In this document: positions 1 to 64,000 of the stretch, piece by piece
Position numbering within the stretch: the first letter of the stretch is position 1
Layout of the letters: each line of letters begins with the position of its first letter
From: a candidate division WWE3 bacterium
Lineage (GTDB): Bacteria; Patescibacteriota; WWE3; UBA101185; UBA10185
Reading direction: 5' to 3'
Assembly (NCBI GenBank): GCA_016182565.1
Contig: JACPGI010000004.1
Coordinates: 110,223 to 174,222, forward strand
DNA: 64,000 nucleotides
Position numbers and translations under genes: made by a program
The notes under the pieces: model-generated
Database searches by the model: none
What the model saw: the letters and a program-made list of their open reading frames with translations, nothing else
Told to the model about the DNA's origin: nothing

Positions 1-448
1 CATATATCTTCTTCGGTTCTATAATCGGTAAATACTGGAAGGGTTGCTTTTGCGTTTGGTGCTATTGAGTATTTATCCCCAACTACCAATATTACAGTAG
101 AAAGATTACTAGCCGCGTTTTCTAAACCGGTTTTTGAAATACCGGTTTTTCTGATAAGAGCTTGAAGACTTATAGTATCAACTTGCTTAAGATAAAAAAT
201 TAAATCCTCTATTTTCTTGGCAGGAACACCTGATTTTTTTGACGCTTCATATATAAGATTTATCACAGTTTTATTATACAACCAATCTTGCCCTACGGGG
301 ATTTATCTTTGCTTTTTAGGTCATTTTGTGCTATAAAACAATGGTTAATCGTGTGTCAAGTATTCAGAGTGTACGCCACCAAAAATTGGTTTGTCATGAG
401 AATATTTTACGTATTTATTCACACGGTATTATTAGGAGGTGAATTCTT

Positions 449-811
449 GTGGCAACTAAATTATTTGTAGGTGGAATCGCTTGGGCAACCAGCGAAGATG
501 CTTTATTACAATTGTTTTCAACAGTCGGAACAGTAGTTTCAGCAACTATTTTAACAGATAAATTCTCAGGTAGATCCAAAGGTTTTGGATTTGTCGAGAT
601 GAGCACAGAAGAAGAAGCTACTCGAGCAATCGAGCAGTTAAACGGTGCTATGTTAGATGACAGAAATATCACAGTCAGCGAAGCCAAACCTCAAGCTCCT
701 AGAGAAGACAGAGGTGGTTTTGGAGGTGGTAGAGGCGGAAATGACAGAAGACCTGGAGGAAGAGGTGGTGATAGAGGAGGTTTCGGAGGCAGAAGAGATA
801 ATAGATATTAA
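449..811 (+). CDS. RRM-domain RNA-binding protein with C-terminal Gly/Arg-rich (RGG) tail
   Basis: RNP-2-like 'KLFVGGI' and RNP-1-like 'KGFGFVEM' motifs; C-terminal RGGFGGGRGG repeats; RBS-like 'aggagg' upstream. Confidence 0.85.
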   Translation: MATKLFVGGIAWATSEDALLQLFSTVGTVVSATILTDKFSGRSKGFGFVEMSTEEEATRAIEQLNGAMLDDRNITVSEAKPQAPREDRGGFGGGRGGNDRRPGGRGGDRGGFGGRRDNRY

Positions 812-1016
812 TTTATTAGTATTTGTTAGATCATTATTCTAATGAAATTTAACTAGACTTATGGGCGCCTTTTAGGCGCCCTTAGTCATTTTTGTTAAGG
901 TTTACGTAGGTTTGAACCTTAAGCATATTAGTCTATATTTGCTGTTGCAAAATCCCCCATATTTAGTAACATGAATTACCTAAGTTTTTGTAGTTATTTT
1001 ATAGGCAAATACAGAT

Positions 1017-1532
1017 ATGATAAAAAAATCTCCTTTTCTTTTTGCAACAATATTTGTTTTGATTATTTTTGGAATCGTTTTTCTTGTTAATATAAAAAAC
1101 AATGAAAAAAAGTTAACTAACTCTTCTTCAACGGATGCTAGCTTTAATACCTCACAGAAAGAATTTAAACCTGATCCAACTTTAGATTTAAACACACTGC
1201 CGGTTGTTGATGGTGTAGATGTGGTTGATATAGAAAAAACTGATGATTCAAGCTCAAATGTTAAAGAATTTATAATAGAAGCGGGATCTTTTTACTATAA
1301 ACCAAATAGTATTAAGGTTTCAAAAGGTGATACCGTAAAAATAACATTAAATGCTGTAAGTATGATGCATGACTTAAACATAGAAGGATATGGGGTCAAG
1401 ACTGATATAGTAAAGTCAGGATTTTCTACTAGCGTTACTTTTGTAGCAGAAAAAGCAGGTAATTTTGAAATATACTGTTCTGTAGGCCAGCATAGGGCTA
1501 ATGGTCAAGTGGGTCGCCTAGTAGTAGAATAG
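1017..1532 (+). CDS. membrane-anchored cupredoxin-like (blue-copper fold) domain protein
   Basis: N-terminal TM helix; C-terminal 'GDTVKITL...MMHD...YCSVGQH' resembles type-1 copper / EfeO-like cupredoxin ligand spacing. Confidence 0.5.
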   Translation: MIKKSPFLFATIFVLIIFGIVFLVNIKNNEKKLTNSSSTDASFNTSQKEFKPDPTLDLNTLPVVDGVDVVDIEKTDDSSSNVKEFIIEAGSFYYKPNSIKVSKGDTVKITLNAVSMMHDLNIEGYGVKTDIVKSGFSTSVTFVAEKAGNFEIYCSVGQHRANGQVGRLVVE

Positions 1533-1579
1533 TGTAACTCTTTGTAAATCCGGCCATTTTGCCGTATAATCCTCCGGCT

Positions 1580-3409
1580 ATGAACATCCGAAATATTGCC
1601 ATAATTGCCCACGTTGACCACGGAAAAACCACTATTGTTGATGGTTTACTAAAGCAAAGTAAAACTTTTCGTGAAAATGAGCTTATGATGACCCAAGACC
1701 TTATCATGGATTCAAACGATCAGGAAAGAGAACGTGGAATTACAATACTAGCAAAAAACATTTCCATCTTATACAAAGGAACAAAAATTAACATCATAGA
1801 CACACCAGGACACTCTGATTTTGGTGGTGAGGTTGAAAGAACTCTAAACATGGCTGACGGGGTTTTACTTGTCATAGACGCGCAAGAAGGCCCTATGCCA
1901 CAGACTAAGTTTGTATTGAAAAAAGCATTATCTTTAGATTTAAAAGTTATTGTTGTTATTAACAAAGTTGACAAAAAAGATGCAAAAATCAAAGATACAT
2001 TAAGAAAAATTTATGATCTCTTCTTAGAACTTGCTACCCATGAAAATCAGCTAGAATTTCCTATACTTTATGCAATTGGCCGTGAAGGTAAATCATGGGA
2101 CGATTTTGATCTAAATGATATTGAGGCAGTTTCAGCACAAGATGCCAACTTTAACGATATTTTTGAAGCAATTCTTAAATATGTTCCCGAACCAATTTCT
2201 ATACTCACCGAACCCTTCCAAATGCTTGTTTCAACCCTTGATTGGGATAATTTCAAAGGCAAATACGCAATAGGACGTATCAAGCATGGTCAAATAAAAG
2301 CTGGTGATTCTGTGATACTTTTTAATCACGAAGGTAAGCAAGAAAAGGCCACTGTCGAAAAAGTATTTGTAAATCAAGGCTTAAAAAGGGTTGAAACTGA
2401 AGTTGGCATGTCGGGTGATATCGTATCACTTACAGGTGTTAAAAATGCTGGTATTGGAGATACCCTTGCTGATCCTGCAAAACCAGAAGCATTGCCTACT
2501 ATCAAAATTGAAGAACCCACACTTAGCATTTCAATAGGTCCTAATACTTCCCCATTCATGGGTAAAGAAGGTAAGTTTTTCACCGGAAGACAAATCTTAG
2601 AAAGAATTGAGCGTGAACTTCAAACCAATGTTGCTATGAAATTTAAGATCACAGAAGATGGTCAATATGTTTTGTATGGCCGAGGTGAACTTCACTTATC
2701 CGTATTTTTGGAAACTTTACGAAGAGAGGGTTTTGAACTAAGTGTAGGAAAACCAAAAGTTATTACCAAAAAGATTGATGGCGTTGAGATGGAGCCTGTA
2801 GAAGAGCTAACAATTGATGTTGATAATACTTATCTTGGTGCTATAAAAAGCGAACTTGGCAAAAGAAGAGGTCTTCTTGTTGCTCAGGAAGATTTAACTA
2901 CCCAGTCAACAAGACTTGTTTACAATATAGCAACTCGTGGGGTATTAGGACTTCGCGGAGTACTTTTAACCACCTCAAAAGGAACTGCAGTGATGAGTTC
3001 TATGTTTTTGACTTATGAAAAAATGGGTTCCCCAATGCAAAAACTAAGAAAAGGTGTGTTAGTTGCTACAGAAACAGGAAAAACTGCACCATATGGTCTT
3101 GTACCAGCTCAGGAAAAAGGTCCTGTATTTGTACCACCTCAGCAACAGGTATATGAGGGTCAAATTATAGGGTTAAATGGGCGTGACGAAGATCTTGATA
3201 TAAATGTATGTAAAGAAAAACAGCTAACTAACAATAGATCCGTAGGTGAAGATCCTATCGTGATAGACCCACACGTGGTTTTGAGCCTTGAGCAGTGTTT
3301 AGGGTTTTTGGAAGATGATGAGTTGCTTGAAATAACACCGGTTAGCTTAAGACTTAGAAAAAAGATTTTGAATAAGACCGAGAGACAAAGGGCTGGAAGA
3401 AGAAGCTAA
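1580..3409 (+). CDS. typA: translational GTPase TypA/BipA
   Basis: 'NIAIIAHVDHGKTT' G1, 'DTPGH' G3, 'NKVD' G4 motifs; length ~610 aa; track ORF starts 1559 but the conserved N-terminus begins at ATG 1580. Confidence 0.9.
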   Translation: MNIRNIAIIAHVDHGKTTIVDGLLKQSKTFRENELMMTQDLIMDSNDQERERGITILAKNISILYKGTKINIIDTPGHSDFGGEVERTLNMADGVLLVIDAQEGPMPQTKFVLKKALSLDLKVIVVINKVDKKDAKIKDTLRKIYDLFLELATHENQLEFPILYAIGREGKSWDDFDLNDIEAVSAQDANFNDIFEAILKYVPEPISILTEPFQMLVSTLDWDNFKGKYAIGRIKHGQIKAGDSVILFNHEGKQEKATVEKVFVNQGLKRVETEVGMSGDIVSLTGVKNAGIGDTLADPAKPEALPTIKIEEPTLSISIGPNTSPFMGKEGKFFTGRQILERIERELQTNVAMKFKITEDGQYVLYGRGELHLSVFLETLRREGFELSVGKPKVITKKIDGVEMEPVEELTIDVDNTYLGAIKSELGKRRGLLVAQEDLTTQSTRLVYNIATRGVLGLRGVLLTTSKGTAVMSSMFLTYEKMGSPMQKLRKGVLVATETGKTAPYGLVPAQEKGPVFVPPQQQVYEGQIIGLNGRDEDLDINVCKEKQLTNNRSVGEDPIVIDPHVVLSLEQCLGFLEDDELLEITPVSLRLRKKILNKTERQRAGRRS

Positions 3410-3431
3410 CCCCGCTTATTAAAACCCATAG

Positions 3432-3459
3432 TTGCTAAAGAATAGCGTTCAGGTATAAT
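3432..3459 (+). promoter_or_regulatory. consensus-like sigma70 promoter (TTGCTA-N16-TATAAT) followed by SD AAGGAGA
   Basis: ttgcta at ~3432-3437, tataat at ~3454-3459, spacer 16 nt; 'taaggagattgag' immediately 5' of ATG 3492. Confidence 0.5.
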
Positions 3460-3491
3460 CCAAAAAATAAGTAACCCATAAGGAGATTGAG

Positions 3492-3830
3492 ATGGCAGAC
3501 AATATATTAAGTAAGGAAAAGATGTTGAGCAACTTTCGTATCGCCGGGGATTTGGTGCTGATTCTAATGGCGTGGACGAAACGCAAACCGAAACGCATTG
3601 TGAAAACTTTGGCCCACGAAACCTGGCACGAGATGGAAGCAATCCGAGATCAGGTATTGAATACTCTGCCTGGCACGATTTCTGCCCATGAAATTGCATA
3701 CCTTCGCAAGAGTAAAGACCAACCCACCCTCATGTTATATTGCATCATGTCGTGGTTCCTTGGTTATTCTTCTCGCCTGGAGACCAGATCGGTGATTGCG
3801 TTGTTCAACGCACTTACCAGATATGACTAA
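3492..3830 (+). CDS. hypothetical protein encoded in a GC-elevated (foreign-looking) cassette
   Basis: 112-aa ORF with visibly higher GC and different codon usage than neighbours; own promoter, strong SD and a downstream intrinsic terminator. Confidence 0.5.
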   Translation: MADNILSKEKMLSNFRIAGDLVLILMAWTKRKPKRIVKTLAHETWHEMEAIRDQVLNTLPGTISAHEIAYLRKSKDQPTLMLYCIMSWFLGYSSRLETRSVIALFNALTRYD

Positions 3831-3857
3831 GCGTTTATAAGATTAAGATAAGAAAAA

Positions 3858-3890
3858 AACACCTTGGTAACTCTTTGCCGAGGTGTTTTT
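3858..3890. terminator. rho-independent terminator between convergent genes
   Basis: perfect 7-bp stem 'aacacct'...'aggtgtt' with 16-nt loop followed by TTTTT; sits between ORF 3492-3830 (+) and the helicase (-). Confidence 0.55.
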
Positions 3891-3926
3891 AACATTAAGC
3901 CCACTTTTATTTAAATTCTGAAAAAT

Positions 3927-5333
3927 TTACTCTTCCATGAAAGTCAATGCTGTACCTTTTTTATCCGCTCTTCCGGTACGACCAATTCTGTGCACATATT
4001 CATCATATGAGGCTGGAAGTTCATAGTTTATGACATGGCTTACATTATTAATGTCAAGTCCACGTGAAGCAACATCTGTTGCAAGTAAAATCTTTATTTC
4101 ATCATTCCTAAATTTTTGTAAGGTTTGATGTCTTTGACCTTGTCTTTTATCACCATGTATTGCATCGGCTTTAAATCCTCTTTTCACAAGTTCATCGGAG
4201 AGTTTTTGGACTCCCCACTTTGTATTTGCAAAGATTAAAACTTTATCAAACCCGTTTGTGATTAAAAGATCGTGAAGTACATCTATCTTTTTAAGACCTC
4301 CTTGAACTCTTACTATTTCTTGTTTGATATTTTCCCCAGTTTCTTGCTTTTTTACACTTATTGTCACAGGGGCTTGGACAAATGCTTGTAATATCTCTTG
4401 AACCTTATTTGAAACAGTAGCTGAGAAAAATAAGGACTGTCTTTCTTTAGGAAGTTGAGCAATAAATCTTTTGATATCTTGCAAAAAGCCAATGTCTACC
4501 ATACGGTCAGTTTCATCTAGTACTACATTATTAAATGTTCCAAGGTCAATATTTCCCCTTTCGACATGGTCGTTTAGTCTTCCTGGTGTACTTATAATAA
4601 AGTTTGGTCTTCTGTTAAGTCCCAATTTTTGAGCATACATGCTTTTACCACCAATTATTAAAGCTGAATAAATACCCATTCCAGCACTTAAATATCTAAA
4701 TTCAGTTTCTATTTGTTCAGCAAGTTCTCTAGTAGGGGCAATTATTAACACTTTTTGAGTTTTATCTTTGAATACTTTATTTACAAGTGGGATCAAAAAG
4801 GCAGCAGTTTTACCTGTACCTGTATTTGCAATACCAATTAAATCTTCCCCAGCAAGAATTGCTGGAATTGCTTTATCTTGGATAGGTGAAGGAGTTTTAA
4901 ACCCTTTTGTTACAATGTTTCTTTTTAGAATGTCTACAATTGGGAAATCTACGAAATTAAATTCGTTTGTGTAAGCTTCTTCGGATGATACTGGTCTTGG
5001 TCTTTTTGAAAATTCGATTGATTTTATAAGATCTGAGATAGACCATGAAAAGCTACGTCTTCCTCTTGGGGATCTTGAATTAGAGCCATATCCACCTCTA
5101 GATCCGTACCCACTTCGTGAACCATAACTGTTACCGCCACTGTAACCTCCACCGGATCTTCTTGGTGCAAAATTTCTAGGTCCTGTTCCACTTCTTGAGC
5201 TCCCACCCCTTGGACTAAAGCCCCCTGATCTTTGGCCTTGTGAGCTAGATCTATTAAAGGAAGTACCACTTGAGCTAGCCCCATTGGAACTAGAATAACT
5301 TCTATTTTGGGTTGTTTTATAAGCGTTCATCAT
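3927..5333 (-). CDS. DEAD-box ATP-dependent RNA helicase with N-terminal Arg/Gly/Ser-rich disordered extension
   Basis: Q-motif 'TPSPIQ', Walker A 'ANTGTGKT', 'PTRELA', motif II variant 'DETD', 'SAT', 'HRIGRTGR'; ~110-aa N-terminal RGG/SR low-complexity region. Confidence 0.9.
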   Translation of the reverse strand: MMNAYKTTQNRSYSSSNGASSSGTSFNRSSSQGQRSGGFSPRGGSSRSGTGPRNFAPRRSGGGYSGGNSYGSRSGYGSRGGYGSNSRSPRGRRSFSWSISDLIKSIEFSKRPRPVSSEEAYTNEFNFVDFPIVDILKRNIVTKGFKTPSPIQDKAIPAILAGEDLIGIANTGTGKTAAFLIPLVNKVFKDKTQKVLIIAPTRELAEQIETEFRYLSAGMGIYSALIIGGKSMYAQKLGLNRRPNFIISTPGRLNDHVERGNIDLGTFNNVVLDETDRMVDIGFLQDIKRFIAQLPKERQSLFFSATVSNKVQEILQAFVQAPVTISVKKQETGENIKQEIVRVQGGLKKIDVLHDLLITNGFDKVLIFANTKWGVQKLSDELVKRGFKADAIHGDKRQGQRHQTLQKFRNDEIKILLATDVASRGLDINNVSHVINYELPASYDEYVHRIGRTGRADKKGTALTFMEE

Positions 5334-5640
5334 AATAATGCCCCTTTTAAGGCATGGAACTGCTTAAATTAACGATCGTGTAGGGAAAAGATACTAAATA
5401 AAACAAAAAGTTCTTGGCTATCTTTATCGATGCTAAACGTACTTAATCAAAGCAGATACATAACTACAAAACTAACTAATCTGCGAGTTAACTGGTGAAG
5501 TTTAGCACCTATCGTAAGGTAACGCAAGGGGAACTATGGGACGTGGTTGCAGGGTTTTGATAAAAGTCCTAGATGTCAAAACGCGGTAGGGCTCCAGGAA
5601 ATATTCCGAGAATCCTACCGCATTCCAATGTTATTTAATC

Positions 5641-5979
5641 TTACCCCTCATAAAGTAGCAAGCCCCCAATACACAATGTTTGTATTGTTATCGAGCTTAA
5701 CCAGATTGGTGAGAGCCAGATTGAGGTGAACCACATCATTGCGTATATTGTAGCCGGCAGGGCTGCATCTAACGCGACCTGGATTGTAAGACTGACGAGT
5801 TCTGCCATATGATTTGGCAGCTCTCCCTGTAGTGCAGGGTGCATTCTCGCTGTTTCATTAAACACAAAGAGAATGTTCGTAATTCCCCATAGCACTATTG
5901 CTACTTCTACTACTGCACAGAGAATTACTATGCTGTGCAAAACTCCTTGAAAACGTTTTTTCATTTTTCTTCTCCTCAT
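5641..5979 (-). CDS. small integral membrane protein (hypothetical)
   Basis: 112-aa ORF with three hydrophobic helices and a basic N-terminus. Confidence 0.4.
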   Translation of the reverse strand: MRRRKMKKRFQGVLHSIVILCAVVEVAIVLWGITNILFVFNETARMHPALQGELPNHMAELVSLTIQVALDAALPATIYAMMWFTSIWLSPIWLSSITIQTLCIGGLLLYEG

Positions 5980-6020
5980 TTTTCGATATTATACACCCTA
6001 TAGTATAAATTGGGAATAAT

Positions 6021-6632
6021 TTGATTATCCTTCAAAATAGCCAAAATTTAGGTTACTGTATGCTTATGCAAGAAAAACACAGGTGCACCTGGTCCCTTGG
6101 CGACGAATCAATGATTAAATACCACGATGAAGAATGGGGTGTTCCCCTATTTGATGATGCTAAGCTATTTGAATTTATGGTTTTAGATACTTTCCAAGCT
6201 GGTCTAAGTTGGAAAACAATATTACACAAAAGAGAAAATTTCAGACAGGCTTTTGATAACTTTGACTTTAGTAAGATTAAAGATTATGACGAAAATAAAT
6301 ATTTAGAGCTTTTAAATAACCCTGGAATTATTCGAAACAGGGCAAAGATAAAAGGCACAATTATCAACGCTAAGTTGTTTCTAGAAGTACAAAAAGATTA
6401 TGGGAGTTTTGCTAAGTTTATTTGGAAATTTGTAGATGGACACCCAATTGTGTCAAATATAAAAATAGCGCAAGATATACGGGCAACTTCACCGGAGTCA
6501 GACTCAATGAGCAAAGAACTCAAGAGTTTGGGTTTCAAGTTTGTAGGTTCAACTATTTGTTATGCTTTTATGCAAGCGGCTGGAATGATAAATGATCACG
6601 AAGTAAGGTGTTTTAGATTTAAAGACTTATAG
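6021..6632 (+). CDS. tag: DNA-3-methyladenine glycosylase I
   Basis: 'RCTW...DESMIKYHDEEWGVP' matches the Tag N-terminal zinc/HhH family signature; likely true start at ATG ~6060. Confidence 0.85.
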   Translation: MIILQNSQNLGYCMLMQEKHRCTWSLGDESMIKYHDEEWGVPLFDDAKLFEFMVLDTFQAGLSWKTILHKRENFRQAFDNFDFSKIKDYDENKYLELLNNPGIIRNRAKIKGTIINAKLFLEVQKDYGSFAKFIWKFVDGHPIVSNIKIAQDIRATSPESDSMSKELKSLGFKFVGSTICYAFMQAAGMINDHEVRCFRFKDL

Positions 6633-6728
6633 ATAACTGCTGGTTAAGTTTGAAGTACGATTGGGGGTTGTTATAGCTTATGTTAAGACAAAAGCCGCCA
6701 GTTTATGTGACGGCTGTTGTTGTGAATT

Positions 6729-6935
6729 TTATTGCAGATTATGATTGGTATTATTACCGTTCTCCAGAATTAAAAGGAGAAAAAGCAATGCAAACGTAAT
6801 AACTGCTGTTGTAAACGCTTTTGTTATAACGATTGCTGGGTCATATCCATCGTGTAATTTCCCAATCAAAGTGCAGAACTTTGCAATAAAAACCAATGCA
6901 AGAAGTATTCTTGCTCGTCTTATCAATGGGTTCAT
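6729..6935 (-). CDS. small hydrophobic protein (hypothetical, could be spurious)
   Basis: 68-aa two-TM ORF in the gap between convergent genes. Confidence 0.25.
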   Translation of the reverse strand: MNPLIRRARILLALVFIAKFCTLIGKLHDGYDPAIVITKAFTTAVITFALLFLLLILENGNNTNHNLQ

Positions 6936-7012
6936 GGCAATCTCCTATATTTAGTGAAATTGTACACCTATAGTAAAGTAATTGGAAATCCTATATTTTC
7001 TATATTTAGAAG

Positions 7013-7750
7013 CTATTTACACCCAAACTGCGTTTTGCACTGCGCCTTATCTTCTGCACTTGAAGCATATTCACATGCGGCACACATAGAACTTTGACCA
7101 GATGTATCCTTTGTTGTGTCTTGCCCAGTGCTACCTGTATTATCCGGTTTACTATTTGAGCTAGTAGGCATTAGTCCTTTTAGAGTTGAAGAGAAATCAA
7201 AGAATTCAATATTTGTCGGGAGTTCAAACATTTTAGTATCCCCAACCCAATTTATACATTTATAATCAAAAGCTGTATTTAAGTTTTTGTAAGACTCACC
7301 AGTATTTTTATCGTTAGTTTTAGTTTGATCTGCAGTACTATCTGTTTGAGTAAAAGAGTCCATTTTCATTTTTATTCCTTGTGGAGCTTCAGAAGTCCAA
7401 GTGTAAACCCATTCCCCATCTGTGATCATATTGGATGCAATTTTTGTATTATCGGTATTTACTAGTTCTGATACATATCTTACATTTTTTCCCGAGATAT
7501 ACGTTGTACCAGACATTTTTGTACCATCAACTTCAGTGCTAAATGTACATTTTAAAGTTTTGTTGAGTTTTATTATGTCAAAGATACTTCCCTTGAGATT
7601 TGATTCTTCAGAAAGTTTTTGTTCAACTGTATTGTCTTGGTTATAAGTGAGCTGATCTATTACATATTTCTCTATTGCTTTGTATGTAAAAAATATAGCT
7701 ATGAGAAGCAGAAGTACCAAACCTATTAATAAACGTTTTTTGTTTTGCAT
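7013..7750 (-). CDS. secreted/membrane-anchored hypothetical protein with Cys-rich C-terminus
   Basis: N-terminal signal/TM helix; C-terminal 'CAACEYASSAEDKAQCKTQFGCK' cysteine cluster. Confidence 0.6.
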   Translation of the reverse strand: MQNKKRLLIGLVLLLLIAIFFTYKAIEKYVIDQLTYNQDNTVEQKLSEESNLKGSIFDIIKLNKTLKCTFSTEVDGTKMSGTTYISGKNVRYVSELVNTDNTKIASNMITDGEWVYTWTSEAPQGIKMKMDSFTQTDSTADQTKTNDKNTGESYKNLNTAFDYKCINWVGDTKMFELPTNIEFFDFSSTLKGLMPTSSNSKPDNTGSTGQDTTKDTSGQSSMCAACEYASSAEDKAQCKTQFGCK

Positions 7751-7764
7751 AAAAATAGTATACC

Positions 7765-8748
7765 TTAACCTTTTACAACTTTCTTTAGCTCATTTAAAAG
7801 ATTATCTTCAACTTCAATTTCTCCTGACTCATAGGCTTTTTTTGTTTTATTATTTCCCCCTTCTCCGGGAACTTGGATCTCTGTTACGCCTTCAATTTTT
7901 CTTGCTAATTTTATCTTTGACACAATACCTGAAACCTTATGTTTAAATTCATCTAAATCACCAAAGATTTTAGGATCAATTGCTATAACTAGGTTTCCTG
8001 CATTGACACTATCATCGTTAAAAGATTCAGCACTCACAAATGCCCCCGCTAGTATTTGAACCACTAATGCTAGTCCCGAGCCTTTGTGCCCACCCATTGT
8101 TTTTAGTGCACCACTCATAATTTCCGCGGGATTTGTAGTAGGGTTACCTTGAGAATCATAACCGACACCATCGGGCAGTTTTTTTTCGGCAGTTTTTGCT
8201 TCTATTAACCCATAATATGCCATTGTCGATGTAGTCATGTCTAGTAATATTGGATCAGTATCTGTAGGTATTCCATAAGCCATTGGGTTTGTACAAAATT
8301 TAGCCTCGTTAGATCCATAGGGGGCTGTTGTCTGAAAAGGTGATGAGGAAAATGCAATCCCTATGAATCCATTTTGCGCAATTTTATTTACGTAATAACC
8401 TAATGCTCCTGTAGACTCACTTGTATTAAAGTTTCCAGATATCCCAATACCAATTTTTTTTGCCTTTTTAATTGCTAAGTTTGTAATAAAGTCCATCACT
8501 ACCATTGCATGTGTGCAATTCCCGTCTACCAAAGCTGATACCTTTGTTTGTTTTACAATAAATGGAGGTTTTCCCTCGCTTCTTCTTGGGATTCCTTTTC
8601 CAATAAGTTTTACGATACCCTGATTATTTCCACGAAGCTGTGCATATAACAAAACATCTTTAATTATCTTAATTTCTTTTGGTGTATAGCCGTATTTTTT
8701 AAGGGCCTTTTTAACTAAAGATTCAAGCTGTGTTATTTTAATTTTCAT
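7765..8748 (-). CDS. Ldh_2 family (malate/L-lactate/ureidoglycolate-type) NAD(P)-dependent dehydrogenase
   Basis: length ~330 aa and 'GHKGSGLAL' plus surrounding pattern typical of the Ldh_2 family. Confidence 0.6.
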   Translation of the reverse strand: MKIKITQLESLVKKALKKYGYTPKEIKIIKDVLLYAQLRGNNQGIVKLIGKGIPRRSEGKPPFIVKQTKVSALVDGNCTHAMVVMDFITNLAIKKAKKIGIGISGNFNTSESTGALGYYVNKIAQNGFIGIAFSSSPFQTTAPYGSNEAKFCTNPMAYGIPTDTDPILLDMTTSTMAYYGLIEAKTAEKKLPDGVGYDSQGNPTTNPAEIMSGALKTMGGHKGSGLALVVQILAGAFVSAESFNDDSVNAGNLVIAIDPKIFGDLDEFKHKVSGIVSKIKLARKIEGVTEIQVPGEGGNNKTKKAYESGEIEVEDNLLNELKKVVKG

Positions 8749-8757
8749 AAAATCTTT

Positions 8758-9690
8758 CTATTTAAAATAATTATTGTTCGCTAAGTTTACCTTGGCCGTA
8801 TAAATCGCATTATATATATCATTTTTTATAAGATCCAGCCTATTTTTTGACTCACAAAAGTTAGTGATTTCGGCAATGTCATCTTTTGTTGGGGTAGTGT
8901 TTTGAGAGGATGTGGGATTCATTATGGCATCTTTAGTTTCAATGTGACCAAGACCTAGGGCATGACCCAGCTCATGAGCTAATACATGAGTAAGTTCTTT
9001 TTCTGAGGCATAAAAATAAATATCAATTTTATTGACTCCAGAAGTATACATACCCATTTCTGGTTTTACTTCGAGGCTTTTGTTTAACATTTCTACGTTT
9101 GCGTTTAATGTTGAAACTGTATTATTTACTTTTGCTACTTGATTATTTAATTTCTCAATTGAGTTATTAAATTCCTGAATTTTTTCTTGTAGCAGTGCTT
9201 GTTTTTTGATTAATTTTTTATATTCTTCTTCCGGAGCACCTCCCTTTGAATTCCAGTATTCGATGTCGTTATTTATTTGTGCGATCTCTTTTTGAAGATT
9301 CAGTTGTTCTAAGGCAAATGTTTCGTTTTTTGCATCAATTTGTGCCTTATTTTCAGCTACACTTATATCTAAATTATTTATTTTATCTATGACTTGCTGT
9401 CTTCCGTCAAAAATAAGATTAATTTGAAGTGCTCCATCATTTTTCAACTCAAAGAGATTTTTTTGTGTTGGCTCCTCCCATACCTTGATTGCTATTTCAA
9501 CCTGCTTTTTTAAATCTTCTTTAGTTACATTAAATTCTTTATCTATTTGATTTATTTTGTAAGCTATTGGTCTATCGCAGAAGGAAGCATCAATGTATCT
9601 TCGAACAGACGTATAGATTTCTTCTCCGTAGAAATATATCGAAGTAATAAGGATGGCTATAAGAAGTACCTTAAGAATAAGTTTTTTCAC
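8758..9690 (-). CDS. secreted metzincin-type zinc metalloprotease with coiled-coil region
   Basis: N-terminal TM/signal; 'HELGHALGLGH' (HExxHxxGxxH) zinc-binding motif; long heptad-rich Q/N/K/E segment. Confidence 0.75.
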   Translation of the reverse strand: MKKLILKVLLIAILITSIYFYGEEIYTSVRRYIDASFCDRPIAYKINQIDKEFNVTKEDLKKQVEIAIKVWEEPTQKNLFELKNDGALQINLIFDGRQQVIDKINNLDISVAENKAQIDAKNETFALEQLNLQKEIAQINNDIEYWNSKGGAPEEEYKKLIKKQALLQEKIQEFNNSIEKLNNQVAKVNNTVSTLNANVEMLNKSLEVKPEMGMYTSGVNKIDIYFYASEKELTHVLAHELGHALGLGHIETKDAIMNPTSSQNTTPTKDDIAEITNFCESKNRLDLIKNDIYNAIYTAKVNLANNNYFK

Positions 9691-9909
9691 TCCTCTATTT
9701 TACACCTTACTAAGTTGCTTGTGGGGTTTATAATCTATTGGTAGTTCTTGCAAACTGTTTCTAATTTTTTTTGTCAAAATACAACCTATGAACTCTGGAA
9801 TAGTAAAAAGAAATATTTTCCTATATTACATAGTGCAATTAATGGTTGGTGCATTATTTACTATTCCAGTTTGGGTAGCTTTTGAAAAACAATTTTTAAA
9901 TTATTCTCA

Positions 9910-10971
9910 ATGGCGCTTCTTGAATCCTGTGCTTTTTTAGCTGGAATTATCTTTGAAATACCATCTAGTGCTTTTGCAGACTTACTGGGCAGAAAAAAGA
10001 CAGTGCTTCTTGGTTGGTTAATATCTGGAATCTCATACATTTTTATTGGTGCTTCAAACAGTTTATTTGGACTTGTTGTGGGTATGTTATTTGTGGGGAT
10101 TGGTGGAGCTTTTGTTTCTGGTGCTGACACTGCACTGATTTATGACTTTTTGAAGAAATATGATCACGAGGATTATTACCCTAAACTAAATGTTTTAGGC
10201 AACTTTTTCTATAGATTTAGTATGATTTTTGCTATTTATGCCGGTGGATATTTAAGTACATTAAACCTAGGTCTCAATTATATTTTTAGAGGAACATTTC
10301 AACTATTTTCATTAATTCCGATTCTGCTACTTGTTGAAGTTCCATTTGTTCGTGAAAAGTTATCTTATAGCTCATATATAGCCCAGCTCAAAAGAGGATT
10401 TGTTTATATAACCCAAAACTCTTATATGCAAGACATTATTATTTATTATTCTTTAATAGCGTCCATCACTTGGTCCTGCCTTTATTATTTTAATAATTCA
10501 TTTGCAAATGATGTCGGATTTTCGCCTCAGGGGCAAAGTTTTGTATTTTCACTTATATACGTAATCACAACTACAGCATTATTTTGTCTTCTAAATTACA
10601 CAAATTTTGTAAAAAATACAAAACTGGTTTTATACGTATTCCCATTCATGTTACTCGTAGCATTATTGCCTGGTTTTGTAGCCACAAAGTTAAGTGCCTT
10701 TTTTATGCTGGTTGGTGTAATTCTTGCTGGGGGTGCTAGGTTTTCTGTACTTGATGGTTTGTTGAATAAGCTACTGGAATCTAAAGATAGGGCAACAACC
10801 CTTTCCACTATAAATATGGGAGTTAATGTGCTTTTTATTATTTTGATGTTGGTAGGTGGCCAAATCCAAAACTATTTTTCTACAAAAGAGATGTTTAGTT
10901 TAATGGGTTTGATAGTGCTTTTTGTAGTTTTACCATTTACTCACAGAATAGTTATAAAACATAAAATTTAA
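9910..10971 (+). CDS. MFS-type transporter (appears N-terminally disrupted by a frameshift; first TM encoded by 9788-9940 in another frame)
   Basis: 'FADLLGRKK' MFS loop 2-3 motif; multiple TM helices; upstream 50-aa ORF encodes a typical TM1. Confidence 0.7.
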   Translation: MALLESCAFLAGIIFEIPSSAFADLLGRKKTVLLGWLISGISYIFIGASNSLFGLVVGMLFVGIGGAFVSGADTALIYDFLKKYDHEDYYPKLNVLGNFFYRFSMIFAIYAGGYLSTLNLGLNYIFRGTFQLFSLIPILLLVEVPFVREKLSYSSYIAQLKRGFVYITQNSYMQDIIIYYSLIASITWSCLYYFNNSFANDVGFSPQGQSFVFSLIYVITTTALFCLLNYTNFVKNTKLVLYVFPFMLLVALLPGFVATKLSAFFMLVGVILAGGARFSVLDGLLNKLLESKDRATTLSTINMGVNVLFIILMLVGGQIQNYFSTKEMFSLMGLIVLFVVLPFTHRIVIKHKI

Positions 10972-11002
10972 TTAATATTCCTGTTACGGATGTTTTGAAA
11001 AT

Positions 11003-12487
11003 TTACTCATCTATAGTTTCTTCAATTTTGAGTTCTTTTATCATATTTTTAATTTCCTCTAAGATTGTATCTCCAAAGGCACTTACAAATCTTATGGTTC
11101 CGGCAACATCATGTCCACCACCCTCTACATTAGCATTTGGATACTTAGCTTTGAGGTTTTTCATAATTACAGATACAGGAAGTATTGGTTTGTCTGCTCT
11201 TATTATAATCATATCTTCCATATGACCAAGTGTTATAACAATACTTGCCTCATGTTCAGCCGATGTAATTTCGTGAACCCTACTTATAACAAGGCCTGGA
11301 GACGGATAAGTAAATTTCATTGTGTATTTACTTACATCGATAGTGGAAAGTAAAATATCATTTATTTCTTGGTTTCTAAGGTATGGTAATGTGCTTTGTA
11401 ATTGTGTTTCAAAGCCTTTTCTTACCTCAGTATTTACAATTTCTACAAAATCCGTATTAGAAAATAATTCTTCATAAACACCCTTTCCCGCATCGTGTTT
11501 TAGTTGGTAGGAGATATAGTCTATCGCTGTTCCAACTTTTGCTAAGTCTTCTCTTGATTTACCTGATTTTGCTATATAATCTTCGGTTTCTTGAATTTCA
11601 CATCTATCTAATATCCCAGCAATTGCTGGTAAAATTGGGTTTGAGTAATTTTCCCAAATAAACCGCGCAATCTCATAACAAAGCATCCCCGCTGAAGTTT
11701 TACCATCTAAACCCAATTTATATGGATTTAAGTGTAGTGCCAGATATTTATCTACTGCGGTAACACCATCATTTAATACAATAGGGTTGTGGTGGTCTAT
11801 AACAATAGCTTCATAACCTAAGGTCTTTAAAGTACTAAGTCCAAAAGCGTCCTCTGGTGTGGAGCCGTTGTCGGCAACAATTATTAAAGGCTTCATGTTT
11901 GAATCAGCTTCTACAAACCTTTTTGATAGAACTAGATCTCTAAATACATCGCCGGAAGCGTAAAAAGGTGCTTTTGATGGGCTTCTAAACAGCATGTATC
12001 TTGGATCAATTCCAAAGCTTTCCATAAGACCAAGACAAGCTTTTTCAATTGTAATTCCGGAAATTATGCCATCTGCATCATTGTGATGTCTTATCATGAT
12101 TGGCTGTCCTTCAAGGATGGATAATCTTATTTTAGTAGCGATAGCGACTATGGTCTCTCGCATTGTTTCATATCTTTCGGAAGCTATACTAAAGTCTTTT
12201 TGTATAGGTTTTGCCCTTTCAAACATAATTGCATCAAAGTTCATATTTGATTTTGTTATTTTGGAAAGCTCGATTTGAATTCTACCTTTATGTTCATTTA
12301 CTTCACCCTCTATATAAACTACATCCCCTACTTCAAAATCACTATCTTTTTTGACAGCCTCAACTGCTCCTAAACCATTTGTAACAATAAATACTACTGG
12401 TCCTGGTTTGCTCTTTTTTATTATTTTTACATCACCTTTAAAGATATCTCTAGCTTTTAGGGAGTTTAATCCTGTATTTAATACCAT
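11003..12487 (-). CDS. DHH/DHHA1 family phosphoesterase with N-terminal OB-fold (RecJ-like / NrnA-like)
   Basis: 'IVADNGS', 'IDHHNP' (DHH), C-terminal 'GGGH' (DHHA1); N-terminal beta-rich OB-like segment. Confidence 0.7.
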   Translation of the reverse strand: MVLNTGLNSLKARDIFKGDVKIIKKSKPGPVVFIVTNGLGAVEAVKKDSDFEVGDVVYIEGEVNEHKGRIQIELSKITKSNMNFDAIMFERAKPIQKDFSIASERYETMRETIVAIATKIRLSILEGQPIMIRHHNDADGIISGITIEKACLGLMESFGIDPRYMLFRSPSKAPFYASGDVFRDLVLSKRFVEADSNMKPLIIVADNGSTPEDAFGLSTLKTLGYEAIVIDHHNPIVLNDGVTAVDKYLALHLNPYKLGLDGKTSAGMLCYEIARFIWENYSNPILPAIAGILDRCEIQETEDYIAKSGKSREDLAKVGTAIDYISYQLKHDAGKGVYEELFSNTDFVEIVNTEVRKGFETQLQSTLPYLRNQEINDILLSTIDVSKYTMKFTYPSPGLVISRVHEITSAEHEASIVITLGHMEDMIIIRADKPILPVSVIMKNLKAKYPNANVEGGGHDVAGTIRFVSAFGDTILEEIKNMIKELKIEETIDE

Positions 12488-12605
12488 AATTTATATTGTG
12501 ATTAGAAATCTTTATTTTAGACTTGAAGATGGAATCAAAAACTTTCTCATGACTCTAACCACATGGAATGATAGCACAATAAATGAAGATGTAAACAAAA
12601 GATTT

Positions 12606-13313
12606 CTATAAATCTTTACAACAGACTTTGTTACCGGTACAGCCTAAAGTTCCTAGATTATCACCCCCATACAGAGTGCATTTAGCTGCGCTTATACAGT
12701 CGTATTCACATTCCGGTGTTGGGTCTATTGTTGGTTCTGGTGTTACACCTGAGTACCTACAACAAGTTGGTGTATCATAGGGGCAAAATCCCTTTACTGG
12801 TTTTCCATCTCCATCACCGCATTCTAGAGCGGTAGTGCATGTATAACTACATTGGCCTGTGTTAAAGTCTGGGTTATAGATACAATTTGCAGTTTCTCCT
12901 GAACTGGCACAGCTATCTCCTACACGGCATTTTTGATATATAGGTTTACCATTTTTGCAGCTAACTGCGTATAAGTCGCCACTTATGTTGTTAATACATC
13001 CTGTTTTAACAATGCATGAGGAAGCTGGTTTTGGTGGGTATGGAATAGAGTAGTTTTTTACACATTTTCCCTTACTACATACAGTTCCACCGCAACATGT
13101 TGTGATTCCACAGCTTTCGCCTATTTGGTTACATCTTCTTATGCTAGTTGCTAGGACGTCTATATCCTTTAACTTGTTAATGAGTTTTGGGCCTATATAT
13201 ATATTCCTAATGACACTGCGCCCACTAAACTTAATAACAAAAACAATTTTATAAAACCCTTTTGATTTGATTTCATTTGACTTGAAGATAAAATAATAGG
13301 ACTCACTTATCAA
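12606..13313 (-). CDS. cysteine-rich secreted hypothetical protein
   Basis: >25 Cys in ~170 aa with repeated C-x-C / CC motifs and Thr/Pro linker. Confidence 0.55.
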   Translation of the reverse strand: MISESYYFIFKSNEIKSKGFYKIVFVIKFSGRSVIRNIYIGPKLINKLKDIDVLATSIRRCNQIGESCGITTCCGGTVCSKGKCVKNYSIPYPPKPASSCIVKTGCINNISGDLYAVSCKNGKPIYQKCRVGDSCASSGETANCIYNPDFNTGQCSYTCTTALECGDGDGKPVKGFCPYDTPTCCRYSGVTPEPTIDPTPECEYDCISAAKCTLYGGDNLGTLGCTGNKVCCKDL

Positions 13314-13373
13314 TTATTATATTTTGAATATATAAGTCAATAGTTGCATTGTTAAAACGGCACTATACAATAT

Positions 13374-14297
13374 GTGTGTATGAAAATTACCTTCATAGTT
13401 GTCAACTACAACACAAAAGACCTGTTGGTCAAATGTATTATAAACTTGTTGTCAATTCAACCAAATCTCCCAAAAAATGAAATTGTAGTAGTAGATAATG
13501 GTTCGTACGACGGTTCTACTGAGGAAATTTCTTCCCTATTTAGTTTGCAAGTAACCTTAATAAAAAATCCGCAAAATAGTCTTTCAAGTGGGCATAACCT
13601 AGGTTTTATGGCATCTTCTGGGGAGTATATTGTGCATCTTGGAACAGATTGTTTTCCTACGGCGGATGCCATAAACAGTTTAATAAATTATATGGACGAG
13701 CACAGCGATGTAGGAATATCTACCGGAAAAGTAACTCTACGAGATGGGTCACTGGACATGGATTCTCATCGAGGTCTTGTTACTCCTTGGGTTGCTCTTA
13801 CACACTTAAGTGGTCTTGATAAACTTTTTCCTACTTCCAGACTTTTTTCCGGCTATTTTCTTGGATACATGGATATGTCAAAACCACATGGGATAGACAC
13901 ATGTATTTCTCATTTCATGTTTATTCGCCGAGTTGCATATTTAAAAGTCGGACTTTGGGATACAGCCTATATAGTTTATGGAGAAGATCTGGACTTTTGT
14001 TTTCGTATGAAGCAAGCAAATTATAAGATAATGTACTTACCAGATGTAAAAATCCTTCACTACAAAGGCGCTGGGGTTGGTCGAAAGACAACATCTGATC
14101 TTGTCAATGCAAGTAGATCGGATAAAAAGCATCTTTTCAAAATACGCCAAGAAACAACTCGGGCGATGAAGATATTTTATAAAACCCATCTTGCCAAAAA
14201 TTACCCGTTTTTTATAAATTGGCTAGTATATTTACTAATTTTTATGCTTGCAAAGACTAGAGAGCTTATGTATTTGGTGCGTGGGAGTGGGTATTAA
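13374..14297 (+). CDS. family 2 glycosyltransferase
   Basis: 'ITFIVVNYNT' and 'VVVDNGSYDGS' GT2 (GT-A fold) N-terminal motifs. Confidence 0.85.
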   Translation: MCMKITFIVVNYNTKDLLVKCIINLLSIQPNLPKNEIVVVDNGSYDGSTEEISSLFSLQVTLIKNPQNSLSSGHNLGFMASSGEYIVHLGTDCFPTADAINSLINYMDEHSDVGISTGKVTLRDGSLDMDSHRGLVTPWVALTHLSGLDKLFPTSRLFSGYFLGYMDMSKPHGIDTCISHFMFIRRVAYLKVGLWDTAYIVYGEDLDFCFRMKQANYKIMYLPDVKILHYKGAGVGRKTTSDLVNASRSDKKHLFKIRQETTRAMKIFYKTHLAKNYPFFINWLVYLLIFMLAKTRELMYLVRGSGY

Positions 14298-14428
14298 TAA
14301 CCAAATTTCTCTTTAGTCTAATCATATTTACTTGCAGGTTGCTTTAATAATTATTAACCAAAATAGTTTTATTATCCCATTTTATTTTTTTGATTTGTAT
14401 CTAATTTAGTGGTACAAGTGGCTTAGTT

Positions 14429-14450
14429 CTAGTAAAGCTCTCTTTACTAG
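14429..14450. terminator. perfect 9-bp hairpin (ctagtaaag-ctct-ctttactag) followed by T-rich tract
   Basis: read directly; lies between GT2 gene and the Nudix gene. Confidence 0.3.
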
Positions 14451-14464
14451 ATCCGCATTAATTT

Positions 14465-15175
14465 TTGTTCAATAATCTTTATATGGAATTAGAACTACAT
14501 GAGTTTCAAGCATCAATATTAAGAGAGTTACTTTTTAAACCCCACGCAAGATTTAGAGATTTAAAAAAGGTAGATATTACAAACGATCACTTTACTTTTC
14601 ATGTGCAAAGACTTGTAAAAGAGGGCTTAGTTATAAAGGATGCATCAGGCTATACACTGTCGGACAAAGGAAAAGAATTTGCAAACAGACTAGATACTTT
14701 TTCTCTTGAGATTGAAAAACAGGCAAAGGTAGCTGTTGCCTTGCATGCTGTGCGAACTACAAACGGCATAACAGAGTATCTGATTCATCAGAGATTAAAA
14801 GAACCGTTTTATGGTTGGTTTGGCTCGCATACGGGAAAAATAAAGTGGGGAGAAACACCTCTTGAAGCTGCTAAAAGAGAATTTATGGAGGAAACTGGGT
14901 TAGAAGGTAAACTCGAGCTAAAAGGTATCACAAACGTAAAACATATCCATAAAGATGGAAGGTTTCTAGAAGACAAATATTTTTTTGTCTTTAAAATCGA
15001 AAACCTTAATGGGGATTTAAAAGAGGTAGTTGAAGAGGGTAAAAACATTTGGATGACTGAGAGTGAATATAGGGCTACAAAAAATACATTCGCAACTTTT
15101 GATGATATGGCTAAGGTTTTAAACAGTAAGAAGTTTGGGTATGTTGAGTATGAGTGGGTAGTAAATAGCTATTAA
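14465..15175 (+). CDS. winged-helix domain fused to Nudix hydrolase
   Basis: Nudix box 'GETPLEAAKREFMEETGL' (Gx5Ex7REUxEExGU); N-terminal HTH-like region. Confidence 0.8.
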   Translation: MFNNLYMELELHEFQASILRELLFKPHARFRDLKKVDITNDHFTFHVQRLVKEGLVIKDASGYTLSDKGKEFANRLDTFSLEIEKQAKVAVALHAVRTTNGITEYLIHQRLKEPFYGWFGSHTGKIKWGETPLEAAKREFMEETGLEGKLELKGITNVKHIHKDGRFLEDKYFFVFKIENLNGDLKEVVEEGKNIWMTESEYRATKNTFATFDDMAKVLNSKKFGYVEYEWVVNSY

Positions 15176-15198
15176 ATGAGATCTAAACAAAAATGAAA

Positions 15199-17313
15199 CT
15201 ATTGCCCAATATTTCCGAGTACTCTAAGTATTATGGTTTCTCCATTTCTGAAAACTACAGTCCCAAGCTTGCTTAATTTTTCATAGTTTAACTCCTCTTC
15301 ATATATTCGTTTTTCTGCAATTCCAACTATAATAAAATCTACCCCATATTGTCTTAAAAGTTCTTTTGAAGTTTCTACATTTTTCCCCTTATAAATTTCG
15401 TTAACATCTGCCCTTCTTGGATCAACATCATTTAGTGCTCCTCGCCATGTCCACTCATGCACCGGCCAACCAATAACAGCAGGCCAACCTAACATAACTG
15501 AAAAATAATTATTGATGTGGTAACTGTCCCCTGCTCCCTCAACTATTATTTTCAGTTTTTTTCTTTGGGGTAAGGAGTTTTTATAATTATTTAAATAGGT
15601 ATATGCCTCATAATCAGGCGCTGCTACCCTCCCAAGCCAAGACATAGGATTTGCTATGCCAGAGAAATATTTAGATGTGTGAAAGTATTGGAAAGTTTTT
15701 ATAGGATAAATTAATCCACATATTGAAATGAGAAATGCCCCAACAATAAGTATTACACCTTTACCAAATTTATTTTTTATTTTGTCATAAAGAAACACCA
15801 AACTTACCCCACTTACTATACTAAGCCAAGTCCAAATCTGAGTCCCTATTTTAAAATATGAATTGGCTCTGCTCCACTCGCCATCATGCAGGATATCGTT
15901 TAAGTGCGCAATTTCAAGAAACAGGATTAAAAAAGCAGCTCCAAAATAGATCATCCAGACAAGACCTAATTTATTTTGTAGATTTTCATCTAACAATTTT
16001 CTAACTGATGCAAAAATCCAATATAGGGTAAAAAGTATAAGAATAATAAAAAACCCGCCCCAAAGTTCAAACCAAAGTTTAAACTCGGAAGGAGAAGTGA
16101 CAAGTCCAAGCCCCTCTATTGGTGATTTAAAGGACAAGTACCATGGAAGAGCTATTACTATAAACAAGGCTATGTTAAGTAGAATTGCCATAAAAAAGTC
16201 GATCCATACGACTTTTTTGAAGCTAAGAAGAAGCATTAGAGTGAGTACAAATATGGATAGAAGACCAAGTGAGATGAGATCCCATGTATTCGTCATAAAA
16301 CTGACCCCAAGCAGAAAACTAAGGATATAGAGTCTTATGTTGTAAAGTGAAAATCTAAATGACTCATCATAGTAACTATCAATCAGGATAGCTATTACAA
16401 GTACTGCAATTAAAAACCCCCACATATGTCCATGCATTGATGCTTCTAGAAATGAAAATAGCGGAAACTCGCCAATAGTGCCTGGGATTATTCTTGCAGC
16501 CTCAGCATACCAAAAAAATGGTGCTTCTCCGCCGTACCAGAAATGTTTGGCTTGTTTTAGAAACCACAACACACTATGTATCGGGCCTGAAAAGCAAAAA
16601 AAGATCACACCGATAATTCCACCAACACTAGTTTTAAAATTACGAAGGTAAGTGCCGCTGGAAATAAGCTCTTCCAAGATATATTTTCCAAGATAGTAAA
16701 TTCCAATGCCACATGTAGCGTAAGTCCAACAGGTTGCCAAAAAAAAGATTTGTTCTGCTTTGAGTCTTGTAACCATACACATGATGTAACCTATGAAATG
16801 TCCAAAGTAGTAATAATTAAGATTAGTTCCAGACATCCATAGGTCTTGGAGTGGGAGGGTTCGTACATTAAGAAGGGTTTGAATAAATCCAAAGTCCATG
16901 AATCTTTCGATTTGATATATTTCGGCATTTCTTGCTACAAAAAAATATAGTGTGAAGAAAAGTCCTATAAAAAAAAGTCTAGTCCAGATAGGATTTAAAA
17001 CTAAATTACTTTTGACTAGTGTTTTATTTTTTTGATAAATAATAAGGTTTGTTACTGCTAAAACAAAAAGACACGCAATTACAGTATAAATATTTAAAAT
17101 ATTGTAAGTTGAAAAAACTGAAGCAGTTAAAAACACCAAGAAGCTTAGAAATATCCATCCGAAAGCTGATGACAATACTGCAGCAAATTGCTTAAATCTT
17201 TTAAATACTAACGAGGTGATAGGTAAATTTATTAGTCCGATTAATTCATTTGCAAGTAAAAAAGGGATTATAAATTTGATAATATCGTTCCAAAAAATGG
17301 CAAAAAACTGCAT
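15199..17313 (-). CDS. large polytopic membrane protein, possible GT-C type glycosyltransferase (DUF2298/ArnT-like) with C-terminal soluble domain
   Basis: >15 predicted TM segments over ~600 aa then hydrophilic ~90-aa C-terminus. Confidence 0.4.
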   Translation of the reverse strand: MQFFAIFWNDIIKFIIPFLLANELIGLINLPITSLVFKRFKQFAAVLSSAFGWIFLSFLVFLTASVFSTYNILNIYTVIACLFVLAVTNLIIYQKNKTLVKSNLVLNPIWTRLFFIGLFFTLYFFVARNAEIYQIERFMDFGFIQTLLNVRTLPLQDLWMSGTNLNYYYFGHFIGYIMCMVTRLKAEQIFFLATCWTYATCGIGIYYLGKYILEELISSGTYLRNFKTSVGGIIGVIFFCFSGPIHSVLWFLKQAKHFWYGGEAPFFWYAEAARIIPGTIGEFPLFSFLEASMHGHMWGFLIAVLVIAILIDSYYDESFRFSLYNIRLYILSFLLGVSFMTNTWDLISLGLLSIFVLTLMLLLSFKKVVWIDFFMAILLNIALFIVIALPWYLSFKSPIEGLGLVTSPSEFKLWFELWGGFFIILILFTLYWIFASVRKLLDENLQNKLGLVWMIYFGAAFLILFLEIAHLNDILHDGEWSRANSYFKIGTQIWTWLSIVSGVSLVFLYDKIKNKFGKGVILIVGAFLISICGLIYPIKTFQYFHTSKYFSGIANPMSWLGRVAAPDYEAYTYLNNYKNSLPQRKKLKIIVEGAGDSYHINNYFSVMLGWPAVIGWPVHEWTWRGALNDVDPRRADVNEIYKGKNVETSKELLRQYGVDFIIVGIAEKRIYEEELNYEKLSKLGTVVFRNGETIILRVLGNIGQ

Positions 17314-17407
17314 ATTATAAGAATAACTAAAAATCTACAAAAATGATACAAAAATAAGCCAATATTATTTGATTAAAAAATTTGCAACATGTCGGTATAA
17401 TTAAACT

Positions 17408-17935
17408 ATGATTCTAAGTTCAGATAAGATTAATTTAATAGCAAAACTTTTTTTAGAGAAAAAAATCGGTGTTCTTCCAACTGACACAATTTATGGGATC
17501 CATTCTTTAGCACATTCTACTCTTATAGCTAAACTAATTTCTATTAAAGGAAAGGAACTAAATTCACCTGTTATAACCTTAATATCTGATGTTTCCATGA
17601 TAGATGAGTTTGATGTCAAACTTGATGATTTTGCACTTTTACAGATAGAAAAGCTTTGGCCCGGGCCAAACACACTTATTTTTGAAACGAGCTTAGGTAA
17701 AGAAAGATCATTTAGACTCCCAAGAAATCAGTTTCTTCTAGACTTAATCAAAAAAACAGGCCCACTAGCCTCAACTAGTGCAAATCTACACGGCCACTCG
17801 CATTCAAAAAACGTAGAACAAGCAATTAATTACTTTGGTGATTCAGTAGATTTTTATGTTGATGGTGGTACTTTGGATAATTTGCCATCCAGTGTGTACA
17901 AAATATTTAACAATGAGATTACTAAAATAAGATAA
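17408..17935 (+). CDS. tsaC: L-threonylcarbamoyladenylate synthase, TsaC/YrdC family
   Basis: 'VLPTDTIYGI' YrdC signature; ~175 aa. Confidence 0.8.
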   Translation: MILSSDKINLIAKLFLEKKIGVLPTDTIYGIHSLAHSTLIAKLISIKGKELNSPVITLISDVSMIDEFDVKLDDFALLQIEKLWPGPNTLIFETSLGKERSFRLPRNQFLLDLIKKTGPLASTSANLHGHSHSKNVEQAINYFGDSVDFYVDGGTLDNLPSSVYKIFNNEITKIR

Positions 17936-18033
17936 AGTTAAGTTCCATGATTCGATAAACTGCCTATATGTTTTTTAAGGCATGCTTTATTTATAAGCTA
18001 GTATCATGGATTTTGTTTTATGTATAAGTTAAA

Positions 18034-19203
18034 ATGCATTATATGAAGATTGGTATTGATGCAAGATTTTACGGTGAGGCAGGACCTGGAAGATATACAA
18101 AGTCTATAGTCCAGCACTTGGAAAAGGTTGATACTTTAAATAACTACATAATTTTCTTAAATAAAAATGGATTTAACTTATACACGCCTGAAAACCCAAG
18201 GTTTAAAAAAGTACTAGCTGACTTTCCGTGGTACTCCTTTTCAGAGCAAACAACATTTTTAATTACAGTTTTAAAACATAATCTGGATCTTTATTATGTT
18301 CCTCATTTTAATATTCCCATCTTGTATCCGAAAAAAATAGTTACAGCAATCCCCGATATGACTATGCACACACATTCTACGCATGCAAGTTCTACTCTCC
18401 CATCTTGGTATTTTCTAATCAAAAAAATCGTATATAAAATGGTATTTTGGTGGGCAGTGTTTAGATCTTACAGAGTTATTGTGCCTTCTAATATTGTGCT
18501 TGAGGAATTTAAGCAATATATAAAGGGTATTCCTGCAAATAAATATGTTTTAGCTTACGAGGGTGTTGATCCTGACTTTTATGTAAAACACCCAAATCCA
18601 GGAGAAGTACTTACAAAGTATGGTATAACAAGAAATTTTATTTTACATGTGGGGAGTATGTATACCCATAAAAATATTGTTGGACTAATAGAAATGTACA
18701 AACTTTTGAAATTAAATTATGGATATAAAGGACAGTTTGTTATGGTTTGCAAAAGGGATGAATTTTCACGTCAAATTAAAGAAAAGATTAAAACTGAGGG
18801 TTTATCCGAAGACATAATTTTGCCAGCATATGTACCAAGAGACTTACCAATTAATCAAAAGATTGTTGTCAGTGATTTAGAAATAACTGCCCTAAGACAA
18901 CTTGCGGATGTATACGTATTTGCTGCCTTTACTGAGGGGTTTAGCCTGACTGCACTTGAAGGTATGGTACATGGGCTTCCCGCAGTAGTTTCGGATATTC
19001 CATGTCACAGGGAGGTTTATGGGGACAGTGCGCTGTATTTTAATCCCCATGATACAGATGATATGGCAAGCAAAACTAATACGTTACTTACAAATATTAA
19101 TATGCAAGAAGAATATAAAAAACGTGGTTTTGAACAAGTTAAAAAATATGACTGGCTAAAGACAGCTCAAATTACTCTGGATGTTTTTAATCAAAAGATT
19201 TAA
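18034..19203 (+). CDS. family 4 glycosyltransferase (GT-B)
   Basis: 'EGFSLTALEGMVHGLPAVVSD' canonical GT4 E-x7-E region. Confidence 0.85.
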   Translation: MHYMKIGIDARFYGEAGPGRYTKSIVQHLEKVDTLNNYIIFLNKNGFNLYTPENPRFKKVLADFPWYSFSEQTTFLITVLKHNLDLYYVPHFNIPILYPKKIVTAIPDMTMHTHSTHASSTLPSWYFLIKKIVYKMVFWWAVFRSYRVIVPSNIVLEEFKQYIKGIPANKYVLAYEGVDPDFYVKHPNPGEVLTKYGITRNFILHVGSMYTHKNIVGLIEMYKLLKLNYGYKGQFVMVCKRDEFSRQIKEKIKTEGLSEDIILPAYVPRDLPINQKIVVSDLEITALRQLADVYVFAAFTEGFSLTALEGMVHGLPAVVSDIPCHREVYGDSALYFNPHDTDDMASKTNTLLTNINMQEEYKKRGFEQVKKYDWLKTAQITLDVFNQKI

Positions 19204-19208
19204 AAGTT

Positions 19209-20165
19209 TTACCACTCTACCGAATGCATAATCCGTTCAACATCTATATAGTTTTTTGCTGCCATTAATCTTTGTCTTAAATCATCAGCACCTTTAAACC
19301 CTTTCACGTAAACTTTGAAGAACTTTTTCATAATTTCAAAGTTTTTTGTTTTTCCCCATTTCTCATTGAAAAGTCTTGTATGTTTAATCAATAAATCTAA
19401 ATAGTCTTTTTTGCTGTGATTCACAGGGTTTTCTGATTTATCAAAAAGCCATGGGTTTTGGAATATACCTCTTCCAACCATAGCACCATCTATTCCATAC
19501 TTTTTATGTTTTAATACAATGTCCTTGTAGTCTATTACATCACCATTACCTATTATTAAGGTATCAAGTTTTAAGCTATCTCTTAACTTTACGGTTTTAC
19601 CAATCTCTCCCCAATCTGCAGTTCCTTTGGACATAGCCTGCGCGGTTCGTGCATGTATTGAAAGAGCGCTAAGTTCCTGACTCAATAAAAATGTAAGCCA
19701 CTCTTTAGTTTGTTTACTATCTGAGCCAAGCCTTGTTTTAACACTAAGTGGTATTTCCGGGGTGCTTTTTTTCACTGCATTTATGATCTCCTCCGCAAGT
19801 TTAAAATCATTTATTAGGGCTGCACCAGAATTTCGTCTCATAACACTTCTATCAGGACATCCCATATTAATATCAATTCCATCAAAACCAAGTTCTACTA
19901 TAAACTTTGCAGCCTTTTCATAATTTGCAGGAGTAGAACCCCATAACTGGGCAACTATTGGATGTTGATTTTTTGTAAATAGAAGTTTTTTTATTATGCG
20001 ATCATGGCCTTTAGAAAATATTGCGTCAGCACTTGTAAATTCAGTAAAAAAAACGTCGGGTTTTGCAGTGGTAGATATTATTTCGCGAAAAACAAGATCA
20101 GTCACTTCCTCCATTGGTGCAAGAATAGCAATAGGTCTTTTTAAGGTTTTCCAGAAATTCTTCAT
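19209..20165 (-). CDS. dus: tRNA-dihydrouridine synthase
   Basis: 'LAPMEEVTD', 'GFDGIDINMGCP' FMN/Dus signature. Confidence 0.85.
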   Translation of the reverse strand: MKNFWKTLKRPIAILAPMEEVTDLVFREIISTTAKPDVFFTEFTSADAIFSKGHDRIIKKLLFTKNQHPIVAQLWGSTPANYEKAAKFIVELGFDGIDINMGCPDRSVMRRNSGAALINDFKLAEEIINAVKKSTPEIPLSVKTRLGSDSKQTKEWLTFLLSQELSALSIHARTAQAMSKGTADWGEIGKTVKLRDSLKLDTLIIGNGDVIDYKDIVLKHKKYGIDGAMVGRGIFQNPWLFDKSENPVNHSKKDYLDLLIKHTRLFNEKWGKTKNFEIMKKFFKVYVKGFKGADDLRQRLMAAKNYIDVERIMHSVEW

Positions 20166-20171
20166 AGGGGT

Positions 20172-20789
20172 TTAAAAAATAATGTTTGTGGTAGTAAGGC
20201 TTTCTTTTAAAAGTTTCAGGTGAGATTCTTTTACTGGGTTACCTCGTAAATCAAGTGTTTTAAGTTGTTTTAGATTAAGTATTTCATTTGGAAACTCATC
20301 GATATTATTCTGTGATAGGTCAAGTTCAAGTAGATTACTAAGCTGACCTATTTCTGCTGGTACATCAGTCATACCGTTACCACTAGCATCAAGAATAGTA
20401 AGCTGTGCAAAATTTCTTATTTCACCGGGAAGAGACTTCAATTTATTGTTTTCAATTTTAAAGATTTGAAGCTTTTTCCAGTTTTCTACCTGTGAGGGCA
20501 AAGATTCAATAGAATTGTCTGATAAGTCAAGTTCCGTAATATTACTGTTGTTGATTATCGTAATAGGAACTTCTGATACCCCTTTGCCACTATAATCAAT
20601 TTTGGTGCCAAGAAGATTTGTAGTGATATCTGAAGTTTCCTGTTTGGTAGATTTTACTAAATTTGATTGGTTTTTGGGTTCTTGAATTTTAAGTCTATAA
20701 GATTGAAGCTTGGGGGTAATTAGTATAGTCAACAAAATTGTAACTATGAGGGTTAGGGTAAGGATAGCAATATTTTTTGAATTGTTCAT
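20172..20789 (-). CDS. membrane-anchored leucine-rich repeat (LRR) protein
   Basis: N-terminal TM; six or more 'LxxLxLxxNxI/L' repeats. Confidence 0.85.
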   Translation of the reverse strand: MNNSKNIAILTLTLIVTILLTILITPKLQSYRLKIQEPKNQSNLVKSTKQETSDITTNLLGTKIDYSGKGVSEVPITIINNSNITELDLSDNSIESLPSQVENWKKLQIFKIENNKLKSLPGEIRNFAQLTILDASGNGMTDVPAEIGQLSNLLELDLSQNNIDEFPNEILNLKQLKTLDLRGNPVKESHLKLLKESLTTTNIIF

Positions 20790-20862
20790 CAGACCTTGAT
20801 TATATCAGCTTATTGTGTTTAAAGCTTGAAACCGTGTTTTTAGAGTTATTTTGAATTTTAGT

Positions 20863-21246
20863 TTAAATAAAGGTTCTAACTTCTGTAACAAGACTTCCCG
20901 GTGTCACATCAGATTTAATAATGTAGCCGTCTGCCCCATATTTAAAGGCATCTTTTATAATATTTTCGTTGTTTATATTTGTTAGCATCACTATCTTACC
21001 TTTCTTAAGATGCTCATCTGACATTACTTTCAAAATTGAAATTCCATCCTTTACCGGAAGCATGATATCAAGCAGTAAAAGATCCCAATTTATAGTCTTT
21101 ATAAGGTCAAGGCCAAGCTCTGCTTCTAAAGCAACTTGCACGTCAAAGCCCGCATCAAGAAGTACAGCAAGATAAAGTGTTCTAAGACTTACATCATCTT
21201 CGATTAGTATTATTACTTTTTTTCTGATGGGTTGAGTGGTTTCCAT
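20863..21246 (-). CDS. stand-alone response regulator receiver (CheY-like) domain protein
   Basis: 'ILIEDD', phospho-acceptor 'LLLLDIMLP', 'DGYIIKS' K-box. Confidence 0.85.
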   Translation of the reverse strand: METTQPIRKKVIILIEDDVSLRTLYLAVLLDAGFDVQVALEAELGLDLIKTINWDLLLLDIMLPVKDGISILKVMSDEHLKKGKIVMLTNINNENIIKDAFKYGADGYIIKSDVTPGSLVTEVRTFI

Positions 21247-21252
21247 AGAAAT

Positions 21253-21546
21253 CTATACTACAAGTTTAATCCTATCTGGTAAGAAGTTTTGAATATCGTT
21301 TTTTGGATATCGTTTAAATACTGACACACAAACCTCAACTGATGCTTGGCCAAAAACTTCCTCATATGACTTTATAAGTTTGTCGATTGTTAAAGAGGGA
21401 TTTGATCCAGGTATTGTGATTTCATCAATTTTATCAGATTTAAATATAATGGATCCTGTTATTTCAGCACGACTTCTTGCAAGTGGCTCCCCAATTATTA
21501 AGCTTTGTTCTTTAATAATGTCTACAACTAATTTTTCCGGTAGCAT
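21253..21546 (-). CDS. hypothetical protein co-transcribed with response regulator
   Basis: 97-aa ORF, 7-nt gap to REC gene. Confidence 0.4.
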   Translation of the reverse strand: MLPEKLVVDIIKEQSLIIGEPLARSRAEITGSIIFKSDKIDEITIPGSNPSLTIDKLIKSYEEVFGQASVEVCVSVFKRYPKNDIQNFLPDRIKLVV

Positions 21547-22355
21547 TAACTCTTGTCCTTTAGTTGAACGAATACACTTGAAAAGTCTAGGAATGCATAG
21601 GTCATTAAGATATAAGAAATAGCAAACATAAACTCACTGACATCTCCTTGGTACCAAGTCCCGTTTATGGATTTAAATAAAAATATCGAGTCAGCCATAT
21701 ATTGGAAAACTAGCGAAAATAATATAAAAATAACTCTTCTACGCATAATCCCACCTAAAATTTTTCCTGATAAGAAATAGGCCATAATTGCCATCGATAA
21801 GAACATAGCTTGACCTATTGGATAAGCAAAGTTGAGTAAAATTGCGATAGTGGATTGTCCCTCCATGGAGCTTCCATGGATAAACATATAGTAGGATATG
21901 ACAACCATCATTGCGGGAAAAAGCACGGAAATTAATCTATATTTAATGCTTTTTAATGCAATACCGGTTCCAGCAGCTTTAGCTATGTACCAAACACCTA
22001 ATATATAGCTTGGCATACTAATAAAAAAGAAAATTTCCCCATAAGATGGGTAAGAATTTTCAATATGATCTATGAGAAACTTTAAAGAATATGCGTTTTG
22101 GCCTAAAAATTGACAAAAAAGTCCGAAAGCAAAGAAAATCAAAGATTTACCCACATAACTTTTAAAACCACCCCATCTTTTTGATATAAAAAAGCCCAAT
22201 ATTCCACCGTAACCTGCTAAAATGCCATAAGTAAGCGAGTAGTTATGTCTTAATGTACCCTCTGGTTCAATATATAGCGCTAGATATATCCACCAAATAC
22301 AAAAAACTAGTGAAAGTATTGTATATATTGTAGTCGAGAGCTTTTTAAAATCCAT
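21546..22355 (-). CDS. polytopic membrane protein (hypothetical)
   Basis: ~8 TM helices. Confidence 0.5.
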   Translation of the reverse strand: MDFKKLSTTIYTILSLVFCIWWIYLALYIEPEGTLRHNYSLTYGILAGYGGILGFFISKRWGGFKSYVGKSLIFFAFGLFCQFLGQNAYSLKFLIDHIENSYPSYGEIFFFISMPSYILGVWYIAKAAGTGIALKSIKYRLISVLFPAMMVVISYYMFIHGSSMEGQSTIAILLNFAYPIGQAMFLSMAIMAYFLSGKILGGIMRRRVIFILFSLVFQYMADSIFLFKSINGTWYQGDVSEFMFAISYILMTYAFLDFSSVFVQLKDKS

Positions 22356-22388
22356 AATTCTATATAAATTCTAGTATATTTAGCTACT

Positions 22389-23315
22389 GTGTCAATGAGT
22401 GGGTGTTATAATTTTTATATGCCATCTGATTTTCCTACATACCCAAAATTTAAAATAGTGTCACTTGATGACTATGACATTTTTTCTGAATTTGAAAGTA
22501 AATTTCCAGCATACTCAGACTTTAACTTACTGAGCGTTTTATCTTGGAACGTGACTGGTCTTAATAGTTATTCAATACTAAATGGTAACTTAGTATTGAG
22601 GATTAAAGATTACCTTGGTGAAGGATTCTTACACTCTGTCTTAGGAGATAATAATATGGATATGACAATGAAAACACTTCTCTACGATTTAGGAGATTTA
22701 TTTTTTGTTCCTGAAACAAGTATTAATAGTTTAAAAAATAAAAGTGACTTTAATATTGAATCAAATAGAGATAATGACGATTATGTGTTATCAACTGAGC
22801 TTGTAACGAAACTAGATGGCGCAAAATTTAGAGATTTAAGACAAGATGTGGCTAAGTTTAAGAGGTTGTACCCAAGCTATGAGGTGAAATTAATTGATCT
22901 ACAAGATAAACATAGTATTACTGAGGTAACAAATCTAAATGGGGATTGGTTTAAACATAAAAGTTTTGATTTAAAAAAACAAGATGAGGAACATGTGATA
23001 TACCAAGCATTTTTTAAGTACTATAGAGAATTTAATTGTATAAATTTAGGGATTTTTATAGATAGTAAGCTAAGTGCATATGTGTTTAGTGAGGTAATAC
23101 CCTCGAAGATGGTTATTGCTCATTTTTCTGTTTCTAGTAAGGAGTTTGTCTGCAGTTCAAAAACACTTTTTTATGAAACATGTAGTTATTTGGATAAGTG
23201 TGGCTATAAATATTTAAATCTAGAGCAAGATACCGGTCTTGCCGGCCTTAGGAAGTTAAAACTATCATTCAATCCAGAATACTTTTTGAAAAAATTTAAT
23301 GTATCTTTAAGGTAA
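22389..23315 (+). CDS. DUF2156-like (MprF C-terminal, acyl-transferase fold) protein
   Basis: C-terminal 'GLAGLRKLKLSFNPEY' resembles the conserved DUF2156 terminus (GLxxFKxKFxPxW). Confidence 0.45.
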   Translation: MSMSGCYNFYMPSDFPTYPKFKIVSLDDYDIFSEFESKFPAYSDFNLLSVLSWNVTGLNSYSILNGNLVLRIKDYLGEGFLHSVLGDNNMDMTMKTLLYDLGDLFFVPETSINSLKNKSDFNIESNRDNDDYVLSTELVTKLDGAKFRDLRQDVAKFKRLYPSYEVKLIDLQDKHSITEVTNLNGDWFKHKSFDLKKQDEEHVIYQAFFKYYREFNCINLGIFIDSKLSAYVFSEVIPSKMVIAHFSVSSKEFVCSSKTLFYETCSYLDKCGYKYLNLEQDTGLAGLRKLKLSFNPEYFLKKFNVSLR

Positions 23316-23345
23316 TTTTTGTATTTATGGATATAACCTGACAAT

Positions 23346-24158
23346 TTAGACAGTTTTTCTGTAAGCTAAAATAACCATCTCGGGGTACATTGCAGCATGC
23401 CATTCATATTTTTCTAAAAATGTTTTTGGCAACTGTGGATAAAACTCTAGTACTTTTTCATAATTCATTTTTTTAAATATGTCATCAAAATAGGTTGGAT
23501 CTTTAATGTAAACTGGTATTTTGACACCGTCAAAGTTGCAAAAACCTTCGGTTGGGTTTTCTTCAGAATCAAAATCTTCAAATAAATCTTTGATTTTTAA
23601 AGATTCTATAACATGCCCTTTAGGAAAAACTGCAAAAAGCATGATCCCTTTAGGAACTAAAAATTTATCTAAATCCTTTACAATATCATCTATATTTTTA
23701 TTCCATTCAAACGAGTGCATCGCTGTAATGACATCCATTTGATTGTAAAAAATGGAACATTCCCCATCGGAGTCTACAAGCTCCTTCAGGCAGTATGATA
23801 TGTCATGTGGAGAATTTCCTTTTGCAATTTCAAGCATTGAATCTGATTTGTCCATGCCAACTACTTTGTGCCCCTTCATATGTAGGTTTTTACAAAACTC
23901 CCCTGTTCCGCATCCGAAATCCAAAATGTTAAGTTTATCTCTTCCAAGAAATTCCATTTGGTATTTTATTTGTTCAAAAAATACAGGCCAACCGACATAA
24001 ATATTTACTGCAGCGTCGGGGTGAATTTCGTCCATTGCCTTATGAGTATTGAATCGGTCTGCTAAATCATTATGTTTCCAGTCGTGATTAGAGGGATCTT
24101 CTATTTTTGAATTTAGTGGCATGCACATAAATATGCCTATAATTATGGTAGCAGTCAA
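23346..24158 (-). CDS. class I SAM-dependent methyltransferase
   Basis: motif I 'ILDFGCGTGEF', motif post-I 'VVGMDKS'. Confidence 0.8.
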   Translation of the reverse strand: MTATIIIGIFMCMPLNSKIEDPSNHDWKHNDLADRFNTHKAMDEIHPDAAVNIYVGWPVFFEQIKYQMEFLGRDKLNILDFGCGTGEFCKNLHMKGHKVVGMDKSDSMLEIAKGNSPHDISYCLKELVDSDGECSIFYNQMDVITAMHSFEWNKNIDDIVKDLDKFLVPKGIMLFAVFPKGHVIESLKIKDLFEDFDSEENPTEGFCNFDGVKIPVYIKDPTYFDDIFKKMNYEKVLEFYPQLPKTFLEKYEWHAAMYPEMVILAYRKTV

Positions 24159-24189
24159 TCAGCAATTTTTATGTATAATTTAAGTAATT

Positions 24190-25347
24190 ATGCCCAATGA
24201 TTTTGATACTACCCAACAATCCATAACCCAGGAGATTTATAAGCGTAATCGTGAACTTCTTAAAGAGCGTCGTCATGCTGAGGAACTTTTATACAATGTT
24301 TCCGAAGGGATATTTGCAGTTGATAAAGAATTCACAATCACAATTTTTGATAATGCACTTGAGAATATGCTTGGACTTCCAGATAGTAGTGCAATTGGTA
24401 AAAAAATAGATCAAGTAATTTTTATTGAAACAGAAAAAGGTGAAAAAATCGATCTTAAGCAATACTGTTTTATACCCCCACAAAAAATGCCTGTTTTATA
24501 TGATGTTGTACTAAAGGGCACAGCTAAAAACTATTATGTAAATGTAAAATTTTCGGTTATAGAGTCTGAATCTGATCCAAATTCATCTGAGTGTCTTATC
24601 ACACTTACTGATATTACAAAAGAAATTATGCTTGATAAGGCAAAAGATGACTTTATATCACTTGCTTCCCATGAGCTCAAAACCCCACTTACAATAATTA
24701 AAGGTTATTTGTGGATGGTTCAAAGTAAATCTATGGGTGAATTAAATGATGAGCAGGTTAGATATCTTGACGTGGCTTTTAACAGCACTGAGCAGATGAT
24801 TTCAATGGTAGATGATATGTTAAATATATCTCGTATGGAGCAAGGTAGACTTAGCTTTAACATAAAGCCTGGTAAAATTATAAAAATTATTCGTGATCTT
24901 CTTTCCCCATTTGACTTACAGGTTCAGGAAAAAAAGATATATTTAAAACTTGATCTTATAAATTGTGACGATGAATTAGATGCCTATTATGATGAAGGTA
25001 AATTCAAGGAATGCATTATAAACCTTGTGGGAAATGCCGTTAAGTTCACTAAAGAAGGTGGTGTTACAGTAAAAGTGGAAAATACACCCGAAAACATAAA
25101 GATATCTGTGATTGATACTGGGGTAGGTATTGCAGAAGAAGAAATTCCAAAACTTTATTCTAAATTTGGCAAAGGTGAAACATCATACAAAAAAATTGCT
25201 AAGACTGGTGGTACTGGGCTTGGTTTATACATTGTAAAGATATTTGTGGAGGCAATGGGAGGACATGTAGGTTATTCCTCACCTGGAGATTTCAAAGGCA
25301 GTATATTCTGGTTTACAATCCCAAATCACACGATTTTACACAATTAA
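24190..25347 (+). CDS. PAS-domain sensor histidine kinase (cytoplasmic)
   Basis: H-box 'SHELKTPL', N-box 'NLVGNAVKFT', G-boxes 'DTGVGI','GGTGLGLYIVK'. Confidence 0.9.
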   Translation: MPNDFDTTQQSITQEIYKRNRELLKERRHAEELLYNVSEGIFAVDKEFTITIFDNALENMLGLPDSSAIGKKIDQVIFIETEKGEKIDLKQYCFIPPQKMPVLYDVVLKGTAKNYYVNVKFSVIESESDPNSSECLITLTDITKEIMLDKAKDDFISLASHELKTPLTIIKGYLWMVQSKSMGELNDEQVRYLDVAFNSTEQMISMVDDMLNISRMEQGRLSFNIKPGKIIKIIRDLLSPFDLQVQEKKIYLKLDLINCDDELDAYYDEGKFKECIINLVGNAVKFTKEGGVTVKVENTPENIKISVIDTGVGIAEEEIPKLYSKFGKGETSYKKIAKTGGTGLGLYIVKIFVEAMGGHVGYSSPGDFKGSIFWFTIPNHTILHN

Positions 25348-26210
25348 AGGAACCCAAGAATAAGAACACCTGAAAAAGCTATTCCCGCAGTAATGAATTT
25401 TCTTGCTACACCGTCTTTGTGTTTATATATAAAGTATTCAAAGAGAATGATTAAAAATACCTGAGAATTATTTATTGCATCAATTCTTCCTACTTCACCT
25501 CCTACAGAATATGCCATGAAAGTACAAAAGTTATAAATTAAATAACCAACACCAGATAAAACAATTGGTTTATAGTGGAAAAATCTAGCACTTTTTATAG
25601 ATTCGACAACTACTTTTGAGTTTATTAAAAAGCCAAACAACGCAACAAGTAAGCAAACCCAGAAAAGATAAATTGCTGGGTGTACATCAAAAATGACCCT
25701 TTTATCTAGTGTGTAAGATAAACCAAACATAAGCCCTGCAATAAGTCCATAATAATGGTTTTTTTCAAGTTGAAAGTTTTTGTAATTAAGGCTAATTATG
25801 GCAAGAAGTATCAGTGCTATTCCAAGTAGTTTGTATAAATAAAAACCCTCTTGAAAAAATATGATACCAAGAGTAGTTGAAACTACAGTTGATAAAGAGA
25901 TAAATATTGATGAGATACTTATGTTCTCCACTCGAAAACTTTTTAAATAAAAAAGCATGCTAAATGAGCCAAGTATTGCTACAAATATAATATAAGGCAG
26001 TGTACTTAACGAGTTAAATATTATAAAAAGTTGATCTTTTAAGCCGCTTAATAAAATAAATGGAAGAATTAAAATCGCTTGCACCAAAAATACTAAAATG
26101 GTACTGGTTCTTTCTTTAAAGTGTCCTTCGGAATGAAGCAGGTGCTGTTGCGCAAGTTCTGCTGTTGCTAGTGCTGTTATTGAAAGTAGACTAAAAATAA
26201 ACCATGTCAT
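25344..26210 (-). CDS. EamA/DMT-superfamily transporter
   Basis: 10 TM segments in two 5-TM halves; ~290 aa. Confidence 0.6.
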   Translation of the reverse strand: MTWFIFSLLSITALATAELAQQHLLHSEGHFKERTSTILVFLVQAILILPFILLSGLKDQLFIIFNSLSTLPYIIFVAILGSFSMLFYLKSFRVENISISSIFISLSTVVSTTLGIIFFQEGFYLYKLLGIALILLAIISLNYKNFQLEKNHYYGLIAGLMFGLSYTLDKRVIFDVHPAIYLFWVCLLVALFGFLINSKVVVESIKSARFFHYKPIVLSGVGYLIYNFCTFMAYSVGGEVGRIDAINNSQVFLIILFEYFIYKHKDGVARKFITAGIAFSGVLILGFL

Positions 26211-27850
26211 GCAGTTAATGCCTTAAAGAAGCTTTCCTTGTGATTTAAATCTACATTTATTACTTTAAGAGATTTATTTTTTATTATAAATGCACTTTTA
26301 ATGTTTATTTGAGTAATAAAATCGATGTTGTGAGAAATAAGCACTATAGCCCCTCGAAAGTTGTTTAAAGATTTTACAAGCACTTCGACTGTAGCTACAT
26401 CAAGGTTGTTTGTAGGCTCATCCAGAACAATAAGATCGATAGCAAAAGAAGTAATCATGGCCATAATAAGCCTTACCATTTCACCGCCACTTAAGTTTCC
26501 AGCAGGCTTCTCCATTTCATGTTCTGTTTTAAACTGAAATTTACCAAGTTGCTCTTTGGCTTTTTGTTCTGTAACAGAAGTATTATATTTTAATAAGTTT
26601 TGAATAAGACTTAAGTTTGGGTCAATTAAACTATACTGCTGGTCTATATATACCCATGAAAGATTATTTCCGAAATACACTTCCCCATCTACAGATGCAC
26701 TAGTTTCTATTTTTATGTTTGGAACATTCGTACTCTTTTTAACCAATGCTTTTATAAGGCTGGTTTTGCCTGTGCCGTTATCGCCAGAAATTAAAACTCT
26801 ATCCCCGTAAGTTATTTTAAGATTTATTTTTTCTACATATTTTTTGCTACCGATTGAGAGTGTGCCATCAGTTACCTCTAATATTGTTCGGTTAGTATTT
26901 TCTGAAGTATTTTTCATGTTTATAAAGGCAAGTCTTCTTTCTTCAGTTTCAAAATCGACAAGTTTTTGTTCTGCTTCTTCTTTAAGTTTTTCTATGATGC
27001 TACTTTTACTATGTTGCAAAGATGATGCTGCATTTTTACCTTCACTATATGCAGTTTTATCTATGCTTCCTTTGATGAATGCTCTTTTTGCCTCATTTGC
27101 TTTTTTGGCATGTTTTTCTTGTTCCTGTTGCTCAAGATTTTCAGCTCTTTCTAACTTTTCTTTTGCTAGTTCATATTGTTTTCGTATACCTTTTAGGTGG
27201 AGTTCTTTTTGCTCTTTATAAAATGAATAGTTACCACCATAAGATGTGATCTTCTGATTTTCTAGTTCCCAAATAGTGTCTACTACTTGATCAAGAAAAT
27301 AAGTATCGTGGGACACAATGATGTAAGTAAGTTTTCCTTTTGTGTCGTTTTTTATAAATTCAATAAGAGTGTTTACTGAGCGAACATCAAGGTGATTTGT
27401 AGGTTCATCTAGTATTAATACGTCGGGGTTGTGCTTTAGGGCAATGGCAAGATTTAGTTTCATTAATTCACCACCGCTTAAGTTTTTAATTTCTGATTCA
27501 ATTTCTACGGACATGCCAAAGAACTTTTCTAATACTGGTAGCACGTCCCACCACTCTTCATAAAATTTTGCTATATATTCATGAATTTTTAGGCCATCTT
27601 TATGAACTGATAGGTCAACCTGCTGTACATAATAGGCATTGCAATTGATGGTTTGATCCCCCTCTTCTACTGCAAGTTTTCCCGTAAGAAGTTTTAAAAG
27701 TGTACTTTTCCCACTACCGTTTGCACCTACTATTGCTGTCCTGTCGCCTTGTTTTACAGTAAGTTTTATGTCGTTAAACAGGTAGTCAGTACTGCCCAGG
27801 TACTTAAAAGATACATTATTTAGTTGAATTAGTAGTTTTTTGTTTTCCAT
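26207..27850 (-). CDS. ABC-F family ATPase (two ABC domains, extended charged interdomain linker; ARE-like)
   Basis: Walker A 'GANGSGKST' and 'GDNGTGKTS', two 'LSGGE' signatures, no TM domain, ~90-aa K/E-rich linker. Confidence 0.85.
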   Translation of the reverse strand: MENKKLLIQLNNVSFKYLGSTDYLFNDIKLTVKQGDRTAIVGANGSGKSTLLKLLTGKLAVEEGDQTINCNAYYVQQVDLSVHKDGLKIHEYIAKFYEEWWDVLPVLEKFFGMSVEIESEIKNLSGGELMKLNLAIALKHNPDVLILDEPTNHLDVRSVNTLIEFIKNDTKGKLTYIIVSHDTYFLDQVVDTIWELENQKITSYGGNYSFYKEQKELHLKGIRKQYELAKEKLERAENLEQQEQEKHAKKANEAKRAFIKGSIDKTAYSEGKNAASSLQHSKSSIIEKLKEEAEQKLVDFETEERRLAFINMKNTSENTNRTILEVTDGTLSIGSKKYVEKINLKITYGDRVLISGDNGTGKTSLIKALVKKSTNVPNIKIETSASVDGEVYFGNNLSWVYIDQQYSLIDPNLSLIQNLLKYNTSVTEQKAKEQLGKFQFKTEHEMEKPAGNLSGGEMVRLIMAMITSFAIDLIVLDEPTNNLDVATVEVLVKSLNNFRGAIVLISHNIDFITQINIKSAFIIKNKSLKVINVDLNHKESFFKALTA

Positions 27851-28227
27851 AGTCTATTTTTAGCTTTACAACCCTTTTTGAGCTAAATTACTATGATATT
27901 GTAGCACTGCGGGAGTATATTGGAGTTAATAATTGGGATGAGAGTGTTGAGTGATTCAGGAACTCATCCTCAATGTAGACTTCGTCCGACTTTACGGCAT
28001 TAACTGACTTGTAACGTTGCTACCGCTATAATTCTCCCTATGCGAGCGGTGATCACCTTTTTCATCTGTTTTTCATAGAATAGTTTAAATTGTAGCTACA
28101 GTTTATGGTTTATTTATCCAAAAGAGTAAGGTGAAGCCGTAGCTGTTGTATAAGTCTTACTACTATTTTACTATTACAAACGCAACACTCTCATGGGTAA
28201 CATACCAGCGATTTCACAAATAGTAAA

Positions 28228-28509
28228 CTAAACAGAAGACCCACTCTTAGTTATTAAGCTCTCTTTTTCTATCCTTGTTAGTCTTTTAATTACGTGTTCA
28301 CGTTTTAGAGCATCGCTTAAAGTTTGATAAGTCTCAAAGTACTCTAAAGATACAGGCCTTCTTCCTAGGGTATATCTGGCACCAATTTTAGATGTGTTGT
28401 GTGATTTAATTCTTTTTTCAAGATTTGTAGTATAACCACAGTAATATGTACCATCGTTACATTTAAGGATATAGACAAAATAGTTCATTTTATGTTGAGG
28501 GAATTGCAT
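28228..28509 (-). CDS. stand-alone GIY-YIG nuclease-domain protein (YhbQ/COG2827-like)
   Basis: 'YVYILKCNDGTYYCGYTTNLEKRIKSHN' GIY-YIG core. Confidence 0.8.
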   Translation of the reverse strand: MQFPQHKMNYFVYILKCNDGTYYCGYTTNLEKRIKSHNTSKIGARYTLGRRPVSLEYFETYQTLSDALKREHVIKRLTRIEKESLITKSGSSV

Positions 28510-28702
28510 CCAGTTTGTATCATAGATTATCTTGCATAGGGCACCCTATTCCAATTTATAAGTTTGATTTCTGGTTCCTTCTATAATTCCACTGTTTACG
28601 GAGAAATATTTACCAAAATCATCAGCATTTATTATCAGGTACTTCACTATCTGATTATACTATATTGCATGTTTTGGTCTCATACCTATCAGATAATACT
28701 TT

Positions 28703-29218
28703 TTGGAGTTCAGCTTGTTATACTGGAAATATATGATTTTAGTAAAAATCTTGTTGATTATTAGTTATATCCCGCTATTAATACTGTATAAAAATGCATT
28801 GGCACACTTTAACTTACTAACTAACGATTTGAGCCAATATCAAATAAAACATAAAACGGAGTTTAGTACTCACATGTACATATCTTTATTTTTTTATGTT
28901 TTATCATTGTTAATTTTTATTTTCACTCAAGTCTATAATTTAAAGTTATTTTTAAGTCTTTTTTCTACAATATTTGGTGTGATTTTGTATGCAAGATTCA
29001 CACTGATAGAAAATAAAACAGCACACTATCTTGGAGTTGCATTTTGGGCTTTAGGTGTGATTATATGGGGAAGTTATTTTTATACTCCTGGCATACTTTT
29101 GTGTCTGTGTATAACCTTAATAACGCTTTCTATACTGTACAAGAAAAATTACCTTTCTACTTTTCCTATGATTTTACTAATTCAGGTCAGTTTAATTATT
29201 GGTGTTTTGAGTAGCTAA
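28703..29218 (+). CDS. polytopic membrane protein (hypothetical)
   Basis: 5-6 TM helices. Confidence 0.45.
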   Translation: MEFSLLYWKYMILVKILLIISYIPLLILYKNALAHFNLLTNDLSQYQIKHKTEFSTHMYISLFFYVLSLLIFIFTQVYNLKLFLSLFSTIFGVILYARFTLIENKTAHYLGVAFWALGVIIWGSYFYTPGILLCLCITLITLSILYKKNYLSTFPMILLIQVSLIIGVLSS

Positions 29219-29244
29219 TTTAAAAAATTTGATACAATTCCTAT

Positions 29245-29695
29245 ATGCCAGAAATAAAAGACTTAATTACAAAATACCTAGAAGAAGCCCGTTTAATGCA
29301 AGTTGCGACCTCTATAAATAATCAACCTTGGGCCTGTTCAGTTTATTTTGTATTTGATAACGATTTTAATCTTTATTGGATTTCCACACCAAAAAGGAGA
29401 CATTCCTTAGAAATTAAAGAGAACTCAAAAGTTGCAGGAACTATAGTTTTACCACACACCAGGAGATGACGTTCGAGGAATTCAATTTCAAGGAACTGCA
29501 CTAGAGCTTAAAGGTAAAGAGGCATTGTCAGCTATGCTTTTATATGCGAAAAGATTTGCAATGCCAATGCTTAGAGTAAATAAAATAATTGCACACAAAG
29601 ATGCCCATGTATGCTACAAGATTAAACCAGAACTAATAGTGCTTTTTGATGAAGTGAATTTTCCAAAAGAACCAAGACAAGAATTTAGGTTATAA
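29245..29695 (+). pseudogene. pyridoxamine 5'-phosphate oxidase (PNPOx)-family FMN-binding protein, apparently frameshifted near 29455-29470
   Basis: 74-aa ORF ends at 29469; translation continues in another frame ('GDDVRGIQFQGTALELKGKEALSAMLLYAKRF...') to ~29695, completing a PNPOx-like fold. Confidence 0.5.
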
Positions 29696-29728
29696 AATCT
29701 CATCCATACTAATTGCAGTCCAAAGTTA

Positions 29729-30520
29729 CTAGTTATATTGGAGTTTTGCAGTACCCATATAGTGATCGGTCATAGTCTTTACAACTTCACTACTTACAAC
29801 TTCAAATTCTTTTGAAGCTAATATGTGATCAGACTTTGTGTTCCATCCTGAAGCTCGTACTCTTGTTATTTCGTCTGGCAAACATTCTTTAAGTTGTAAG
29901 CTTTTATCAGCAAATAATTTTGGCATTTGGATATCTATTTCACCAAACTGTAAGTCCCCTCCTAACACAAGTGGAGCTTTTAGTTCATCTACAATTGAGT
30001 CGGCAATTATTTTGGCGTACTTACCTCCCTCACCTTCAGTATATTTATATCCCCAATAGTGCAGTGGTTGAAGCTGCGTAGTTACCACATTTACACCATC
30101 TATTTCACCCAAAAGATAAAACTTATCAAATCTTTGAGCGACGCGTCCGTCTTTGAAGATAAGTTCAAAATCAGGATAGGGTTGAGTAATTGTTCGAAAG
30201 TTTGTAATTGGTGTTTTTGAAATAATTGAGCAGCAAAGATTTTCTCCAGTAGAAACATGATCAGGACTCATTACACTGTTTTCAAAATACGAAAATCCGA
30301 GAAGTTTTGCTATTTGTTCTGCCTGTACTCTCTCTCTAGATTCAAGTGTTTCTTGCAGCAAAACTATGTCTGGATTTGTTTTGATAAGATTCTCCGCAAT
30401 GTAGTTTAAATCTTCATCTGAATAATCCCAGTTTTCTAAAGAATTAATTTTTCTTCCACCACCTATGTTCCAAGTTGTTATTGTTATAAATTTTGGTTCT
30501 GCCATTGCTAAATTATACAA
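29729..30520 (-). CDS. endonuclease/exonuclease/phosphatase (EEP) family protein
   Basis: 'ITITTWNIGGG', 'DIVLLQET', C-terminal 'SDH' motifs. Confidence 0.75.
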   Translation of the reverse strand: MYNLAMAEPKFITITTWNIGGGRKINSLENWDYSDEDLNYIAENLIKTNPDIVLLQETLESRERVQAEQIAKLLGFSYFENSVMSPDHVSTGENLCCSIISKTPITNFRTITQPYPDFELIFKDGRVAQRFDKFYLLGEIDGVNVVTTQLQPLHYWGYKYTEGEGGKYAKIIADSIVDELKAPLVLGGDLQFGEIDIQMPKLFADKSLQLKECLPDEITRVRASGWNTKSDHILASKEFEVVSSEVVKTMTDHYMGTAKLQYN

Positions 30521-30525
30521 CTAGT

Positions 30526-31581
30526 CTAAATACTTCTTTCCGTGATCTGGTATATGACGACATCCGGTTTTTCTTGATCGATAAGGTTTTGGTCAGTTCC
30601 ACCTGAGTTTGACTTTATTAAAACCTCTTTGAAGTGAAGCTTAATAAAGTTTACTGCTCCCCAAGGATATTTTGGATCAAAGAATGAATCTACATATATA
30701 ACTGCTTTATTTATTTTATTTTTTTCTTGCAACTTATTTTTATATACCGTTTCTTTTAAGTTAAATATATAATCATCCTCTTTTGTATCTAACAGTAGAT
30801 TTTTTGCAATATCCCCTCTAAACGAGTTCTCACTGTTTACGATATCAAAGTCCTGTTCTTCCAAAATCTGAATGTTTGGGTATTTAATTTTAATTTTTTT
30901 CATTATTTCTTGGTAGCCTATAAAGCTTCCGTACTGATTCCAATGAGTGTCAGTTTTAAAGTATAACTGATGGTAGTTTTTTGCCTGTTTCAGGGGGTTT
31001 AGAAGGTTTAATTCACTTGGCTCACCTAGCTCACTTAATACCTGTAACCTTTGATCAAGCCTTGGGCTTCTTAGGTCTTTTTTGTCTATAACAGGTAGAT
31101 ATTCCGGATAAATTGAATGTTTATCCGGAGTTACCACAGTTATGTAAAGTATATTTTTTTCTGCAAGTAGTTTTGAGGTGTTTGATGTCGTTGCTTTGAT
31201 TGAGTCAAGCCAATAGTTTGTATATGCCCCACGTTTCCAGCTGTCAAAAAGCCCAGGTCCAAAAAATAACCAATCATCCCTTCCTTGCACAGCATTTGCG
31301 GTGTTGGAGTAACCAAAGTATTTGAGTGTATATTTATTATTAAGTCGTATCAGTGTTTCTCTAAAACCAAAACTCTTGTTAAAAGCTTTTTCAAAGGAAT
31401 CAATAAATTCTACTATATCTCTTGTATCAAATATGGGTAATTTAAATTCTGGTTCATTTGCAATTGTTACACTTGGCTTTATTACATGATATTTCATTTG
31501 TACTGCCGGAAGCCATAAAACAATACAAAATACTAAAACTAAAAGAATATTTGGTATTTGCTTCAAATAATTAGTTGGCAT
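30526..31581 (-). CDS. DHHW-family (AlgJ/AlgX/PatB-like) polysaccharide O-acyltransferase partner
   Basis: N-terminal TM anchor; 'TDTHWNQYG' DHHW motif; adjacent to MBOAT gene. Confidence 0.7.
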   Translation of the reverse strand: MPTNYLKQIPNILLVLVFCIVLWLPAVQMKYHVIKPSVTIANEPEFKLPIFDTRDIVEFIDSFEKAFNKSFGFRETLIRLNNKYTLKYFGYSNTANAVQGRDDWLFFGPGLFDSWKRGAYTNYWLDSIKATTSNTSKLLAEKNILYITVVTPDKHSIYPEYLPVIDKKDLRSPRLDQRLQVLSELGEPSELNLLNPLKQAKNYHQLYFKTDTHWNQYGSFIGYQEIMKKIKIKYPNIQILEEQDFDIVNSENSFRGDIAKNLLLDTKEDDYIFNLKETVYKNKLQEKNKINKAVIYVDSFFDPKYPWGAVNFIKLHFKEVLIKSNSGGTDQNLIDQEKPDVVIYQITERSI

Positions 31582-31582
31582 C

Positions 31583-33025
31583 TTAAAATCTATAATAAAT
31601 AAATGGATTATATGTGTTGCTTGCTATTAAAATTATAGATAGGAAGAAAAGTAGTACTAGTGAAGAATTGTATACAACTGTACCAAAAAAACTAAAACCT
31701 GATATTTTAAATTGAGTACCAAAAGCTGCCTCTAATTTAGTTTTTAAAAAAGATAGAATTGGAGCAGAAAACAAAACTCCTAATATTAGTGCAAGGTAAA
31801 AATCCGAGCCGATAAAGAGGTTCTGAATGTAACTACCGTCATTAAGCCCCAACATCGTCCAGAGATATTTTAGGGCATATTTGAGATTATCCGCTCTAAA
31901 AAATACCCAACCAACAATTACAACAACTATTGCATATAATCTTCTCAGGATATCTGGAAATCTGTTTAGAAAATCTAATAGTCCTGCTTTTTCAATTACC
32001 AAAAAACCTCCATGCCAAAGCCCCCAGACAAGAAAACTCCAACTTGCACCGTGCCAAAAACCACACAGTGTGAAAATTATAAAAAGATTTATGTATGTTC
32101 TTAACTTTCCTCCTTTGCTACCACCAAGTGGGATGTAAAGATAATCTTTAAACCATGCCGAAAGCGACATGTGCCATCTTCGCCAAAACTCTGTGATTGA
32201 TTTTGAAATGTATGGGAAATTAAAGTTTTCGGGAAATTCAAAACCTAACATCCTACCTAACCCAATTGCCATGTCAGAATAACCAGAAAAATCAAAATAG
32301 ATTTGAATCGTATAACCAATGATGCCAAGCCATGCTGTAGATGCTGATATATTTATGGGGTTTAATGTAAATATTTGATCAACTATTGTGGCAACAGTGT
32401 TTGCAATTATTACCTTCTTGGCAAGTCCTAAAATAAATATTTCAACCCCAGAAACAAACCTTTTGAATTCGATTCGCCTATTTATAAGCTGGTCCATGAT
32501 AGTGTGGTATCTGATAATAGGGCCTGCAATAAGCTGAGGGAACATTGCTATATATAAAGCCATATCCGTAAGCTTTTTTAAGGGTTTTTGCCCCCAATAA
32601 ACATCTAATATATAGGATAGTGAGTGAAACGTGTAAAAAGATATCCCAGCAACAAGGTGAATAGATGAACTAAAGGTGAGTAAATTTTCCGACAGTGTTA
32701 CAAAATTTCCTACTGAATTTACTATAAAACCTAAATATTTAAAAAATACAAGAAGTCCTAGGTTTAATATCACCGCTATAACAAGAAAAATCTTTGCTAA
32801 TCGATAATTCCCGTTAACTTTGGATGAGTCAATAAATCTTGCTATAAGATAGTTAATTATGATCGAACCAAGCATTATCAGACTATAATTTTTCTCACCC
32901 CAGTAGTAAAAAACTAAGCTTGCGATAAGTAAAAATAAGTTTTTCCACCGATAAGGAGTTAGAAGGTAAATAGTTAAAACTATAGGCAAAAATAGAAATA
33001 AAAAAAACGCCGAGCTAAATACCAT
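31583..33025 (-). CDS. MBOAT-family membrane O-acyltransferase (AlgI/DltB/PatA-like)
   Basis: 'WRRWHMSLSAWFKDYLYIPLGG' with conserved His; ~11 TM. Confidence 0.85.
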   Translation of the reverse strand: MVFSSAFFLFLFLPIVLTIYLLTPYRWKNLFLLIASLVFYYWGEKNYSLIMLGSIIINYLIARFIDSSKVNGNYRLAKIFLVIAVILNLGLLVFFKYLGFIVNSVGNFVTLSENLLTFSSSIHLVAGISFYTFHSLSYILDVYWGQKPLKKLTDMALYIAMFPQLIAGPIIRYHTIMDQLINRRIEFKRFVSGVEIFILGLAKKVIIANTVATIVDQIFTLNPINISASTAWLGIIGYTIQIYFDFSGYSDMAIGLGRMLGFEFPENFNFPYISKSITEFWRRWHMSLSAWFKDYLYIPLGGSKGGKLRTYINLFIIFTLCGFWHGASWSFLVWGLWHGGFLVIEKAGLLDFLNRFPDILRRLYAIVVVIVGWVFFRADNLKYALKYLWTMLGLNDGSYIQNLFIGSDFYLALILGVLFSAPILSFLKTKLEAAFGTQFKISGFSFFGTVVYNSSLVLLFFLSIILIASNTYNPFIYYRF

Positions 33026-33093
33026 TTTTAGAGTATAAACCCATAATAATTCATTTTAAAGATTTATTTTGTGAGGGTCTTGAAATTTAAACT

Positions 33094-33489
33094 TCATTGC
33101 ATGCTATTGTTTGGGATAAAAAACCTACCCGGACAATGTATTAGCATATCTTTTACTTCAACAGCGCTTTCTACTTGGACGGTTTTGTGGTACGAAACTT
33201 GTATTCTGTCATTGCCTTGGCATTTCCACTCTACTTTAATTTTGGGTGTGCATTCTGGAGTTGATTTTATTGTGTTAGTGACAAGTGTGCATGTGTCTAA
33301 ACCATCGCAGTTTTTTTTCATTTCATTTGTGATATCACTATAGTTTTCTTTTTCACACCCATCTAGATATGTGCTGTTAATTATTGAAATACGATCCGTT
33401 TGCCAAAAATAAGTTGAAGTAAATACTACAAGTGATAGTGCAATAACTGTAAATATTATTAGATATGTATACACAAGTAGTTTATTCAT
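33094..33489 (-). CDS. small secreted Cys-containing hypothetical protein
   Basis: N-terminal TM/signal; 131 aa; 4-nt overlap with upstream membrane protein gene. Confidence 0.5.
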   Translation of the reverse strand: MNKLLVYTYLIIFTVIALSLVVFTSTYFWQTDRISIINSTYLDGCEKENYSDITNEMKKNCDGLDTCTLVTNTIKSTPECTPKIKVEWKCQGNDRIQVSYHKTVQVESAVEVKDMLIHCPGRFFIPNNSMQ

Positions 33490-34772
33490 GGTAGATAGTC
33501 TCGAATAATTTTTTTGAATTCATCCTTGAACGAAAATCCATATATTTGAAGAAGTAAAATAATGGCAAGAAGAAACGCCCACATTTGACTGTGAGTGTCG
33601 CTTATGACGACCCCCTGATTCCATGGATAATAAGGTATTTTGAGATTAAATATTGAAAGGCTCATCTGATATCTTACTAATGAGGCAATATTTGCACCGG
33701 AAACCGCCGCTAAATGCAGGTAGCTTACTAAAAAGTAGATTAATGGAATTAAATTTTTATAAAATACTGCCATAGCTACAAGAGGAACAGCTAAATATTG
33801 ATTTGCTATAGACGGTGAAAAAACGAACATTGCAAGTAGGTAAAGGGGGAATAAATATTTAACATCTTTAATTTTACTTATCGTAAGCACTCCGTACGTA
33901 ATAATCCCACCCACGAAGAAAAGTGTGTAATCTTTAAGAATAGGTAAAAAGGAAAACAATTTGAGTATGTATTGGTGCGGTAGAAAGAGTTGAAGAAGTT
34001 GTGCAAAACCAGAGTTCCCGTACAAACCACCGGCGCGGTAGTCAAAAACAAACATCTTAATATTTCTAAAGGTTATTGCGGCAGGATGATAGGAATCTCT
34101 TAAGATTTCTATTCCAAACAGACCAAAAAAGATAAAGTAAACAATTGCAATGTATAGTGTCATTTCCTTTAGGCTAAATAGTTTTTGTTTTCTATGAAGC
34201 AAGAATAGATATACGGGGAAAAAGAAGAAAATATGCTTGATGCCGGTGCTAAATCCTAAAATAAGAGCAGATAAATAAAAAAGTTTTTTGTATGAGGAAT
34301 TTTGCCCTTTGTAGTATTTGATAGCCTGTAAGTAAAGAAACCAACTTATAAGTCCAAACATAACAACTGTACCTGAAATCTGTGAATGATAGCCTGTAAT
34401 CAAAAGGGATACCGGGTTAAGTAGAAATATTAAAGCAATTTTCCAGTCGTATATTTTCCATAGAAGTAGACTAGTTATTGTGTCAGCAAGTGCCAAAAAA
34501 GAAACTATTACTACATGAAAACTAAACATGTCATGAAGCGAGAATTTGTTTAAAAACATAGCAACAAAATAAAGAACATAGGATCTTATTGGGCCATGGT
34601 TATAGAATTGAGTATAAGTATAAACACTTCTTCCTTTGGTAAATCCCTCAAGCATACCTTCAGAAACATATTTCCAAATTTCCATGTCATTGTTATATCC
34701 AAGAATTGCGATGGTAAGTTTTAGGAAGTAAACAAATAGTGCAATTATGGTAAATATATAAATCTTTTTCAT
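33486..34772 (-). CDS. polytopic membrane protein, possible GT-C glycosyltransferase (DUF2029-like)
   Basis: ~11 TM helices with cytoplasmic/extracytoplasmic loops pattern. Confidence 0.35.
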   Translation of the reverse strand: MKKIYIFTIIALFVYFLKLTIAILGYNNDMEIWKYVSEGMLEGFTKGRSVYTYTQFYNHGPIRSYVLYFVAMFLNKFSLHDMFSFHVVIVSFLALADTITSLLLWKIYDWKIALIFLLNPVSLLITGYHSQISGTVVMFGLISWFLYLQAIKYYKGQNSSYKKLFYLSALILGFSTGIKHIFFFFPVYLFLLHRKQKLFSLKEMTLYIAIVYFIFFGLFGIEILRDSYHPAAITFRNIKMFVFDYRAGGLYGNSGFAQLLQLFLPHQYILKLFSFLPILKDYTLFFVGGIITYGVLTISKIKDVKYLFPLYLLAMFVFSPSIANQYLAVPLVAMAVFYKNLIPLIYFLVSYLHLAAVSGANIASLVRYQMSLSIFNLKIPYYPWNQGVVISDTHSQMWAFLLAIILLLQIYGFSFKDEFKKIIRDYLP

Positions 34773-34796
34773 TTTTTATAATATAATTTTTTGCAA

Positions 34797-35939
34797 TTAC
34801 AGATGTGTGCCATCCATATTATAGTCATTTGTAGCAAGCGGCAGTGAAAAAAATACTTTTGTCCCATGTTCCAAGCTACTTTCCAGCCATATTTTTCCGT
34901 TATGTTGATCTATAATTTTCTTGCTTAGATAAAGTCCCAAACCTACACCGTTTTCCATATCTAGTGCTTTTTTAACTCTATAGAATCTTTCAAATAAAAA
35001 CTTAATATTTTCTCTTGGAATTCCTTTTCCCGAATCTTCAATCGAAACAGTGACTGTATCCTTTTCACGTATCAATAGGATTTTGATATAACCAGTCTCG
35101 GTAAATTTTATAGCATTATCAATCAGGTTCTCAAGAACTATCTTTATTCTTGTTGCGTCCCCCATCACATTTGGAAGTTTTATTGGCGAAGGTGCATATA
35201 TAACTTTAAGTTTTTTTGCATAAGCTTGGGGGCGGAGCTTTACTAATACCAGTTCTACAGCTTTATCAAGGTCCATTGGTACTAACTTCATTTCATATCC
35301 CCCACTTTGTATCTGGCCAAGCTCCAACAAGTTTTCTACAATGGACACCAAATCGTTCACACTTTTTACTGCTCCATCAAGAAAAGATTGTTCGTTGGTA
35401 TCAAGTTTTTGCTTTGTTGTTTCTTTTTCCAGAAAAGATAGGTACCCTTTTATTTCTGATAGTGGGGTTCGTAGGGTATGTCCGGCCATTGCAGTAAAAT
35501 CAAGTTTTGTTCGATCAAGATCAGCCTTTTGAAATAGATCTTCAAGAATTATAATGCACCCAACATCTATTGATTCGCCGCCCTTAATACGACGTGAGGT
35601 TATATTTATGGGCTTTATTTGGCCCCCCTTGTCTTGAAGCCCGATGTTGGTTTTTTGATAGACTACACCATCAATATCTACTGTTATGGTGGGGCAAAAT
35701 GTGTCAGTTGGAACAGACTGCTCGTTTTCTATAATTTTTAATGTTTCTGATATTGGGGTGCCAATCACATTGGTTGTACCAAATCCAGTTAGTCTTCCTG
35801 CAGCGTCATTAATAATGGACACATTTTGCTTTGTATCTACAACAATAACTCCCTCTTTTATGCTTGATATAACATTTCTTAGTTTTGTTTTTTCGATTTC
35901 GATTAGTGGCTGGTTGGAGGAATTAATACTGGGAAGCAT
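34797..35939 (-). CDS. PAS-domain sensor histidine kinase (cytoplasmic)
   Basis: H-box 'AGHTLRTPL', 'NLIDNAIKFT', 'DSGKGI', 'GVGLGLYLSKK'. Confidence 0.9.
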   Translation of the reverse strand: MLPSINSSNQPLIEIEKTKLRNVISSIKEGVIVVDTKQNVSIINDAAGRLTGFGTTNVIGTPISETLKIIENEQSVPTDTFCPTITVDIDGVVYQKTNIGLQDKGGQIKPINITSRRIKGGESIDVGCIIILEDLFQKADLDRTKLDFTAMAGHTLRTPLSEIKGYLSFLEKETTKQKLDTNEQSFLDGAVKSVNDLVSIVENLLELGQIQSGGYEMKLVPMDLDKAVELVLVKLRPQAYAKKLKVIYAPSPIKLPNVMGDATRIKIVLENLIDNAIKFTETGYIKILLIREKDTVTVSIEDSGKGIPRENIKFLFERFYRVKKALDMENGVGLGLYLSKKIIDQHNGKIWLESSLEHGTKVFFSLPLATNDYNMDGTHL

Positions 35940-36113
35940 ACAAAAATTATAGCAGAGTTCTTTTAGGACATTTAAAGTTGATTTAAAGATTTATGCAAAA
36001 CACGTAATTTATGAAGGAACACTAAGGGAAAGAAAAGATTTCATAAAAGAATTAAACACCGAGCTATTTTTACATAACAAATGTGTAATAGAAAAACCCT
36101 TATCTTATGAAAG

Positions 36114-36659
36114 TTAGTTCAGTTGCTCCTTTTCTAAAAGCTCATATAAATCATTACAGGTAGAGTCTATCTTTTTTATAAATGTTTTAATGATCTTTGG
36201 ACTTAATATTTCCTTAGTAAATGTTATGAAACCAGATTCTTTTGAAGGTTTAATCTTTACTCTCACATAATCGCCTTTCTCGAGAGTATTCCAGTTTGCA
36301 TGTGCAACCTTGTTTCTAAATTCAACTAGTTCGATCATTGCTTGTTTTATTTTTTTCAATAAATCTTTATTTTTAGACTCCATCGCTGACATATATTGAT
36401 ATAAAAGATCTGAAAATATAGTAATCTTTTCCACCATTTCCATATTACGAATAAGCACATAGCCAATGTCATGAGATCCATCCCCAATTAATTCGGCTAA
36501 GGAAGTATTCAGATCGTGTTCAAACTGACTAAAGGATATAAAGAAATTACCGATTAGAGGAGCAATAAGTCTTCTTCTTTTTTCAATATAGTCACTATCG
36601 TAATAATCGTACTGTTCCAAATTTTCAATTTTAATAGGATTTAGTGATTTATAGGGCAT
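36114..36659 (-). CDS. hypothetical protein with Rx4H 'RNKVAH' motif (HEPN-like; possible Abi-type RNase)
   Basis: 181 aa; 'VEFRNKVAHANW' fits HEPN Rx4-6H motif in a predicted alpha-helical context. Confidence 0.4.
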   Translation of the reverse strand: MPYKSLNPIKIENLEQYDYYDSDYIEKRRRLIAPLIGNFFISFSQFEHDLNTSLAELIGDGSHDIGYVLIRNMEMVEKITIFSDLLYQYMSAMESKNKDLLKKIKQAMIELVEFRNKVAHANWNTLEKGDYVRVKIKPSKESGFITFTKEILSPKIIKTFIKKIDSTCNDLYELLEKEQLN

Positions 36660-36732
36660 CTGGGTCTATGTTTTTTAAGTATACTTTGGCTGGGCACTTG
36701 GGAACTTGTTGGAACTTTACTACTAGCTAAAA

Positions 36733-37323
36733 CTATCTGATTTTCTGCAAATCCTTTCCATATTTCTGAAATGCAAACTTTTCATAGGTTTTATCTTTCG
36801 GCAACTCTTCAAAATATCTTGTTAAACGAATCTTGGTCATGAAATCTTCTGATGACCTAATGCTTTTAGCTAATTCAGTTCCTACTAATTTGAACAAGTA
36901 ATTAAACGGGACATAGGTAGGTACTAGTATGTTCAGTAAATATCTGACTAATAAAAATAGTATTAATAAAGGAATAGATTTAAGAAAAAGGTATGCAATC
37001 AATACCCCAGTAGATACAGCATTGATATAAACTAACACACCAATATTCGGGGAGGTCATTAGTAATTGCAATAAATGCACTGGTTGAGCAAATTCCGATA
37101 ATTTTGCTATTCTAGCAACGGTTAAAGTAATTCTTTGATATTCAAAAGTTGTATTAAAAATTGAAATATCAAAATAGCTTAAGCAAATCATAACCCAAAG
37201 GGGTATTTCTTTTATATTGGGAAAAAGTACAGTAATTAGGAGTGCTAAACCAAAAGTAAGTATTGTAGCTATATTTGCGAGTATCATATCACTGATTTTA
37301 CTACCTTGAACCAATTCTAGCAC
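36733..37323 (-). CDS. 5-TM membrane protein (hypothetical)
   Basis: hydrophobic helices through residue ~130 then charged C-terminal tail. Confidence 0.45.
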   Translation of the reverse strand: MLELVQGSKISDMILANIATILTFGLALLITVLFPNIKEIPLWVMICLSYFDISIFNTTFEYQRITLTVARIAKLSEFAQPVHLLQLLMTSPNIGVLVYINAVSTGVLIAYLFLKSIPLLILFLLVRYLLNILVPTYVPFNYLFKLVGTELAKSIRSSEDFMTKIRLTRYFEELPKDKTYEKFAFQKYGKDLQKIR

Positions 37324-37326
37324 TAT

Positions 37327-37929
37327 TTAGTACAATTTTTTGTACGTTATTTCTTCTGTGCTAAGCATAAGAAAGATTGCACAGAATGAGTTTTTTGGAA
37401 TAATAATGCTTTTTTTAATGTAGTCGTAATTCACGAATATATTACCTATATCTGTACTATTAGGTTTATTTTTATCATAACTATTCGTAGGTACTACAAT
37501 CAAACTGACTTCTCCTGACCTATATCCTCCCGAAACCTTGTTGATATAAGTAACTAGGTCTTCATTAAATGTACCAAGGTTATGTATAGGAAATTTTTTA
37601 ACCTGAAACGCAAAAGCAGTTGGGTCATGTTTATCAATGGTACCTTTTACTAATCCAAAATCTACAGGTGTATTCTCATTTAGCATTTTTCTAATAATAT
37701 CGTTGGTTTCTTCAGGAGTTGGTTTAAAGTTTCTACTAAGGTTTCTTATATCATTCTTTATCTCAAAAGCTATACAAAAGGGAGAATTATAGCTCTTTTC
37801 TAAATTCCTTTTCATGTGTATGCTTACGGCGAATTCATAATCCTTGGAATTTATACCCTTTCCGTATTTTTCAAGAGCATTTATAAGGGCTTCTTCTGTT
37901 ACTAAAAAAACATTATTTTTATCGTACAT
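37327..37929 (-). CDS. hypothetical protein (first gene of a 3-gene minus-strand cluster)
   Basis: 200-aa ORF, 3-nt gap to downstream membrane protein gene. Confidence 0.45.
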   Translation of the reverse strand: MYDKNNVFLVTEEALINALEKYGKGINSKDYEFAVSIHMKRNLEKSYNSPFCIAFEIKNDIRNLSRNFKPTPEETNDIIRKMLNENTPVDFGLVKGTIDKHDPTAFAFQVKKFPIHNLGTFNEDLVTYINKVSGGYRSGEVSLIVVPTNSYDKNKPNSTDIGNIFVNYDYIKKSIIIPKNSFCAIFLMLSTEEITYKKLY

Positions 37930-38005
37930 AGTAGTATTAACTAATTTAAATAAGTTTACGCTTCATAATGTTTACTGGCTGAAAGTTGGGAACTTGTTTA
38001 TATAT

Positions 38006-38467
38006 TTATAAGTTTGCAATCTTCTTGGTAAACTCAGCTGGATACTTAACTTTAAGTAATTCCGAAGCTTCATTAGGAGTAAACCATGAAAACTCTACAT
38101 GTTCCTCACTTAGCATTATATTGGGGTTTTTCTTAAGTTCGCACAGATATATACCCAGAATTAACCCAATAGTATCAGTTCCTTGGGGTATTCGGATATT
38201 GGATACAACCATATCAAGTTTGGTAAATGATTTAATCTCTGTAATACCTGTTTCCTCTTCAACCTCTCTCTTTAATGTTTCTTCTATGGTACAACCTTTT
38301 TGCACTCTTCCGCCTGGTATATCCCAATAAGCTCCAAGTGAGTGATTCGATAACTTTTCTAAGTTAACCTTAAGTAAAAGTATTTCACCTTTAGAATTTC
38401 TTATTAAAGCTTTTATACCTAAGTGATACGTTTCTTCTTTCATAGTTTTAAAATGCATGAACCTCAA
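38006..38467 (-). CDS. Nudix hydrolase
   Basis: Nudix box 'GGRVQKGCTIEETLKREVEEETGI'. Confidence 0.8.
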   Translation of the reverse strand: MRFMHFKTMKEETYHLGIKALIRNSKGEILLLKVNLEKLSNHSLGAYWDIPGGRVQKGCTIEETLKREVEEETGITEIKSFTKLDMVVSNIRIPQGTDTIGLILGIYLCELKKNPNIMLSEEHVEFSWFTPNEASELLKVKYPAEFTKKIANL

Positions 38468-38996
38468 TTACATGGTCTAAACGTGGAGCTATTTTTGTTC
38501 TCATAAAATCTTTATACAATTGTTCCTCGAACTCCTTAATATAATCTATCTTAAAACCAGCTTTTTCTAAATGTTCCTTTATAGTTTCAGGTGTGTGGAA
38601 ATATCTCACTCCAGTACCAATTATATTCTTGTTTTCGTCTCTGTAGAAAACTTTTGTTAATCTAGTAATAGGGTCATATTCAATATCAGGTTTATTTCTA
38701 TCAACATTTTTCTCTGACCTAACAACAATAAATAAATGACCTGTTGATTTTAAAGATTTTTTAAAATTATTTAAAACATTATCCAATTCTTGAAAACTTA
38801 GATAATGAAGAACTAATCTAGCATAAATATAATCAAAGTAATTAGCTGGATAGGGATACTCTTTTGTTAAATCTTCTATTTTAGTCTCTATTTGTTTATC
38901 TAAACCTAATTCTTTGATGTTTGCGATTGAGAAATCAAGACCTTCTGTATCTATTGTTGTAGCGATTATTTTAGAATTTAAATTAGCTTTCGCCAT
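38448..38996 (-). CDS. SAM-dependent methyltransferase-like protein (N-terminal motif I region very short or truncated)
   Basis: 'KSTGHLFIVVRSE' methyltransferase motif; only ~20 in-frame codons available upstream before a stop. Confidence 0.5.
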   Translation of the reverse strand: MAKANLNSKIIATTIDTEGLDFSIANIKELGLDKQIETKIEDLTKEYPYPANYFDYIYARLVLHYLSFQELDNVLNNFKKSLKSTGHLFIVVRSEKNVDRNKPDIEYDPITRLTKVFYRDENKNIIGTGVRYFHTPETIKEHLEKAGFKIDYIKEFEEQLYKDFMRTKIAPRLDHVIEVHAF

Positions 38997-39236
38997 TCTA
39001 ATCTCTGCAAAACCACCTGAACTATACCAGGACTTAATATATTTAAATCTGTATCTCTAACAAAGAAATTCCATGTTCCTCACTTATTGAAGGTTTTGCA
39101 CCTAACTGTTTTAATTGTTCTTCGATAGTAACCACCATACGCTAATAATATCATAGAAACTTCCCCAACACATAAAAGCAAACAACCACAGCGTAAGCTG
39201 TGATAAAATCCAACCAGTGTTGGGGAGTTTCGGATT

Positions 39237-39980
39237 ATGCAAATCGCTGATATAACAATCATAAGCAGGGGTGAACCACCTGAGCTTATAGAACAACCTA
39301 ATAAAAGCACCATTAGCCTACTTTCAATATTGTTAAATAGTAGGTATTTTAATGATTTTGTAACTTCATTTATTGATAAATATGCTATAGAGCAGGAAGA
39401 TATTAAACCTAACCTTAGCAAAGTTATAAATGACCTAGAAAACTGCTCTAAATACCCTGAAATTAGCACTGTAGTAGATGTTTTGGGGTTATCTAGTGAC
39501 TTTGTACCTGATTTTTACTTATTAACCAAATATAGAGCATTTAGAGATATTGGTAACTACTTTTCTATAAACTATAGAAGCACAGTATGGCATTTAAAGA
39601 TTGATTCAGAGGAAGCGATAAAAGAAAAAAGAGAGATAAGTGGGATTATATTCAAAAACAAAGTATCCAAAAGGGAAATGCTTAATTGGGTAAATGAAAA
39701 TTGGGAATGGGTCGAACCAAACATGGCGGAATTACCTGTAAATCCCTTTGTGATTACTGATTTTAAGGACATAGAACTCGCCAGCGAGATATACGACCTA
39801 AATAAACAAGGTATGAAACCTACACAAATACTTAAAGCTTTAAGTACTAAATACCAAGATAATCAGCAAATATACGATAATCTATCGCTTGAACTTGTTA
39901 AAAACAAACTTAAACGCTTTAGAAATCTACTAAACAAAAGAGAACCTTGGTTTCAGAAAACTGAAATTATATACGAATAG
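39237..39980 (+). CDS. module-associated hypothetical protein X1 (paralog of 45481-46272)
   Basis: N-terminus 'MQIADITIISRGEPPELIEQP' vs 'MGIDEIKILKNLNPIELTPEK'; 'REMLNWVNENWEWVEP' vs 'KQMVLDWVGKHWEETIE'. Confidence 0.65.
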   Translation: MQIADITIISRGEPPELIEQPNKSTISLLSILLNSRYFNDFVTSFIDKYAIEQEDIKPNLSKVINDLENCSKYPEISTVVDVLGLSSDFVPDFYLLTKYRAFRDIGNYFSINYRSTVWHLKIDSEEAIKEKREISGIIFKNKVSKREMLNWVNENWEWVEPNMAELPVNPFVITDFKDIELASEIYDLNKQGMKPTQILKALSTKYQDNQQIYDNLSLELVKNKLKRFRNLLNKREPWFQKTEIIYE

Positions 39981-40043
39981 GGCCACTAAAAAATATTTTA
40001 CTGATACCTAAGCTTTACTGTTTTAGCTTTATTCTCCCTCGTA

Positions 40044-40223
40044 ATGAGGGATTTAATCAAACCCACAACTGAAGATATTGAGCAAATAAAAACCTTTTTT
40101 AAAGAAAGATATGGGGTTTTATTAACTGATGAAGAAGCAAAAGAAGCGTTTATCTCACTTTATTACTTAGGAAAAGCGCTATACAGATATAACAACTTAT
40201 CAGAGAGGATTTTAAATGGTTGA
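40044..40223 (+). CDS. conserved small module protein (59 aa; paralog of 46300-46482); not in supplied ORF track
   Basis: hand translation 'MRDLIKPTTEDIEQIKTFFKERYGVLLTDEEAKEAFISLYYLGKALYRY...' aligns with 'IPTKEELQHLKCFLEAKFGVAFTNSEVLESYYSLTHLGKAIYLF'. Confidence 0.6.
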   Translation: MRDLIKPTTEDIEQIKTFFKERYGVLLTDEEAKEAFISLYYLGKALYRYNNLSERILNG

Positions 40224-41316
40224 AATCCCCTCTTTTTTTGACTTATCTACTCCAATTGACCCCACCGACGAGTTGCGGAAGCAACCGTCGGATACTCCCA
40301 AGGAAGTATTTAATCCAGAAGTAAAAAGTACAATTGAGTATAAGGGTTTTGCTAGAGATACTGAAATAGTCGGAAATCCTGCTTTATTATATTTAACTAA
40401 TTATAGAACATTTCAACAGAAGCTTGATAGCAACCTAAAACAATATATTAAGGAAACAAAATTAGAAATGAGGGGTAAATTATTTGAGTTAAGAAACGCA
40501 CCTCCTCACTTTTGTGGTTTATATAAATCTGCGAAACTCAGTGTTTCTGGAAATAAACTTTTACAAGTAATATTCTCAAAAATACCTTGTAATTCTTGGT
40601 GTTGTCCAGTTTGTAGTATAAGAAAAGCAATAAGATTAAAATACAGGTTAAGAGAGATTATTTTACTAAATGATTTAGAGTATTTTATTACCTTTACTCT
40701 AAATCCCTCTAAAATTCCAAGTGTGTATAAGAATGATACGCACAAGTATATTACAAAACTTTTCAACCATTTTTTAACTGTACTACGAAGAAAAAAGTAT
40801 AAATATTTTCATGAAAATAGTGGTAGGTATTTTTACTTTGATTTAACCAAAGCAAAAGATAAGCTTAAATATGTTTGGGTTATTGAGTTTCAAAAGAAAA
40901 CGCATAACGCACATATGCATATTCTAACCAACCAATATTTACCAGCAGTTATATTACGCAAAATATGGCAAGATGTTGGTGGTGGTACTCAAATGCGTTT
41001 GGAAAAGGTCAAATCTAAAAAAGGTATAAGTAACTACATAACTGACTATTTGGTTAAGGGTATAAAAGATACACCTACAAACTTGAAATTGGGTTATGGT
41101 TTCAAGTATTTTGAGCGTAGATATAGTGTTAGTAACTCATGCACTAAACCTGAAAAGAAAATGAAAGAGTTGTTTAAATTACTACCAAACGAGTTAAAAG
41201 AAAAAGAATTAATGAAGCAAAATTTGGGTTGGATTGTAAAAGAGTTATATAATGCGGATAACGATTATTTCAAAGTTGTATTTGATAGTAATTCTCCTGC
41301 ACCACAAAACTTATGA
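40216..41316 (+). CDS. HUH-superfamily rolling-circle replication initiator (Rep), copy 1
   Basis: motif I 'YFITFTL', motif II 'HNAHMHIL' (HUH), motif III 'YITDYLVK' (catalytic Tyr). Confidence 0.75.
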   Translation: MVEIPSFFDLSTPIDPTDELRKQPSDTPKEVFNPEVKSTIEYKGFARDTEIVGNPALLYLTNYRTFQQKLDSNLKQYIKETKLEMRGKLFELRNAPPHFCGLYKSAKLSVSGNKLLQVIFSKIPCNSWCCPVCSIRKAIRLKYRLREIILLNDLEYFITFTLNPSKIPSVYKNDTHKYITKLFNHFLTVLRRKKYKYFHENSGRYFYFDLTKAKDKLKYVWVIEFQKKTHNAHMHILTNQYLPAVILRKIWQDVGGGTQMRLEKVKSKKGISNYITDYLVKGIKDTPTNLKLGYGFKYFERRYSVSNSCTKPEKKMKELFKLLPNELKEKELMKQNLGWIVKELYNADNDYFKVVFDSNSPAPQNL

Positions 41317-42833
41317 ATACTGATTTAAAATATATTATTTATTGTAGAAAATCCTCGGAAGAAGAAAACCGACAAGCACAATCTCTTGATACTCAAAAAA
41401 CTACACTCTTAAAGTATGCACATGATAATAAACTTGATTTTGTTTGTATTTATGAAGAATCTAAAAGTGCTAAAGATGATAATAACCGAATGTTTTTTGA
41501 TGATATGCTTTCTAAACTTAAATCTGGAGAAGCAAATGCAATATTAGTACAGCATTTGGATAGGTTAAGCAGAAATAGAATTGATACAGGTGAATTAATT
41601 AAGTTATTCCAAGAGGGTAAATTAAAAGAGATTAGAACCCCATATAAAGCTAATAATACGATTTATGATTTGTTTAGTATGGATTACGAGTTTATTAACG
41701 CTATTCATTATTCTGCAAGGTTATCAATTCGAGTTAAAGAAGGTATTGATACAAAATTAAGAAAAGGTGAATTTCCTGGTCCTCCTAAACTTGGTTATAT
41801 AACTGTTAATAAAAAACATACTCCTGACCCAGAAAGAACACCTTTTATCAAAGAAATATTTGATTTATATACTGGTAGCAGAGTTTCTATTGAGATTATT
41901 GCTGATACGCTTTTTGATAAAGGTTTTAGAACTCTAAGCGGTAAAAAAGTATATACCTCTGCAATAGCACGAATACTTCAAGATACCTTTTATACAGGTA
42001 AGTTTTTGTATAAAGGAACTGTTTATCAAGGTATTCATAAACCAATAATATCAGAACAGCAGTTTAAACTTGCTAATGAAATAAGGGTAGGTAAAAGCAA
42101 ACCTCGACCTAAAACTGATTTGGATTTTTTGTATAGAGGTTTTTTAAAATGCAATTATTGTGGTTGTGCTTTAACTCCAACTCTTAAAAAGGGTAAATAT
42201 GTATATTACTTCTGTACCAATGGTAAAAACATGTGTGAACAGCACAAAGATTATCTTGGTGAAGGTGATTTAACCCCTAAAGTAACCAGTATTTTCCAAA
42301 ACTTCATAATTGATAAAGATATGGCGACCAAATCCCTTGAGGTTTACAAGAAACAAACCATACAAGCATACGAAGATAAAGTACAGGTTAAAAAGTCACT
42401 AGAAACCCATGTAGAAGCTTTAAACGATAAGTTAGATAAGCTATTAGATACTTACCTAGAAGAAAAAGTAGATAGCAGTACATACAGCAAGAAACAAACA
42501 AAGATAAAACAGGAAATTAAGCAAATTGAAGATAGAATATCAAAACTTAATAAATCACCAAAAACCACTCTGGAACTTTTGGATAAGTTTAAACAGCAAT
42601 GTTTTTCTCTTGGTGAAGTGTATGAACATGGAGATAAAGAGGTTAAGAAAGATTTGTTAAATTCCGCACTCTGGAACTTTTCTATGCTTAATGGAGAAAT
42701 AGCGTCAGTACAATATAAACTACCTTATAAATACATGAATGAAGCTTCTAAAAGTGGTGATTTTTCAATTTGGCTGGGGAACAGGGATTCGAACCCCAAT
42801 ACCTGGGACCAAAACCCAGAGTCCTACCGTTAG
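41313..42833 (+). CDS. large serine recombinase (resolvase catalytic domain + recombinase domain + zinc ribbon + coiled coil), copy 1
   Basis: 'YIIYCRKSS' catalytic Ser region, 'LDRLSRN', Cys cluster 'CNYCGC...YYFCTNGKNMCEQH'; C-terminus reads through antisense of tRNA-Gln. Confidence 0.85.
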   Translation: MNTDLKYIIYCRKSSEEENRQAQSLDTQKTTLLKYAHDNKLDFVCIYEESKSAKDDNNRMFFDDMLSKLKSGEANAILVQHLDRLSRNRIDTGELIKLFQEGKLKEIRTPYKANNTIYDLFSMDYEFINAIHYSARLSIRVKEGIDTKLRKGEFPGPPKLGYITVNKKHTPDPERTPFIKEIFDLYTGSRVSIEIIADTLFDKGFRTLSGKKVYTSAIARILQDTFYTGKFLYKGTVYQGIHKPIISEQQFKLANEIRVGKSKPRPKTDLDFLYRGFLKCNYCGCALTPTLKKGKYVYYFCTNGKNMCEQHKDYLGEGDLTPKVTSIFQNFIIDKDMATKSLEVYKKQTIQAYEDKVQVKKSLETHVEALNDKLDKLLDTYLEEKVDSSTYSKKQTKIKQEIKQIEDRISKLNKSPKTTLELLDKFKQQCFSLGEVYEHGDKEVKKDLLNSALWNFSMLNGEIASVQYKLPYKYMNEASKSGDFSIWLGNRDSNPNTWDQNPESYR

Positions 42834-42844
42834 ACGATTCCCCA
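42771..42844 (-). tRNA. tRNA-Gln (anticodon UUG), CCA encoded
   Basis: hand-folded cloverleaf: acceptor UGGGGAA/UUCCCCA, anticodon loop UUUUGGU, T-loop UUCGAAU, discriminator G; resembles bacterial tRNA-Gln. Confidence 0.8.
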
Positions 42845-42996
42845 TCAAAATAGTCAAAAAATGAAATTAACTATCGACAAACTGAATTATAGCAAACCAT
42901 ATGTAAAAGTATAAACCTAAGCTACACGTATTAAACTCAGATCGAGCTGGATAACTGTGGTCTTAAGTTATCCAGTTCAAAGATTATGTGTAGGAA

Positions 42997-43557
42997 TTAG
43001 GGTTGGATTGGAGTTATTTTGAGGCTAGTGCTTTCAACTTCACACTTTGCATCAATCGAAATTGCGACCTTAATCACAATCGGCCAACGCTCCCACATTA
43101 AAGTGGTCTCAAAGTATTGTTGACCATCAGGAAACGTTTTCAGCACAGGCCACCGGGTAACCTCAATAGTATCTTGAGACTTGTACCCGTCTCCTACATG
43201 GTACAAACTTACCCATGCTTTAGGTGCACTTTTACCGCACCATTCGTTGGCATCCTGGTAGTTTCCACCGATATACCACCCCAGAGCATTTTTTGTAGCT
43301 GAATATTGCCTGTGAACCCCATCTGTATCAGAGACCTCAACAAATGGAAGTTCAACTGTACCTTCAACTGCACCAATTATTCCGACTGCATAGGGTATTG
43401 TATTCGGAGTTGGGCTATTGAATGCCTCAGCATAATACCTGTATCTGTCCTCAAGTGTTTGCTGGTCCGGCATCGACAACATCGTGGCAATACATCCCGC
43501 CGCTACTAAAATAAGTACCAACACAGTACCAATCCCTTTCAATACATTTTTATTCAT
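42997..43557 (-). CDS. lipoprotein (hypothetical), GC-elevated
   Basis: lipobox-like 'LVAAGC'; ~43% GC vs ~32% background. Confidence 0.55.
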   Translation of the reverse strand: MNKNVLKGIGTVLVLILVAAGCIATMLSMPDQQTLEDRYRYYAEAFNSPTPNTIPYAVGIIGAVEGTVELPFVEVSDTDGVHRQYSATKNALGWYIGGNYQDANEWCGKSAPKAWVSLYHVGDGYKSQDTIEVTRWPVLKTFPDGQQYFETTLMWERWPIVIKVAISIDAKCEVESTSLKITPIQP

Positions 43558-43758
43558 TGTTCCTCTCCCTTGTTACATCATATTTTGATTTCCGGCGAAT
43601 TATATCTTATAGTATGCCAAATTACAATTATTATAGGTCATTAATAAAATTGTTTAATTTCGGGAAAATTTCTAAACAGGATATTTAATTAATAAAAGTT
43701 GGAGTGAGTATTTGGTGGAGCATTTGGGACTATGTTGGAACTAATTCCCTAGTACTCG

Positions 43759-44259
43759 CTACCCATAAAGTTTAATCATTCTATCAATATTTTCACTTAA
43801 GGTATCTAATTCAACCTCTTTTCTTCTAGTATCAACATTGCTAATATCCCATAAGTTAATAGGTTCATATTTTCCCTCACTTGTTTTAGTGAATTGAGTA
43901 CCATAAATCTGTTGTTTTCCTTGTGCTAACAATACTCTATCTTTTAAGTATGCATAGTCACGTTTATTTACGTCCTCCATATTCTTTTCCATTAATTCTA
44001 AATATTTTTCTTGTAAATTTATATCCGGAGAATGTTGGACTAATTTCCAAGATTGGAATGAACTTTTCTTTCCAACCTTACTTATTGTAGGTAAACCAAA
44101 ATCCTTAAGTACCTCTGTAATAAACTTGGTGCTTTTCTCGTCAATTTCCTTCATTTGTTCAAGAAATTTCTCGTCCTTAGAGTTAATGTAATTAGTTCTA
44201 ATCTTAGTATCTTCTTCAAAGAGGGATTGTAATGTTGAAACTAGGTAATTTATTTTCAT
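43759..44259 (-). CDS. hypothetical protein
   Basis: 166-aa charged helical ORF. Confidence 0.45.
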   Translation of the reverse strand: MKINYLVSTLQSLFEEDTKIRTNYINSKDEKFLEQMKEIDEKSTKFITEVLKDFGLPTISKVGKKSSFQSWKLVQHSPDINLQEKYLELMEKNMEDVNKRDYAYLKDRVLLAQGKQQIYGTQFTKTSEGKYEPINLWDISNVDTRRKEVELDTLSENIDRMIKLYG

Positions 44260-44287
44260 ACAATAAAGTGGAACTCTCGCAAAAAAT

Positions 44288-44722
44288 TTACAAACTCAAA
44301 CGAGAACATACTTCAAGAAATTTACTTTTAATATCCTCAAATGCTAAATGTTTAAGCACTTCCTCTTTTGATAACCACTTCAAATCAACAATTTTTGCTT
44401 GTATTTTTGGGGAAGCAGCTAAATTAAAATTTCCAGCGTAGTAATAGGTTATCCCTTTCTTTCCTGCTCTATCAGGTTTTTCATTACCATAGATAAATTC
44501 ATTAGTAATACCCGTATCCGATAGTTTGTAGTCAGTATTACTTAATCCTAATTCCTCAAAAATTTCTCGTTGCAAACCTGCTTCAATAGTACTATCGTTA
44601 TCTTCTATTCTTCCCCCAACAAAAGTCCAAAATGAATTTTTATGTTGTAACAGCAAATATTCCACCCTTTTATCAGGGTTAATTTTATAGATTATTACAA
44701 CTGCACCTTTTATTAAATCCAT
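44288..44722 (-). CDS. Nudix hydrolase
   Basis: Nudix box 'GGRIEDNDSTIEAGLQREIFEELGL'. Confidence 0.75.
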   Translation of the reverse strand: MDLIKGAVVIIYKINPDKRVEYLLLQHKNSFWTFVGGRIEDNDSTIEAGLQREIFEELGLSNTDYKLSDTGITNEFIYGNEKPDRAGKKGITYYYAGNFNLAASPKIQAKIVDLKWLSKEEVLKHLAFEDIKSKFLEVCSRLSL

Positions 44723-44762
44723 GGTGAGATTATAGCACCAACAAGGTTTTTTCGGATATTAC

Positions 44763-45480
44763 GTATCGGTAGTGGTCACCTCCCACCACTTAAATGGAAT
44801 GACGTCCTCCCCGGATAGCACTATGTTTGTCCGGGGTTTCCTTTGCTCCGCTTCTCATGAGAAGTCGTCAGTAACATCGTAACCTAAATCAGAATCATTT
44901 TGCTTACGTATGTATTTGCGTATCTGATCCTCATTGAGCCCTATTGTAGAGACAAAGTACCCCACACTCCACACACCACTATCACCGTACATCTTATCTA
45001 TAAATTTAAACTTAGTTCTAAGGGTGGAACTTGATCTTGATTTCAACTCACGAACTACGTCGGAGATACAATCAGTCGGAGGAAACTCTATTCTCATGTG
45101 TATATGGTCATTGTCTGTATTGAGTTGAAATATGAACCAGGTGGGGTGTGTGCGCAGTGTTTTGTAAAAGCTTTTGACTAGTTCCAAGCGAACATAGGGC
45201 TTTAGTATCTTCCTACCATACTTTGTTCTCCAAACAATGTGATACTGAGTTTGGTATGTGCTATGACTTAGTTGACGAATCCTCATGATGACAGAATAGC
45301 ACTTCGTGCTATTCCCATTCGTCCATGAACTGCGTTCGCAATTCCTCGACCCTTGCTCACTTGTTCATGGTTTGCTGGTATGGATTAGAAAAAGCACACA
45401 CGTAGTGTGTGCTAAAATCCTCCCACTGTGGTGGGAAGTGATTGGATTTCCACCGAAGCATGGGGTACACTCCAACCACT
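44763..45480 (-). mobile_element. IS200/IS605-family insertion sequence (TnpA only, IS200 group), ~0.72 kb; boundaries approximate
   Basis: Y1 HUH transposase gene flanked by GC-rich subterminal palindromes ('agtggtcacctcccaccact', 'cccactgtggtggg'); inserted 3' of a TTAC; GC well above host. Confidence 0.7.
44855..45286 (-). CDS. tnpA: IS200-type Y1 transposase TnpA
   Basis: 'HIVWRTKYGRKIL', HUH 'HIHM', catalytic Tyr region 'GYFVSTIG'. Confidence 0.85.
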   Translation of the reverse strand: MRIRQLSHSTYQTQYHIVWRTKYGRKILKPYVRLELVKSFYKTLRTHPTWFIFQLNTDNDHIHMRIEFPPTDCISDVVRELKSRSSSTLRTKFKFIDKMYGDSGVWSVGYFVSTIGLNEDQIRKYIRKQNDSDLGYDVTDDFS

Positions 45481-46272
45481 ATGGGGATAGATGAAATAAA
45501 AATTCTTAAAAACTTAAATCCTATTGAACTAACACCTGAAAAAGAAATATCAGAACAAACTTGGATTGCACTAGGTAAGGTTCTTAACGATGATAGAACA
45601 TATGTTTTTATTGAAGATTTTAGAAAATCCTATGGTTTACCTAAAAATGGTTTGGATATAACAAAATTTGTTGGTAAAAACTTCAAAGAATTAGGTTTAG
45701 ATAACTATTTAGGAATGGGTTTATCCGTTATTTCCGCTACTCTTTCAGAACGAACAGGATTAGGTAATGCTTTTAACGACCAATTGTTACTACTCCTGTA
45801 TTTTAATGCTTTCTTAGATTGTAACCATTACAATAAATTACCTAGTTTTGAAATTAATTTTGTTGCAGGTAAAGAACAAATATCAAATGCTTGTTGGAAA
45901 TATCCTCATGAAATAGGTGCTATTTTAATACCTGTTTTTGCTAACAAACAAATGGTGCTTGATTGGGTTGGAAAACATTGGGAAGAAACCATTGAAAAAC
46001 AACTGGATAGCAAAATCTACGATAATCCTTTTGCGGAAACTACTCTTCAGTGGAGTAAAATAGCAACCGAAATAATTTACTACAGAGATAAGGAAAAGAA
46101 ACAATTTAAAGAAATATCTACAATACTTTTTGATAAATATGGCAAAGAATATGCTGTTGTTGCTGATGAAGATTGGGCTCGTGCTATATATCACCAATAT
46201 AAAGAACATTTAAAGTTGTGGGAACAATCAAAGCGAAAGCAAAAATCAGCGAAAACTCTTACTCAAAAATAA
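45481..46272 (+). CDS. module-associated hypothetical protein X2 (paralog of 39237-39980); track start 45442 is a TTG inside the IS end
   Basis: homology of N-terminus beginning at ATG 45481 with X1. Confidence 0.6.
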   Translation: MGIDEIKILKNLNPIELTPEKEISEQTWIALGKVLNDDRTYVFIEDFRKSYGLPKNGLDITKFVGKNFKELGLDNYLGMGLSVISATLSERTGLGNAFNDQLLLLLYFNAFLDCNHYNKLPSFEINFVAGKEQISNACWKYPHEIGAILIPVFANKQMVLDWVGKHWEETIEKQLDSKIYDNPFAETTLQWSKIATEIIYYRDKEKKQFKEISTILFDKYGKEYAVVADEDWARAIYHQYKEHLKLWEQSKRKQKSAKTLTQK

Positions 46273-46299
46273 CCTCCTAAAATCTACGATTTCCAGTAA

Positions 46300-46482
46300 A
46301 TGCTGGAAATCAAAATACCCACAAAAGAAGAATTACAACATTTAAAGTGCTTTTTAGAAGCAAAATTCGGTGTTGCTTTCACCAATAGTGAAGTTTTGGA
46401 AAGTTATTACTCCCTAACACACCTTGGTAAAGCAATATATCTGTTTTGTAAACAACAGGAGGTTAAAAATGAAACCTCTTGA
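46300..46482 (+). CDS. conserved small module protein (60 aa), copy 2
   Basis: paralog of 40044-40223. Confidence 0.6.
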   Translation: MLEIKIPTKEELQHLKCFLEAKFGVAFTNSEVLESYYSLTHLGKAIYLFCKQQEVKNETS

Positions 46483-47422
46483 AACACAAGAAGAAATTGT
46501 TAAATATTTTGGTTCACCACTTGAAGAACCTGAACTTCACACCGAGTTATATTACAAACCAAAAATATCCCAAACTGATATTTTAATAAAAGAAATCCTC
46601 GCCAACAAGCATAGCGACGAAAGTCGCATGCTTTCCCCCTTTACTCTACTAGATAGTACCGTCGTAATTCCTCCAGTTATTGATAAGTTTAAAATTGCTT
46701 ATTACCAAACAACAACGGAATATGGGAATTATGTTGATATTTATATTCATGAAAAACCCATAATTAAAGCAAAAAACCTAAAATCCCGAAATGTACGAGG
46801 AGGTAGGTACAAGGAAAATGAGGAAAAACCAGATAGGGGTAACGAATATCGCAGAAGAAACTCAATCAAAGCATTAAACATGATAAAACAACTAACACTT
46901 CAAAATTTCACTAAAGAAAATGTGAAACTGCTAACCCTTACTTTTGGAGATTGTGCTTTTGATATCAATAATCCAAGGATTTGTGACCCCTTATTTAGTA
47001 TTTTTATGTGTAAATTACGAAAGTTATTTCCTGATTTAAAGTATCTAGGTGTTTTAGAGTTCCAAAAACGAGGTGCTGTTCATTACCATGTTTTGTGTGA
47101 TTTACCCTATATCAAAAAAGAAGAAATAGCAGAACTTTGGGGATATGGTTTTATTGATATTAGAAAACCTGATTATGTTATTGGAACTTACTTGTATAAA
47201 TATCTATCAAAGGATTTAAACGACGAAAAATTAAAAGGTGTTAGGGTATATTTTCACTCTAAAAACCTTGAAAAACCCGTTAATAAAACTGGAGTACCTG
47301 CATTTGATGTAATTTCCAGATTTCAAAATTCAGAAATACACTTTACTAACCAGTATACAAATAAATATAATGGGGGTACTGTAAAATACTTACAGTTTAA
47401 AGTTTCTCCTACCCAAACATAA
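46469..47422 (+). CDS. HUH-superfamily rolling-circle replication initiator (Rep), copy 2
   Basis: motif I 'LLTLTFGD', motif II 'VHYHVLCD', motif III 'YLYKYLSKD'; ATG 46469 preceded by 'aggagg' SD (track gives upstream start 46424). Confidence 0.75.
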   Translation: MKPLETQEEIVKYFGSPLEEPELHTELYYKPKISQTDILIKEILANKHSDESRMLSPFTLLDSTVVIPPVIDKFKIAYYQTTTEYGNYVDIYIHEKPIIKAKNLKSRNVRGGRYKENEEKPDRGNEYRRRNSIKALNMIKQLTLQNFTKENVKLLTLTFGDCAFDINNPRICDPLFSIFMCKLRKLFPDLKYLGVLEFQKRGAVHYHVLCDLPYIKKEEIAELWGYGFIDIRKPDYVIGTYLYKYLSKDLNDEKLKGVRVYFHSKNLEKPVNKTGVPAFDVISRFQNSEIHFTNQYTNKYNGGTVKYLQFKVSPTQT

Positions 47423-47429
47423 AAGATAT

Positions 47430-48890
47430 ATGAATAATTGCTTTATTTATTGCAGAAAATCTACAGATTGTGCTGATAAACAAGAACAATCCCTTGAAAC
47501 CCAAGAGAGAATTTGCTTGGAAACTGCAAAGCGATTTAATCTTAGTGTTGTTGATACCATTCTTGAAGCAAAATCTGCTAAAGATGCTGGAAACCGACCC
47601 AAATTTGATAACTTAATTTATCGCATTCGTAATAAAGAAGCAGATATTATTATTACTTGGGATATTGATAGATTAGCAAGAAACTTAACAGAAGCAGGTT
47701 TATTACAACAACTTTATGAAACTGGATTAATAACAAAAATAATCACTGAACATGATATTTATGCTTCTGATAGGGATTTTATGAATATTGGTCATGAGTT
47801 TGTTGATGCTTCTAATTATTCCCGAAAACTTCGTTCTAAAGTTAAAGATGGTACTGATACCAAACTTAAAAGAGGTGAAATTCCGGGTTCTTCAAAAATT
47901 GGTTACTACATAGTTGATAAGAAAATGAAACCCGACCCAGATAGAGCACCTTTTGTAAAACTTGCTTTTGAAATGTATACAGACGGTAAACACTTAAGAG
48001 AAATAACCAAAACCTTATATGAAATGGGTTTTAGAACCAAAAAGGGTTACAAGGTTTATCTAAACACTATAAACAAAATGCTAAAGCGAATTGATTACAC
48101 TGGTACATTTGAGTACAACAAACAACTATATCAAGGAAGTTACGAACCACTTGTTTCAATGGAATTATTTGACAAGGTTCAAAAACTGATTGTTAAAAAC
48201 AACATTCCAAAATCCCAGAAACACTACTTTCTTTACCGAGGTTTTATTAAATGTGGGCATTGTGGTTGCATGCACACTGCTACAACTAAAAAAGGAAAAT
48301 ATATTTATTACTACTGCACTAATTCCAAAAGAATTTGTAAACAGCACCAAAAATATATTGAGGAACAGGATATGCATGATTTATATAGCAATAAACTTTC
48401 AGAACTCCCAATAGATACCGAGATACTAAATCAATCTTACGAGTTATATGCTAAAAATTACCTACAGCAGTATAAAGAGGTGGAAAATCAGAAAACCATT
48501 GTTAAAAAGCAACTGGTGAGTGTAGAAACCAGTATAAACAGGTTAGTTGATATTTATATTAGGGGAGAAATACAACAGGAGGTTTATTCTCGAAAATACA
48601 AGCAACTGGTTTTAGAAAAAGAAACCCTCCAAAACACACTTATCAAACTGGAAACTCAAAAACCTGAAGAAACCTTGGAACTTATTAAAAAATTCAAAGA
48701 TTATTGTTGTACCTTGCAAAACACCTACTCCAAGGGAAACAATGGGGTGAAAGAAGAAATCTTAAAAGCAGTGTGTTGGAACTTTTCAATCAATAATGGA
48801 AAAATCGCTTCAATACAATACAAAAAACCATTTGATATGATTGCAAAACTACCTAAAAATGCTGATTTTGTTCAATGGTGGGCGGTATAG
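47430..48890 (+). CDS. large serine recombinase, copy 2
   Basis: 'FIYCRKST', 'IDRLARN', zinc ribbon 'CGHCGC...YYYCTNSKRICKQH'; terminal 'QWWAV*' codons overlap antisense of tRNA-Val CCA. Confidence 0.85.
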   Translation: MNNCFIYCRKSTDCADKQEQSLETQERICLETAKRFNLSVVDTILEAKSAKDAGNRPKFDNLIYRIRNKEADIIITWDIDRLARNLTEAGLLQQLYETGLITKIITEHDIYASDRDFMNIGHEFVDASNYSRKLRSKVKDGTDTKLKRGEIPGSSKIGYYIVDKKMKPDPDRAPFVKLAFEMYTDGKHLREITKTLYEMGFRTKKGYKVYLNTINKMLKRIDYTGTFEYNKQLYQGSYEPLVSMELFDKVQKLIVKNNIPKSQKHYFLYRGFIKCGHCGCMHTATTKKGKYIYYYCTNSKRICKQHQKYIEEQDMHDLYSNKLSELPIDTEILNQSYELYAKNYLQQYKEVENQKTIVKKQLVSVETSINRLVDIYIRGEIQQEVYSRKYKQLVLEKETLQNTLIKLETQKPEETLELIKKFKDYCCTLQNTYSKGNNGVKEEILKAVCWNFSINNGKIASIQYKKPFDMIAKLPKNADFVQWWAV

Positions 48891-48952
48891 GGATCGAACC
48901 TATGACCTTTCGGATGTAAACCGAATGCTCTAACCAGCTGAGCTAACCGCCC
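48876..48952 (-). tRNA. tRNA-Val (anticodon UAC), CCA encoded
   Basis: acceptor GGGCGGU/ACCGCCC, D-arm GCUCAGCUGGUUAGAGC, anticodon loop UUUACAU, T-arm AUAGGUUCGAUCCCUAU. Confidence 0.85.
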
Positions 48953-48972
48953 AAATCCACTTCGCAATTCTA

Positions 48973-49404
48973 TCATTTAAGTCCAGTAGTGCCAAAGCCT
49001 CCGCGTGAGTCATTTCCAAGATAATCCACTTCTGTTAGAGTCATTCTTTCTACAGGTAGAATTATAAGTTGCGCTATCCTTGTACCTTTTTCTACTATAA
49101 TTTCATTTTTTGTTCTATTTAATACTGTGAATTTAAGTTCATCGTTGTCTCCACAATAATCACTGTCGATTATTCCAATTCCGTTTGCAGGCGTTAGTCC
49201 AAGTTTTTGAGTTGAACTTCTTGATGCAAGTAATGCAAAATAACCACTTGGGATTTCCATAGCTACATTTAAAGGTATATAACCTACCTCCCCTGCTGCA
49301 ATCTTTGTATCAAGTCTTGAATAAAGATCCACACAAGTAGCACCTTTTGTTTTGTATTCAGGAAGCGGGATTGTTTTATCAAATCTTTTTATTTTAACCT
49401 TCAT
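48973..49404 (-). CDS. dut: dUTP diphosphatase
   Basis: 'GIIDSDYCG' and C-terminal 'RGGFGTTG' dUTPase motifs. Confidence 0.85.
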   Translation of the reverse strand: MKVKIKRFDKTIPLPEYKTKGATCVDLYSRLDTKIAAGEVGYIPLNVAMEIPSGYFALLASRSSTQKLGLTPANGIGIIDSDYCGDNDELKFTVLNRTKNEIIVEKGTRIAQLIILPVERMTLTEVDYLGNDSRGGFGTTGLK

Positions 49405-50104
49405 CTTGTTTTCCCATGTAAAAATATTCTTTACTAAACATAAAAACCATTAAAACTTCATGCAAACGAAACCTATTATTGCCAGTTTGTGAGCTATGTA
49501 ATTTCCAAGCTTTAATTTTATGTAAAAGTTCACTAAGAGATAAAGTTAATACATGGGTTGGGTAGATTGGTTTAATTTTTGCTGGATGTTCAGCCATTGC
49601 AAGCAATTTTTTGGGAATAATAAATTTTGGGCTTACTGTAGAATAAATAATTTTAAGATTTAATATTTTTCCTAAATCCGTAAGTAGCTTTGATACGAAA
49701 ATATGATCTGGATGACCATATATACCACATGGTTCGTATGTTATTAGAATATTAGGATTATAGTTTTTAAATATATCAAGAAAATATGCTCTTACATCTA
49801 TTAGACATTCTTTTAGTTTTTTATCTGGAAAATCTTCTATATGATAATCTTTGACCCCAAGATAGTTCATCACTTGCTTATATTCTGCGGATCTTTTATT
49901 AGCAAGCATTTCATTTTCAGATAACCCAAACTTCAAAGTGCTTGCTTCCCCTTTGGTCAAACAAATCAATTTAAAATCTACCTTCATCTGAAGTAATTTC
50001 TGCATCAACCCACCTACTGAAAAAACTTCATCATCGGGGTGTGGGTATACAATAAGTACTCTTTTATTTTTAAAGGTGTTATATACGTTAAGTTTTAACA
50101 TCAC
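49394..50104 (-). CDS. PIG-L/LmbE-family N-acetylglucosaminyl deacetylase
   Basis: 'LIVYPHPDDEVF' and 'HPDH' metal-binding motifs. Confidence 0.8.
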   Translation of the reverse strand: MMLKLNVYNTFKNKRVLIVYPHPDDEVFSVGGLMQKLLQMKVDFKLICLTKGEASTLKFGLSENEMLANKRSAEYKQVMNYLGVKDYHIEDFPDKKLKECLIDVRAYFLDIFKNYNPNILITYEPCGIYGHPDHIFVSKLLTDLGKILNLKIIYSTVSPKFIIPKKLLAMAEHPAKIKPIYPTHVLTLSLSELLHKIKAWKLHSSQTGNNRFRLHEVLMVFMFSKEYFYMGKQDEG

Positions 50105-51444
50105 TTATTGGGATATTGAGTGCTTCTACTTCTGTCCGTTTTTGTATTAGTATCTTCAACTTCACTTACGGTTTTATTATTTCCATCGTCGTTTTCGGTA
50201 ACTTGTTCATTTTTATCAAGTTGTTCGCTTATGCTTGTAAGCTCATTGCTACTCCCGTTACCATTTTTATATCCGTTCATTGCGGCAATCATTGGAGCGT
50301 AATAATTTGCATTTGATTCATAATTCTCATCGCCCGACTCAGTACCACCTGAATTAGCATTTTGGTTCGCATCGTTATTTAGATTTGCAAGTGTTCCAAT
50401 CCCGCCTGTAAGTTCATGTAAGTAGTTTTGATTACTTGGATCAAGTAGCGTGTTTTCTATCATTCTTTTTAAAATTTCCGAGAAAGGTACGTTATATAAA
50501 TCCTGGATAATATAACCCATTGCTGTGGTTAAAGATTTTGGACCAAAAGCTGGGTTTGCGTTTGAGTCTATAAAATAATATCTTCCAGAGCTATCAAGTC
50601 TTACATCAAATTTACCGTAATCTGCCATCTTTGTTATATCAAATGCTTTTTTTGCAAGATACCTTAGGTTTGGCTCTTCGTATTTTTCATATTTATATGA
50701 ATCCCCAGTTGTATTAATCCATTGATCATCAAATGTGGCAAAAACATATTTTTCACCTGGCTTATTAAAAACTTTTTCTGCCATATAGACTTTTGTGTTT
50801 GTGCCATGCAATACCATACATGTTATTTCTCTACCTGCAATAAATTCTTCAACAACTACTGACTGTTCGTAAGTTTTCATAAGATAACTTAGCCTATCTC
50901 TTAGTTGTTTTTCATTTTCAACGACAGCATCTTTTGTTATTTCAACTGCACCATGTATTTCATTTAGTTTAACAATAAGTGGGTACCTTAAATTTATATC
51001 AACTTGGTCATTTGGAGAGTGAAAAAGTTGGAAATTAGGAACAGGTATAGCAGCATTTTTCATAAGTTCTTTTGTAAGAAATTTGTTGTAGCAAAGAGCA
51101 AGTCCTAATAGTCCAGCACCGGTATATGGCATGCCTATCATGTCTAAAATCCCAGGTATTGTGGAAGTCAAATATTCTTCACCATTTATGGAATCAACCA
51201 AATCAAACACCATGTCTGGTTGATCACTAAGAAGGGCCACTATTAAAGTTTCGTTTCCGGGGTAAAGTATAGGAGTAACACCAATCTTTTTTAATTCCTC
51301 GGCAATTACACACGCGTCACTATAAGCATCTTTTTCTGTAATATATTGCTCCTCTGTGTAGAAGTATTCTCTTTTGACATCACTGTAAATGATGCCAATT
51401 GTAAGTTCCGGTAATTTTTCCTCTATCGCACTTCCTGATGCCAT
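50101..51444 (-). CDS. ATP-grasp ligase (D-Ala-D-Ala ligase-like fold) with ~100-aa Asn/Gly/Ser-rich disordered C-terminus
   Basis: 'EEFIAGREITCMV', 'FDVRLDSSGRYYFIDSNANP' ATP-grasp C-domain pattern. Confidence 0.7.
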   Translation of the reverse strand: MASGSAIEEKLPELTIGIIYSDVKREYFYTEEQYITEKDAYSDACVIAEELKKIGVTPILYPGNETLIVALLSDQPDMVFDLVDSINGEEYLTSTIPGILDMIGMPYTGAGLLGLALCYNKFLTKELMKNAAIPVPNFQLFHSPNDQVDINLRYPLIVKLNEIHGAVEITKDAVVENEKQLRDRLSYLMKTYEQSVVVEEFIAGREITCMVLHGTNTKVYMAEKVFNKPGEKYVFATFDDQWINTTGDSYKYEKYEEPNLRYLAKKAFDITKMADYGKFDVRLDSSGRYYFIDSNANPAFGPKSLTTAMGYIIQDLYNVPFSEILKRMIENTLLDPSNQNYLHELTGGIGTLANLNNDANQNANSGGTESGDENYESNANYYAPMIAAMNGYKNGNGSSNELTSISEQLDKNEQVTENDDGNNKTVSEVEDTNTKTDRSRSTQYPNK

Positions 51445-51456
51445 ATTTTTGTATTA

Positions 51457-52518
51457 TTAATTCTCAAAACTCAAATAACTACTAATCATTTTTTTAGTCC
51501 AATGTTCTACTGCGTACTCGCAAGTCTTTAATAAAAATTCTCCATCATTAAAACCTGCACTATAAACAGCCTCCATAAATTCCCCATCAAGTTCAGAATT
51601 TGGATTTGCATCAATAACATATGCTTTATTATCTTGAACCTTTAATTCAATTCTTGCATATCCTAAACAACCTAAGGTTTTATATGCAAATTTTGCTTCA
51701 TCTATTATCTTAGCTTGAAGAGTACTGTCTATGTCAATAACAATTTCAGGGTATATTAAATCATATTCTTCAGTTCCTGGTTTTGTTTTTGCAGCATCTG
51801 TGTATATTTCATATTTATTTTTGTAAGCACACACAATTTTTTGTAAAGGTAGAATTTCTTCGGCATTGTTTCCAAGAATTACAACTACATACTCTGTTCC
51901 AGCAATGTATTGCTCAACTAAAAGTTTTCTCTTGTTAAATCTGAAATAATTTAATATTTTTTCTTCTAACTCTTCCTTGTTTTCTGCAACTGAATCATCA
52001 GATATACCAAGGGATCCATGGTCTTCGGCTGATTTTAGTATGACAGGAAATATTGTGTTACCGGGTATTTTAAGGTCTTTGTCATTTTCGAGAATAAAAT
52101 ATTGAGGTGAGTTTACTTTTGCATCTTTTAATAGCTTTTTTGTGAGTTCTTTTTTGACATTTATTTCAAGACATTTAGAGTCACCACCAGTAAAGATATA
52201 TTTATTATTTTCCAAAAATTTGGCGACATCGTGACTTGTATTTATCTGTCCTGGAATTTCTTCACACCAATTAAAAATTACGGTATCGTTTTTATCAAAT
52301 TTAGCTAATTCTTTTGCAAGTTCATCCATTGATTTAACTTCTATAAAATAAAATTCGTATTCAGTGTTAAATTCTTTATTTATTTTTTTGAAGTCCCTTT
52401 CAACATTATCTATAAACCAAATTTGCCATTCCTGAATTGTTTTTGGAAATTCATTTGGCTCAACAAAATCTGAAATCATAACTATTTTTTTTCTTGAAAG
52501 TGTTGGTGTATAACTCAC
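51457..52518 (-). CDS. ATP-grasp ligase (D-Ala-D-Ala ligase-like fold)
   Basis: 'VEQYIAGTEYVVVIL', 'ARIELKVQDNKAYVIDANPNSELD'. Confidence 0.7.
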   Translation of the reverse strand: MSYTPTLSRKKIVMISDFVEPNEFPKTIQEWQIWFIDNVERDFKKINKEFNTEYEFYFIEVKSMDELAKELAKFDKNDTVIFNWCEEIPGQINTSHDVAKFLENNKYIFTGGDSKCLEINVKKELTKKLLKDAKVNSPQYFILENDKDLKIPGNTIFPVILKSAEDHGSLGISDDSVAENKEELEEKILNYFRFNKRKLLVEQYIAGTEYVVVILGNNAEEILPLQKIVCAYKNKYEIYTDAAKTKPGTEEYDLIYPEIVIDIDSTLQAKIIDEAKFAYKTLGCLGYARIELKVQDNKAYVIDANPNSELDGEFMEAVYSAGFNDGEFLLKTCEYAVEHWTKKMISSYLSFEN

Positions 52519-52598
52519 GATAAAATTATATGTGTTTAAAATAAAGTAGCAATATTTATTTAACTTATTTAGTGTAAAATTTAACTACTACATAATGT

Positions 52599-54116
52599 AT
52601 GGTAAATACAGAACATATTTCTTTAGAAGAAATAGAACCAGAAAAATCAAAAGATACTGCTGAACCCAAAAGATTTAATCAGGAATTACAAACTGTTTCT
52701 ATAGGAGATTACACACCAATTGCTCGTGGAGAGACTTTGCGTCCTTTTTCTTCTGATTTATATCCTCGGGGAACTATTTTACCAAAATATAATAGAGAAA
52801 ATGTCCCACCAGATGCACAGAAATTTAAATATATTGAAAGTTCAGTACATGGGAGAACCATAGACGAGGTGTTACCATTTCAAACAATCTGGGCCGATAA
52901 ATACAATATTAAATATGGAGCAAGAGATTTAAAAGGAGCAAGACATGAAAAAGTAGCAATAATTGTAAACGACTTATCAAATAGAATTAGCATTCAAAAT
53001 TTCAAAAGAGATTTGCAGAAAGGAAACCAAGAACTTGCCGAATTAGAAAAAGATAAACCATATAACTTAATTAGAGCGAGCGGACTTTATGACGAAACAG
53101 ACGTAAGCTATTTAATTAAAGCATCAGATTATTTGAGGAAAAACAGTATTCCAACTGAAAATGTTGTGTGCATTTATGAAATAAATGAGGTTATTTTAAA
53201 TGGGGAGCGAACACCATTAAAAGTCTGGGCAGTAGCAAACTTACTGGAACATATTAGATTACAAGAAGAGTCTGGAAATCCCGACAAGAAATTAATTGCA
53301 GATATTGCTAAATTTGCTGCTGAAACAAAATTCTATGAGGTAGAGCGGGAAGTTCAGGTCTCTGAACGTATTAGAGATATTGCTGTTTGTAAAACTGAAG
53401 ACGAGTTTTTGGCCCTAATTGAAAATCCAATAAAATGGCTAAACACTTTAGCAAAAGTTACTGGTGAAGGTGTCATACCTGGAAGTGAAAAACCAGAATA
53501 TTTTGATATACAAGGATATAAAAATTTAACTGGGGTTGAGAGATTAGCTAAAAAAGAGGAGTTTAAAAGGTACCTACGTGACTGGCTTCCTTCGCAGATG
53601 GGAAAGTATCTTGGAAAATTAAAGAAAGTTGGTGTAAAAAATGATTTTGGGCACGCACAGCAATGGTCTGCAGTTGCATCAATGTATGATGCTCAATCTT
53701 TTGTTGGCAGAGAATTAAACGGGCAAACTCTAAAGGAGGAAGATTATATAATTTCTCTGCAAGAAGCTTTGGGTGTTTTAGAAGAGCTTTTTAGGCCTAG
53801 TGAAGGAAATTTTGTACAAAAAGAATTTGGTGAGGGTGGGGAAACTCTACAAATTGCTAAGGAACACCTGCTTACCAATTACTTACTAGAGATAGGTTTT
53901 CCGAAGAATAAACATAAGGAGATGTATAGCTATGAAAATCTATTCGATAATTCTTTTTTTGATGGAAGTAAATCAAACTTTAGATTCTTGGACCCTGAAA
54001 TATATATAAATGTTATGGGCAAGTTTGGCTTTACCTTTGATGAAAAAGCGATTACTGACTTATGGAAAAAAAGAAGCGCATTTTTAGATGAGGTCCATAA
54101 GAAAATAGGCTCATAG
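52599..54116 (+). CDS. 505-aa hypothetical protein, no recognisable domain
   Basis: long hydrophilic ORF, divergent from flanking operon. Confidence 0.5.
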   Translation: MVNTEHISLEEIEPEKSKDTAEPKRFNQELQTVSIGDYTPIARGETLRPFSSDLYPRGTILPKYNRENVPPDAQKFKYIESSVHGRTIDEVLPFQTIWADKYNIKYGARDLKGARHEKVAIIVNDLSNRISIQNFKRDLQKGNQELAELEKDKPYNLIRASGLYDETDVSYLIKASDYLRKNSIPTENVVCIYEINEVILNGERTPLKVWAVANLLEHIRLQEESGNPDKKLIADIAKFAAETKFYEVEREVQVSERIRDIAVCKTEDEFLALIENPIKWLNTLAKVTGEGVIPGSEKPEYFDIQGYKNLTGVERLAKKEEFKRYLRDWLPSQMGKYLGKLKKVGVKNDFGHAQQWSAVASMYDAQSFVGRELNGQTLKEEDYIISLQEALGVLEELFRPSEGNFVQKEFGEGGETLQIAKEHLLTNYLLEIGFPKNKHKEMYSYENLFDNSFFDGSKSNFRFLDPEIYINVMGKFGFTFDEKAITDLWKKRSAFLDEVHKKIGS

Positions 54117-54275
54117 TTTAAACTTCGGTAATTGACACATTAAACCGATACTGTTACTAATTAATTACATACGGTATCAAAAAACGTTAGGGAAATTATA
54201 ATAAATCCTTCTCGTAAAGCTCTACTTGTAGAGTGGGTATCAGTACTTGTACCTTTATCCACACTTATTATCATC

Positions 54276-54659
54276 TTGGTATTTAGTTCTTTTCCCTATA
54301 TTTCAAGTTTCATTGGGCTTTTTGAGGCTGTATTAATCTCAGGACTCATTCTTGGAGGTTTAGCTATTGGTATCATTTATTTCTGCCTTTCCGCTAAATC
54401 TCTATTTAAAGCAACAAGGTACGTAATAAATAAAGATAGAGTGGATGTATGGGAAAAAGGTTTTACCTCAAAACACTATTCATATGGAATGCGTGGGTAT
54501 ACTTCTATGAAACTTGATAAATCAGGCTTTGGTAATTTATATGATTACGGGAAATTAACCCTGTTTTTTATGGGTGGATCACAGGTAGAACTTCGAAATA
54601 TAGAGGATCCGGAGAAAGTTATGACTCAGATTGAGGAAATTTTAAATGCAAAGGACTAA
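54276..54659 (+). CDS. membrane protein with bacterial PH (bPH_2/DUF304-like) domain
   Basis: two N-terminal TM helices then beta-rich ~80-aa domain. Confidence 0.5.
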   Translation: MVFSSFPYISSFIGLFEAVLISGLILGGLAIGIIYFCLSAKSLFKATRYVINKDRVDVWEKGFTSKHYSYGMRGYTSMKLDKSGFGNLYDYGKLTLFFMGGSQVELRNIEDPEKVMTQIEEILNAKD

Positions 54660-55035
54660 TTACTAATAAGGTTACTTAAAATTTAGAAACTAATTTATTC
54701 AAGGGATTTGATTCTATTTTCATGATCATTTAATTTATAGTTTACGATGGTACTTTCTTGCCGCCTATCCTGTACTTCTACTAGAATTTTATCAACATTT
54801 TCGTATAGCTTTGGTATAAGCATGGTTCTTTCATTAAGCTCATTTAACTGTTTTTCTAAAGAATAAAATTTTGAAGTAACAAAAATTTTGAACTCTCTAA
54901 AAGTGGTATCAATGCTTTCAAACCTACTTTTTATGTCGGTTAACGTAATTTTGTCATAGCAAATCTATAACATTATCCTAATACACATTGCAATATGCAA
55001 ATATATGACTAAATTTGTCTTATTAACTAAGTGTC

Positions 55036-55111
55036 TGGTGGGAAGAGTGGGAATCGGACCCACATAGCCGGTTTTTCAGACCGGTGCCTTGACCAACTTG
55101 GCTATCTTCCC
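55036..55111 (-). tRNA. tRNA-Phe (anticodon GAA)
   Basis: acceptor GGGAAGA/UCUUCCC, anticodon loop CUGAAAA, T-arm GUGGGUCCGAUUCCCAC, CCA encoded. Confidence 0.8.
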
Positions 55112-55127
55112 GCTTTGCATAATTAAA

Positions 55128-55203
55128 TGGAGCGACGGACCGGACTCGAACCGGCGACCTCCTCCTTGGCAAGGAGGCGTTCTACCAACTGAACTACCGT
55201 CGC
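55128..55203 (-). tRNA. tRNA-Gly (anticodon GCC)
   Basis: acceptor GCGACGG/CCGUCGC, anticodon loop UUGCCAA, discriminator U, CCA encoded. Confidence 0.85.
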
Positions 55204-55239
55204 ATAAACAAAAACTATTTTAACATGTAAAAAATTATT

Positions 55240-55326
55240 TGGTGGGCGAGACAGGACTTGAACCTGCACAGGTTTTACCCCACAACGACCTCAACGTTGC
55301 GCGTATGCCAATTCCGCCACTCGCCC
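55240..55326 (-). tRNA. tRNA-Leu (anticodon GAG), type II long variable arm
   Basis: UGGCGGAAUUGG D-region typical of Leu, anticodon loop UUGAGGU, 87 nt. Confidence 0.8.
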
Positions 55327-55388
55327 ATGCAAACATGTGATATTTTATCATGTTTTCTTAAATTCAGAATCTATATTTACAATATGGT

Positions 55389-55475
55389 TGGTGCCAGAGA
55401 TGGGATTTGAACCCATACGCCTTTTACAGCACTGCCTTCTGAAGACAGCGAGTCTGCCAATTTCTCCACTCTGGC
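55389..55475 (-). tRNA. tRNA-Leu (anticodon CAG), type II
   Basis: acceptor GCCAGAG/CUCUGGC, anticodon loop UUCAGAA, long variable arm, 87 nt. Confidence 0.8.
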
Positions 55476-55511
55476 ATAAGTTTTTAGTATTAAGCGGCTA
55501 GAAATAAAATT

Positions 55512-55586
55512 TGGTGAGGGCGGTGGGATTCGAACCCACGACACACGGATTAAGAGTCCGATGCTCTACCACTGAGCTACGCCCCC
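55512..55586 (-). tRNA. tRNA-Lys (anticodon CUU)
   Basis: D-arm GCUCAGUGGUAGAGC, anticodon loop CUCUUAA, T-arm GUGGGUUCGAAUCCCAC. Confidence 0.75.
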
Positions 55587-55661
55587 AAGCTTGCTAATTA
55601 TACAATAATCTATTTATCCTCTAAACTTCTAGGTAATATCAGTTATTAAAGGGGTTAAATT

Positions 55662-56486
55662 TCAACTACCACTTACTATCTCAACAATTTTTTCAAATCT
55701 ATCTCTTGCAGTTGTATTAAAAAATAATCTTCTAGCATTGTCATCAGCCATAGGTACACCTTCTTGCCACAACGATCTACCGGCTAGAAATCCAACACAC
55801 CCTGCTGATGTAGCAATTTCTAAGTGATTGGCAAAATTATCAAAACTGTCCCCTTTAGTAAGAAGTATCCAGGGGATCCCATTTAAAAGTTTAGTCACTT
55901 GATTAGAATCTTCCTGTGAGCCAGGATATTCTAATTTGAATACATCGGGAAGAACCCCGGCTTTAATATACTGCTCCACACAAGCTAAAATCAAGAACTC
56001 ATCCTCCTTATGGTTGTAGGTTACAAGCTCTAAAAAATAAGGGAGATCTTTTTCTTTTGCCATCTCCATAACAGCTCCTGCCGTTTCTATTTGCTTGTTT
56101 CGGGTTTTTGCATCAGGATGGCAATAAATCAAAAGTTTTACGCCCTCAGCCCCCGCCTCTTCAAGTTCGCTAATTGTATATTTTAGCTTTGTTACCCTTT
56201 CGCCACCTTCGTCAGTGTAACCAGTCTCCTCAATTGGCAACAAAAATGGCTTCAGTGAATCGTGCAAACTTTTATAAGCAGGAAGTCCAATTTCTTTGTC
56301 AATTAAAGTTCCACTCATAAGGTCATAAACACCGGAAATTATTTCCGATTTAACTTGAATAGCCTTTTCTTTAGTTACCCTGTCTGGGTTAGCTGGATCA
56401 ATAGACTTCATAAAAGAACCTCTATGGTCTAAGGCAAGCATCAATATTTTTCCGTTTGTTGTGAATTTTTCTAATTTATTATGCAT
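55662..56486 (-). CDS. class I aldolase of the DeoC/LacD (tagatose-/fructose-bisphosphate aldolase) family
   Basis: 'ILMLALDHRGS' substrate-binding signature and TIM-barrel length. Confidence 0.6.
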   Translation of the reverse strand: MHNKLEKFTTNGKILMLALDHRGSFMKSIDPANPDRVTKEKAIQVKSEIISGVYDLMSGTLIDKEIGLPAYKSLHDSLKPFLLPIEETGYTDEGGERVTKLKYTISELEEAGAEGVKLLIYCHPDAKTRNKQIETAGAVMEMAKEKDLPYFLELVTYNHKEDEFLILACVEQYIKAGVLPDVFKLEYPGSQEDSNQVTKLLNGIPWILLTKGDSFDNFANHLEIATSAGCVGFLAGRSLWQEGVPMADDNARRLFFNTTARDRFEKIVEIVSGS

Positions 56487-56878
56487 TTTAGGGCAGCTTC
56501 CAATTCATCAGGTTCTTTATAAAGTATAACTTTTGTAGAAAACATTTTTAAGAAGGAAGTTAGGTATTCTCTTTTTGTCACTAAGAAAACCCTTTTTCCT
56601 ATTAATCTTGCGAAAACAAACTCAAATATCAAGCCTTTACTAAACACATCTGATGTAACAAAAGCTACAATAGCATCAGATTTTTTGATATTTTTGGTTA
56701 TAATCATGGTTTTGTGGGGAAGTGAGTGATTGGTATTGTCCCATTTTTGGACATCACGGCCTAACATGAAGGTGGAATGTCCACTTTTTTCAAGCAGTTT
56801 TGCAAAAATAATAAGTTCGTCTTTGAGTGCTAATTTATCCGCGATGTGAGTGTACTTATAAGCAATATACAACATCAT
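56471..56878 (-). CDS. hypothetical protein, possibly nucleoside 2-deoxyribosyltransferase-like Rossmann fold
   Basis: 135 aa; alternating beta/alpha pattern; no strong motif. Confidence 0.3.
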   Translation of the reverse strand: MMLYIAYKYTHIADKLALKDELIIFAKLLEKSGHSTFMLGRDVQKWDNTNHSLPHKTMIITKNIKKSDAIVAFVTSDVFSKGLIFEFVFARLIGKRVFLVTKREYLTSFLKMFSTKVILYKEPDELEAALKCIIN

Positions 56879-56926
56879 AATAAGGTAAAGGATATCAGGA
56901 AAATCACCTTTTTACAAAAACAGTAG

Positions 56927-57205
56927 TTATTGGTTGTATAAATCAACCTCTGTAAAATTTAGATCTCCGGCAGAAATATCTGACTCTGTACTGTCAAGTG
57001 ATCCAAAAATATCCTCAAAGTCATCATTTTTTTTCTTTTTTGGTTTTATTTCTTCTTCGTCAAGAAGAGTTAAAGGCGCACCATGCATGTCTTCCATAAC
57101 AGCATCGATCTTGATCCATACATCGGGGTCTTTTTTGATATCAAGGTTAGAAGGTTCCCATTCCGGGTCGTTAATTAATTTGCGTTTAATTTCTTCTTTT
57201 GTCAT
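56927..57205 (-). CDS. small acidic hypothetical protein
   Basis: 92 aa, Asp/Glu-rich with K-run. Confidence 0.4.
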   Translation of the reverse strand: MTKEEIKRKLINDPEWEPSNLDIKKDPDVWIKIDAVMEDMHGAPLTLLDEEEIKPKKKKNDDFEDIFGSLDSTESDISAGDLNFTEVDLYNQ

Positions 57206-57304
57206 AGATTATGTGTTCCTCCTTTGAAAAGTAAAATATAATTTTTACAACCTGAATTTTGTAAATTTATTTGGGAAATGTCAAGAGAGTAGAAATTTTT
57301 TGTC

Positions 57305-57380
57305 TGGTGCCCCCAGAGGGATTCGAACCCCCGACCCCTTGTTCCGAAGACAAGTGCTCTATCCGCTGAGCTATGGAGGC
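57305..57380 (-). tRNA. tRNA-Arg (anticodon UCG)
   Basis: acceptor GCCUCCA/UGGGGGC, D-arm GCUCAGCGGAUAGAGC, anticodon loop CUUCGGA. Confidence 0.8.
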
Positions 57381-57488
57381 AGTTAACTTTGCAATTATAC
57401 ATTAAGGTAAGAAGATAAAGCTAAGTCGTTTCTAATTGAAATATTTCGAAAGTTTGACTGCACCCAAATTACTAATTATGATGCATTA

Positions 57489-57974
57489 GTGAAACAAAAA
57501 TCTTTAGAATTTATTAAAAACCATTATACAATTATTGCTGTTATATTTTTTTCACTTGTATACATTTCTTTTTTTAATACAGCATATAAGGCTATAAAAA
57601 CAGGTTCTAGACCATTAACTGAGAGGGTAAAGGTTAAACCAAAAGTAGAAGAAGAAAAAGAGGCAGAAGTAATACTTAGAATAGATATAAATGGCAATGA
57701 AAAAGCACTTTCCGCAAAACTTAAAACACAAGATAGTTTAGCTGACCTATTTGAATATTTAAGATTAAAGAACTTAATTAAATTTGAGTCTATTGCATAT
57801 AATGATGGAGCATTTATTACAAAAATAGACAACACAGTAAATAACCAAAACTTTAAATGGATTTTATATCAACTCATAGATATGGAACCAGTCAAGGAAA
57901 TTGAAATTAAAGATTATACTAAAACAAAATTACAAAACCACGGTGTTTATCTACTAAGATTTACTCGTATCTAA
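57489..57974 (+). CDS. membrane-anchored hypothetical protein (GTG start)
   Basis: N-terminal TM then soluble domain. Confidence 0.45.
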   Translation: MKQKSLEFIKNHYTIIAVIFFSLVYISFFNTAYKAIKTGSRPLTERVKVKPKVEEEKEAEVILRIDINGNEKALSAKLKTQDSLADLFEYLRLKNLIKFESIAYNDGAFITKIDNTVNNQNFKWILYQLIDMEPVKEIEIKDYTKTKLQNHGVYLLRFTRI

Positions 57975-59142
57975 GTGATTCGATAGGATCTTTTTTTGAA
58001 GCATTTATGGCAGGATAAGATCCAAACAAAAGTCCTACAAAAACTGAAAACCCAAATGCTATTACAATTGACCATGTAGATATTACAAGTTCGATTAAAG
58101 ACTTAACGGCTAAAGATAGAATAAAACTAAGGAGTATACCAATAGTGCCACCTATCACACTAAGCGAGATGGCTTCCAACACAAACTGCAGAGCAATGTC
58201 TCTTGGAGTGGCACCTAAAGCCTTTCTAAGGCCTATCTCTGCGGTACGTTCAGTAACCGAAACAAGCATTATATTCATAATGCCAATTCCGCCAACAAAC
58301 AAAGAAATCCCCGCAATTGCACCAATGCCTGCAGTAAGTACACTTAAGATGTTTGTGATGGATTTTAGGATATCAGCCTGAGAAAGCACACTAAATTCAG
58401 TATTTTTTAAATCACGAAGTAGGGCTAGTTCTACCTGCTTTAAGACCAAATTAATGTTTTCATCAGCCTTGACCTTTATGGCTATTCCAGAAAAGTTTTT
58501 TAAGTCAAATGTGCGCACAGCACTTGTATATGGGACAACAATAGCATCATCAAACCTTTGGTTTTTTTCACCCATAACACCAATTACTTCATAATTTTCA
58601 TCGCCAAGCACAACATATTTTCCAAGTGCATCAGTGCTTCCAAACAGCTTTCGTTTAATATTTGCTCCAAGTATCAAGACATAAGCCTTGGTTTTTTCAT
58701 CATTCTTAGAAAAAAACTGACCTTTTTCCATCACCAGATCAAAAATATTTATGTAATTGTAGTTTCCTCCCACTACGGTTGCTTGATGACTTTCTGTTTT
58801 GTACTTTGCCTTGGAGGATAATCTAATGCTTGGAGATACAGCAACAATTTTATCTTTAAGGTATATATCTATGAGCTCGACATGTTTTTCATCAAGTTTA
58901 TTTCTTGTAAATGTCTTGGCAGGATCATCAGAAAAATCAACCTTTCCGGGAGCTACCAACAACAAGTTAGATCCGATAGAATTAAAACTATTTGAAACAA
59001 ATTTTTCAACACCGCTTCCAACTGATACCAAAGAAATTACAGCAAAAACACCAATAATAACCCCAAGCATAGTAAGAATAGATCTTACTTTGTTTGTTCT
59101 AAGTGAATTAAAAACTGTTTTTAATATCTCTGAAGTGTTCAT
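57961..59142 (-). CDS. ABC transporter permease, MacB/FtsX family
   Basis: N-terminal TM, large periplasmic domain, C-terminal 3 TM with 'ERTAEIGLRKALGA' FtsX motif. Confidence 0.85.
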   Translation of the reverse strand: MNTSEILKTVFNSLRTNKVRSILTMLGVIIGVFAVISLVSVGSGVEKFVSNSFNSIGSNLLLVAPGKVDFSDDPAKTFTRNKLDEKHVELIDIYLKDKIVAVSPSIRLSSKAKYKTESHQATVVGGNYNYINIFDLVMEKGQFFSKNDEKTKAYVLILGANIKRKLFGSTDALGKYVVLGDENYEVIGVMGEKNQRFDDAIVVPYTSAVRTFDLKNFSGIAIKVKADENINLVLKQVELALLRDLKNTEFSVLSQADILKSITNILSVLTAGIGAIAGISLFVGGIGIMNIMLVSVTERTAEIGLRKALGATPRDIALQFVLEAISLSVIGGTIGILLSFILSLAVKSLIELVISTWSIVIAFGFSVFVGLLFGSYPAINASKKDPIESLRYE

Positions 59143-59154
59143 ATGTTATTAATA

Positions 59155-60333
59155 CTATTCATATCTTAATGCCTCAATTGGGTCCTTTTTGGATGCTTTA
59201 ATAGCTGGGTATGTGCCAAAAACAATACCAACACCAGCAGAGAAAACAAATGCAAGCAGTATTGCGCTTAGTGTCATTTCAGCGCGCAAAAAGGTTTGAG
59301 CAAATAAAGTAGCAAGTGCACCGAACATAAGACCTACCACCCCACCGCCCACACTCAAAATAACTGCTTCAACTAAAAACTGCAGAGCGATATTAAATGG
59401 TGTTGCTCCTAGTGCTTTTCTAAGGCCTATCTCTCTTATTCTCTCAGTTACTGAAACAAGCATTATATTCATAATGCCAATTCCACCTACAAGAAGTGAA
59501 ATACCAGCTATAGCACTTAAGGCAACTGTTAAGAGTTGTAAAATAGATTGAATGGATTTTAAGATGTCTGCCTGGGACAGTACTTGAAATTCATCTGGAT
59601 CAAGATCCTGAAAAAGTGCCAAATCAACTTGTTTCATAACAAAACCGCTTTCGTAACCATTTTTTACTTTTAATACAATGCTTGAGAAATTCTTCAAATC
59701 TAACGTATTTTCCATAGAGGTATACGGTAAAATCACCTGATCATCAAAATTGCTACCTTTTTCTTTAAATATTCCAATAACCTCATACTTATCACCTAGT
59801 AAATCCACACGCTCCCCAATTGCATTTTGATTTGAAAACAAATTTTTTGCTACATTTGGTCCAATAACCATAACTTTCGCTTGATTTTTTTCCTCAGATT
59901 TAGTAAAAAATCTACCTTTTTCTAATTCGTAGTTAAACATCTTGTTTCCAACATAGGAAACTCCAATTATTTCTGAAAGAAAAGTATTAGTTTTAAACCT
60001 AGAATTCTCGCTTGCCACATAATAGGCTGAAATAAGATCAATTGCTGGTACGTTTTCTTCAATTAATTTAATATGTTTTTCAGAAAGTTTATTTCTTGCG
60101 AAAGAATCAGCCGGATCTCCTCCAAAATCACCCGTACCTGGTGAAATAAATAGTAAATTTGATCCCAACTCATTGAACTGGTCTGTAATGTAATTTTGAA
60201 CACCCTTTCCAAGTGAAATTAAAGTAACAACTGCAAAAACACCTATGATTACTCCAAGCATAGTAAGAATAGATCGCACTTTGTTTGCGGCAATTGCCTT
60301 AAGCGCTGTATTTATAGTCTCTAGAAATTGCAT
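59155..60333 (-). CDS. ABC transporter permease, MacB/FtsX family (paralog)
   Basis: 'ERIREIGLRKALGA'; ~same architecture as neighbour. Confidence 0.85.
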   Translation of the reverse strand: MQFLETINTALKAIAANKVRSILTMLGVIIGVFAVVTLISLGKGVQNYITDQFNELGSNLLFISPGTGDFGGDPADSFARNKLSEKHIKLIEENVPAIDLISAYYVASENSRFKTNTFLSEIIGVSYVGNKMFNYELEKGRFFTKSEEKNQAKVMVIGPNVAKNLFSNQNAIGERVDLLGDKYEVIGIFKEKGSNFDDQVILPYTSMENTLDLKNFSSIVLKVKNGYESGFVMKQVDLALFQDLDPDEFQVLSQADILKSIQSILQLLTVALSAIAGISLLVGGIGIMNIMLVSVTERIREIGLRKALGATPFNIALQFLVEAVILSVGGGVVGLMFGALATLFAQTFLRAEMTLSAILLAFVFSAGVGIVFGTYPAIKASKKDPIEALRYE

Positions 60334-60339
60334 AGTCGG

Positions 60340-61005
60340 TTAGATAAGAACACCATCTTTGATTGTTATTACACGCTTTGCTACTTTTGCAAGATCCGCG
60401 TCATGAGTAACAATTACAATAGTTTTACCTTTATCATTCAGGGTTCTAAAAAGTTCCACTATTTCCTCGCCGGTTTTTGAATCAAGATTTCCAGTTGGCT
60501 CATCTGCAAAAATTACGGATGGGTCAGTTACAAGCGCCCTTGCTATGGCAACTCTTTGTTTTTGACCACCAGACAATTCATTTGATTTATTAAGTTTTCG
60601 CTCTGTAAGATCAACAAGTTCAAGCATTTTTTCAGCACGTCCTTGCCACTCGCTACTTGGGATACTACTGTATTTGAGAGGCAGAATAATGTTATCAATT
60701 GCTGTTGTTCTTGGAAGAAGATTAAAAGATTGAAAAACAAAACCTATCTGACTGTTTCTTATCTTTGCAAGTTTATTCTCGGTTAAAGTACTTACTTCCT
60801 GACCATTTAACTTAAGTACTCCTGAAGTAGGCGTATCAAGAAGTCCTAAAATATGCATGAGTGTTGATTTACCGGAACCCGATTTTCCTACAATAGAGAT
60901 AAATTCACCATCTTCTATTGAAAGGGAGATACCATTTACAGCATTAATTTTAGTTCCACCAATGTCATAAATTTTATAGAGGTTTTGAGCATCAATAAGC
61001 GGCAT
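60340..61005 (-). CDS. ABC transporter ATP-binding protein (MacB/LolD-type)
   Basis: Walker A 'GKSGSGKST', signature 'LSGGQKQRVAIARAL', Walker B 'IFADEPT'. Confidence 0.9.
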   Translation of the reverse strand: MPLIDAQNLYKIYDIGGTKINAVNGISLSIEDGEFISIVGKSGSGKSTLMHILGLLDTPTSGVLKLNGQEVSTLTENKLAKIRNSQIGFVFQSFNLLPRTTAIDNIILPLKYSSIPSSEWQGRAEKMLELVDLTERKLNKSNELSGGQKQRVAIARALVTDPSVIFADEPTGNLDSKTGEEIVELFRTLNDKGKTIVIVTHDADLAKVAKRVITIKDGVLI

Positions 61006-61008
61006 TTG

Positions 61009-62091
61009 TTATTTTTCCAGTTTTACTTTGCTACCCTCTTGAAATTCAGTATTTCCAACTGGGGTATAGATAGTTTTACCTGCTAGATCGGTTTTAAGTT
61101 CGGTATAGATGTCTCCTTCAAGACCTATTTTTATTGGAAGCTTTTTAAGAAAACCGTTTTCTTCTGTCCAAATAAAATTACCTAAATTATCATCCTTAAA
61201 CAACGCATCAAAAGTAAGTGCCTTAACTTTGTTAGCAGTGGTTTCAACTATAACTTTTGCATCTCCCTTCATACCAAGAAGAACTTGTTTTTCTTTGTGG
61301 GGATCAATTGCTATTTTTACTGTAAACTGTTCGGTAGTATCACTGGCGTACTTTGGAAGCTCTAAAACGACTCCACTAAATATCGTATTATTGTAAGAGT
61401 CGAGTTGAAGTTCTACTATCTGTCCGGGCTTTAGAATACCAAAATCTTCCTGATCAACATCAATCTCAAAAATAAGTTTGTCGAGTTTGGCAAGTTTTAC
61501 AATTTTTTCACCAAAAGATAAGATCTCACCTTTTTCTTTGTATGTATCAACAATTGTGCCCTCAAATGGCGCATACAAGTATGTTTTAGATAGTGTGCCT
61601 ATGGATGATTGATAGTTTGCTTCAGCCTTACTTAAAAGTTCCATTAACCTTCGAATGTTTATTTGGTACTCTTTTTCGCCCCCTGCTGCGTCCTGATCGC
61701 TTTCATAAATCTCAATATACAAATCAAGATCCCTCTGGGCGACGTCTCTCCCATCTTTGGCTGATTGGGTAGCTTGGGATGTATCGTAGTTTGAAGTAAT
61801 TGCTAAAAGTTGGCCTTCTTTTACAACATCACCTTTTTTAACATACAGGTTGGCAAGTTCACCAGTAGATGCAAAGGACAAATCCACCTCATTAGTAGAA
61901 ACCACCTTACCACTTGCTGAAATTGTTTTTCTTACTACCTCATTAACAACCTCAGATTTCACACCAATTAGTGTTTTTGGTTTCGACCTACTGTAATACA
62001 CAAAACCTACTACAGTAAAAATTAGAATTATAATTACGATTAATTTTTTATGTTTTTTCATTAAGTTTTTTAAAACTACTACTTGTATCAA
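61009..62091 (-). CDS. HlyD/MacA-family periplasmic adaptor (membrane fusion protein)
   Basis: N-terminal TM, coiled-coil hairpin, beta-barrel C-terminus; operon with MacB-like genes. Confidence 0.75.
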   Translation of the reverse strand: MIQVVVLKNLMKKHKKLIVIIILIFTVVGFVYYSRSKPKTLIGVKSEVVNEVVRKTISASGKVVSTNEVDLSFASTGELANLYVKKGDVVKEGQLLAITSNYDTSQATQSAKDGRDVAQRDLDLYIEIYESDQDAAGGEKEYQINIRRLMELLSKAEANYQSSIGTLSKTYLYAPFEGTIVDTYKEKGEILSFGEKIVKLAKLDKLIFEIDVDQEDFGILKPGQIVELQLDSYNNTIFSGVVLELPKYASDTTEQFTVKIAIDPHKEKQVLLGMKGDAKVIVETTANKVKALTFDALFKDDNLGNFIWTEENGFLKKLPIKIGLEGDIYTELKTDLAGKTIYTPVGNTEFQEGSKVKLEK

Positions 62092-63638
62092 TAGCCAAGA
62101 AACTTTAGTTTATCTAGATTTCCGGCGGGCATATTATAGATCTTTGCCCGCTTTACGTCACCGTCATTTATTACATAATCAGGAAGATATTTTTTTACAT
62201 GCACCCAATAATAAGATTTATCTTTATCAATCATATAATTAAAACTCTGAGGATTATAAATATATATGAAAGCATCAGCCCTATCCCCATCTCGTATAAA
62301 ATCATTTAGATAAAATCTGGTGATAGGTTTTCTCTCGTTGGAGCTTACTCGAACAACTCCAGCCTGTTTAAGATAAATTGCTATCTCTTCCCAATGTCTG
62401 TAGTAAGGAAAGCCAAAAAGACTTAAGTTATAACTTGTGTCAGGCCTCACCATCTCCCACATTAAAAATTTTTTATGATTCCACGGATATTCAGTGGTGT
62501 GGTCAATAAACACTGTGTGCATGAGTAAAAATAACCACAAGAAAAAGATAGCAAGAAAAATATCGAATATCTTTTTGGTGTTAATTATAGGAAAGGTTTG
62601 TAATGCAAGACTTTCTGCAGTGTGTAATCCAAATGCACAAAGAACACAAAGGGGGATAAGATATGTATAAATATGAGTTCCGGGAATACTCACAAAAAAT
62701 TCCATAAAGTAAAGCGGAACTAAGACCCACGCAAAAATAACCCAATTCTTACGAATGTTAAAAAACGACAGTCCGATAAGGCCAAGATAAACAATATAAA
62801 CATAGAGTGGGTTATATACCCGAAAAAGTTGTAGCGAATCGGAAATTTTGCCATTATCACCCTCGATTCTATTCATCCAGTAAGAAACTTGTACTTGGCC
62901 AAGAGATAGAAGATATGGGACAAAAAATAGTGCAAGAATACCAAGTGTTATTGATGCGGCGGTAAATATTGTAAAGATTCTTTTCTGAAGTGGTATGTGT
63001 GAATATTTTTTAAACCATGCTACAAAAATATAAATAACAAAAGGGCTTACAAATATAGCATCATAATGGGCAAGAGCTGCCAGTGCCCAATAAAAAGCTC
63101 CAAAGTACCAGCCTTTAAATTTCCACGTTTCATCAAATAGTGCTTTTGAAAAAAGGTAAAGCGCAATTGTAGAAAGTAAGATTGTAAAAACCTGATACTG
63201 AACTATTCTAGAAAATGCTATCAAAAAACCGTTTAACGAGAAGAAGATTGACGAATATAAAGCTATTTTTCTACCAAAATGCAAATTAATTAATTTATAA
63301 AAATAAAAAACTGCAAGAACCCCAGCAATAGCAAATGGTAAGCGCACTACAAAATTATTAAGGTAGTCGTTTGAAAACGGCTGCATAAGTGCGGTGATCA
63401 AAAATTGCAAAGGACCTTTCTTTTGTTCCAATAAAAAATTCCAAGTGGTTTGCGTTGGAAGAGGTCTAAACAAAGCTTTAATCTCATCGCCTTGGTAATC
63501 AGAATACCCAAGAAATACAAATCTTGTCCATAAAGTAATAAAAATCAAAAAAACATGAAGAGCTATAGAATGCTTTAATTCTGTAAAAAAGTCCCGAATA
63601 TTAGTTAATGTTTTTATTACCATAGATATGTAATTCAT
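62088..63638 (-). CDS. GT-C fold glycosyltransferase (ArnT/PMT family-like)
   Basis: first periplasmic loop 'YQGDEIKALFRP' DE-motif after TM1; ~12 TM. Confidence 0.6.
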   Translation of the reverse strand: MNYISMVIKTLTNIRDFFTELKHSIALHVFLIFITLWTRFVFLGYSDYQGDEIKALFRPLPTQTTWNFLLEQKKGPLQFLITALMQPFSNDYLNNFVVRLPFAIAGVLAVFYFYKLINLHFGRKIALYSSIFFSLNGFLIAFSRIVQYQVFTILLSTIALYLFSKALFDETWKFKGWYFGAFYWALAALAHYDAIFVSPFVIYIFVAWFKKYSHIPLQKRIFTIFTAASITLGILALFFVPYLLSLGQVQVSYWMNRIEGDNGKISDSLQLFRVYNPLYVYIVYLGLIGLSFFNIRKNWVIFAWVLVPLYFMEFFVSIPGTHIYTYLIPLCVLCAFGLHTAESLALQTFPIINTKKIFDIFLAIFFLWLFLLMHTVFIDHTTEYPWNHKKFLMWEMVRPDTSYNLSLFGFPYYRHWEEIAIYLKQAGVVRVSSNERKPITRFYLNDFIRDGDRADAFIYIYNPQSFNYMIDKDKSYYWVHVKKYLPDYVINDGDVKRAKIYNMPAGNLDKLKFLGY

Positions 63639-64000
63639 CCATTGCCCTTGTAACAGCTACAAATGCTTTTTTAGCATCTGTAAAGTTTGCTACCTCACTT
63701 AAGTTTAACCCAAGTATATACACCTTACCAAATTCTAGTCCTTTACAGTTTTCAAAATGGGTTAAATAAACAGCCCGCGGTAAATATGAAATGCGGTCAT
63801 TATCGTTAAGTTTAATAAATTCCTGACCAAGTTTTAGCTTTGTTATTATTTTCTCAACATTATCAAGTAAATTTTCGTCCATACAAATAATTCCAATACT
63901 TTTATTTAAGGCTTTGACGTCTTTAATTATATTTTTCTCAAATTCTACTAGCATGTCGTTATTTGTTGGAAAGGACTTAACTTCGGGTTTTGCCCCAACT
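63601..64000 (-). CDS. C-terminal fragment of a UvrD/PcrA-like helicase-domain protein; ORF continues beyond window end
   Basis: 'KGLEFGKVYILGL' and 'FVAVTRAMDELHIY' resemble SF1 helicase C-terminal motifs; no stop before position 64000 on the minus strand. Confidence 0.45.
   Translation of the reverse strand, partial: VGAKPEVKSFPTNNDMLVEFEKNIIKDVKALNKSIGIICMDENLLDNVEKIITKLKLGQEFIKLNDNDRISYLPRAVYLTHFENCKGLEFGKVYILGLNLSEVANFTDAKKAFVAVTRAMDELHIYGNKNIN

Follow-up and report, generated by a model that had tools for sequence, protein, structure and literature searches.

Within the window, by which we mean the whole 64,000-nucleotide stretch of a candidate division WWE3 genome analysed here, ARAGORN places a tRNA-Gln(ttg) gene at 42771-42844 and a tRNA-Val(tac) gene at 48876-48952, both on the reverse strand, and the 3' end of each is entered from the forward strand by the gene of a large serine recombinase (LSR). 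The first LSR gene (41313-42833; 506 aa), belonging to an element that we call E1, overlaps antisense tRNA-Gln by 63 nt; the second (47430-48890; 486 aa, ending in ...DFVQWWAV), of element E2, overlaps antisense tRNA-Val by 15 nt. Both are the integrated forms of their genes. At 37% identity, the two proteins can be aligned to the very end, ...DFSIW followed by LG in E1 and ...DFVQW followed by WA in E2. In each gene the aligned Trp codon TGG (42771-42773 in E1, 48876-48878 in E2) represents the encoded CCA in reverse complement. The tRNA calls and the protein alignment thus bear out the original observation that both C-termini coincide with this codon, and the conserved part of both proteins does end there. 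The stronger statement, that the genes themselves stop exactly on the CCA antisense, does not hold, since the ORFs extend past it by 12 nt (E2) and 60 nt (E1). E2 reaches its stop after WAV, while E1, which indeed lacks a stop at the CCA, reads on through the tRNA-Gln antisense for a length that we find to be 19 residues (LGNRDSNPNTWDQNPESYR). This read-through is an accident of the first stop that the tRNA antisense offers.

Anatomy of the two elements

Both window LSRs carry the Pfam domains Resolvase and Recombinase together with Zn_ribbon_recom: the resolvase-type catalytic domain PF00239 is matched with E-values of 1e-17 and 4e-17, PF07508 and PF13408 exceed their cut-offs in both, and R9, K10 and S11 of the catalytic region (E2 numbering) are invariant in a 12-sequence alignment that includes both copies. 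An AF2 model of the E2 LSR, in which long helices (330-448) lie between strands at 273-296 and at 449-464, agrees with Pfam on a Recombinase domain followed by a zinc ribbon with a coiled-coil insertion. The same domain set, zinc ribbon with long helical insertion included, is found in phage large serine integrases (Listeria A118/LI, Bxb1, phiC31, SPbeta SprA). A sequence search against solved structures matched the catalytic domain alone, the window LSR being otherwise too distant from solved LSRs. Among the 15 element ORFs scanned against Pfam none matched a tyrosine recombinase family, and the LSR is the sole site-specific recombinase among them. No recombination directionality factor was identified, a conserved 59/60-aa ORF being a candidate.

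E1 occupies 36687-42771 (6,084 bp from repeat to repeat; annotated as 36687-42776) and E2 43713-48876 (5,163 bp; annotated as 43713-48881), both in forward orientation and, at 6.1 and 5.2 kb, larger than their four-gene replication and integration modules alone. The left part of E1 holds reverse-strand cargo, namely two ORFs without assigned function (36733-37323 and 37327-37929), a NUDIX gene (38006-38467) and a methyltransferase gene (38448-38996). Its forward-strand core consists of a 247-aa ORF (39237-39980), a 59-aa ORF (40044-40223), both without assigned function but with homologues at the same place in E2 and in related elements, and a rolling-circle-type replication initiator (Rep; 40216-41316), with the LSR gene to its right. 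E2 is built likewise, with reverse-strand cargo genes for a DUF6624 protein (43759-44259), a NUDIX protein (44288-44722) and an IS200-like Y1 transposase (44855-45286; not present in E1), and with forward-strand core genes for a 276-aa protein (45442-46272), a 60-aa protein (46300-46482) and Rep (46424-47422). Both Reps match PF23343 (REP_ORF2-G2P; E 2.4e-08 for the E1 Rep) and contain HxH motifs, HMHIL in the E1 Rep and HYHVL.

At the left end of E1, attL (36672-36716, forward) is composed of the host 3' trailer of tRNA-Gln (B arm), a displaced TGGCTGGG at 36687-36694 and a P' arm whose motif TGGGAACTTGTTGGAAC (36699-36715, forward) begins exactly 12 nt after TGG, as in other loci. At its right end, attR (42751-42795, forward) consists of a P arm formed by the last LSR codons (K-S-G-D-F-S-I-W), the crossover region, with an inferred crossover dinucleotide at 42775-42776, and a B' arm to which tRNA-Gln contributes its acceptor 3' strand, T-stem and T-loop. 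The direct repeat TTTGGCTGGG, 10 nt including two T that precede TGGCTGGG, lies at 36685-36694 and 42769-42778. E2 repeats this layout on the same strand: attL (43698-43742) contains the tRNA-Val host trailer, TGGTGG at 43713-43718 and a P' arm with the motif TGGGACTATGTTGGAAC (43725-43741), again 12 nt after TGG, and attR (48856-48900) joins a P arm (K-N-A-D-F-V-Q-W) through the crossover region, with an inferred dinucleotide at 48880-48881, to a B' arm from tRNA-Val, the target of E2; here the direct repeat is TGGTGG, at 43713-43718 and 48876-48881.

The imperfect repeats of the tRNA 3' segment expected at the distal ends are therefore present, at 36687-36694 and 43713-43718, as stretches of 6-10 nt with full identity to the tRNA 3' end, followed by the conserved motif TGGGAC-N4-GTTGGAAC. 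This P' motif occurs twice in the window against 0.09 expected by chance, each time 12 nt after the copy of the cognate tRNA 3' end. The arrangement reproduces the Islander-type signature of an intact tRNA at one end, a displaced fragment (here very short) at the other and an integrase gene inside. Other left ends, at 39192-39225 and 45401-45434, had been considered, where a hairpin and TAAAATCC are accompanied by 6-7 nt that match the tRNA end; we rejected them because the supposed host flanks resembled each other and because the true attL, as the comparative loci show, carries the P' motif. These hairpin regions are conserved features internal to the elements.

Family-wide register and crossover position

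A locus search based on the 12-sequence LSR alignment showed that, of the 71 homologous loci in Patescibacteria genomes that could be evaluated, 61 have an LSR gene ending on antisense tRNA in the same register. Eight tRNA types are represented among the targets. Consistently, the C-terminus of 69 of the 120 top database homologues has the form W/M/L-x4-(D/E)SN, the antisense T-loop in translation. A trivial explanation would be that long ORFs of AT-rich DNA simply run into neighbouring tRNAs, the overlap then being a coincidence or an artefact of ORF calling, and tRNA antisense is indeed often free of stops for some tens of nucleotides. Chance, however, is excluded by the single register at 61 of 71 loci and the antisense T-loop tail of 69 of 120 homologues, and it would explain neither why the alignment of the window LSRs ends exactly at the CCA codon nor why attL sites lie at matching distances; we give this explanation practically no credence.

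Twenty-eight attL/attR pairs, delimiting elements of 4.0-7.2 kb in which 6-15 nt of the tRNA end are repeated at the distal end, were used to position the crossover. Within the aligned sites attL and attR agree in every pair only at columns 3-6 (tRNA nt 71-74), and all 26 of the 26 tolerated mismatches fall in columns 1, 2, 7 and 8; columns 1-8 and 23-29 served to pick the attL candidates, which inflates their conservation values but leaves the mismatch distribution inside columns 1-8 unaffected. As the columns of tRNA nt 71-74 are the only ones that are always identical, the crossover is placed there, in line with the original proposal of an att site at the extreme 3' end of the tRNAs. Columns 5-6 form the dinucleotide that is least often palindromic (2/28), and on identity blocks and geometry, with one register assumed for all clades, the exact crossover dinucleotide is most likely tRNA nt 71-72.

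The two right (tRNA-side) half-sites share GGGA at the same columns of P' and B', and the best fit between the outer motifs is obtained with a 5-bp shift (identity of 0.47, compared with about 0.2 for the remaining shifts). The T-loop sequence GATTCGAAC of attB recurs in attP as GTTGGAAC, 5 bp further from the centre, the half-site positions being 11-19 in attB and 17-24 in attP. For a Listeria integrase, the motif of the zinc-ribbon domain has been located at positions 16-24 in attP and 11-19 in attB (PMC3783163), with which our positions agree, and by analogy we take our 5-bp offset to be the attP/attB offset described for that domain, although here it is seen on the tRNA side only. The right half-sites fit the serine-integrase pattern (a 4-nt invariant overlap and a shift of 5), whereas the left ones do not: a search of the left half-sites for a 5-bp-shift relation or for symmetry with the right half-sites found neither, and the B arm shows no conservation at all, which is unusual for a canonical attB with two half-sites.

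Free circles, an LSR-free target and the source of the tRNA

Two contigs (L083 and L084) have 30-bp terminal overlaps and contain Rep, LSR and an intact attP but no tRNA, and we read them as circles of about 4.19 and 5.44 kb. The attP of L084 closely matches the P arm of attR joined to the P' arm of attL from the integrated locus L044. On the target side, a metagenome contig (L108) carries an identical tRNA-Gln gene, and the 6.1 kb that flank it in the 3' direction contain no LSR; the window tRNA-Gln region matches it over 78 nt at 98.7%, its tRNA-Gln ends in ...CCCCAGCCA as does that of the window, and the displaced copies in attL match the native tRNA 3' end. A search through the flanking host proteins returned no empty site or circle of E1 and E2 themselves, because the other contigs, all from one sequencing run, break at the tRNAs. 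Element-supplied 3' ends would be hard to defend if the same tRNA occurred without a neighbouring recombinase and the distal ends lacked att-like sequence; the former does occur, but the distal ends do carry such sequence, so that the idea stands, narrowed to nt 73-76 and the trailer.

These findings bear on whether the tRNAs might instead be cargo, borne by the elements downstream of the recombinase gene and not host targets. Phages and plasmids often carry tRNAs, and the tRNA always directly adjoins the LSR gene. The attP contigs read as circles, however, have none, the identical tRNA-Gln exists without an LSR, the distal repeat covers only 6-15 nt of the tRNA end and host genes separate the two occupied tRNAs of the window. 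In addition, LSRs that are 74-91% identical to that of E2 adjoin tRNAs for Val, Ile and Ala, and four different tRNAs have LSRs of this identity range beside them. Element-borne tRNAs are accordingly very improbable.

Insertion by another enzyme (the HUH Rep or, for E2, the Y1 transposase), with the LSR serving only as a resolvase of plasmid multimers, is an explanation to which we also assign a very low probability. HUH enzymes are able to integrate DNA, a Rep was found in every element examined and E2 has the Y1 transposase. Against this, the att site lies physically within the LSR gene at every locus, the 5-bp offset between P' and B' is an LSR-specific attP/attB signature, more distant LSRs on viral contigs of 29-60 kb, which may or may not carry this Rep, are likewise fused to tRNAs, and E1 does without the Y1 transposase. 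We therefore regard the LSR as the presumptive catalyst of insertion, and E1 and E2 are very probably related small integrative plasmid-like elements, each inserted by its own LSR into a tRNA 3' end.

A proposed mechanism and its place among known systems

In the free circle, attP would extend across the region where the LSR gene stops. The last ~8 codons of that gene (K-N/S-x-D-F-x-x-W) would form the P arm, the crossover would fall in the codon after them and the next codons (x-x-W-D/E-x-V-G-T) would form the P' arm. Before integration the LSR C-terminus would read ...WLGTWELVGTLLLAKTI in E1 and ...WWSIWDYVGTNSLVLATHKV in E2, each followed by a stop. The attB would be the end of the tRNA gene, with acceptor 3' strand, T-stem and T-loop as B' arm and the unconserved 3' trailer as B arm. 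Strand exchange within tRNA nt 71-74, across an overlap of 2 bp, would therefore leave the tRNA its own nt 1-70 and give it an identical discriminator, CCA and a new trailer; for tRNA-Gln, nt 1-70 would come from the host, 71-72 would be shared and 73-76 (GCCA) would come from the element. Integration would at the same time fuse the LSR ORF in frame to the tRNA antisense. By analogy with the Listeria enzyme, the zinc-ribbon domain would read the T-loop GATTCGAAC in attB and its mimic GTTGGAAC, 5 bp further out, in attP.

We lean, by a modest degree, towards the broader idea that a Patescibacteria-wide LSR clade has adopted the universally conserved tRNA T-arm as its outer attB motif, with a 5-bp-shifted mimic in the attP of its own gene, and that constraint is limited to the half-site on the tRNA side and ~6 nt of the tRNA 3' end. 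Such a limited constraint would explain why relatives of 74-91% identity use different tRNAs, and, as an occupied site would still be a target, it would give tandem arrays. One locus (L008) does hold a tandem array at a single tRNA. At two others (L037 and L038), BLAST detected a 188-bp remnant between LSR and tRNA, and the P' arm of L038 had no match in related integrated copies.

The overlap of gene and att site may in addition have a regulatory role, the exchange of the native tail (...W-x3-W-D-D-V-G-T...) for tRNA-antisense residues altering LSR stability or directionality; this would add to the mechanism above and not replace it. A precedent is offered by mycobacteriophages, in which a repressor gene with attP inside it is truncated upon integration. 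The attP-form and integrated tails differ systematically, and residues 473-486 of the E2 LSR are modelled at pLDDT 82-86, which gives no obvious sign of disorder. Yet integrated tails range from 2 to >50 residues with nothing in common beyond the part dictated by the tRNA, and in a clade further removed the tRNA is entered in another reading frame. The native tail is moreover conserved at codon third positions (96-100% at columns 24 and 27, which lie among the columns inflated by attL selection), and this points to constraint on a DNA site, not a protein. We consider a regulatory tail unlikely.

In the standard view, tRNA genes are targets of tyrosine integrases, while serine integrases use protein-coding or intergenic sites. 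Our elements resemble the tyrosine-integrase islands and prophages (lambda-like, Islander-type) in their tRNA 3' target, the restored tRNA, the displaced fragment at the far end, the integrase gene beside the regenerated tRNA and the possibility of tandem arrays, but the enzyme families are unrelated and the displaced fragment is tens of nucleotides long there against 6-15 nt here. With the phage large serine integrases they share short att sites and a very short required identity, differing in the target (a tRNA gene end instead of a protein-coding gene or intergenic site), in an attP located inside the integrase's own 3' end and in an unconstrained host-side B arm. The SSV1-type archaeal integrases are tyrosine recombinases with a tRNA target and an attP inside the int gene, which integration splits into two inactive parts. 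Integration alters the integrase gene in both cases, but here the ORF remains intact and the exchange is confined to residues beyond the conserved C-terminus. The pSAM2-type integrative rolling-circle plasmids of actinomycetes use a tyrosine integrase; like them and the Prochlorococcus tycheposons, E1 and E2 are small, encode both a replication initiator and a site-specific integrase and use tRNA genes as insertion sites, yet they differ in host range (Patescibacteria) and Rep family (PF23343). A large serine recombinase was noted in 27 of 937 tycheposon-like elements, the att anatomy of these cases not being given (10.1101/2020.12.28.424599). Two surveys treat tRNA use by serine integrases as unknown or as rare and unproven (PMC4383910; PMC7192596), the later one listing 14 of 297 cases and calling for experimental proof (PMC7192596); a large LSR discovery preprint makes no mention of tRNAs, and the literature that we searched yielded no account of the present clade.

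Our data also carry a warning for annotation, in that the 'RDSNP...' C-terminal tails seen on hundreds of LSRs in databases come from translation of tRNA antisense. They provide a catalogue of small integrative replicons for the Patescibacteria, a phylum with poorly known mobile elements, and candidate integrases of possible interest for genome engineering, whose natural landing site holds a sequence that is conserved across almost all tRNA genes. If our reading is correct, a whole LSR clade targets tRNAs in a fixed geometry, in agreement with the structural model of attP/attB discrimination, which would offer a testable explanation of how one type of serine integrase recognises many tRNA genes and would give serine integrases a naturally portable mode of targeting that has not been described.

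Recombinase genes ending on tRNA antisense

In both elements of the window, the gene for the large serine recombinase (LSR) overlaps the target tRNA. The E1 LSR ORF (41313-42833, plus strand, 506 aa) enters the 3' end of tRNA-Gln(ttg) (42771-42844, minus strand) and the E2 LSR ORF (47430-48890, plus strand, 486 aa) that of tRNA-Val(tac) (48876-48952, minus strand), both tRNAs being ARAGORN predictions. The two proteins share 37% identity and align to their last residues (DFSIW/LG and DFVQW/WA), and their shared Trp codon is in both cases the antisense of the tRNA's encoded CCA, as the original prediction had it. Its statement that the genes stop exactly on the CCA stands for the overlap but not for the stop, since the ORFs extend 4 (E2) and 20 (E1) codons into the tRNA antisense, stop included in each; the read-through announced for E1 is one of these extensions. 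All eight window tRNAs encode CCA, so the encoded CCA is not special here. Five of them (Phe, Gly, Leu, Leu, Lys) are clustered at 55036-55586 and a tRNA-Arg lies at 57305-57380, all on the minus strand and free of elements; tRNA-Phe and tRNA-Leu(gag), both empty, end in ...CCCACCA, as does the E2 target.

Used as a database query, the E2 LSR returned 508 homologues (E <= 1e-20), the named ones from Patescibacteria (CPR) lineages. Most of their C-termini consist of W (or M/L), four residues and (D/E)-S-N-(P/Q/R/L). This tail pattern, found in 69 of the top 120 homologues, is antisense tRNA read in frame, TGG corresponding to CCA and GAT TCG AAC to the T-loop. We retrieved 80 genomic loci of LSR relatives from Patescibacteria MAGs. 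The LSR end and downstream DNA are retained in 71, which made these evaluable, and in 61 of the 71 the LSR end meets a minus-strand tRNA, always in the same register (Gln 26, Ser 21, Trp 5, Pro 3, Ala 2, Glu 2, Asp 1, Lys 1). In hosts without encoded CCA, xTG (M/L) takes the place of the W codon and the register is kept. By these sequence comparisons, the ending of the LSR on tRNA antisense is a property of the family and coincidence is ruled out. On predicted viral contigs of 29-60 kb from IMG/VR (L087, L090-L093, L096), LSRs 26-30% identical to that of E2 lie at contig ends and enter antisense tRNA-Gly, Thr or Glu with the frame shifted by one (tails ...MERDxGIEP...), so tRNA targeting may extend to larger prophages.

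Element boundaries and gene content

Where related loci match the tRNA 3' end upstream of the LSR, a conserved motif, TGGGACGATGTTGGAAC, invariably comes next, its start 12 nt after TGG. The window holds two copies of this motif of the P' arm (the element left end) versus 0.09 expected by chance: one at 36699-36715, preceded by TGGCTGGG at 36687-36694, and one at 43725-43741, preceded by TGGTGG at 43713-43718. The imperfect repeats of the tRNA 3' segment that were to be sought at the distal ends are therefore present, and their position before the motif sets E1 at 36687-42771 (6,084 bp) and E2 at 43713-48876 (5,163 bp), separated by host DNA with one 186-aa ORF. Alternative left ends at 39.2 kb and 45.4 kb (a hairpin, TAAAATCC and 6-7 nt of tRNA-like sequence) were dropped, the P' motif lying elsewhere in the window.

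Each element carries a plus-strand core of a 247/276-aa ORF, a 59/60-aa ORF, a rolling-circle-type replication initiator (Rep, PF23343) and the LSR. The minus-strand cargo, opposite to the core, includes a NUDIX hydrolase in both (38006-38467 in E1, 44288-44722 in E2), accompanied in E1 by a SAM methyltransferase and two ORFs without assigned function, and in E2 by DUF6624 and an IS200-like Y1 transposase (44855-45286, minus strand; PF01797, E 4e-27). A conserved feature also lies inside each element between cargo and core (39185-39225 and 45389-45434): a perfect hairpin (CACAGC-gtaa-GCTGTG; AGCACACAC-gta-GTGTGTGCT) is followed by (A/C)TAAAATCC and a short palindrome. This feature could be a bidirectional terminator or the replication origin.

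Probable crossover position and site recognition

An automated search for left and right element ends (attL/attR), allowing at most 2 mismatches anywhere in columns 1-8, column 1 being the T of TGG, recovered 28 pairs delimiting elements of 4.0-7.2 kb. attL and attR agree at columns 3-6, the complement of tRNA nt 74, 73, 72 and 71, in 28/28 pairs, which supports a crossover at the extreme 3' end of the tRNA. On either side the agreement drops: 71-82% of pairs match at columns 1, 2, 7 and 8; farther out, the left side has ~25-35% identity and the right side ~55-60% in columns 9-10, declining outward. All 26 mismatches within columns 1-8 fall in columns 1, 2, 7 and 8 (an even spread would give p ~0.5^26). 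The polarity of serine integrases depends on an asymmetric central dinucleotide; palindromic dinucleotides occur in 2 pairs at columns 5-6, 20 at columns 3-4 and 9 at columns 4-5, making tRNA nt 71-72 (columns 5-6) the best candidate for the crossover dinucleotide. With the crossover there, nt 73-76 and the trailer would come from the element, in agreement with the proposal that the 3' ends of tRNA-Gln and tRNA-Val are element-supplied. For E1 and E2 alike, the host copy displaced to attL matches the copy supplied at attR without a difference, so integration leaves the tRNA sequence unchanged.

Close relatives of the E2 LSR use different tRNAs. E2 itself (100% identity) targets tRNA-Val(tac), P0001 at locus L111 (91%) tRNA-Ile(gat), P0002 at L112 (81%) tRNA-Val(cac), and the LSRs of L001 and L002 (74-75%) tRNA-Ala(cgc). 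These targets all end in ...CCACCA and the P' arms are near-identical (TGGGACTATGTTGGAAC or TGGACTATGTTGGAA(C/T), 12 nt after TGG); tRNA columns 8-14 vary. Specificity thus seems to come from about 6 nt at the tRNA 3' end plus the T-arm.

Across pairs, the B arm (tRNA trailer) has no conservation. In the B' arm, formed by the tRNA, columns 15-17 read GGA and columns 18-25 TTCGAACC; in the P' arm, columns 13-18 read TGGGAC and columns 23-29 TTGGAAC. GGGA is common to both in register, and the outer motif lies 5 bp farther out in P' than in B', a shift scan peaking at 5 (0.47 identity vs ~0.2). For the Listeria integrase, Rutherford et al. (PMC3783163) located the motif of the zinc-ribbon domain at half-site positions 16-24 of attP and 11-19 of attB. 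With the centre at columns 5-6, GATTCGAAC of B' falls at positions 11-19 and GTTGGAAC of P' at 17-24, a match that gives independent support for this centre and, by analogy, suggests that the tRNA T-loop acts as the zinc-ribbon motif of attB, the tRNA gene end. A 5-bp-shift relation was also looked for between the left arms (P, the last LSR codons, and B), and none was seen. Locus L071 (7413-7482) has a P'-like motif lacking the 5-bp spacer (TGGGATTGGAAC), 24 nt ahead of tRNA-Asp.

Codon third positions of the P' motif are conserved (columns 24 and 27 at 96-100%), so the native LSR tail W-D-D-V-G-T is probably a by-product of the DNA site. As reconstructed, the unintegrated genes would end in ...DFSIWLGTWELVGTLLLAKTI* (E1) and ...DFVQWWSIWDYVGTNSLVLATHKV* (E2). 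AlphaFold2 modelled the E2 LSR with a mean pLDDT of 88 and the domains in the expected order; residues 473-486 at the C-terminus form coil and a short helix (pLDDT 82-86). Integrated tails range across the family from 2 to >50 residues, which argues against a required tail function; the tail might still have a regulatory effect.

Putative circles, an LSR-free target and tandem arrays

Two Logan contigs, L083 (4,218 bp) and L084 (5,466 bp), have terminal overlaps of 30 bp and are read as circles; they contain Rep, the LSR and an intact attP, the site of the free circle, and lack a tRNA. The L084 attP closely matches the attR P arm joined to the attL P' arm of L044, a tRNA-Lys element. Scanning metagenomes with the body of the window tRNA-Gln gave three contigs: L110, where a divergent LSR is fused in frame to tRNA-Gln, L109, with an LSR fragment, and L108, whose tRNA-Gln is the same as that of the window, down to its end ...CCCCAGCCA, and has no LSR within 6.1 kb on its 3' side. 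The orthologue comparison therefore gives the same 3' end without a neighbouring recombinase, but the distal ends of the window elements do carry att-like sequence, and the proposal of integration at the tRNA end is retained. The only other contigs with the window's flanking host proteins, L081 and L082 (Logan), come from one run (SRR12113420) and end inside tRNA-Val and tRNA-Gln; since assemblers break at branch points, this hints that the sample contained sites of both kinds, empty and occupied. The near-identical E2 copy of L081 has only an 80-aa call at the Y1 transposase position.

In a WWE3 UBA1397 MAG (L008, DBQJ01000011.1), three LSR genes in the same orientation (1271-2824, 5968-7527 and 10145-11923) lie upstream of one tRNA-Ser(gga), and only the last enters the tRNA. 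The middle LSR has an attP-type tail, WRATIYKVRTYF, followed by an attP-like junction, the sole junction inspected, and the locus resembles three elements arranged in tandem. At L037 (1829-2026) and L038 (7441-7640), a 188-bp GC-rich insert with TGCTG on both flanks separates the LSR end from tRNA-Gln(ctg); it starts with an arm of P' type, columns 23-29 reading TTCGAAC, and was probably left behind by a second element. Such arrays fit a model in which the occupied site, P arm plus intact B', would be reused as a target, as it could be if the B arm is not read. At L052 (2469-2510), the LSR is followed by only ~25 nt of tRNA-Ser-like 3' end, then unrelated DNA.

By domain content the E1 and E2 enzymes belong to the large serine recombinase family, and on the tRNA side their att geometry fits the LSR model. 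They resemble tRNA-targeting tyrosine integrases in tRNA restoration, the displaced fragment and tandem arrays, but differ in the enzyme and in a much shorter repeat. Serine-integrase elements at t(m)RNA genes (14/297) have been described as unreported before, with a call for experimental proof (PMC7192596); a large LSR discovery preprint leaves tRNAs unmentioned, and a tycheposon preprint lists LSRs on 27/937 tRNA-associated elements without att detail. In the literature searched, whose coverage was incomplete, we found no description of the Patescibacteria LSR clade and no account of the T-loop/5-bp relation. The LSR-tRNA observation is real, and its original interpretation is supported and extended by the sequence data. 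The use of tRNAs by LSRs goes against a long-standing generalisation, and the recognition model proposed here, drawn entirely from sequence analysis, is concrete and testable and would cover hundreds of elements.

Follow-up and report, generated by a model that had tools for sequence, protein, structure and literature searches.

An apparently intact IS200-group insertion sequence beside a terminator-like hairpin in a tRNA-integrated element of a candidate division WWE3 bacterium

IS200 of Salmonella and E. coli and IS1541 of Yersinia are insertion sequences (ISs) of ~0.6-0.7 kb that carry a single Y1/HUH transposase gene, tnpA, and have neither terminal inverted repeats nor target duplications. 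The terminator of IS200 (nt 12-34) lies within the IS itself and does not vary among copies (PMC4513863). In IS608, 19 nt separate the target from the hairpin foot at the left end (LE), 10 nt separate the foot from the end of the element at the right end (RE), and cleavage is guided through base pairing by the four bases 5' of each foot (PMC3201880). A recent survey (ISME J 2026) found terminator-like sequences over-represented directly upstream of ISs, with the strongest signal in the IS200/IS605 family (PMC13548323).

Here we describe an element of this kind from the window, a 64,000-nt stretch of DNA from a candidate division WWE3 bacterium (Table 1). The explanation that best accounts for the evidence overall, and which we consider highly probable, is a single, apparently intact IS200-group copy with tnpA only, spanning 44798-45388 with the minus strand active and lying behind a host terminator-like hairpin. 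As far as they can be read from DNA, the element has the defining features of the IS200/IS605 family.

The encoded protein matched Pfam Y1_Tnp (PF01797; E = 3.8e-27) and the NCBIfam IS200 equivalog NF033573 (107 bits, cutoff 55), and it contains the motifs DHIHM and GYFVSTIG. Residues H61, H63, Y125, and Q129 are invariant in an alignment of this TnpA with 27 relatives. The solved IS608 TnpA can be aligned with it over the HUH motif and the catalytic tyrosine (E = 1.6e-14), and so can the solved ISDra2 transposase. Neither tnpB nor iscB is present in the 591 bp, where tnpA is the sole open reading frame (ORF) with a family match. The IS is also overlapped by three ORFs of 50 aa or longer (44934-45128, 45306-45494, and 45442-46272, all on the plus strand); these were called mechanically and lie across tnpA or the LE or continue into X2. 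An earlier sequence-only reading of this DNA is thus borne out on three points: a 143-aa Y1 HUH transposase of the IS200 group with the motifs HIHM and YFVSTIG, the lack of tnpB, and a GC-rich segment (42% G+C in the IS vs 32-34% around it).

The closest relatives found share 75% protein identity with this TnpA. TnpA proteins at least 50% identical to it form a clade that comes mostly from Patescibacteria genome bins. An exact-protein look-up returned no record. The only identical stretch is P0062, an 80-aa truncated gene call; its contig is 100% identical in DNA to the window, so it provides no second insertion site. A contig identical to the window is contained in SRR12113420. No second copy or solo end occurs within the window. 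The JGI metagenomes gave 0 matches to an exact 23-mer of the window LE, and a protein-based scan of them gave no TnpA above 64% identity. Identical or near-identical copies were therefore absent from the window, from the protein collection (the same locus aside), and from the JGI metagenomes.

The limits of the element come from related copies and from IS-free modules. DNA similarity between the window and three related contigs (L002-L004) is confined to ~44798 through ~45388-45393. Read in the direction of tnpA, all of them start immediately past a T-run and stop at ...CCCCGG..CCGGGGAGGACGTCATT, and one short contig ends right there. L002 and L003 carry identical ISs with wholly different hairpins before the T-run. 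Two further pairs of near-identical copies (L013/L030 and L020/L046) each lie within a single genome bin and have unrelated flanks; in all three pairs the divergence of the flanks fixes the same two IS ends. In the window, the right end at 44798 reads ...CCCCGG/CCGGGG-AGGACGTCATT, and the left end at 45388 adjoins a T5 run behind a hairpin.

Other contigs carry homologs of X2 (72-90% identical), likewise within an X / 60-aa / Rep / serine-recombinase module but without the IS. Five such modules (L085, L087, L093, L095, and L096; 82-90% DNA identity) have 44780-44797 fused directly to 45389-45480, and the rejoined 110 nt are identical at 87-104 of 110 positions. These contigs read CTTCCCACCACTTATAAGGTAAAAAGCACACAC... 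without interruption; the window counterpart is CCTCCCACCACTTAAATGG, the 591 bp of the IS, and then AAAAAGCACACAC... The flanks rejoin to the IS-free sequence without repeated bases (±1 nt), i.e. there is no target-site duplication, and terminal inverted repeats are also absent. Since the IS-free modules match the empty site, the 92 nt before the X2 ATG belong to the module and not to the IS. An IS-free junction of this locus would be expected to read ...CTTAAATGG/AAAAAGC..., an empty site or donor joint would have ...CTTAAATGG joined to AAAAAGCACAC..., and the junction of an excised circle would read GTCATT/CTAATCC.

Table 1. Features of the insertion sequence and its surroundings, in window coordinates.
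Feature	Position	Strand	Remarks
IS200-group insertion sequence, 591 bp, 42% G+C	44798-45388 (±1 nt per end)	- (active, top strand)	Limits from related copies and IS-free modules
Left-end tip CTAATCCATACCAGCAAA	45371-45388	-	18 nt between target T-run and LE hairpin foot
LE subterminal hairpin CCATGAAC...GTTCATGG	45323-45370	-	Family consensus CCCCGxxx...xxxCGGGG
Second hairpin GAATAGCAC-GAA-GTGCTATTC	45294-45314	-	9 bp, 100% complementary; 7 nt before tnpA ATG
tnpA, 143-aa Y1/HUH transposase	44855-45286	-	HUH = H61/H63; catalytic Tyr = Y125
RE subterminal hairpin CCCCGGA...TCCGGGG	44809-44836	-	AGGAAA (44837-44842) precedes on top strand
Right-end terminal motif GGAGGACGTCATT	44798-44810	-	IS end is 11 nt past hairpin foot
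Target, outside IS: terminator-like hairpin AGCACACAC-TAC-GTGTGTGCT, then T5	45389-45413	-	LE follows last T
Left arm CCTCCCACCAC of module inverted repeat	44779-44789	+	Now parted from partner by IS
Right arm GTGGTGGGAAG of module inverted repeat	45428-45438	+	Same inverted repeat
NUDIX cargo gene	44288-44722	-	Same orientation as tnpA; start 75 nt past IS right end
X2 gene, 263 aa, no family match	45481-46272	+	92-nt conserved upstream region (45389-45480) intact
Host integrative element 2, 5.2 kb, contains IS	43713-48882	+	Ends in tRNA-Val 3' end
Element 1	36687-42779		Ends in tRNA-Gln

The sequence that the IS follows is a hairpin (45393-45413) with a T5 run (45389-45393), which an independent consensus scan also flagged as terminator-like. 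No IS-free module lacks it; in a comparison of six modules the pairing is 100% and 4/9 pairs show compensatory changes. The hairpin sequences differ among all copies of the IS. [quoted passage not shown]

We scored the association with a detector that called a stem of 5 bp or more containing at least three G-C pairs, with a loop of 3-10 nt, followed within 2 nt by at least four T; the LE was scored in a fixed window relative to the tnpA ATG. Among the 31 genome-set copies at least 50% identical in TnpA, 28 had a hairpin and T-run upstream of tnpA in the sense orientation, and 13 of the same 31 had one in antisense. The region past the RE had none in sense orientation (0/23). Random 170-nt windows from the same loci scored 6.4% (of 3792), against which the genome-set count gives a binomial p of ~1e-30. 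An independent JGI metagenome set of copies at least 50% identical gave 14/19. Distant relatives (31-47% identical) gave 6/34 and 1/34, and multi-copy distant IS200s within single genomes have plain short targets such as TTTAA. Pooled, 42/50 copies with TnpA at least 50% identical lie behind a hairpin and T-run vs 7/68 of the more distant IS200 relatives, which indicates that landing behind terminators is a property of this clade. A same-strand open frame ends 40-150 nt upstream in 20/28 loci, as expected of real gene-end terminators. The target hairpin of the window copy has no preceding same-strand gene.

These counts could also arise by survivorship, if the IS enters 3' of any TTTT and only the terminator-shielded, neutral copies persist. 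We regard this as a serious possibility, though one that falls on the doubtful side of even. IS608-type targets are merely 4-5 nt long (PMC3201880), and the 2026 survey reads the enrichment of upstream terminators in several IS families as limiting transposase expression (PMC13548323). However, TTTT is very common in the intergenic DNA of these A+T-rich genomes, yet in the window and in 42/50 relatives the LE lies 0 nt after a T-run (TTTT or TTTTT) that itself begins 0-2 nt after a GC-rich stem. The five copies of the JGI set missed by the detector also have hairpins when inspected by eye, with imperfect stems or long loops. The orientation of the hairpin is consistently tnpA-sense, and the T-run between stem and LE is narrow (4-7 nt), which suggests a distance measured from the stem. 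From the clade statistics, we lean slightly towards a role for the hairpin beside the T-run in target choice. A further reading, in which the transposition machinery of this clade (TnpA identity of 50% or more) singles out intrinsic terminators by their structure, i.e. targets a GC-rich hairpin with a T-tract on single-stranded DNA, seems to us evenly balanced. If it holds, every new copy gains a host terminator that insulates it on the upstream side and stands in for the terminator built into canonical IS200, and hairpin-dependent target choice is added to the family's 4-5-nt guide rule.

The two ends of the element share one layout on the tnpA-sense strand, an A-rich motif and then a hairpin whose foot is CCCCG...CGGGG. 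RNAalifold supports 12 pairs in the LE hairpin, seven of them with compensatory changes (19 copies), and eight pairs in the RE hairpin, three of them compensatory (21 copies). The terminal motif GGAGGACGTCATT has one exact match in the window and is kept in 21/21 aligned copies, whose flanks diverge right behind it. A stem-loop at the position of the second hairpin is visible in all relatives. Both feet are preceded by A-rich bases (GAAA, or CAAA at the window LE) and the cleavage sites are T-rich (TTTT and CATT). Pairing of the A-rich bases with these sites, as guide and target, is compatible with the alignments, in which no informative guide-target co-variation was seen.

The window LE departs from its relatives in two places. 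Its foot reads CCATG/CATGG vs CCCCG/CGGGG in its own RE and in 17-19/19 aligned relatives, and the left-end tip finishes in the guide-like AGCAAA where the family consensus is AGGAAA. Together with the single copy, these differences would fit an immobile relic whose ORF is still open but which has lost transposition through a drifted LE hairpin. We think this unlikely. The ORF is full-length with all invariant residues, and both termini are intact. The changes in the LE stem are compensatory and leave a perfect 8-bp stem, which points to continued constraint. Finally, 42% G+C in a host of 32-34% suggests a recent arrival.

The IS lies in the divergent intergenic region of element 2, between the NUDIX cargo gene on the minus strand and X2 on the plus strand, with tnpA directed away from X2 and towards the NUDIX gene. 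At its left junction, element 2 has TGGTGGA and a conserved arm, CATTTGGGACTATGTTGGAAC; the right junction is TGGTGGG, the 3' end of tRNA-Val. The arm occurs in the window at 43721 (after TGGTGGA) and at 36695 (after TGGCTGGGC). Three contigs share a 4.67-kb version of the module at 100% identity; it sits beside three different tRNA genes and is bounded by the direct repeat TGGTGGG, which corresponds to the tRNA 3' end CCCACCA. Because one element is found in three tRNA genes, we take TGGTGGG/TGGTGGA to be the junction repeat; TTTCGGAT, which also occurs in the anticodon stem of tRNA-Val, was considered as a shared att core and rejected. We likewise rejected an internal TGGTGGG at 45429 and placed the left junction of element 2 at 43713, because the conserved left-end arm is there.

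Within the module, an 11-nt inverted repeat (44779-89 / 45428-38) encloses the target hairpin; pairing of its arms reaches 95%, and one change is compensatory. An alternative hairpin, CCTCCCAC/GTGGGAAG (45419-45438), had no compensatory support. Compared with the IS-free modules, the IS splits this conserved structure, with the left arm on one side and the hairpin and right arm (45393-45438) on the other. As for a possible silencing or re-driving of module 2, a sigma-70 consensus scan of 44250-45600 returned 0 promoter-like sites, a null result that permits no statement on the promoters of X2 or tnpA. By eye, only two -10-like candidates were seen, TGCTAAAAT (45410-18) and TGCTATTCT before tnpA.

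The module already encodes an HUH-type Rep (PF23343) and tnpA sits inside a structured control region, so one might take it for a native gene, e.g. a second nickase alongside Rep, but this is refuted by the empty sites, since five IS-free module versions cleanly lack the gene, its relatives are found alone in unrelated contexts in many phyla, and its G+C is unlike that of the module; we give it next to no credence.

Equally hard to sustain are the limits and strand first proposed for the element, a plus-strand IS of ~0.72 kb (44762..45480) inserted 3' of a TTAC and ending at the X2 ATG, which it would have cut off from a 'tttcggat(t)' leader shared with X1. There is indeed a TTAC at 44759-62, TTTCGGAT is found at 44750 and again immediately ahead of the X1 ATG (39228), and palindromes lie near both proposed ends. 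In the IS-free modules, however, 44780-97 and 45389-45480 form one continuous conserved sequence, which refutes these limits; they would need an IS-free allele reading ...tttcggatattac directly followed by ATGGGG..., and related IS copies share nothing outside 44798-45388. The TTAC is 36 nt beyond the RE, on the other strand and at the wrong end, and the target is instead the T5 run. The hairpins of both ends and their AGGAAA motifs are on the minus strand. Subterminal palindromes do bound the IS, as proposed, but they are the LE and RE hairpins; those at the ends first drawn are host-module sequence (AGTGGT..ACCACT at 44771-91 and the hairpins at 45393-45441).

It was also correctly read that the IS lies upstream of X2 and separates a conserved upstream region, although what it parts is the inverted repeat and the 'tttcggat' leader is not involved. 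Together with the TTAC, that motif falls in variable sequence 36-48 nt beyond the IS, and the reconstruction of a leader from it fails. The window holds 8 occurrences of TTTCGGAT vs 1.8 expected. In module 2 it lies to the left of the conserved block, in variable sequence, and in module 1 to the right of it. Given that TTTCGGAT lies on opposite sides in modules 1 and 2, and that X1 shares only 26% identity with X2, it is not a shared leader. The annotation of the window is corrected accordingly: the IS is 591 bp and not 720 bp, it is on the other strand, and the hairpins and the 92 nt before X2 belong to the tRNA-integrated element, whose control region is split by the IS.

The IS608 model suggests how the element would move. 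TnpA would release the top strand in the form of a single-stranded circle and then insert it 3' of a short, T-rich cleavage site (PMC3201880). By analogy with IS608, that site would be read via pairing with the A-rich guide-like bases beside the LE hairpin. The T-run used by this clade is almost always the T-tract of an intrinsic-terminator-like hairpin. A copy that has landed behind a host terminator should have its tnpA shielded from incoming transcription, and this insulation from upstream transcription would follow under target choice and survivorship alike. Canonical IS200 owes the same shielding to its internal terminator.

The element resembles IS200 in having a terminator hairpin upstream of tnpA and a second stem-loop right before the start codon (PMC4513863); the hairpin at 45294-45314 is thus a positional analogue of the stem-loop in the IS200 5'UTR (PMC4513863). 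Unlike in IS200, the terminator-like hairpin here is external, differs from copy to copy, and is already present in the empty site, so that the internal terminator of canonical IS200 has no counterpart in the window element. The element is also shorter (591 bp vs 707 bp in IS200), and its TnpA is likened to that of IS200 at the level of the family model only. The spacing of 18 nt at the LE and 11 nt at the RE is close to that of IS608, as are subterminal hairpins on one strand with four guide-like bases 5' of their feet. IS608 differs in having tnpB, a TTAC target, and a right end of TCAA, whereas the window element has no tnpB, a T-run behind a hairpin as target, and a right end of ...TCATT.

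Bacterial group IIC introns, retroelements equipped with a ribozyme and reverse transcriptase, integrate right behind the stem-loops of intrinsic terminators; what they recognise is the DNA hairpin rather than a long sequence. Their likeness to the window IS is one of working, without homology.

The 2026 survey describes the same association, a hairpin and T-track a short way upstream of the transposase and in its orientation (PMC13548323). It does so as a bulk statistic across families, and it explains the IS200/IS605 signal via the internal terminator of IS200 (PMC13548323). Our comparison goes beyond this in placing the terminator in the target DNA, on the evidence of empty sites and of identical copies with different hairpins, and in limiting the property to one TnpA clade. 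The data from this clade give a mechanistic explanation for part of that bulk association. Although elements of the IS200 group are well known, what this locus and its relatives add is proof, at the level of sequence, of an external target terminator in one clade.

Two neighbouring integrative elements, separated by about 0.9 kb, lie in this part of the window, and both terminate at the 3' end of a tRNA gene (positions are collected in the table below). They share a gene layout: minus-strand cargo, a structured region, X, an ORF of about 60 aa, an HUH Rep (PF23343) and a large serine recombinase. The gap holds the tRNA-Gln gene and a 186-aa ORF, which is flanked by tRNA-Gln and the second element's left junction and has no match in Pfam or NCBIfam. 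A 4.67-kb relative is present as 100% identical copies beside three different tRNA genes (contigs L087, L089 and L091). What the recombinase appears to target is therefore the generic tRNA end CCCACCA, not one specific tRNA.

In both elements and in the relatives on L087 and L093, the serine recombinase ORF crosses the right junction and continues into the tRNA gene in antisense orientation. Both the C-terminus and the length of the recombinase (486-519 aa) therefore vary with the integration site. Separately, the sequence TTTCGGAT occurs eight times in the window against 1.8 expected, with sites that include 39228, 44750 and 48908. One occurrence is within the anticodon stem of tRNA-Val, and no context shared by the eight sites was found.

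Features of the two elements and their relatives (window positions unless a contig is named).
Feature	Position	Strand	Sequence or remark
Element at tRNA-Gln	36687-42779		direct repeat TGGCTGGGC/TGGCTGGGG
Element at tRNA-Val	43713-48882		direct repeat TGGTGGA/TGGTGGG
Recombinase ORF / tRNA, element 1	41313-42833 / 42771-42844
Recombinase ORF / tRNA, element 2	47430-48890 / 48876-48952
Recombinase ORF crossing junction, relatives	L087 6678-8216; L093 6259-7818
Structure upstream of X, module 1	39160-39228
Structure upstream of X, module 2	44779-44789, 45393-45413, 45428-45438
NUDIX box	44722-44741	-	GGTGCTATAATCTCACCATG
tnpA box	45284-45302	-	GTGCTATTCTGTCATCATG
186-aa ORF	42997-43557	-	G+C-rich, ~45%

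The conserved structure upstream of X has 11-nt inverted-repeat arms resembling the tRNA 3' end (CCCACCA; CCCCAAC in module 1), and these enclose a hairpin that is terminator-like for minus-strand transcription. Across six modules, four of the nine hairpin pairs are compensatory, and the module 1 region has a folding z-score of -6. Candidate roles are an origin, a site for the recombinase, or insulation from transcripts that read through from the tRNA promoter.

Both the NUDIX cargo gene and tnpA, the transposase gene of the IS200-group insertion, carry a TGnTATAAT-like box 6 nt upstream of the ATG, with no Shine-Dalgarno sequence visible before either start. This arrangement suggests that the two mRNAs are leaderless. 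The tnpA box is kept (GTGCTAnGCTGTTAGCATG) across IS200 copies with TnpA at least 50% identical.

At the insertion ends, a related IS on a metagenome contig (L103, JGI Ga0194125_10218657) has a host hairpin and then GTCATT just upstream of its left end (LE). These are the same six bases that terminate the IS right end (RE), and they may have been left behind by a copy that once lay next to this one, or by an RE-LE junction. In the window, the RE hairpin followed by TTTCCTTTGC (44809-44845) scores as terminator-like in the plus-strand direction. Transcripts that run into the IS from the NUDIX side, in antisense to tnpA, may likewise be halted.

Follow-up and report, generated by a model that had tools for sequence, protein, structure and literature searches.

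Paired D-Ala-D-Ala ligase-like ATP-grasp genes beside an LmbE-family deacetylase gene in a candidate division WWE3 bacterium

Two adjacent genes of an ultra-small CPR bacterium of candidate division WWE3, here called AG1 and AG2, encode ATP-grasp proteins of the D-alanine-D-alanine ligase (Ddl) structural clade, and neither is predicted from its sequence to be an ordinary Ddl. They form a real two-ligase module, a new variant among linked ATP-grasp amidoligase systems; the same adjacency of an AG1-type gene and AG2 recurs in about 16 related loci, with one more in which the two are fused. The LmbE/PIG-L deacetylase gene that follows adjoins the ligases only in this lineage and, judging from gene neighbourhoods, is probably not part of their pathway. 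The first-pass annotation had united both Ddl-like ligases and the deacetylase in one pathway; the conserved ligase pair stands, whereas the membership of LmbE is not supported. No named pathway matches the combination, as had been suspected, and a literature search found no work uniting 'ATP-grasp' and 'LmbE', none pairing 'Ddl-like' with 'ATP-grasp', and none linking CPR bacteria with Ddl.

Gene organization of the locus

The window, the whole stretch of DNA analysed, covers 64 kb of a 244-kb contig. On its minus strand AG1, AG2, the LmbE gene, dut and a tRNA gene form a same-strand string, of which the first three are tightly packed. The overlapping or abutting arrangement described for these three in the first-pass annotation was recovered, with ORFs at exactly the positions given there. 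AG1 (51457..52518, minus strand) encodes 353 aa (Pfam Dala_Dala_lig_C 67.6 bits, cut-off 24), AG2 (50101-51444, minus strand) encodes 447 aa (64.2 bits on the same model), and the LmbE/PIG-L (CE14) deacetylase gene (49394..50104, minus strand) encodes 236 aa (Pfam PIG-L 98 bits, cut-off 28.2). The final protein gene of the string, not mentioned in the first-pass annotation, is dut (48973..49404, minus strand), a housekeeping dUTPase gene of unrelated function (NCBIfam NF001862 103.4 bits, cut-off 103; Pfam dUTPase 80.8 bits), with tRNA-Val(TAC) directly downstream (48876..48952, minus strand; ARAGORN and Rfam, 71.9 bits). The string ends at this tRNA gene, which also borders an integrated module with Rep and a serine recombinase; no attachment-site repeats of at least 18 nt were found for the neighbouring mobile modules. 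Opposite the three genes there is no ORF of at least 80 aa.

The AG1 stop and the AG2 start are 12 nt apart, the TGA of AG2 overlaps the start of the LmbE gene (GTGATG), and the LmbE gene and dut overlap by 11 nt. Tight packing alone is not unusual here, because 22 of the window's 42 junctions between same-strand genes are of 15 nt or less (coding density 89 %). The dUTPase gene is equally co-packed, therefore packing at this locus joins unrelated functions, and the locus is an example of how start-stop overlaps are weak evidence for shared function in CPR genomes. A thymidylate link was also considered and rejected: dut is near AG2 in just three further loci, and Tmk near AG2 is confined to one Roizmanbacteria synteny block with ClpB.

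A promoter-like site (TTGCTA-16-TATAAT; 52525..52552, minus strand), which is a consensus match only (10/12 in a scan), ends 6 nt before the GTG that starts AG1 and would yield an almost leaderless mRNA for the four genes. Homologues have N-termini that align with AG1 residues 1-13, which supports the start at 52518. Rfam identified tRNAs only over the window, with no riboswitch or other RNA in the 80-nt intergenic region upstream of AG1.

Relationship of AG1 and AG2 to D-Ala-D-Ala ligase

Both proteins have the three-domain Ddl fold, with Ddl/VanA as the closest folds, and are 25 % identical to each other. The profile and structure comparison proposed with the first-pass annotation placed Ddl matches clearly above RimK or LysX matches and below the curated NCBIfam Ddl cut-offs: on NF002378 (cut-off 243) and TIGR01205 (cut-off 245.65), AG1 scores 74.4 and 65 bits and AG2 scores 110.8 and 106 bits. 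The ATP and Mg residues K97, K144, E180, E187, D/E257, D270 and N272 are kept in both families. AG2 itself keeps K97, K144, E180, E187, D257 and N272, with a conservative E to D change at position 270. AG1 and AG2 also have derived features in common (H149, D270 and an NxNP motif). In family HMM cross-scores AG1, AG2 and a third Ddl-like ligase, AG3, are nearer to one another than to Ddl, with the caveat of a 3-bit gap for AG3, which scores about equally against E. coli DdlB (128 bits) and AG2 (131 bits). In the model set out below, AG1 and AG2 are old paralogues, within an ATP-grasp clade related to but distinct from D-Ala-D-Ala ligase, that would work together.

Neither protein has the full E. 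coli DdlB set of S150, K215, Y216, R255, S281 and L282. AG2 carries R255K, K215Q, S150G and Y216W, has E at G153 and does not keep positions 281 and 282; HGAVE stands in place of the GSSxG loop. These are family traits, with G150, Q215, W216 and K255 found in 121/121 aligned sequences (77-84 of 85 in a second alignment). The R255K change and the altered phosphate loop could mean another chemistry, for example that of a kinase rather than a ligase. E26 of AG2, which would hold the alpha-amino group, is the probable equivalent of E15 in an uncertain alignment; the placement of the N-terminal positions E15 and H63 was unstable between the two alignments. In AG1, K215, R255 and the Mg ligands are kept in the family alignment, G149 is H, and the HGxxGEDG motif is replaced by FNWCE. 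The window AG1 has G150, T216, G281 and E282; across its family these positions vary, position 150 being S, G or A, and are not uniformly lost. That both ligases might be ordinary Ddl enzymes, as the first-pass annotation had allowed, is therefore contradicted by scores far below the cut-offs and by the changed substrate and catalytic residues of AG2.

The catalytic region of AG2 (50440..51444, minus strand; residues 1 to ~335) contains the KLNEIHGAVE and NANPAFGPK motifs. It is followed by a low-complexity tail (50104..50439, minus strand; residues ~336-447), which the first-pass annotation had called N/G/S-rich. Of its 112 residues 21 are N and 11 are S, and E, T and G account for 10 apiece, so that it is N/S/E/T/G-rich. 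That the tail is a conserved anchor or substrate was rejected, since tails in the family vary in length between about 0 and 115 aa and have no common motif.

Conservation of the ligase pair

AG2 is one of an orphan family of Ddl-like proteins, very well conserved (55-68 % identity) in Microgenomates and Anaerolineae (Chloroflexota), the members of which are named 'hypothetical protein' at NCBI and 'D-alanine-D-alanine ligase' at JGI. Because CPR genomes are tiny and AG2 is kept at this identity across phyla, it is likely to matter to the cells. With AG2 shown not to be a Ddl, no false peptidoglycan capacity need be inferred from its annotation.

Genomic context in relatives, another of the proposed checks, gave a divided answer: the ligase pair recurs, but the trio with LmbE does not. 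An AG1-type gene lies beside AG2, mostly immediately upstream, in nine loci (L008, L011, L012, L013, L016, L018, L020, L022 and L051), pairing is also seen in L089, L094, L095, L096, L100 and L116, and L101 has a divergent arrangement. In L014, AG1 and AG2 are fused in a single 710-aa ORF. In 23 other Microgenomates loci AG2 adjoins AG3 instead. No second ATP-grasp gene is present within 10 kb in about 44 of the 80 AG2 loci, thus AG2 can function by itself or together with the product of a distant gene. The window contains no further Ddl-like gene beyond AG1 and AG2.

AG1 is the rare, fast-evolving partner. Its mean identity is about 34 %, against 64 % for AG2 in the same genomes, a roughly twofold faster rate of change, which obligate partners do not usually show and which counts against the pair model. 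Its distant relatives include double ATP-grasp fusions, and the fusion relatives carry generic database names only.

The recurrent third partner is a small GNAT acetyltransferase rather than LmbE. A GNAT gene lies within one or two genes of the ligases in 12/80 AG2-anchored and 11/28 AG1-anchored loci, and ATP-grasp-GNAT fusion proteins (P0278, P0290 and P0314) are present among AG1 relatives. None was found in the whole 64-kb window by tblastn, therefore the 'capping' step is either lacking at this locus or replaced.

The LmbE-family deacetylase

As the first-pass annotation had stated, the third gene encodes a PIG-L (PF02585) protein with an HPDDE motif; its zinc motifs are intact (HPDDE at residues 22-26, HPDH at 131-134). 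Scores are well under the cut-offs of the deacetylase equivalogs BshB2 (61.3 bits, cut-off 195), MshB (43.4, cut-off 224) and BshB1 (34.6, cut-off 182.5). The best solved relative is the Pyrococcus diacetylchitobiose deacetylase (Dac, PH0499; E 1e-13, residues 3-139).

The neighbourhoods of 80 AG2-side species loci and about 28-30 AG1-side loci were scanned with the LmbE profile. Apart from the window, a match near AG2 was found in one of the 80 (L006), and there was none in the 28 AG1-anchored loci. In L005 there is a weak match at a distance of 9 kb. In L006, a distant WWE3 genome, the LmbE gene is two genes away from AG2, on the opposite strand and in another transcription unit. The LmbE proteins of L006 and the window are 42 % identical and the AG2 proteins 65 %, and a bPH gene is also common to both. 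Because of the opposite strand and the common bPH gene, this is likely to be remnant synteny and not operon selection. LmbE orthologues (44-49 % identity) are found beside AlaRS/GroES, AspRS or PEP-utilising genes, with no ATP-grasp gene in any of these three contexts. LmbE as a conserved partner was rejected on the basis of tblastn, the profile scan and the three LmbE-side contexts. Some CPR orthologues are fused to NUDIX, which suggests, from domain architecture, a nucleotide-linked substrate rather than one like that of Dac.

Possible functions of the module

In the model preferred here, AG1 and AG2 would each use bound ATP and Mg to convert a carboxylate by phosphorylation into an acyl-phosphate, to be transferred to an amine, as in Ddl chemistry. 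Acting successively or as a heteromer, they would join amino-acid-type substrates into a short product resembling a peptide, and the GNAT encoded beside the pair in most relatives would probably cap the substrate or product by N-acetylation. The LmbE gene and dut would be co-transcribed with the pair through the compact genome's packing of unrelated genes head to tail, and LmbE most likely performs a separate GlcNAc or amino-sugar deacetylation. The model as a whole, with distinct paralogues, a peptide-like product and a separate LmbE, is judged evenly balanced between right and wrong. Of the earlier proposal, successive amide ligations or a short non-ribosomal peptide fit the pair, adjacent at about 16 loci and fused in L014; the deacetylated-sugar acceptor is not supported.

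A role in peptidoglycan synthesis is rather unlikely. AG1, or AG3 in other Microgenomates, would then be its lineage's own, very divergent D-Ala-D-X ligase, with AG2 as an accessory enzyme for another stem-peptide or cross-bridge component. The Ddl/VanA-like folds are consistent with this, as are the K215, R255 and Mg ligands of AG1, and AG3 keeps the Ddl GSSxG loop, K215, R255, D257, N272 and PG276, scoring 150-165 bits on Ddl models. All of these scores are, however, under the curated Ddl cut-offs, and the window AG1 lacks the S150, Y216, S281 and L282 equivalents, although these positions are variable across its family. A MurL-like gene (5.8e-8) lies directly upstream of AG2-AG3 in four Roizmanbacteria loci, MurL being a UDP-MurNAc-dipeptide epimerase family (PMC8788868), but the match is weak (31.7 bits, cut-off 700) and confined to one syntenic lineage. 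Furthermore, a canonical Ddl (315 bits, cut-off 262) is encoded 9 kb from AG2 in the relative L023, no mur genes were found within the 64-kb window, and large-genome Anaerolineae have a solitary AG2 in unrelated contexts.

It is improbable that LmbE deacetylates a GlcNAc-containing acceptor and that AG1 and AG2 attach one or two amino acids to the amine so freed, giving an amino-sugar-peptide conjugate, at least in this WWE3 lineage. The AG2-LmbE start-stop overlap would allow translational coupling and is compatible with real co-function in the window's lineage, the LmbE zinc site is intact, and a second, distant WWE3 genome (L006) has LmbE within three genes of AG2; both LmbE-bearing loci lack the GNAT seen elsewhere. 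Some AG2 loci also contain envelope or glycan genes (GH18, a Polysacc_synt flippase and an ATPgrasp_ST-like protein). Against this, packing is equally tight at dut, neither a glycosyltransferase nor a Cys ligase gene is present in the string, and the first-pass annotation's amino-sugar pathway runs counter to the counts of LmbE near AG2 (1/80) and AG1 (0/28), to the remnant synteny of L006 and to orthologues placed elsewhere, some as NUDIX fusions.

A broader proposal combines these elements: AG2, a variable partner (AG1 or AG3) and GNAT would form an unrecognised, strongly conserved pathway of Microgenomates and Anaerolineae, and in the window's own WWE3 lineage the co-translated LmbE would supply a deacetylated amino-sugar acceptor, yielding a new amino-sugar-peptide conjugate. 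Taken jointly, this has a poor chance of being right; it would imply that a small peptide, or a peptide component of the cell envelope, of a new kind is made by a Ddl-derived enzyme with Lys replacing the universal catalytic Arg.

Very unlikely is a RimK/LysX-like modification of a conserved macromolecule (a protein C-terminus or carrier) by AG2, with AG1 or AG3 and a RimI-like GNAT as further modifiers: AG2 is as conserved as translation proteins across Microgenomates and Chloroflexota, stands alone in about half of its loci, and all three GNATs tested match rimI best among NCBIfam models (42-57 bits), but these matches are below the 86.4-bit cut-off and typical for any small GNAT, Ddl matches clearly beat those to RimK or LysX, no conserved small carrier or substrate gene adjoins AG2 in the contexts surveyed, and lateral transfer between co-occurring lineages could also give high identity.

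AG1 and AG2 are a tractable target, being soluble and of ~340 aa, with a natural AG1-AG2 fusion and relatives in large-genome Anaerolineae, and are suited to the discovery of novel ATP-grasp reactions or of a novel metabolite or envelope constituent.

Comparison with known systems

In mycothiol (MshA/B/C/D) and bacillithiol (BshA/B/C) biosynthesis, a GlcNAc conjugate is deacetylated by an LmbE-family enzyme and the amine so exposed is acylated by an ATP-dependent ligase, which is the analogy drawn in the first-pass annotation. MshC and BshC are not ATP-grasp enzymes, however, and the window LmbE is below the MshB/BshB cut-offs and not conserved with the ligases. The string contains no MshA/BshA-type glycosyltransferase or MshC/BshC Cys ligase gene, and the nearest glycosyltransferase genes in the 64-kb window are more than 30 kb away. 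Dac (PH0499) resembles the window LmbE in its PIG-L fold and zinc motifs, and GH18 genes were observed near AG2 in some WWE3 loci, but Dac aligns well only with the N-terminal half.

N-acetylated dipeptides are made by a GNAT and an ATP-grasp ligase in the Ngg (N-acetylglutaminylglutamine amide) and RIMKLA/B (N-acetyl-Asp-Glu) systems, which by description resemble the Ddl-like ATP-grasp-GNAT fusions among AG1 relatives. Both fall in the RimK/cyanophycin-type branch rather than with Ddl, and the window, unlike them, has no GNAT. Likewise, in the biosynthesis of mycosporine-like amino acids, the ATP-grasp enzymes MysC and MysD act successively on one scaffold, and MysD is D-Ala-D-Ala-ligase-like. 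Compared by description, AG1 and AG2 would be a similar successive pair, but there are no 4-deoxygadusol or EVS genes near it, and the host is a CPR bacterium with minimal metabolism.

Ddl and VanA (D-Ala-D-Lac/Ser) have the same ATP and Mg residues and length class, and probably an equivalent of E15 in E26 of AG2, in an uncertain alignment. Ddl is a single homodimeric enzyme, whereas AG1 and AG2 occur as hetero-pairs or fusions, score far below the curated values and, in the case of AG2, coexist with a true Ddl in L023.

The linked ATP-grasp amidoligase and GNAT neighbourhoods (Iyer et al., 2009, as summarised in PMC4431377) are, by the description in that summary, of other ATP-grasp clades (R2K and others), and the window differs in having LmbE and no GNAT. 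As summarised there, they have two different ATP-grasp genes per operon, often with a GNAT, as do the relatives of this locus. Successive peptide ligations with an optional acyl cap have been inferred for such linked genes (Burroughs et al., 2015, PMC4431377).

Organization of the gene string

The host is a member of candidate division WWE3 (Patescibacteria/Microgenomates). On the minus strand of the window, four protein-coding genes follow one another head to tail: the ATP-grasp ligases AG1 (51457-52518, 353 aa) and AG2 (50101-51444, 447 aa; identical to NCBI protein HYV31_02100, encoded on a 244-kb contig), a LmbE/PIG-L protein (LmbE; 49394-50104, 236 aa), and the dUTPase gene dut (48973-49404), after which follows tRNA-Val (48876-48952). 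Pfam assigns Dala_Dala_lig_C to both AG1 and AG2, and PIG-L to the third gene, in which the zinc motifs are HPDDE and HPDH. AG1 and AG2 are separated by 12 nt, AG2 and LmbE share a GTGATG start/stop overlap, and LmbE and dut overlap by 11 nt. The first-pass annotation had reported two ATP-grasp ligases and a PIG-L deacetylase abutting or overlapping on this strand, and these assignments and junctions bear it out. Its HPDDE motif and the low-complexity tail of AG2, which is rich in N, S, E, T, and G, are likewise confirmed. A consensus scan placed a putative promoter (TTGCTA-16-TATAAT) upstream of AG1, ending 6 nt before its GTG; this start is supported by the N-termini of homologues, which align with AG1 residues 1-13. 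Packing alone is little evidence here, because 22 of 42 same-strand junctions in the window are of 15 nt or less (coding density 89 %) and the unrelated dut is equally tight.

Divergence of the ligases from Ddl

The suggested profile and structure comparison of both ligases shows them to be related to Ddl, yet far below the Ddl cut-offs: against NCBI Ddl model cut-offs of approximately 243 bits, AG1 scores 74 and AG2 111, and the best solved-structure matches are to Ddl/VanA at only 1e-15 to 1e-17. With residues numbered by alignment to those of E. coli DdlB, members of the AG2 family retain the ATP/Mg residues K97, K144, E180, E187, D257, and N272, with a conservative E to D change at position 270. 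Invariant changes in the family are R255K, K215Q, S150G, Y216W, and G153E, and the phosphate loop reads KLNEIHGAVE in place of KPxxxGSSxG. K215 and R255 are retained in AG1, where position 149 is H, there are no equivalents of Y216 and S281/L282, and FNWCE replaces the HGxxGEDG motif. As the score and substrate-residue features that define Ddl were tested for and not found, Ddl identity was rejected for AG1 and AG2. They represent a clade derived from Ddl that is uncharacterised and whose most conserved member, AG2, invariably has Lys for Arg; a literature search found nothing on this clade.

The identity between AG1 and AG2 is 25 %. The AG2 family is large and unusually conserved: there are more than 1480 database matches, the best 120 of which are 57-68 % identical, and relatives occur in 207 GTDB species. 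Hosts include WWE3, Woese-, Roizman-, Beckwith-, and Chisholmbacteria, as well as Anaerolineae/Chloroflexota, in which one relative sits on a 4.9-Mb chromosome. The C-terminal tails are variable and unconserved in the family. AG1 is rare, with 15 matches in a word-indexed search (next best 30 % identical) and approximately 30 cluster representatives at E<=1e-30 in an exhaustive search. Across the same eleven genomes, mean identity is 34 % for AG1 versus 64 % for AG2.

Ligase pairing and the GNAT partner

The pairing of the ligases recurs in relatives. An AG1-type gene adjoins AG2, mostly directly upstream, in 9 of 80 AG2-anchored species loci, and among AG1-anchored loci, 27 from metagenomes and L089 have AG1 then AG2 whenever the contig extends far enough. 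In locus L014 (8918-11050), AG1-type and AG2 domains are in one 710-aa ORF with two Dala_Dala_lig_C stretches, a natural fusion that would be convenient for biochemistry. AG3, a third Ddl-like ligase (150-165 bits) that retains the GSSxG loop, K215, and R255, adjoins AG2 in 23 of the 80 loci; AG2 is duplicated in approximately five, and approximately 44 lack another ATP-grasp gene within 10 kb.

Some Microgenomates loci have rows of three Ddl-like genes: two AG2 copies and AG3 (L030 8925-12052), AG2 and two paralogues approximately 44 % identical to it (L065 104-3225), and AG3-AG2-AG3 (L069 8734-12041). A gene at 8524-9906 of L077 is also present in L040, L041, and L061; sister loci have an ATPgrasp_ST-like protein instead (L032 8530-9939).

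The recurrent third gene encodes a GNAT of 150-210 aa, divergent from AG1 or between both ligases, in 12/80 AG2-anchored and 11/28 AG1-anchored loci. At this place the window has a 505-aa ORF (52599-54116), divergent from AG1, which matches neither Pfam nor NCBIfam families and for which tblastn finds no homologue in AG2-anchored loci L001-L084. Distant AG1 relatives include Ddl-like ATP-grasp fusions to GNAT (Acetyltransf_3) in Wallbacteria (P0278, P0290, P0314), double ATP-grasp fusions (P0282, P0285, P0308, P0313), and single genes that follow a Peptidase_Mx-like gene, as in L090 (Aminicenantes) and L091 (unclassified metagenome contig). All of these form one broad clade, uncharacterised and bearing an FN[LW]CE motif.

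Association with LmbE

It had been proposed that LmbE frees an amino-sugar amine onto which AG1 and AG2 then ligate. Taken as a lineage-specific conjugate pathway, this is an unlikely alternative. The three genes do not hold as a conserved unit. A profile scan of the 80 AG2-anchored loci found a confident LmbE neighbour only in L006 (WWE3 RIFOXYC1_FULL_40_10), where it is encoded on the other strand with AG2 two genes away, and none was found in the 28 AG1-anchored loci. The L006 case indicates remnant synteny: a bPH gene lies beside LmbE there and likewise occurs near the operon of the window. LmbE orthologues at 44-49 % identity are in unrelated contexts. The closest solved relative is an archaeal diacetylchitobiose deacetylase (1e-13), and a separate amino-sugar role is most likely for LmbE. 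Its CPR orthologues P0147, P0149, P0151, and P0187 are fused to NUDIX (e.g. L088 4895-6001), which hints that the subfamily may act on a nucleotide-linked (sugar) substrate.

Other features of the window

Two similar modules, each a Rep (REP_ORF2-G2P) gene then a large serine recombinase gene, are at 40216-42844 and 46424-48952. The recombinases are 37 % identical, and the 3′ ends of their genes overlap opposite-strand tRNA-Gln (42771-42844) and tRNA-Val (48876-48952), respectively. The modules resemble small integrative elements of a CPR genome that target tRNA genes; a search for direct repeats of at least 18 nt flanking them found none. Between them, within 42997-46272, are a DUF6624 gene, a NUDIX hydrolase (44288-44722), an IS200-like Y1 transposase (44855-45286), and two ORFs that match no family. 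At 55036-55586 is a cluster of five tRNA genes (Phe, Gly, Leu, Leu, Lys), and tRNA-Arg is at 57305-57380; beside the cluster are a DeoC/LacD-type aldolase (55662-56486) and a weakly matching nucleoside 2-deoxyribosyltransferase-like gene (56471-56878). An MBOAT and AlgX-like SGNH pair of the polysaccharide or peptidoglycan O-acylation type (30526-33025) and an MprF C-terminal-like (LPG_synthase_C) gene (22389-23315) point to a capacity for envelope modification encoded in other parts of the window.

Proposed function

The fold, the retained ATP/Mg residues, the substrate-residue changes in AG2, the conservation of the pair, and the L014 fusion are observed. That AG1 and AG2 are active ligases and cooperate is predicted, as is the nature of their product. 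In the most likely mechanism, they would use Ddl-type chemistry, in which ATP and Mg yield an acyl-phosphate that is attacked by an amine, and would jointly make a short peptide-like product, either one after the other or as a heteromer. In relatives, the GNAT probably caps this product with an acetyl group. A peptidoglycan role for the pair is a less likely alternative, in whose favour are the Ddl-like character of AG3 and, in four loci of Roizmanbacteria, a neighbouring gene with a weak match to MurL. RimK/LysX-like modification of a macromolecule, suggested by the extreme conservation of AG2, is less likely again.

Comparison with known systems

Mycothiol/bacillithiol-like logic, invoked in the first-pass annotation, does not carry over as the identity of this system, which was rejected: unlike in those pathways, LmbE scores far below the deacetylase cut-offs, and the gene string has no glycosyltransferase or Cys ligase. 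The AG1-AG2 pair fits a known category of system, that of linked ATP-grasp amidoligases, which are frequently accompanied by a GNAT; PMC4431377 gives the same interpretation, ligations and an acyl cap, for other ATP-grasp clades with a linked GNAT.
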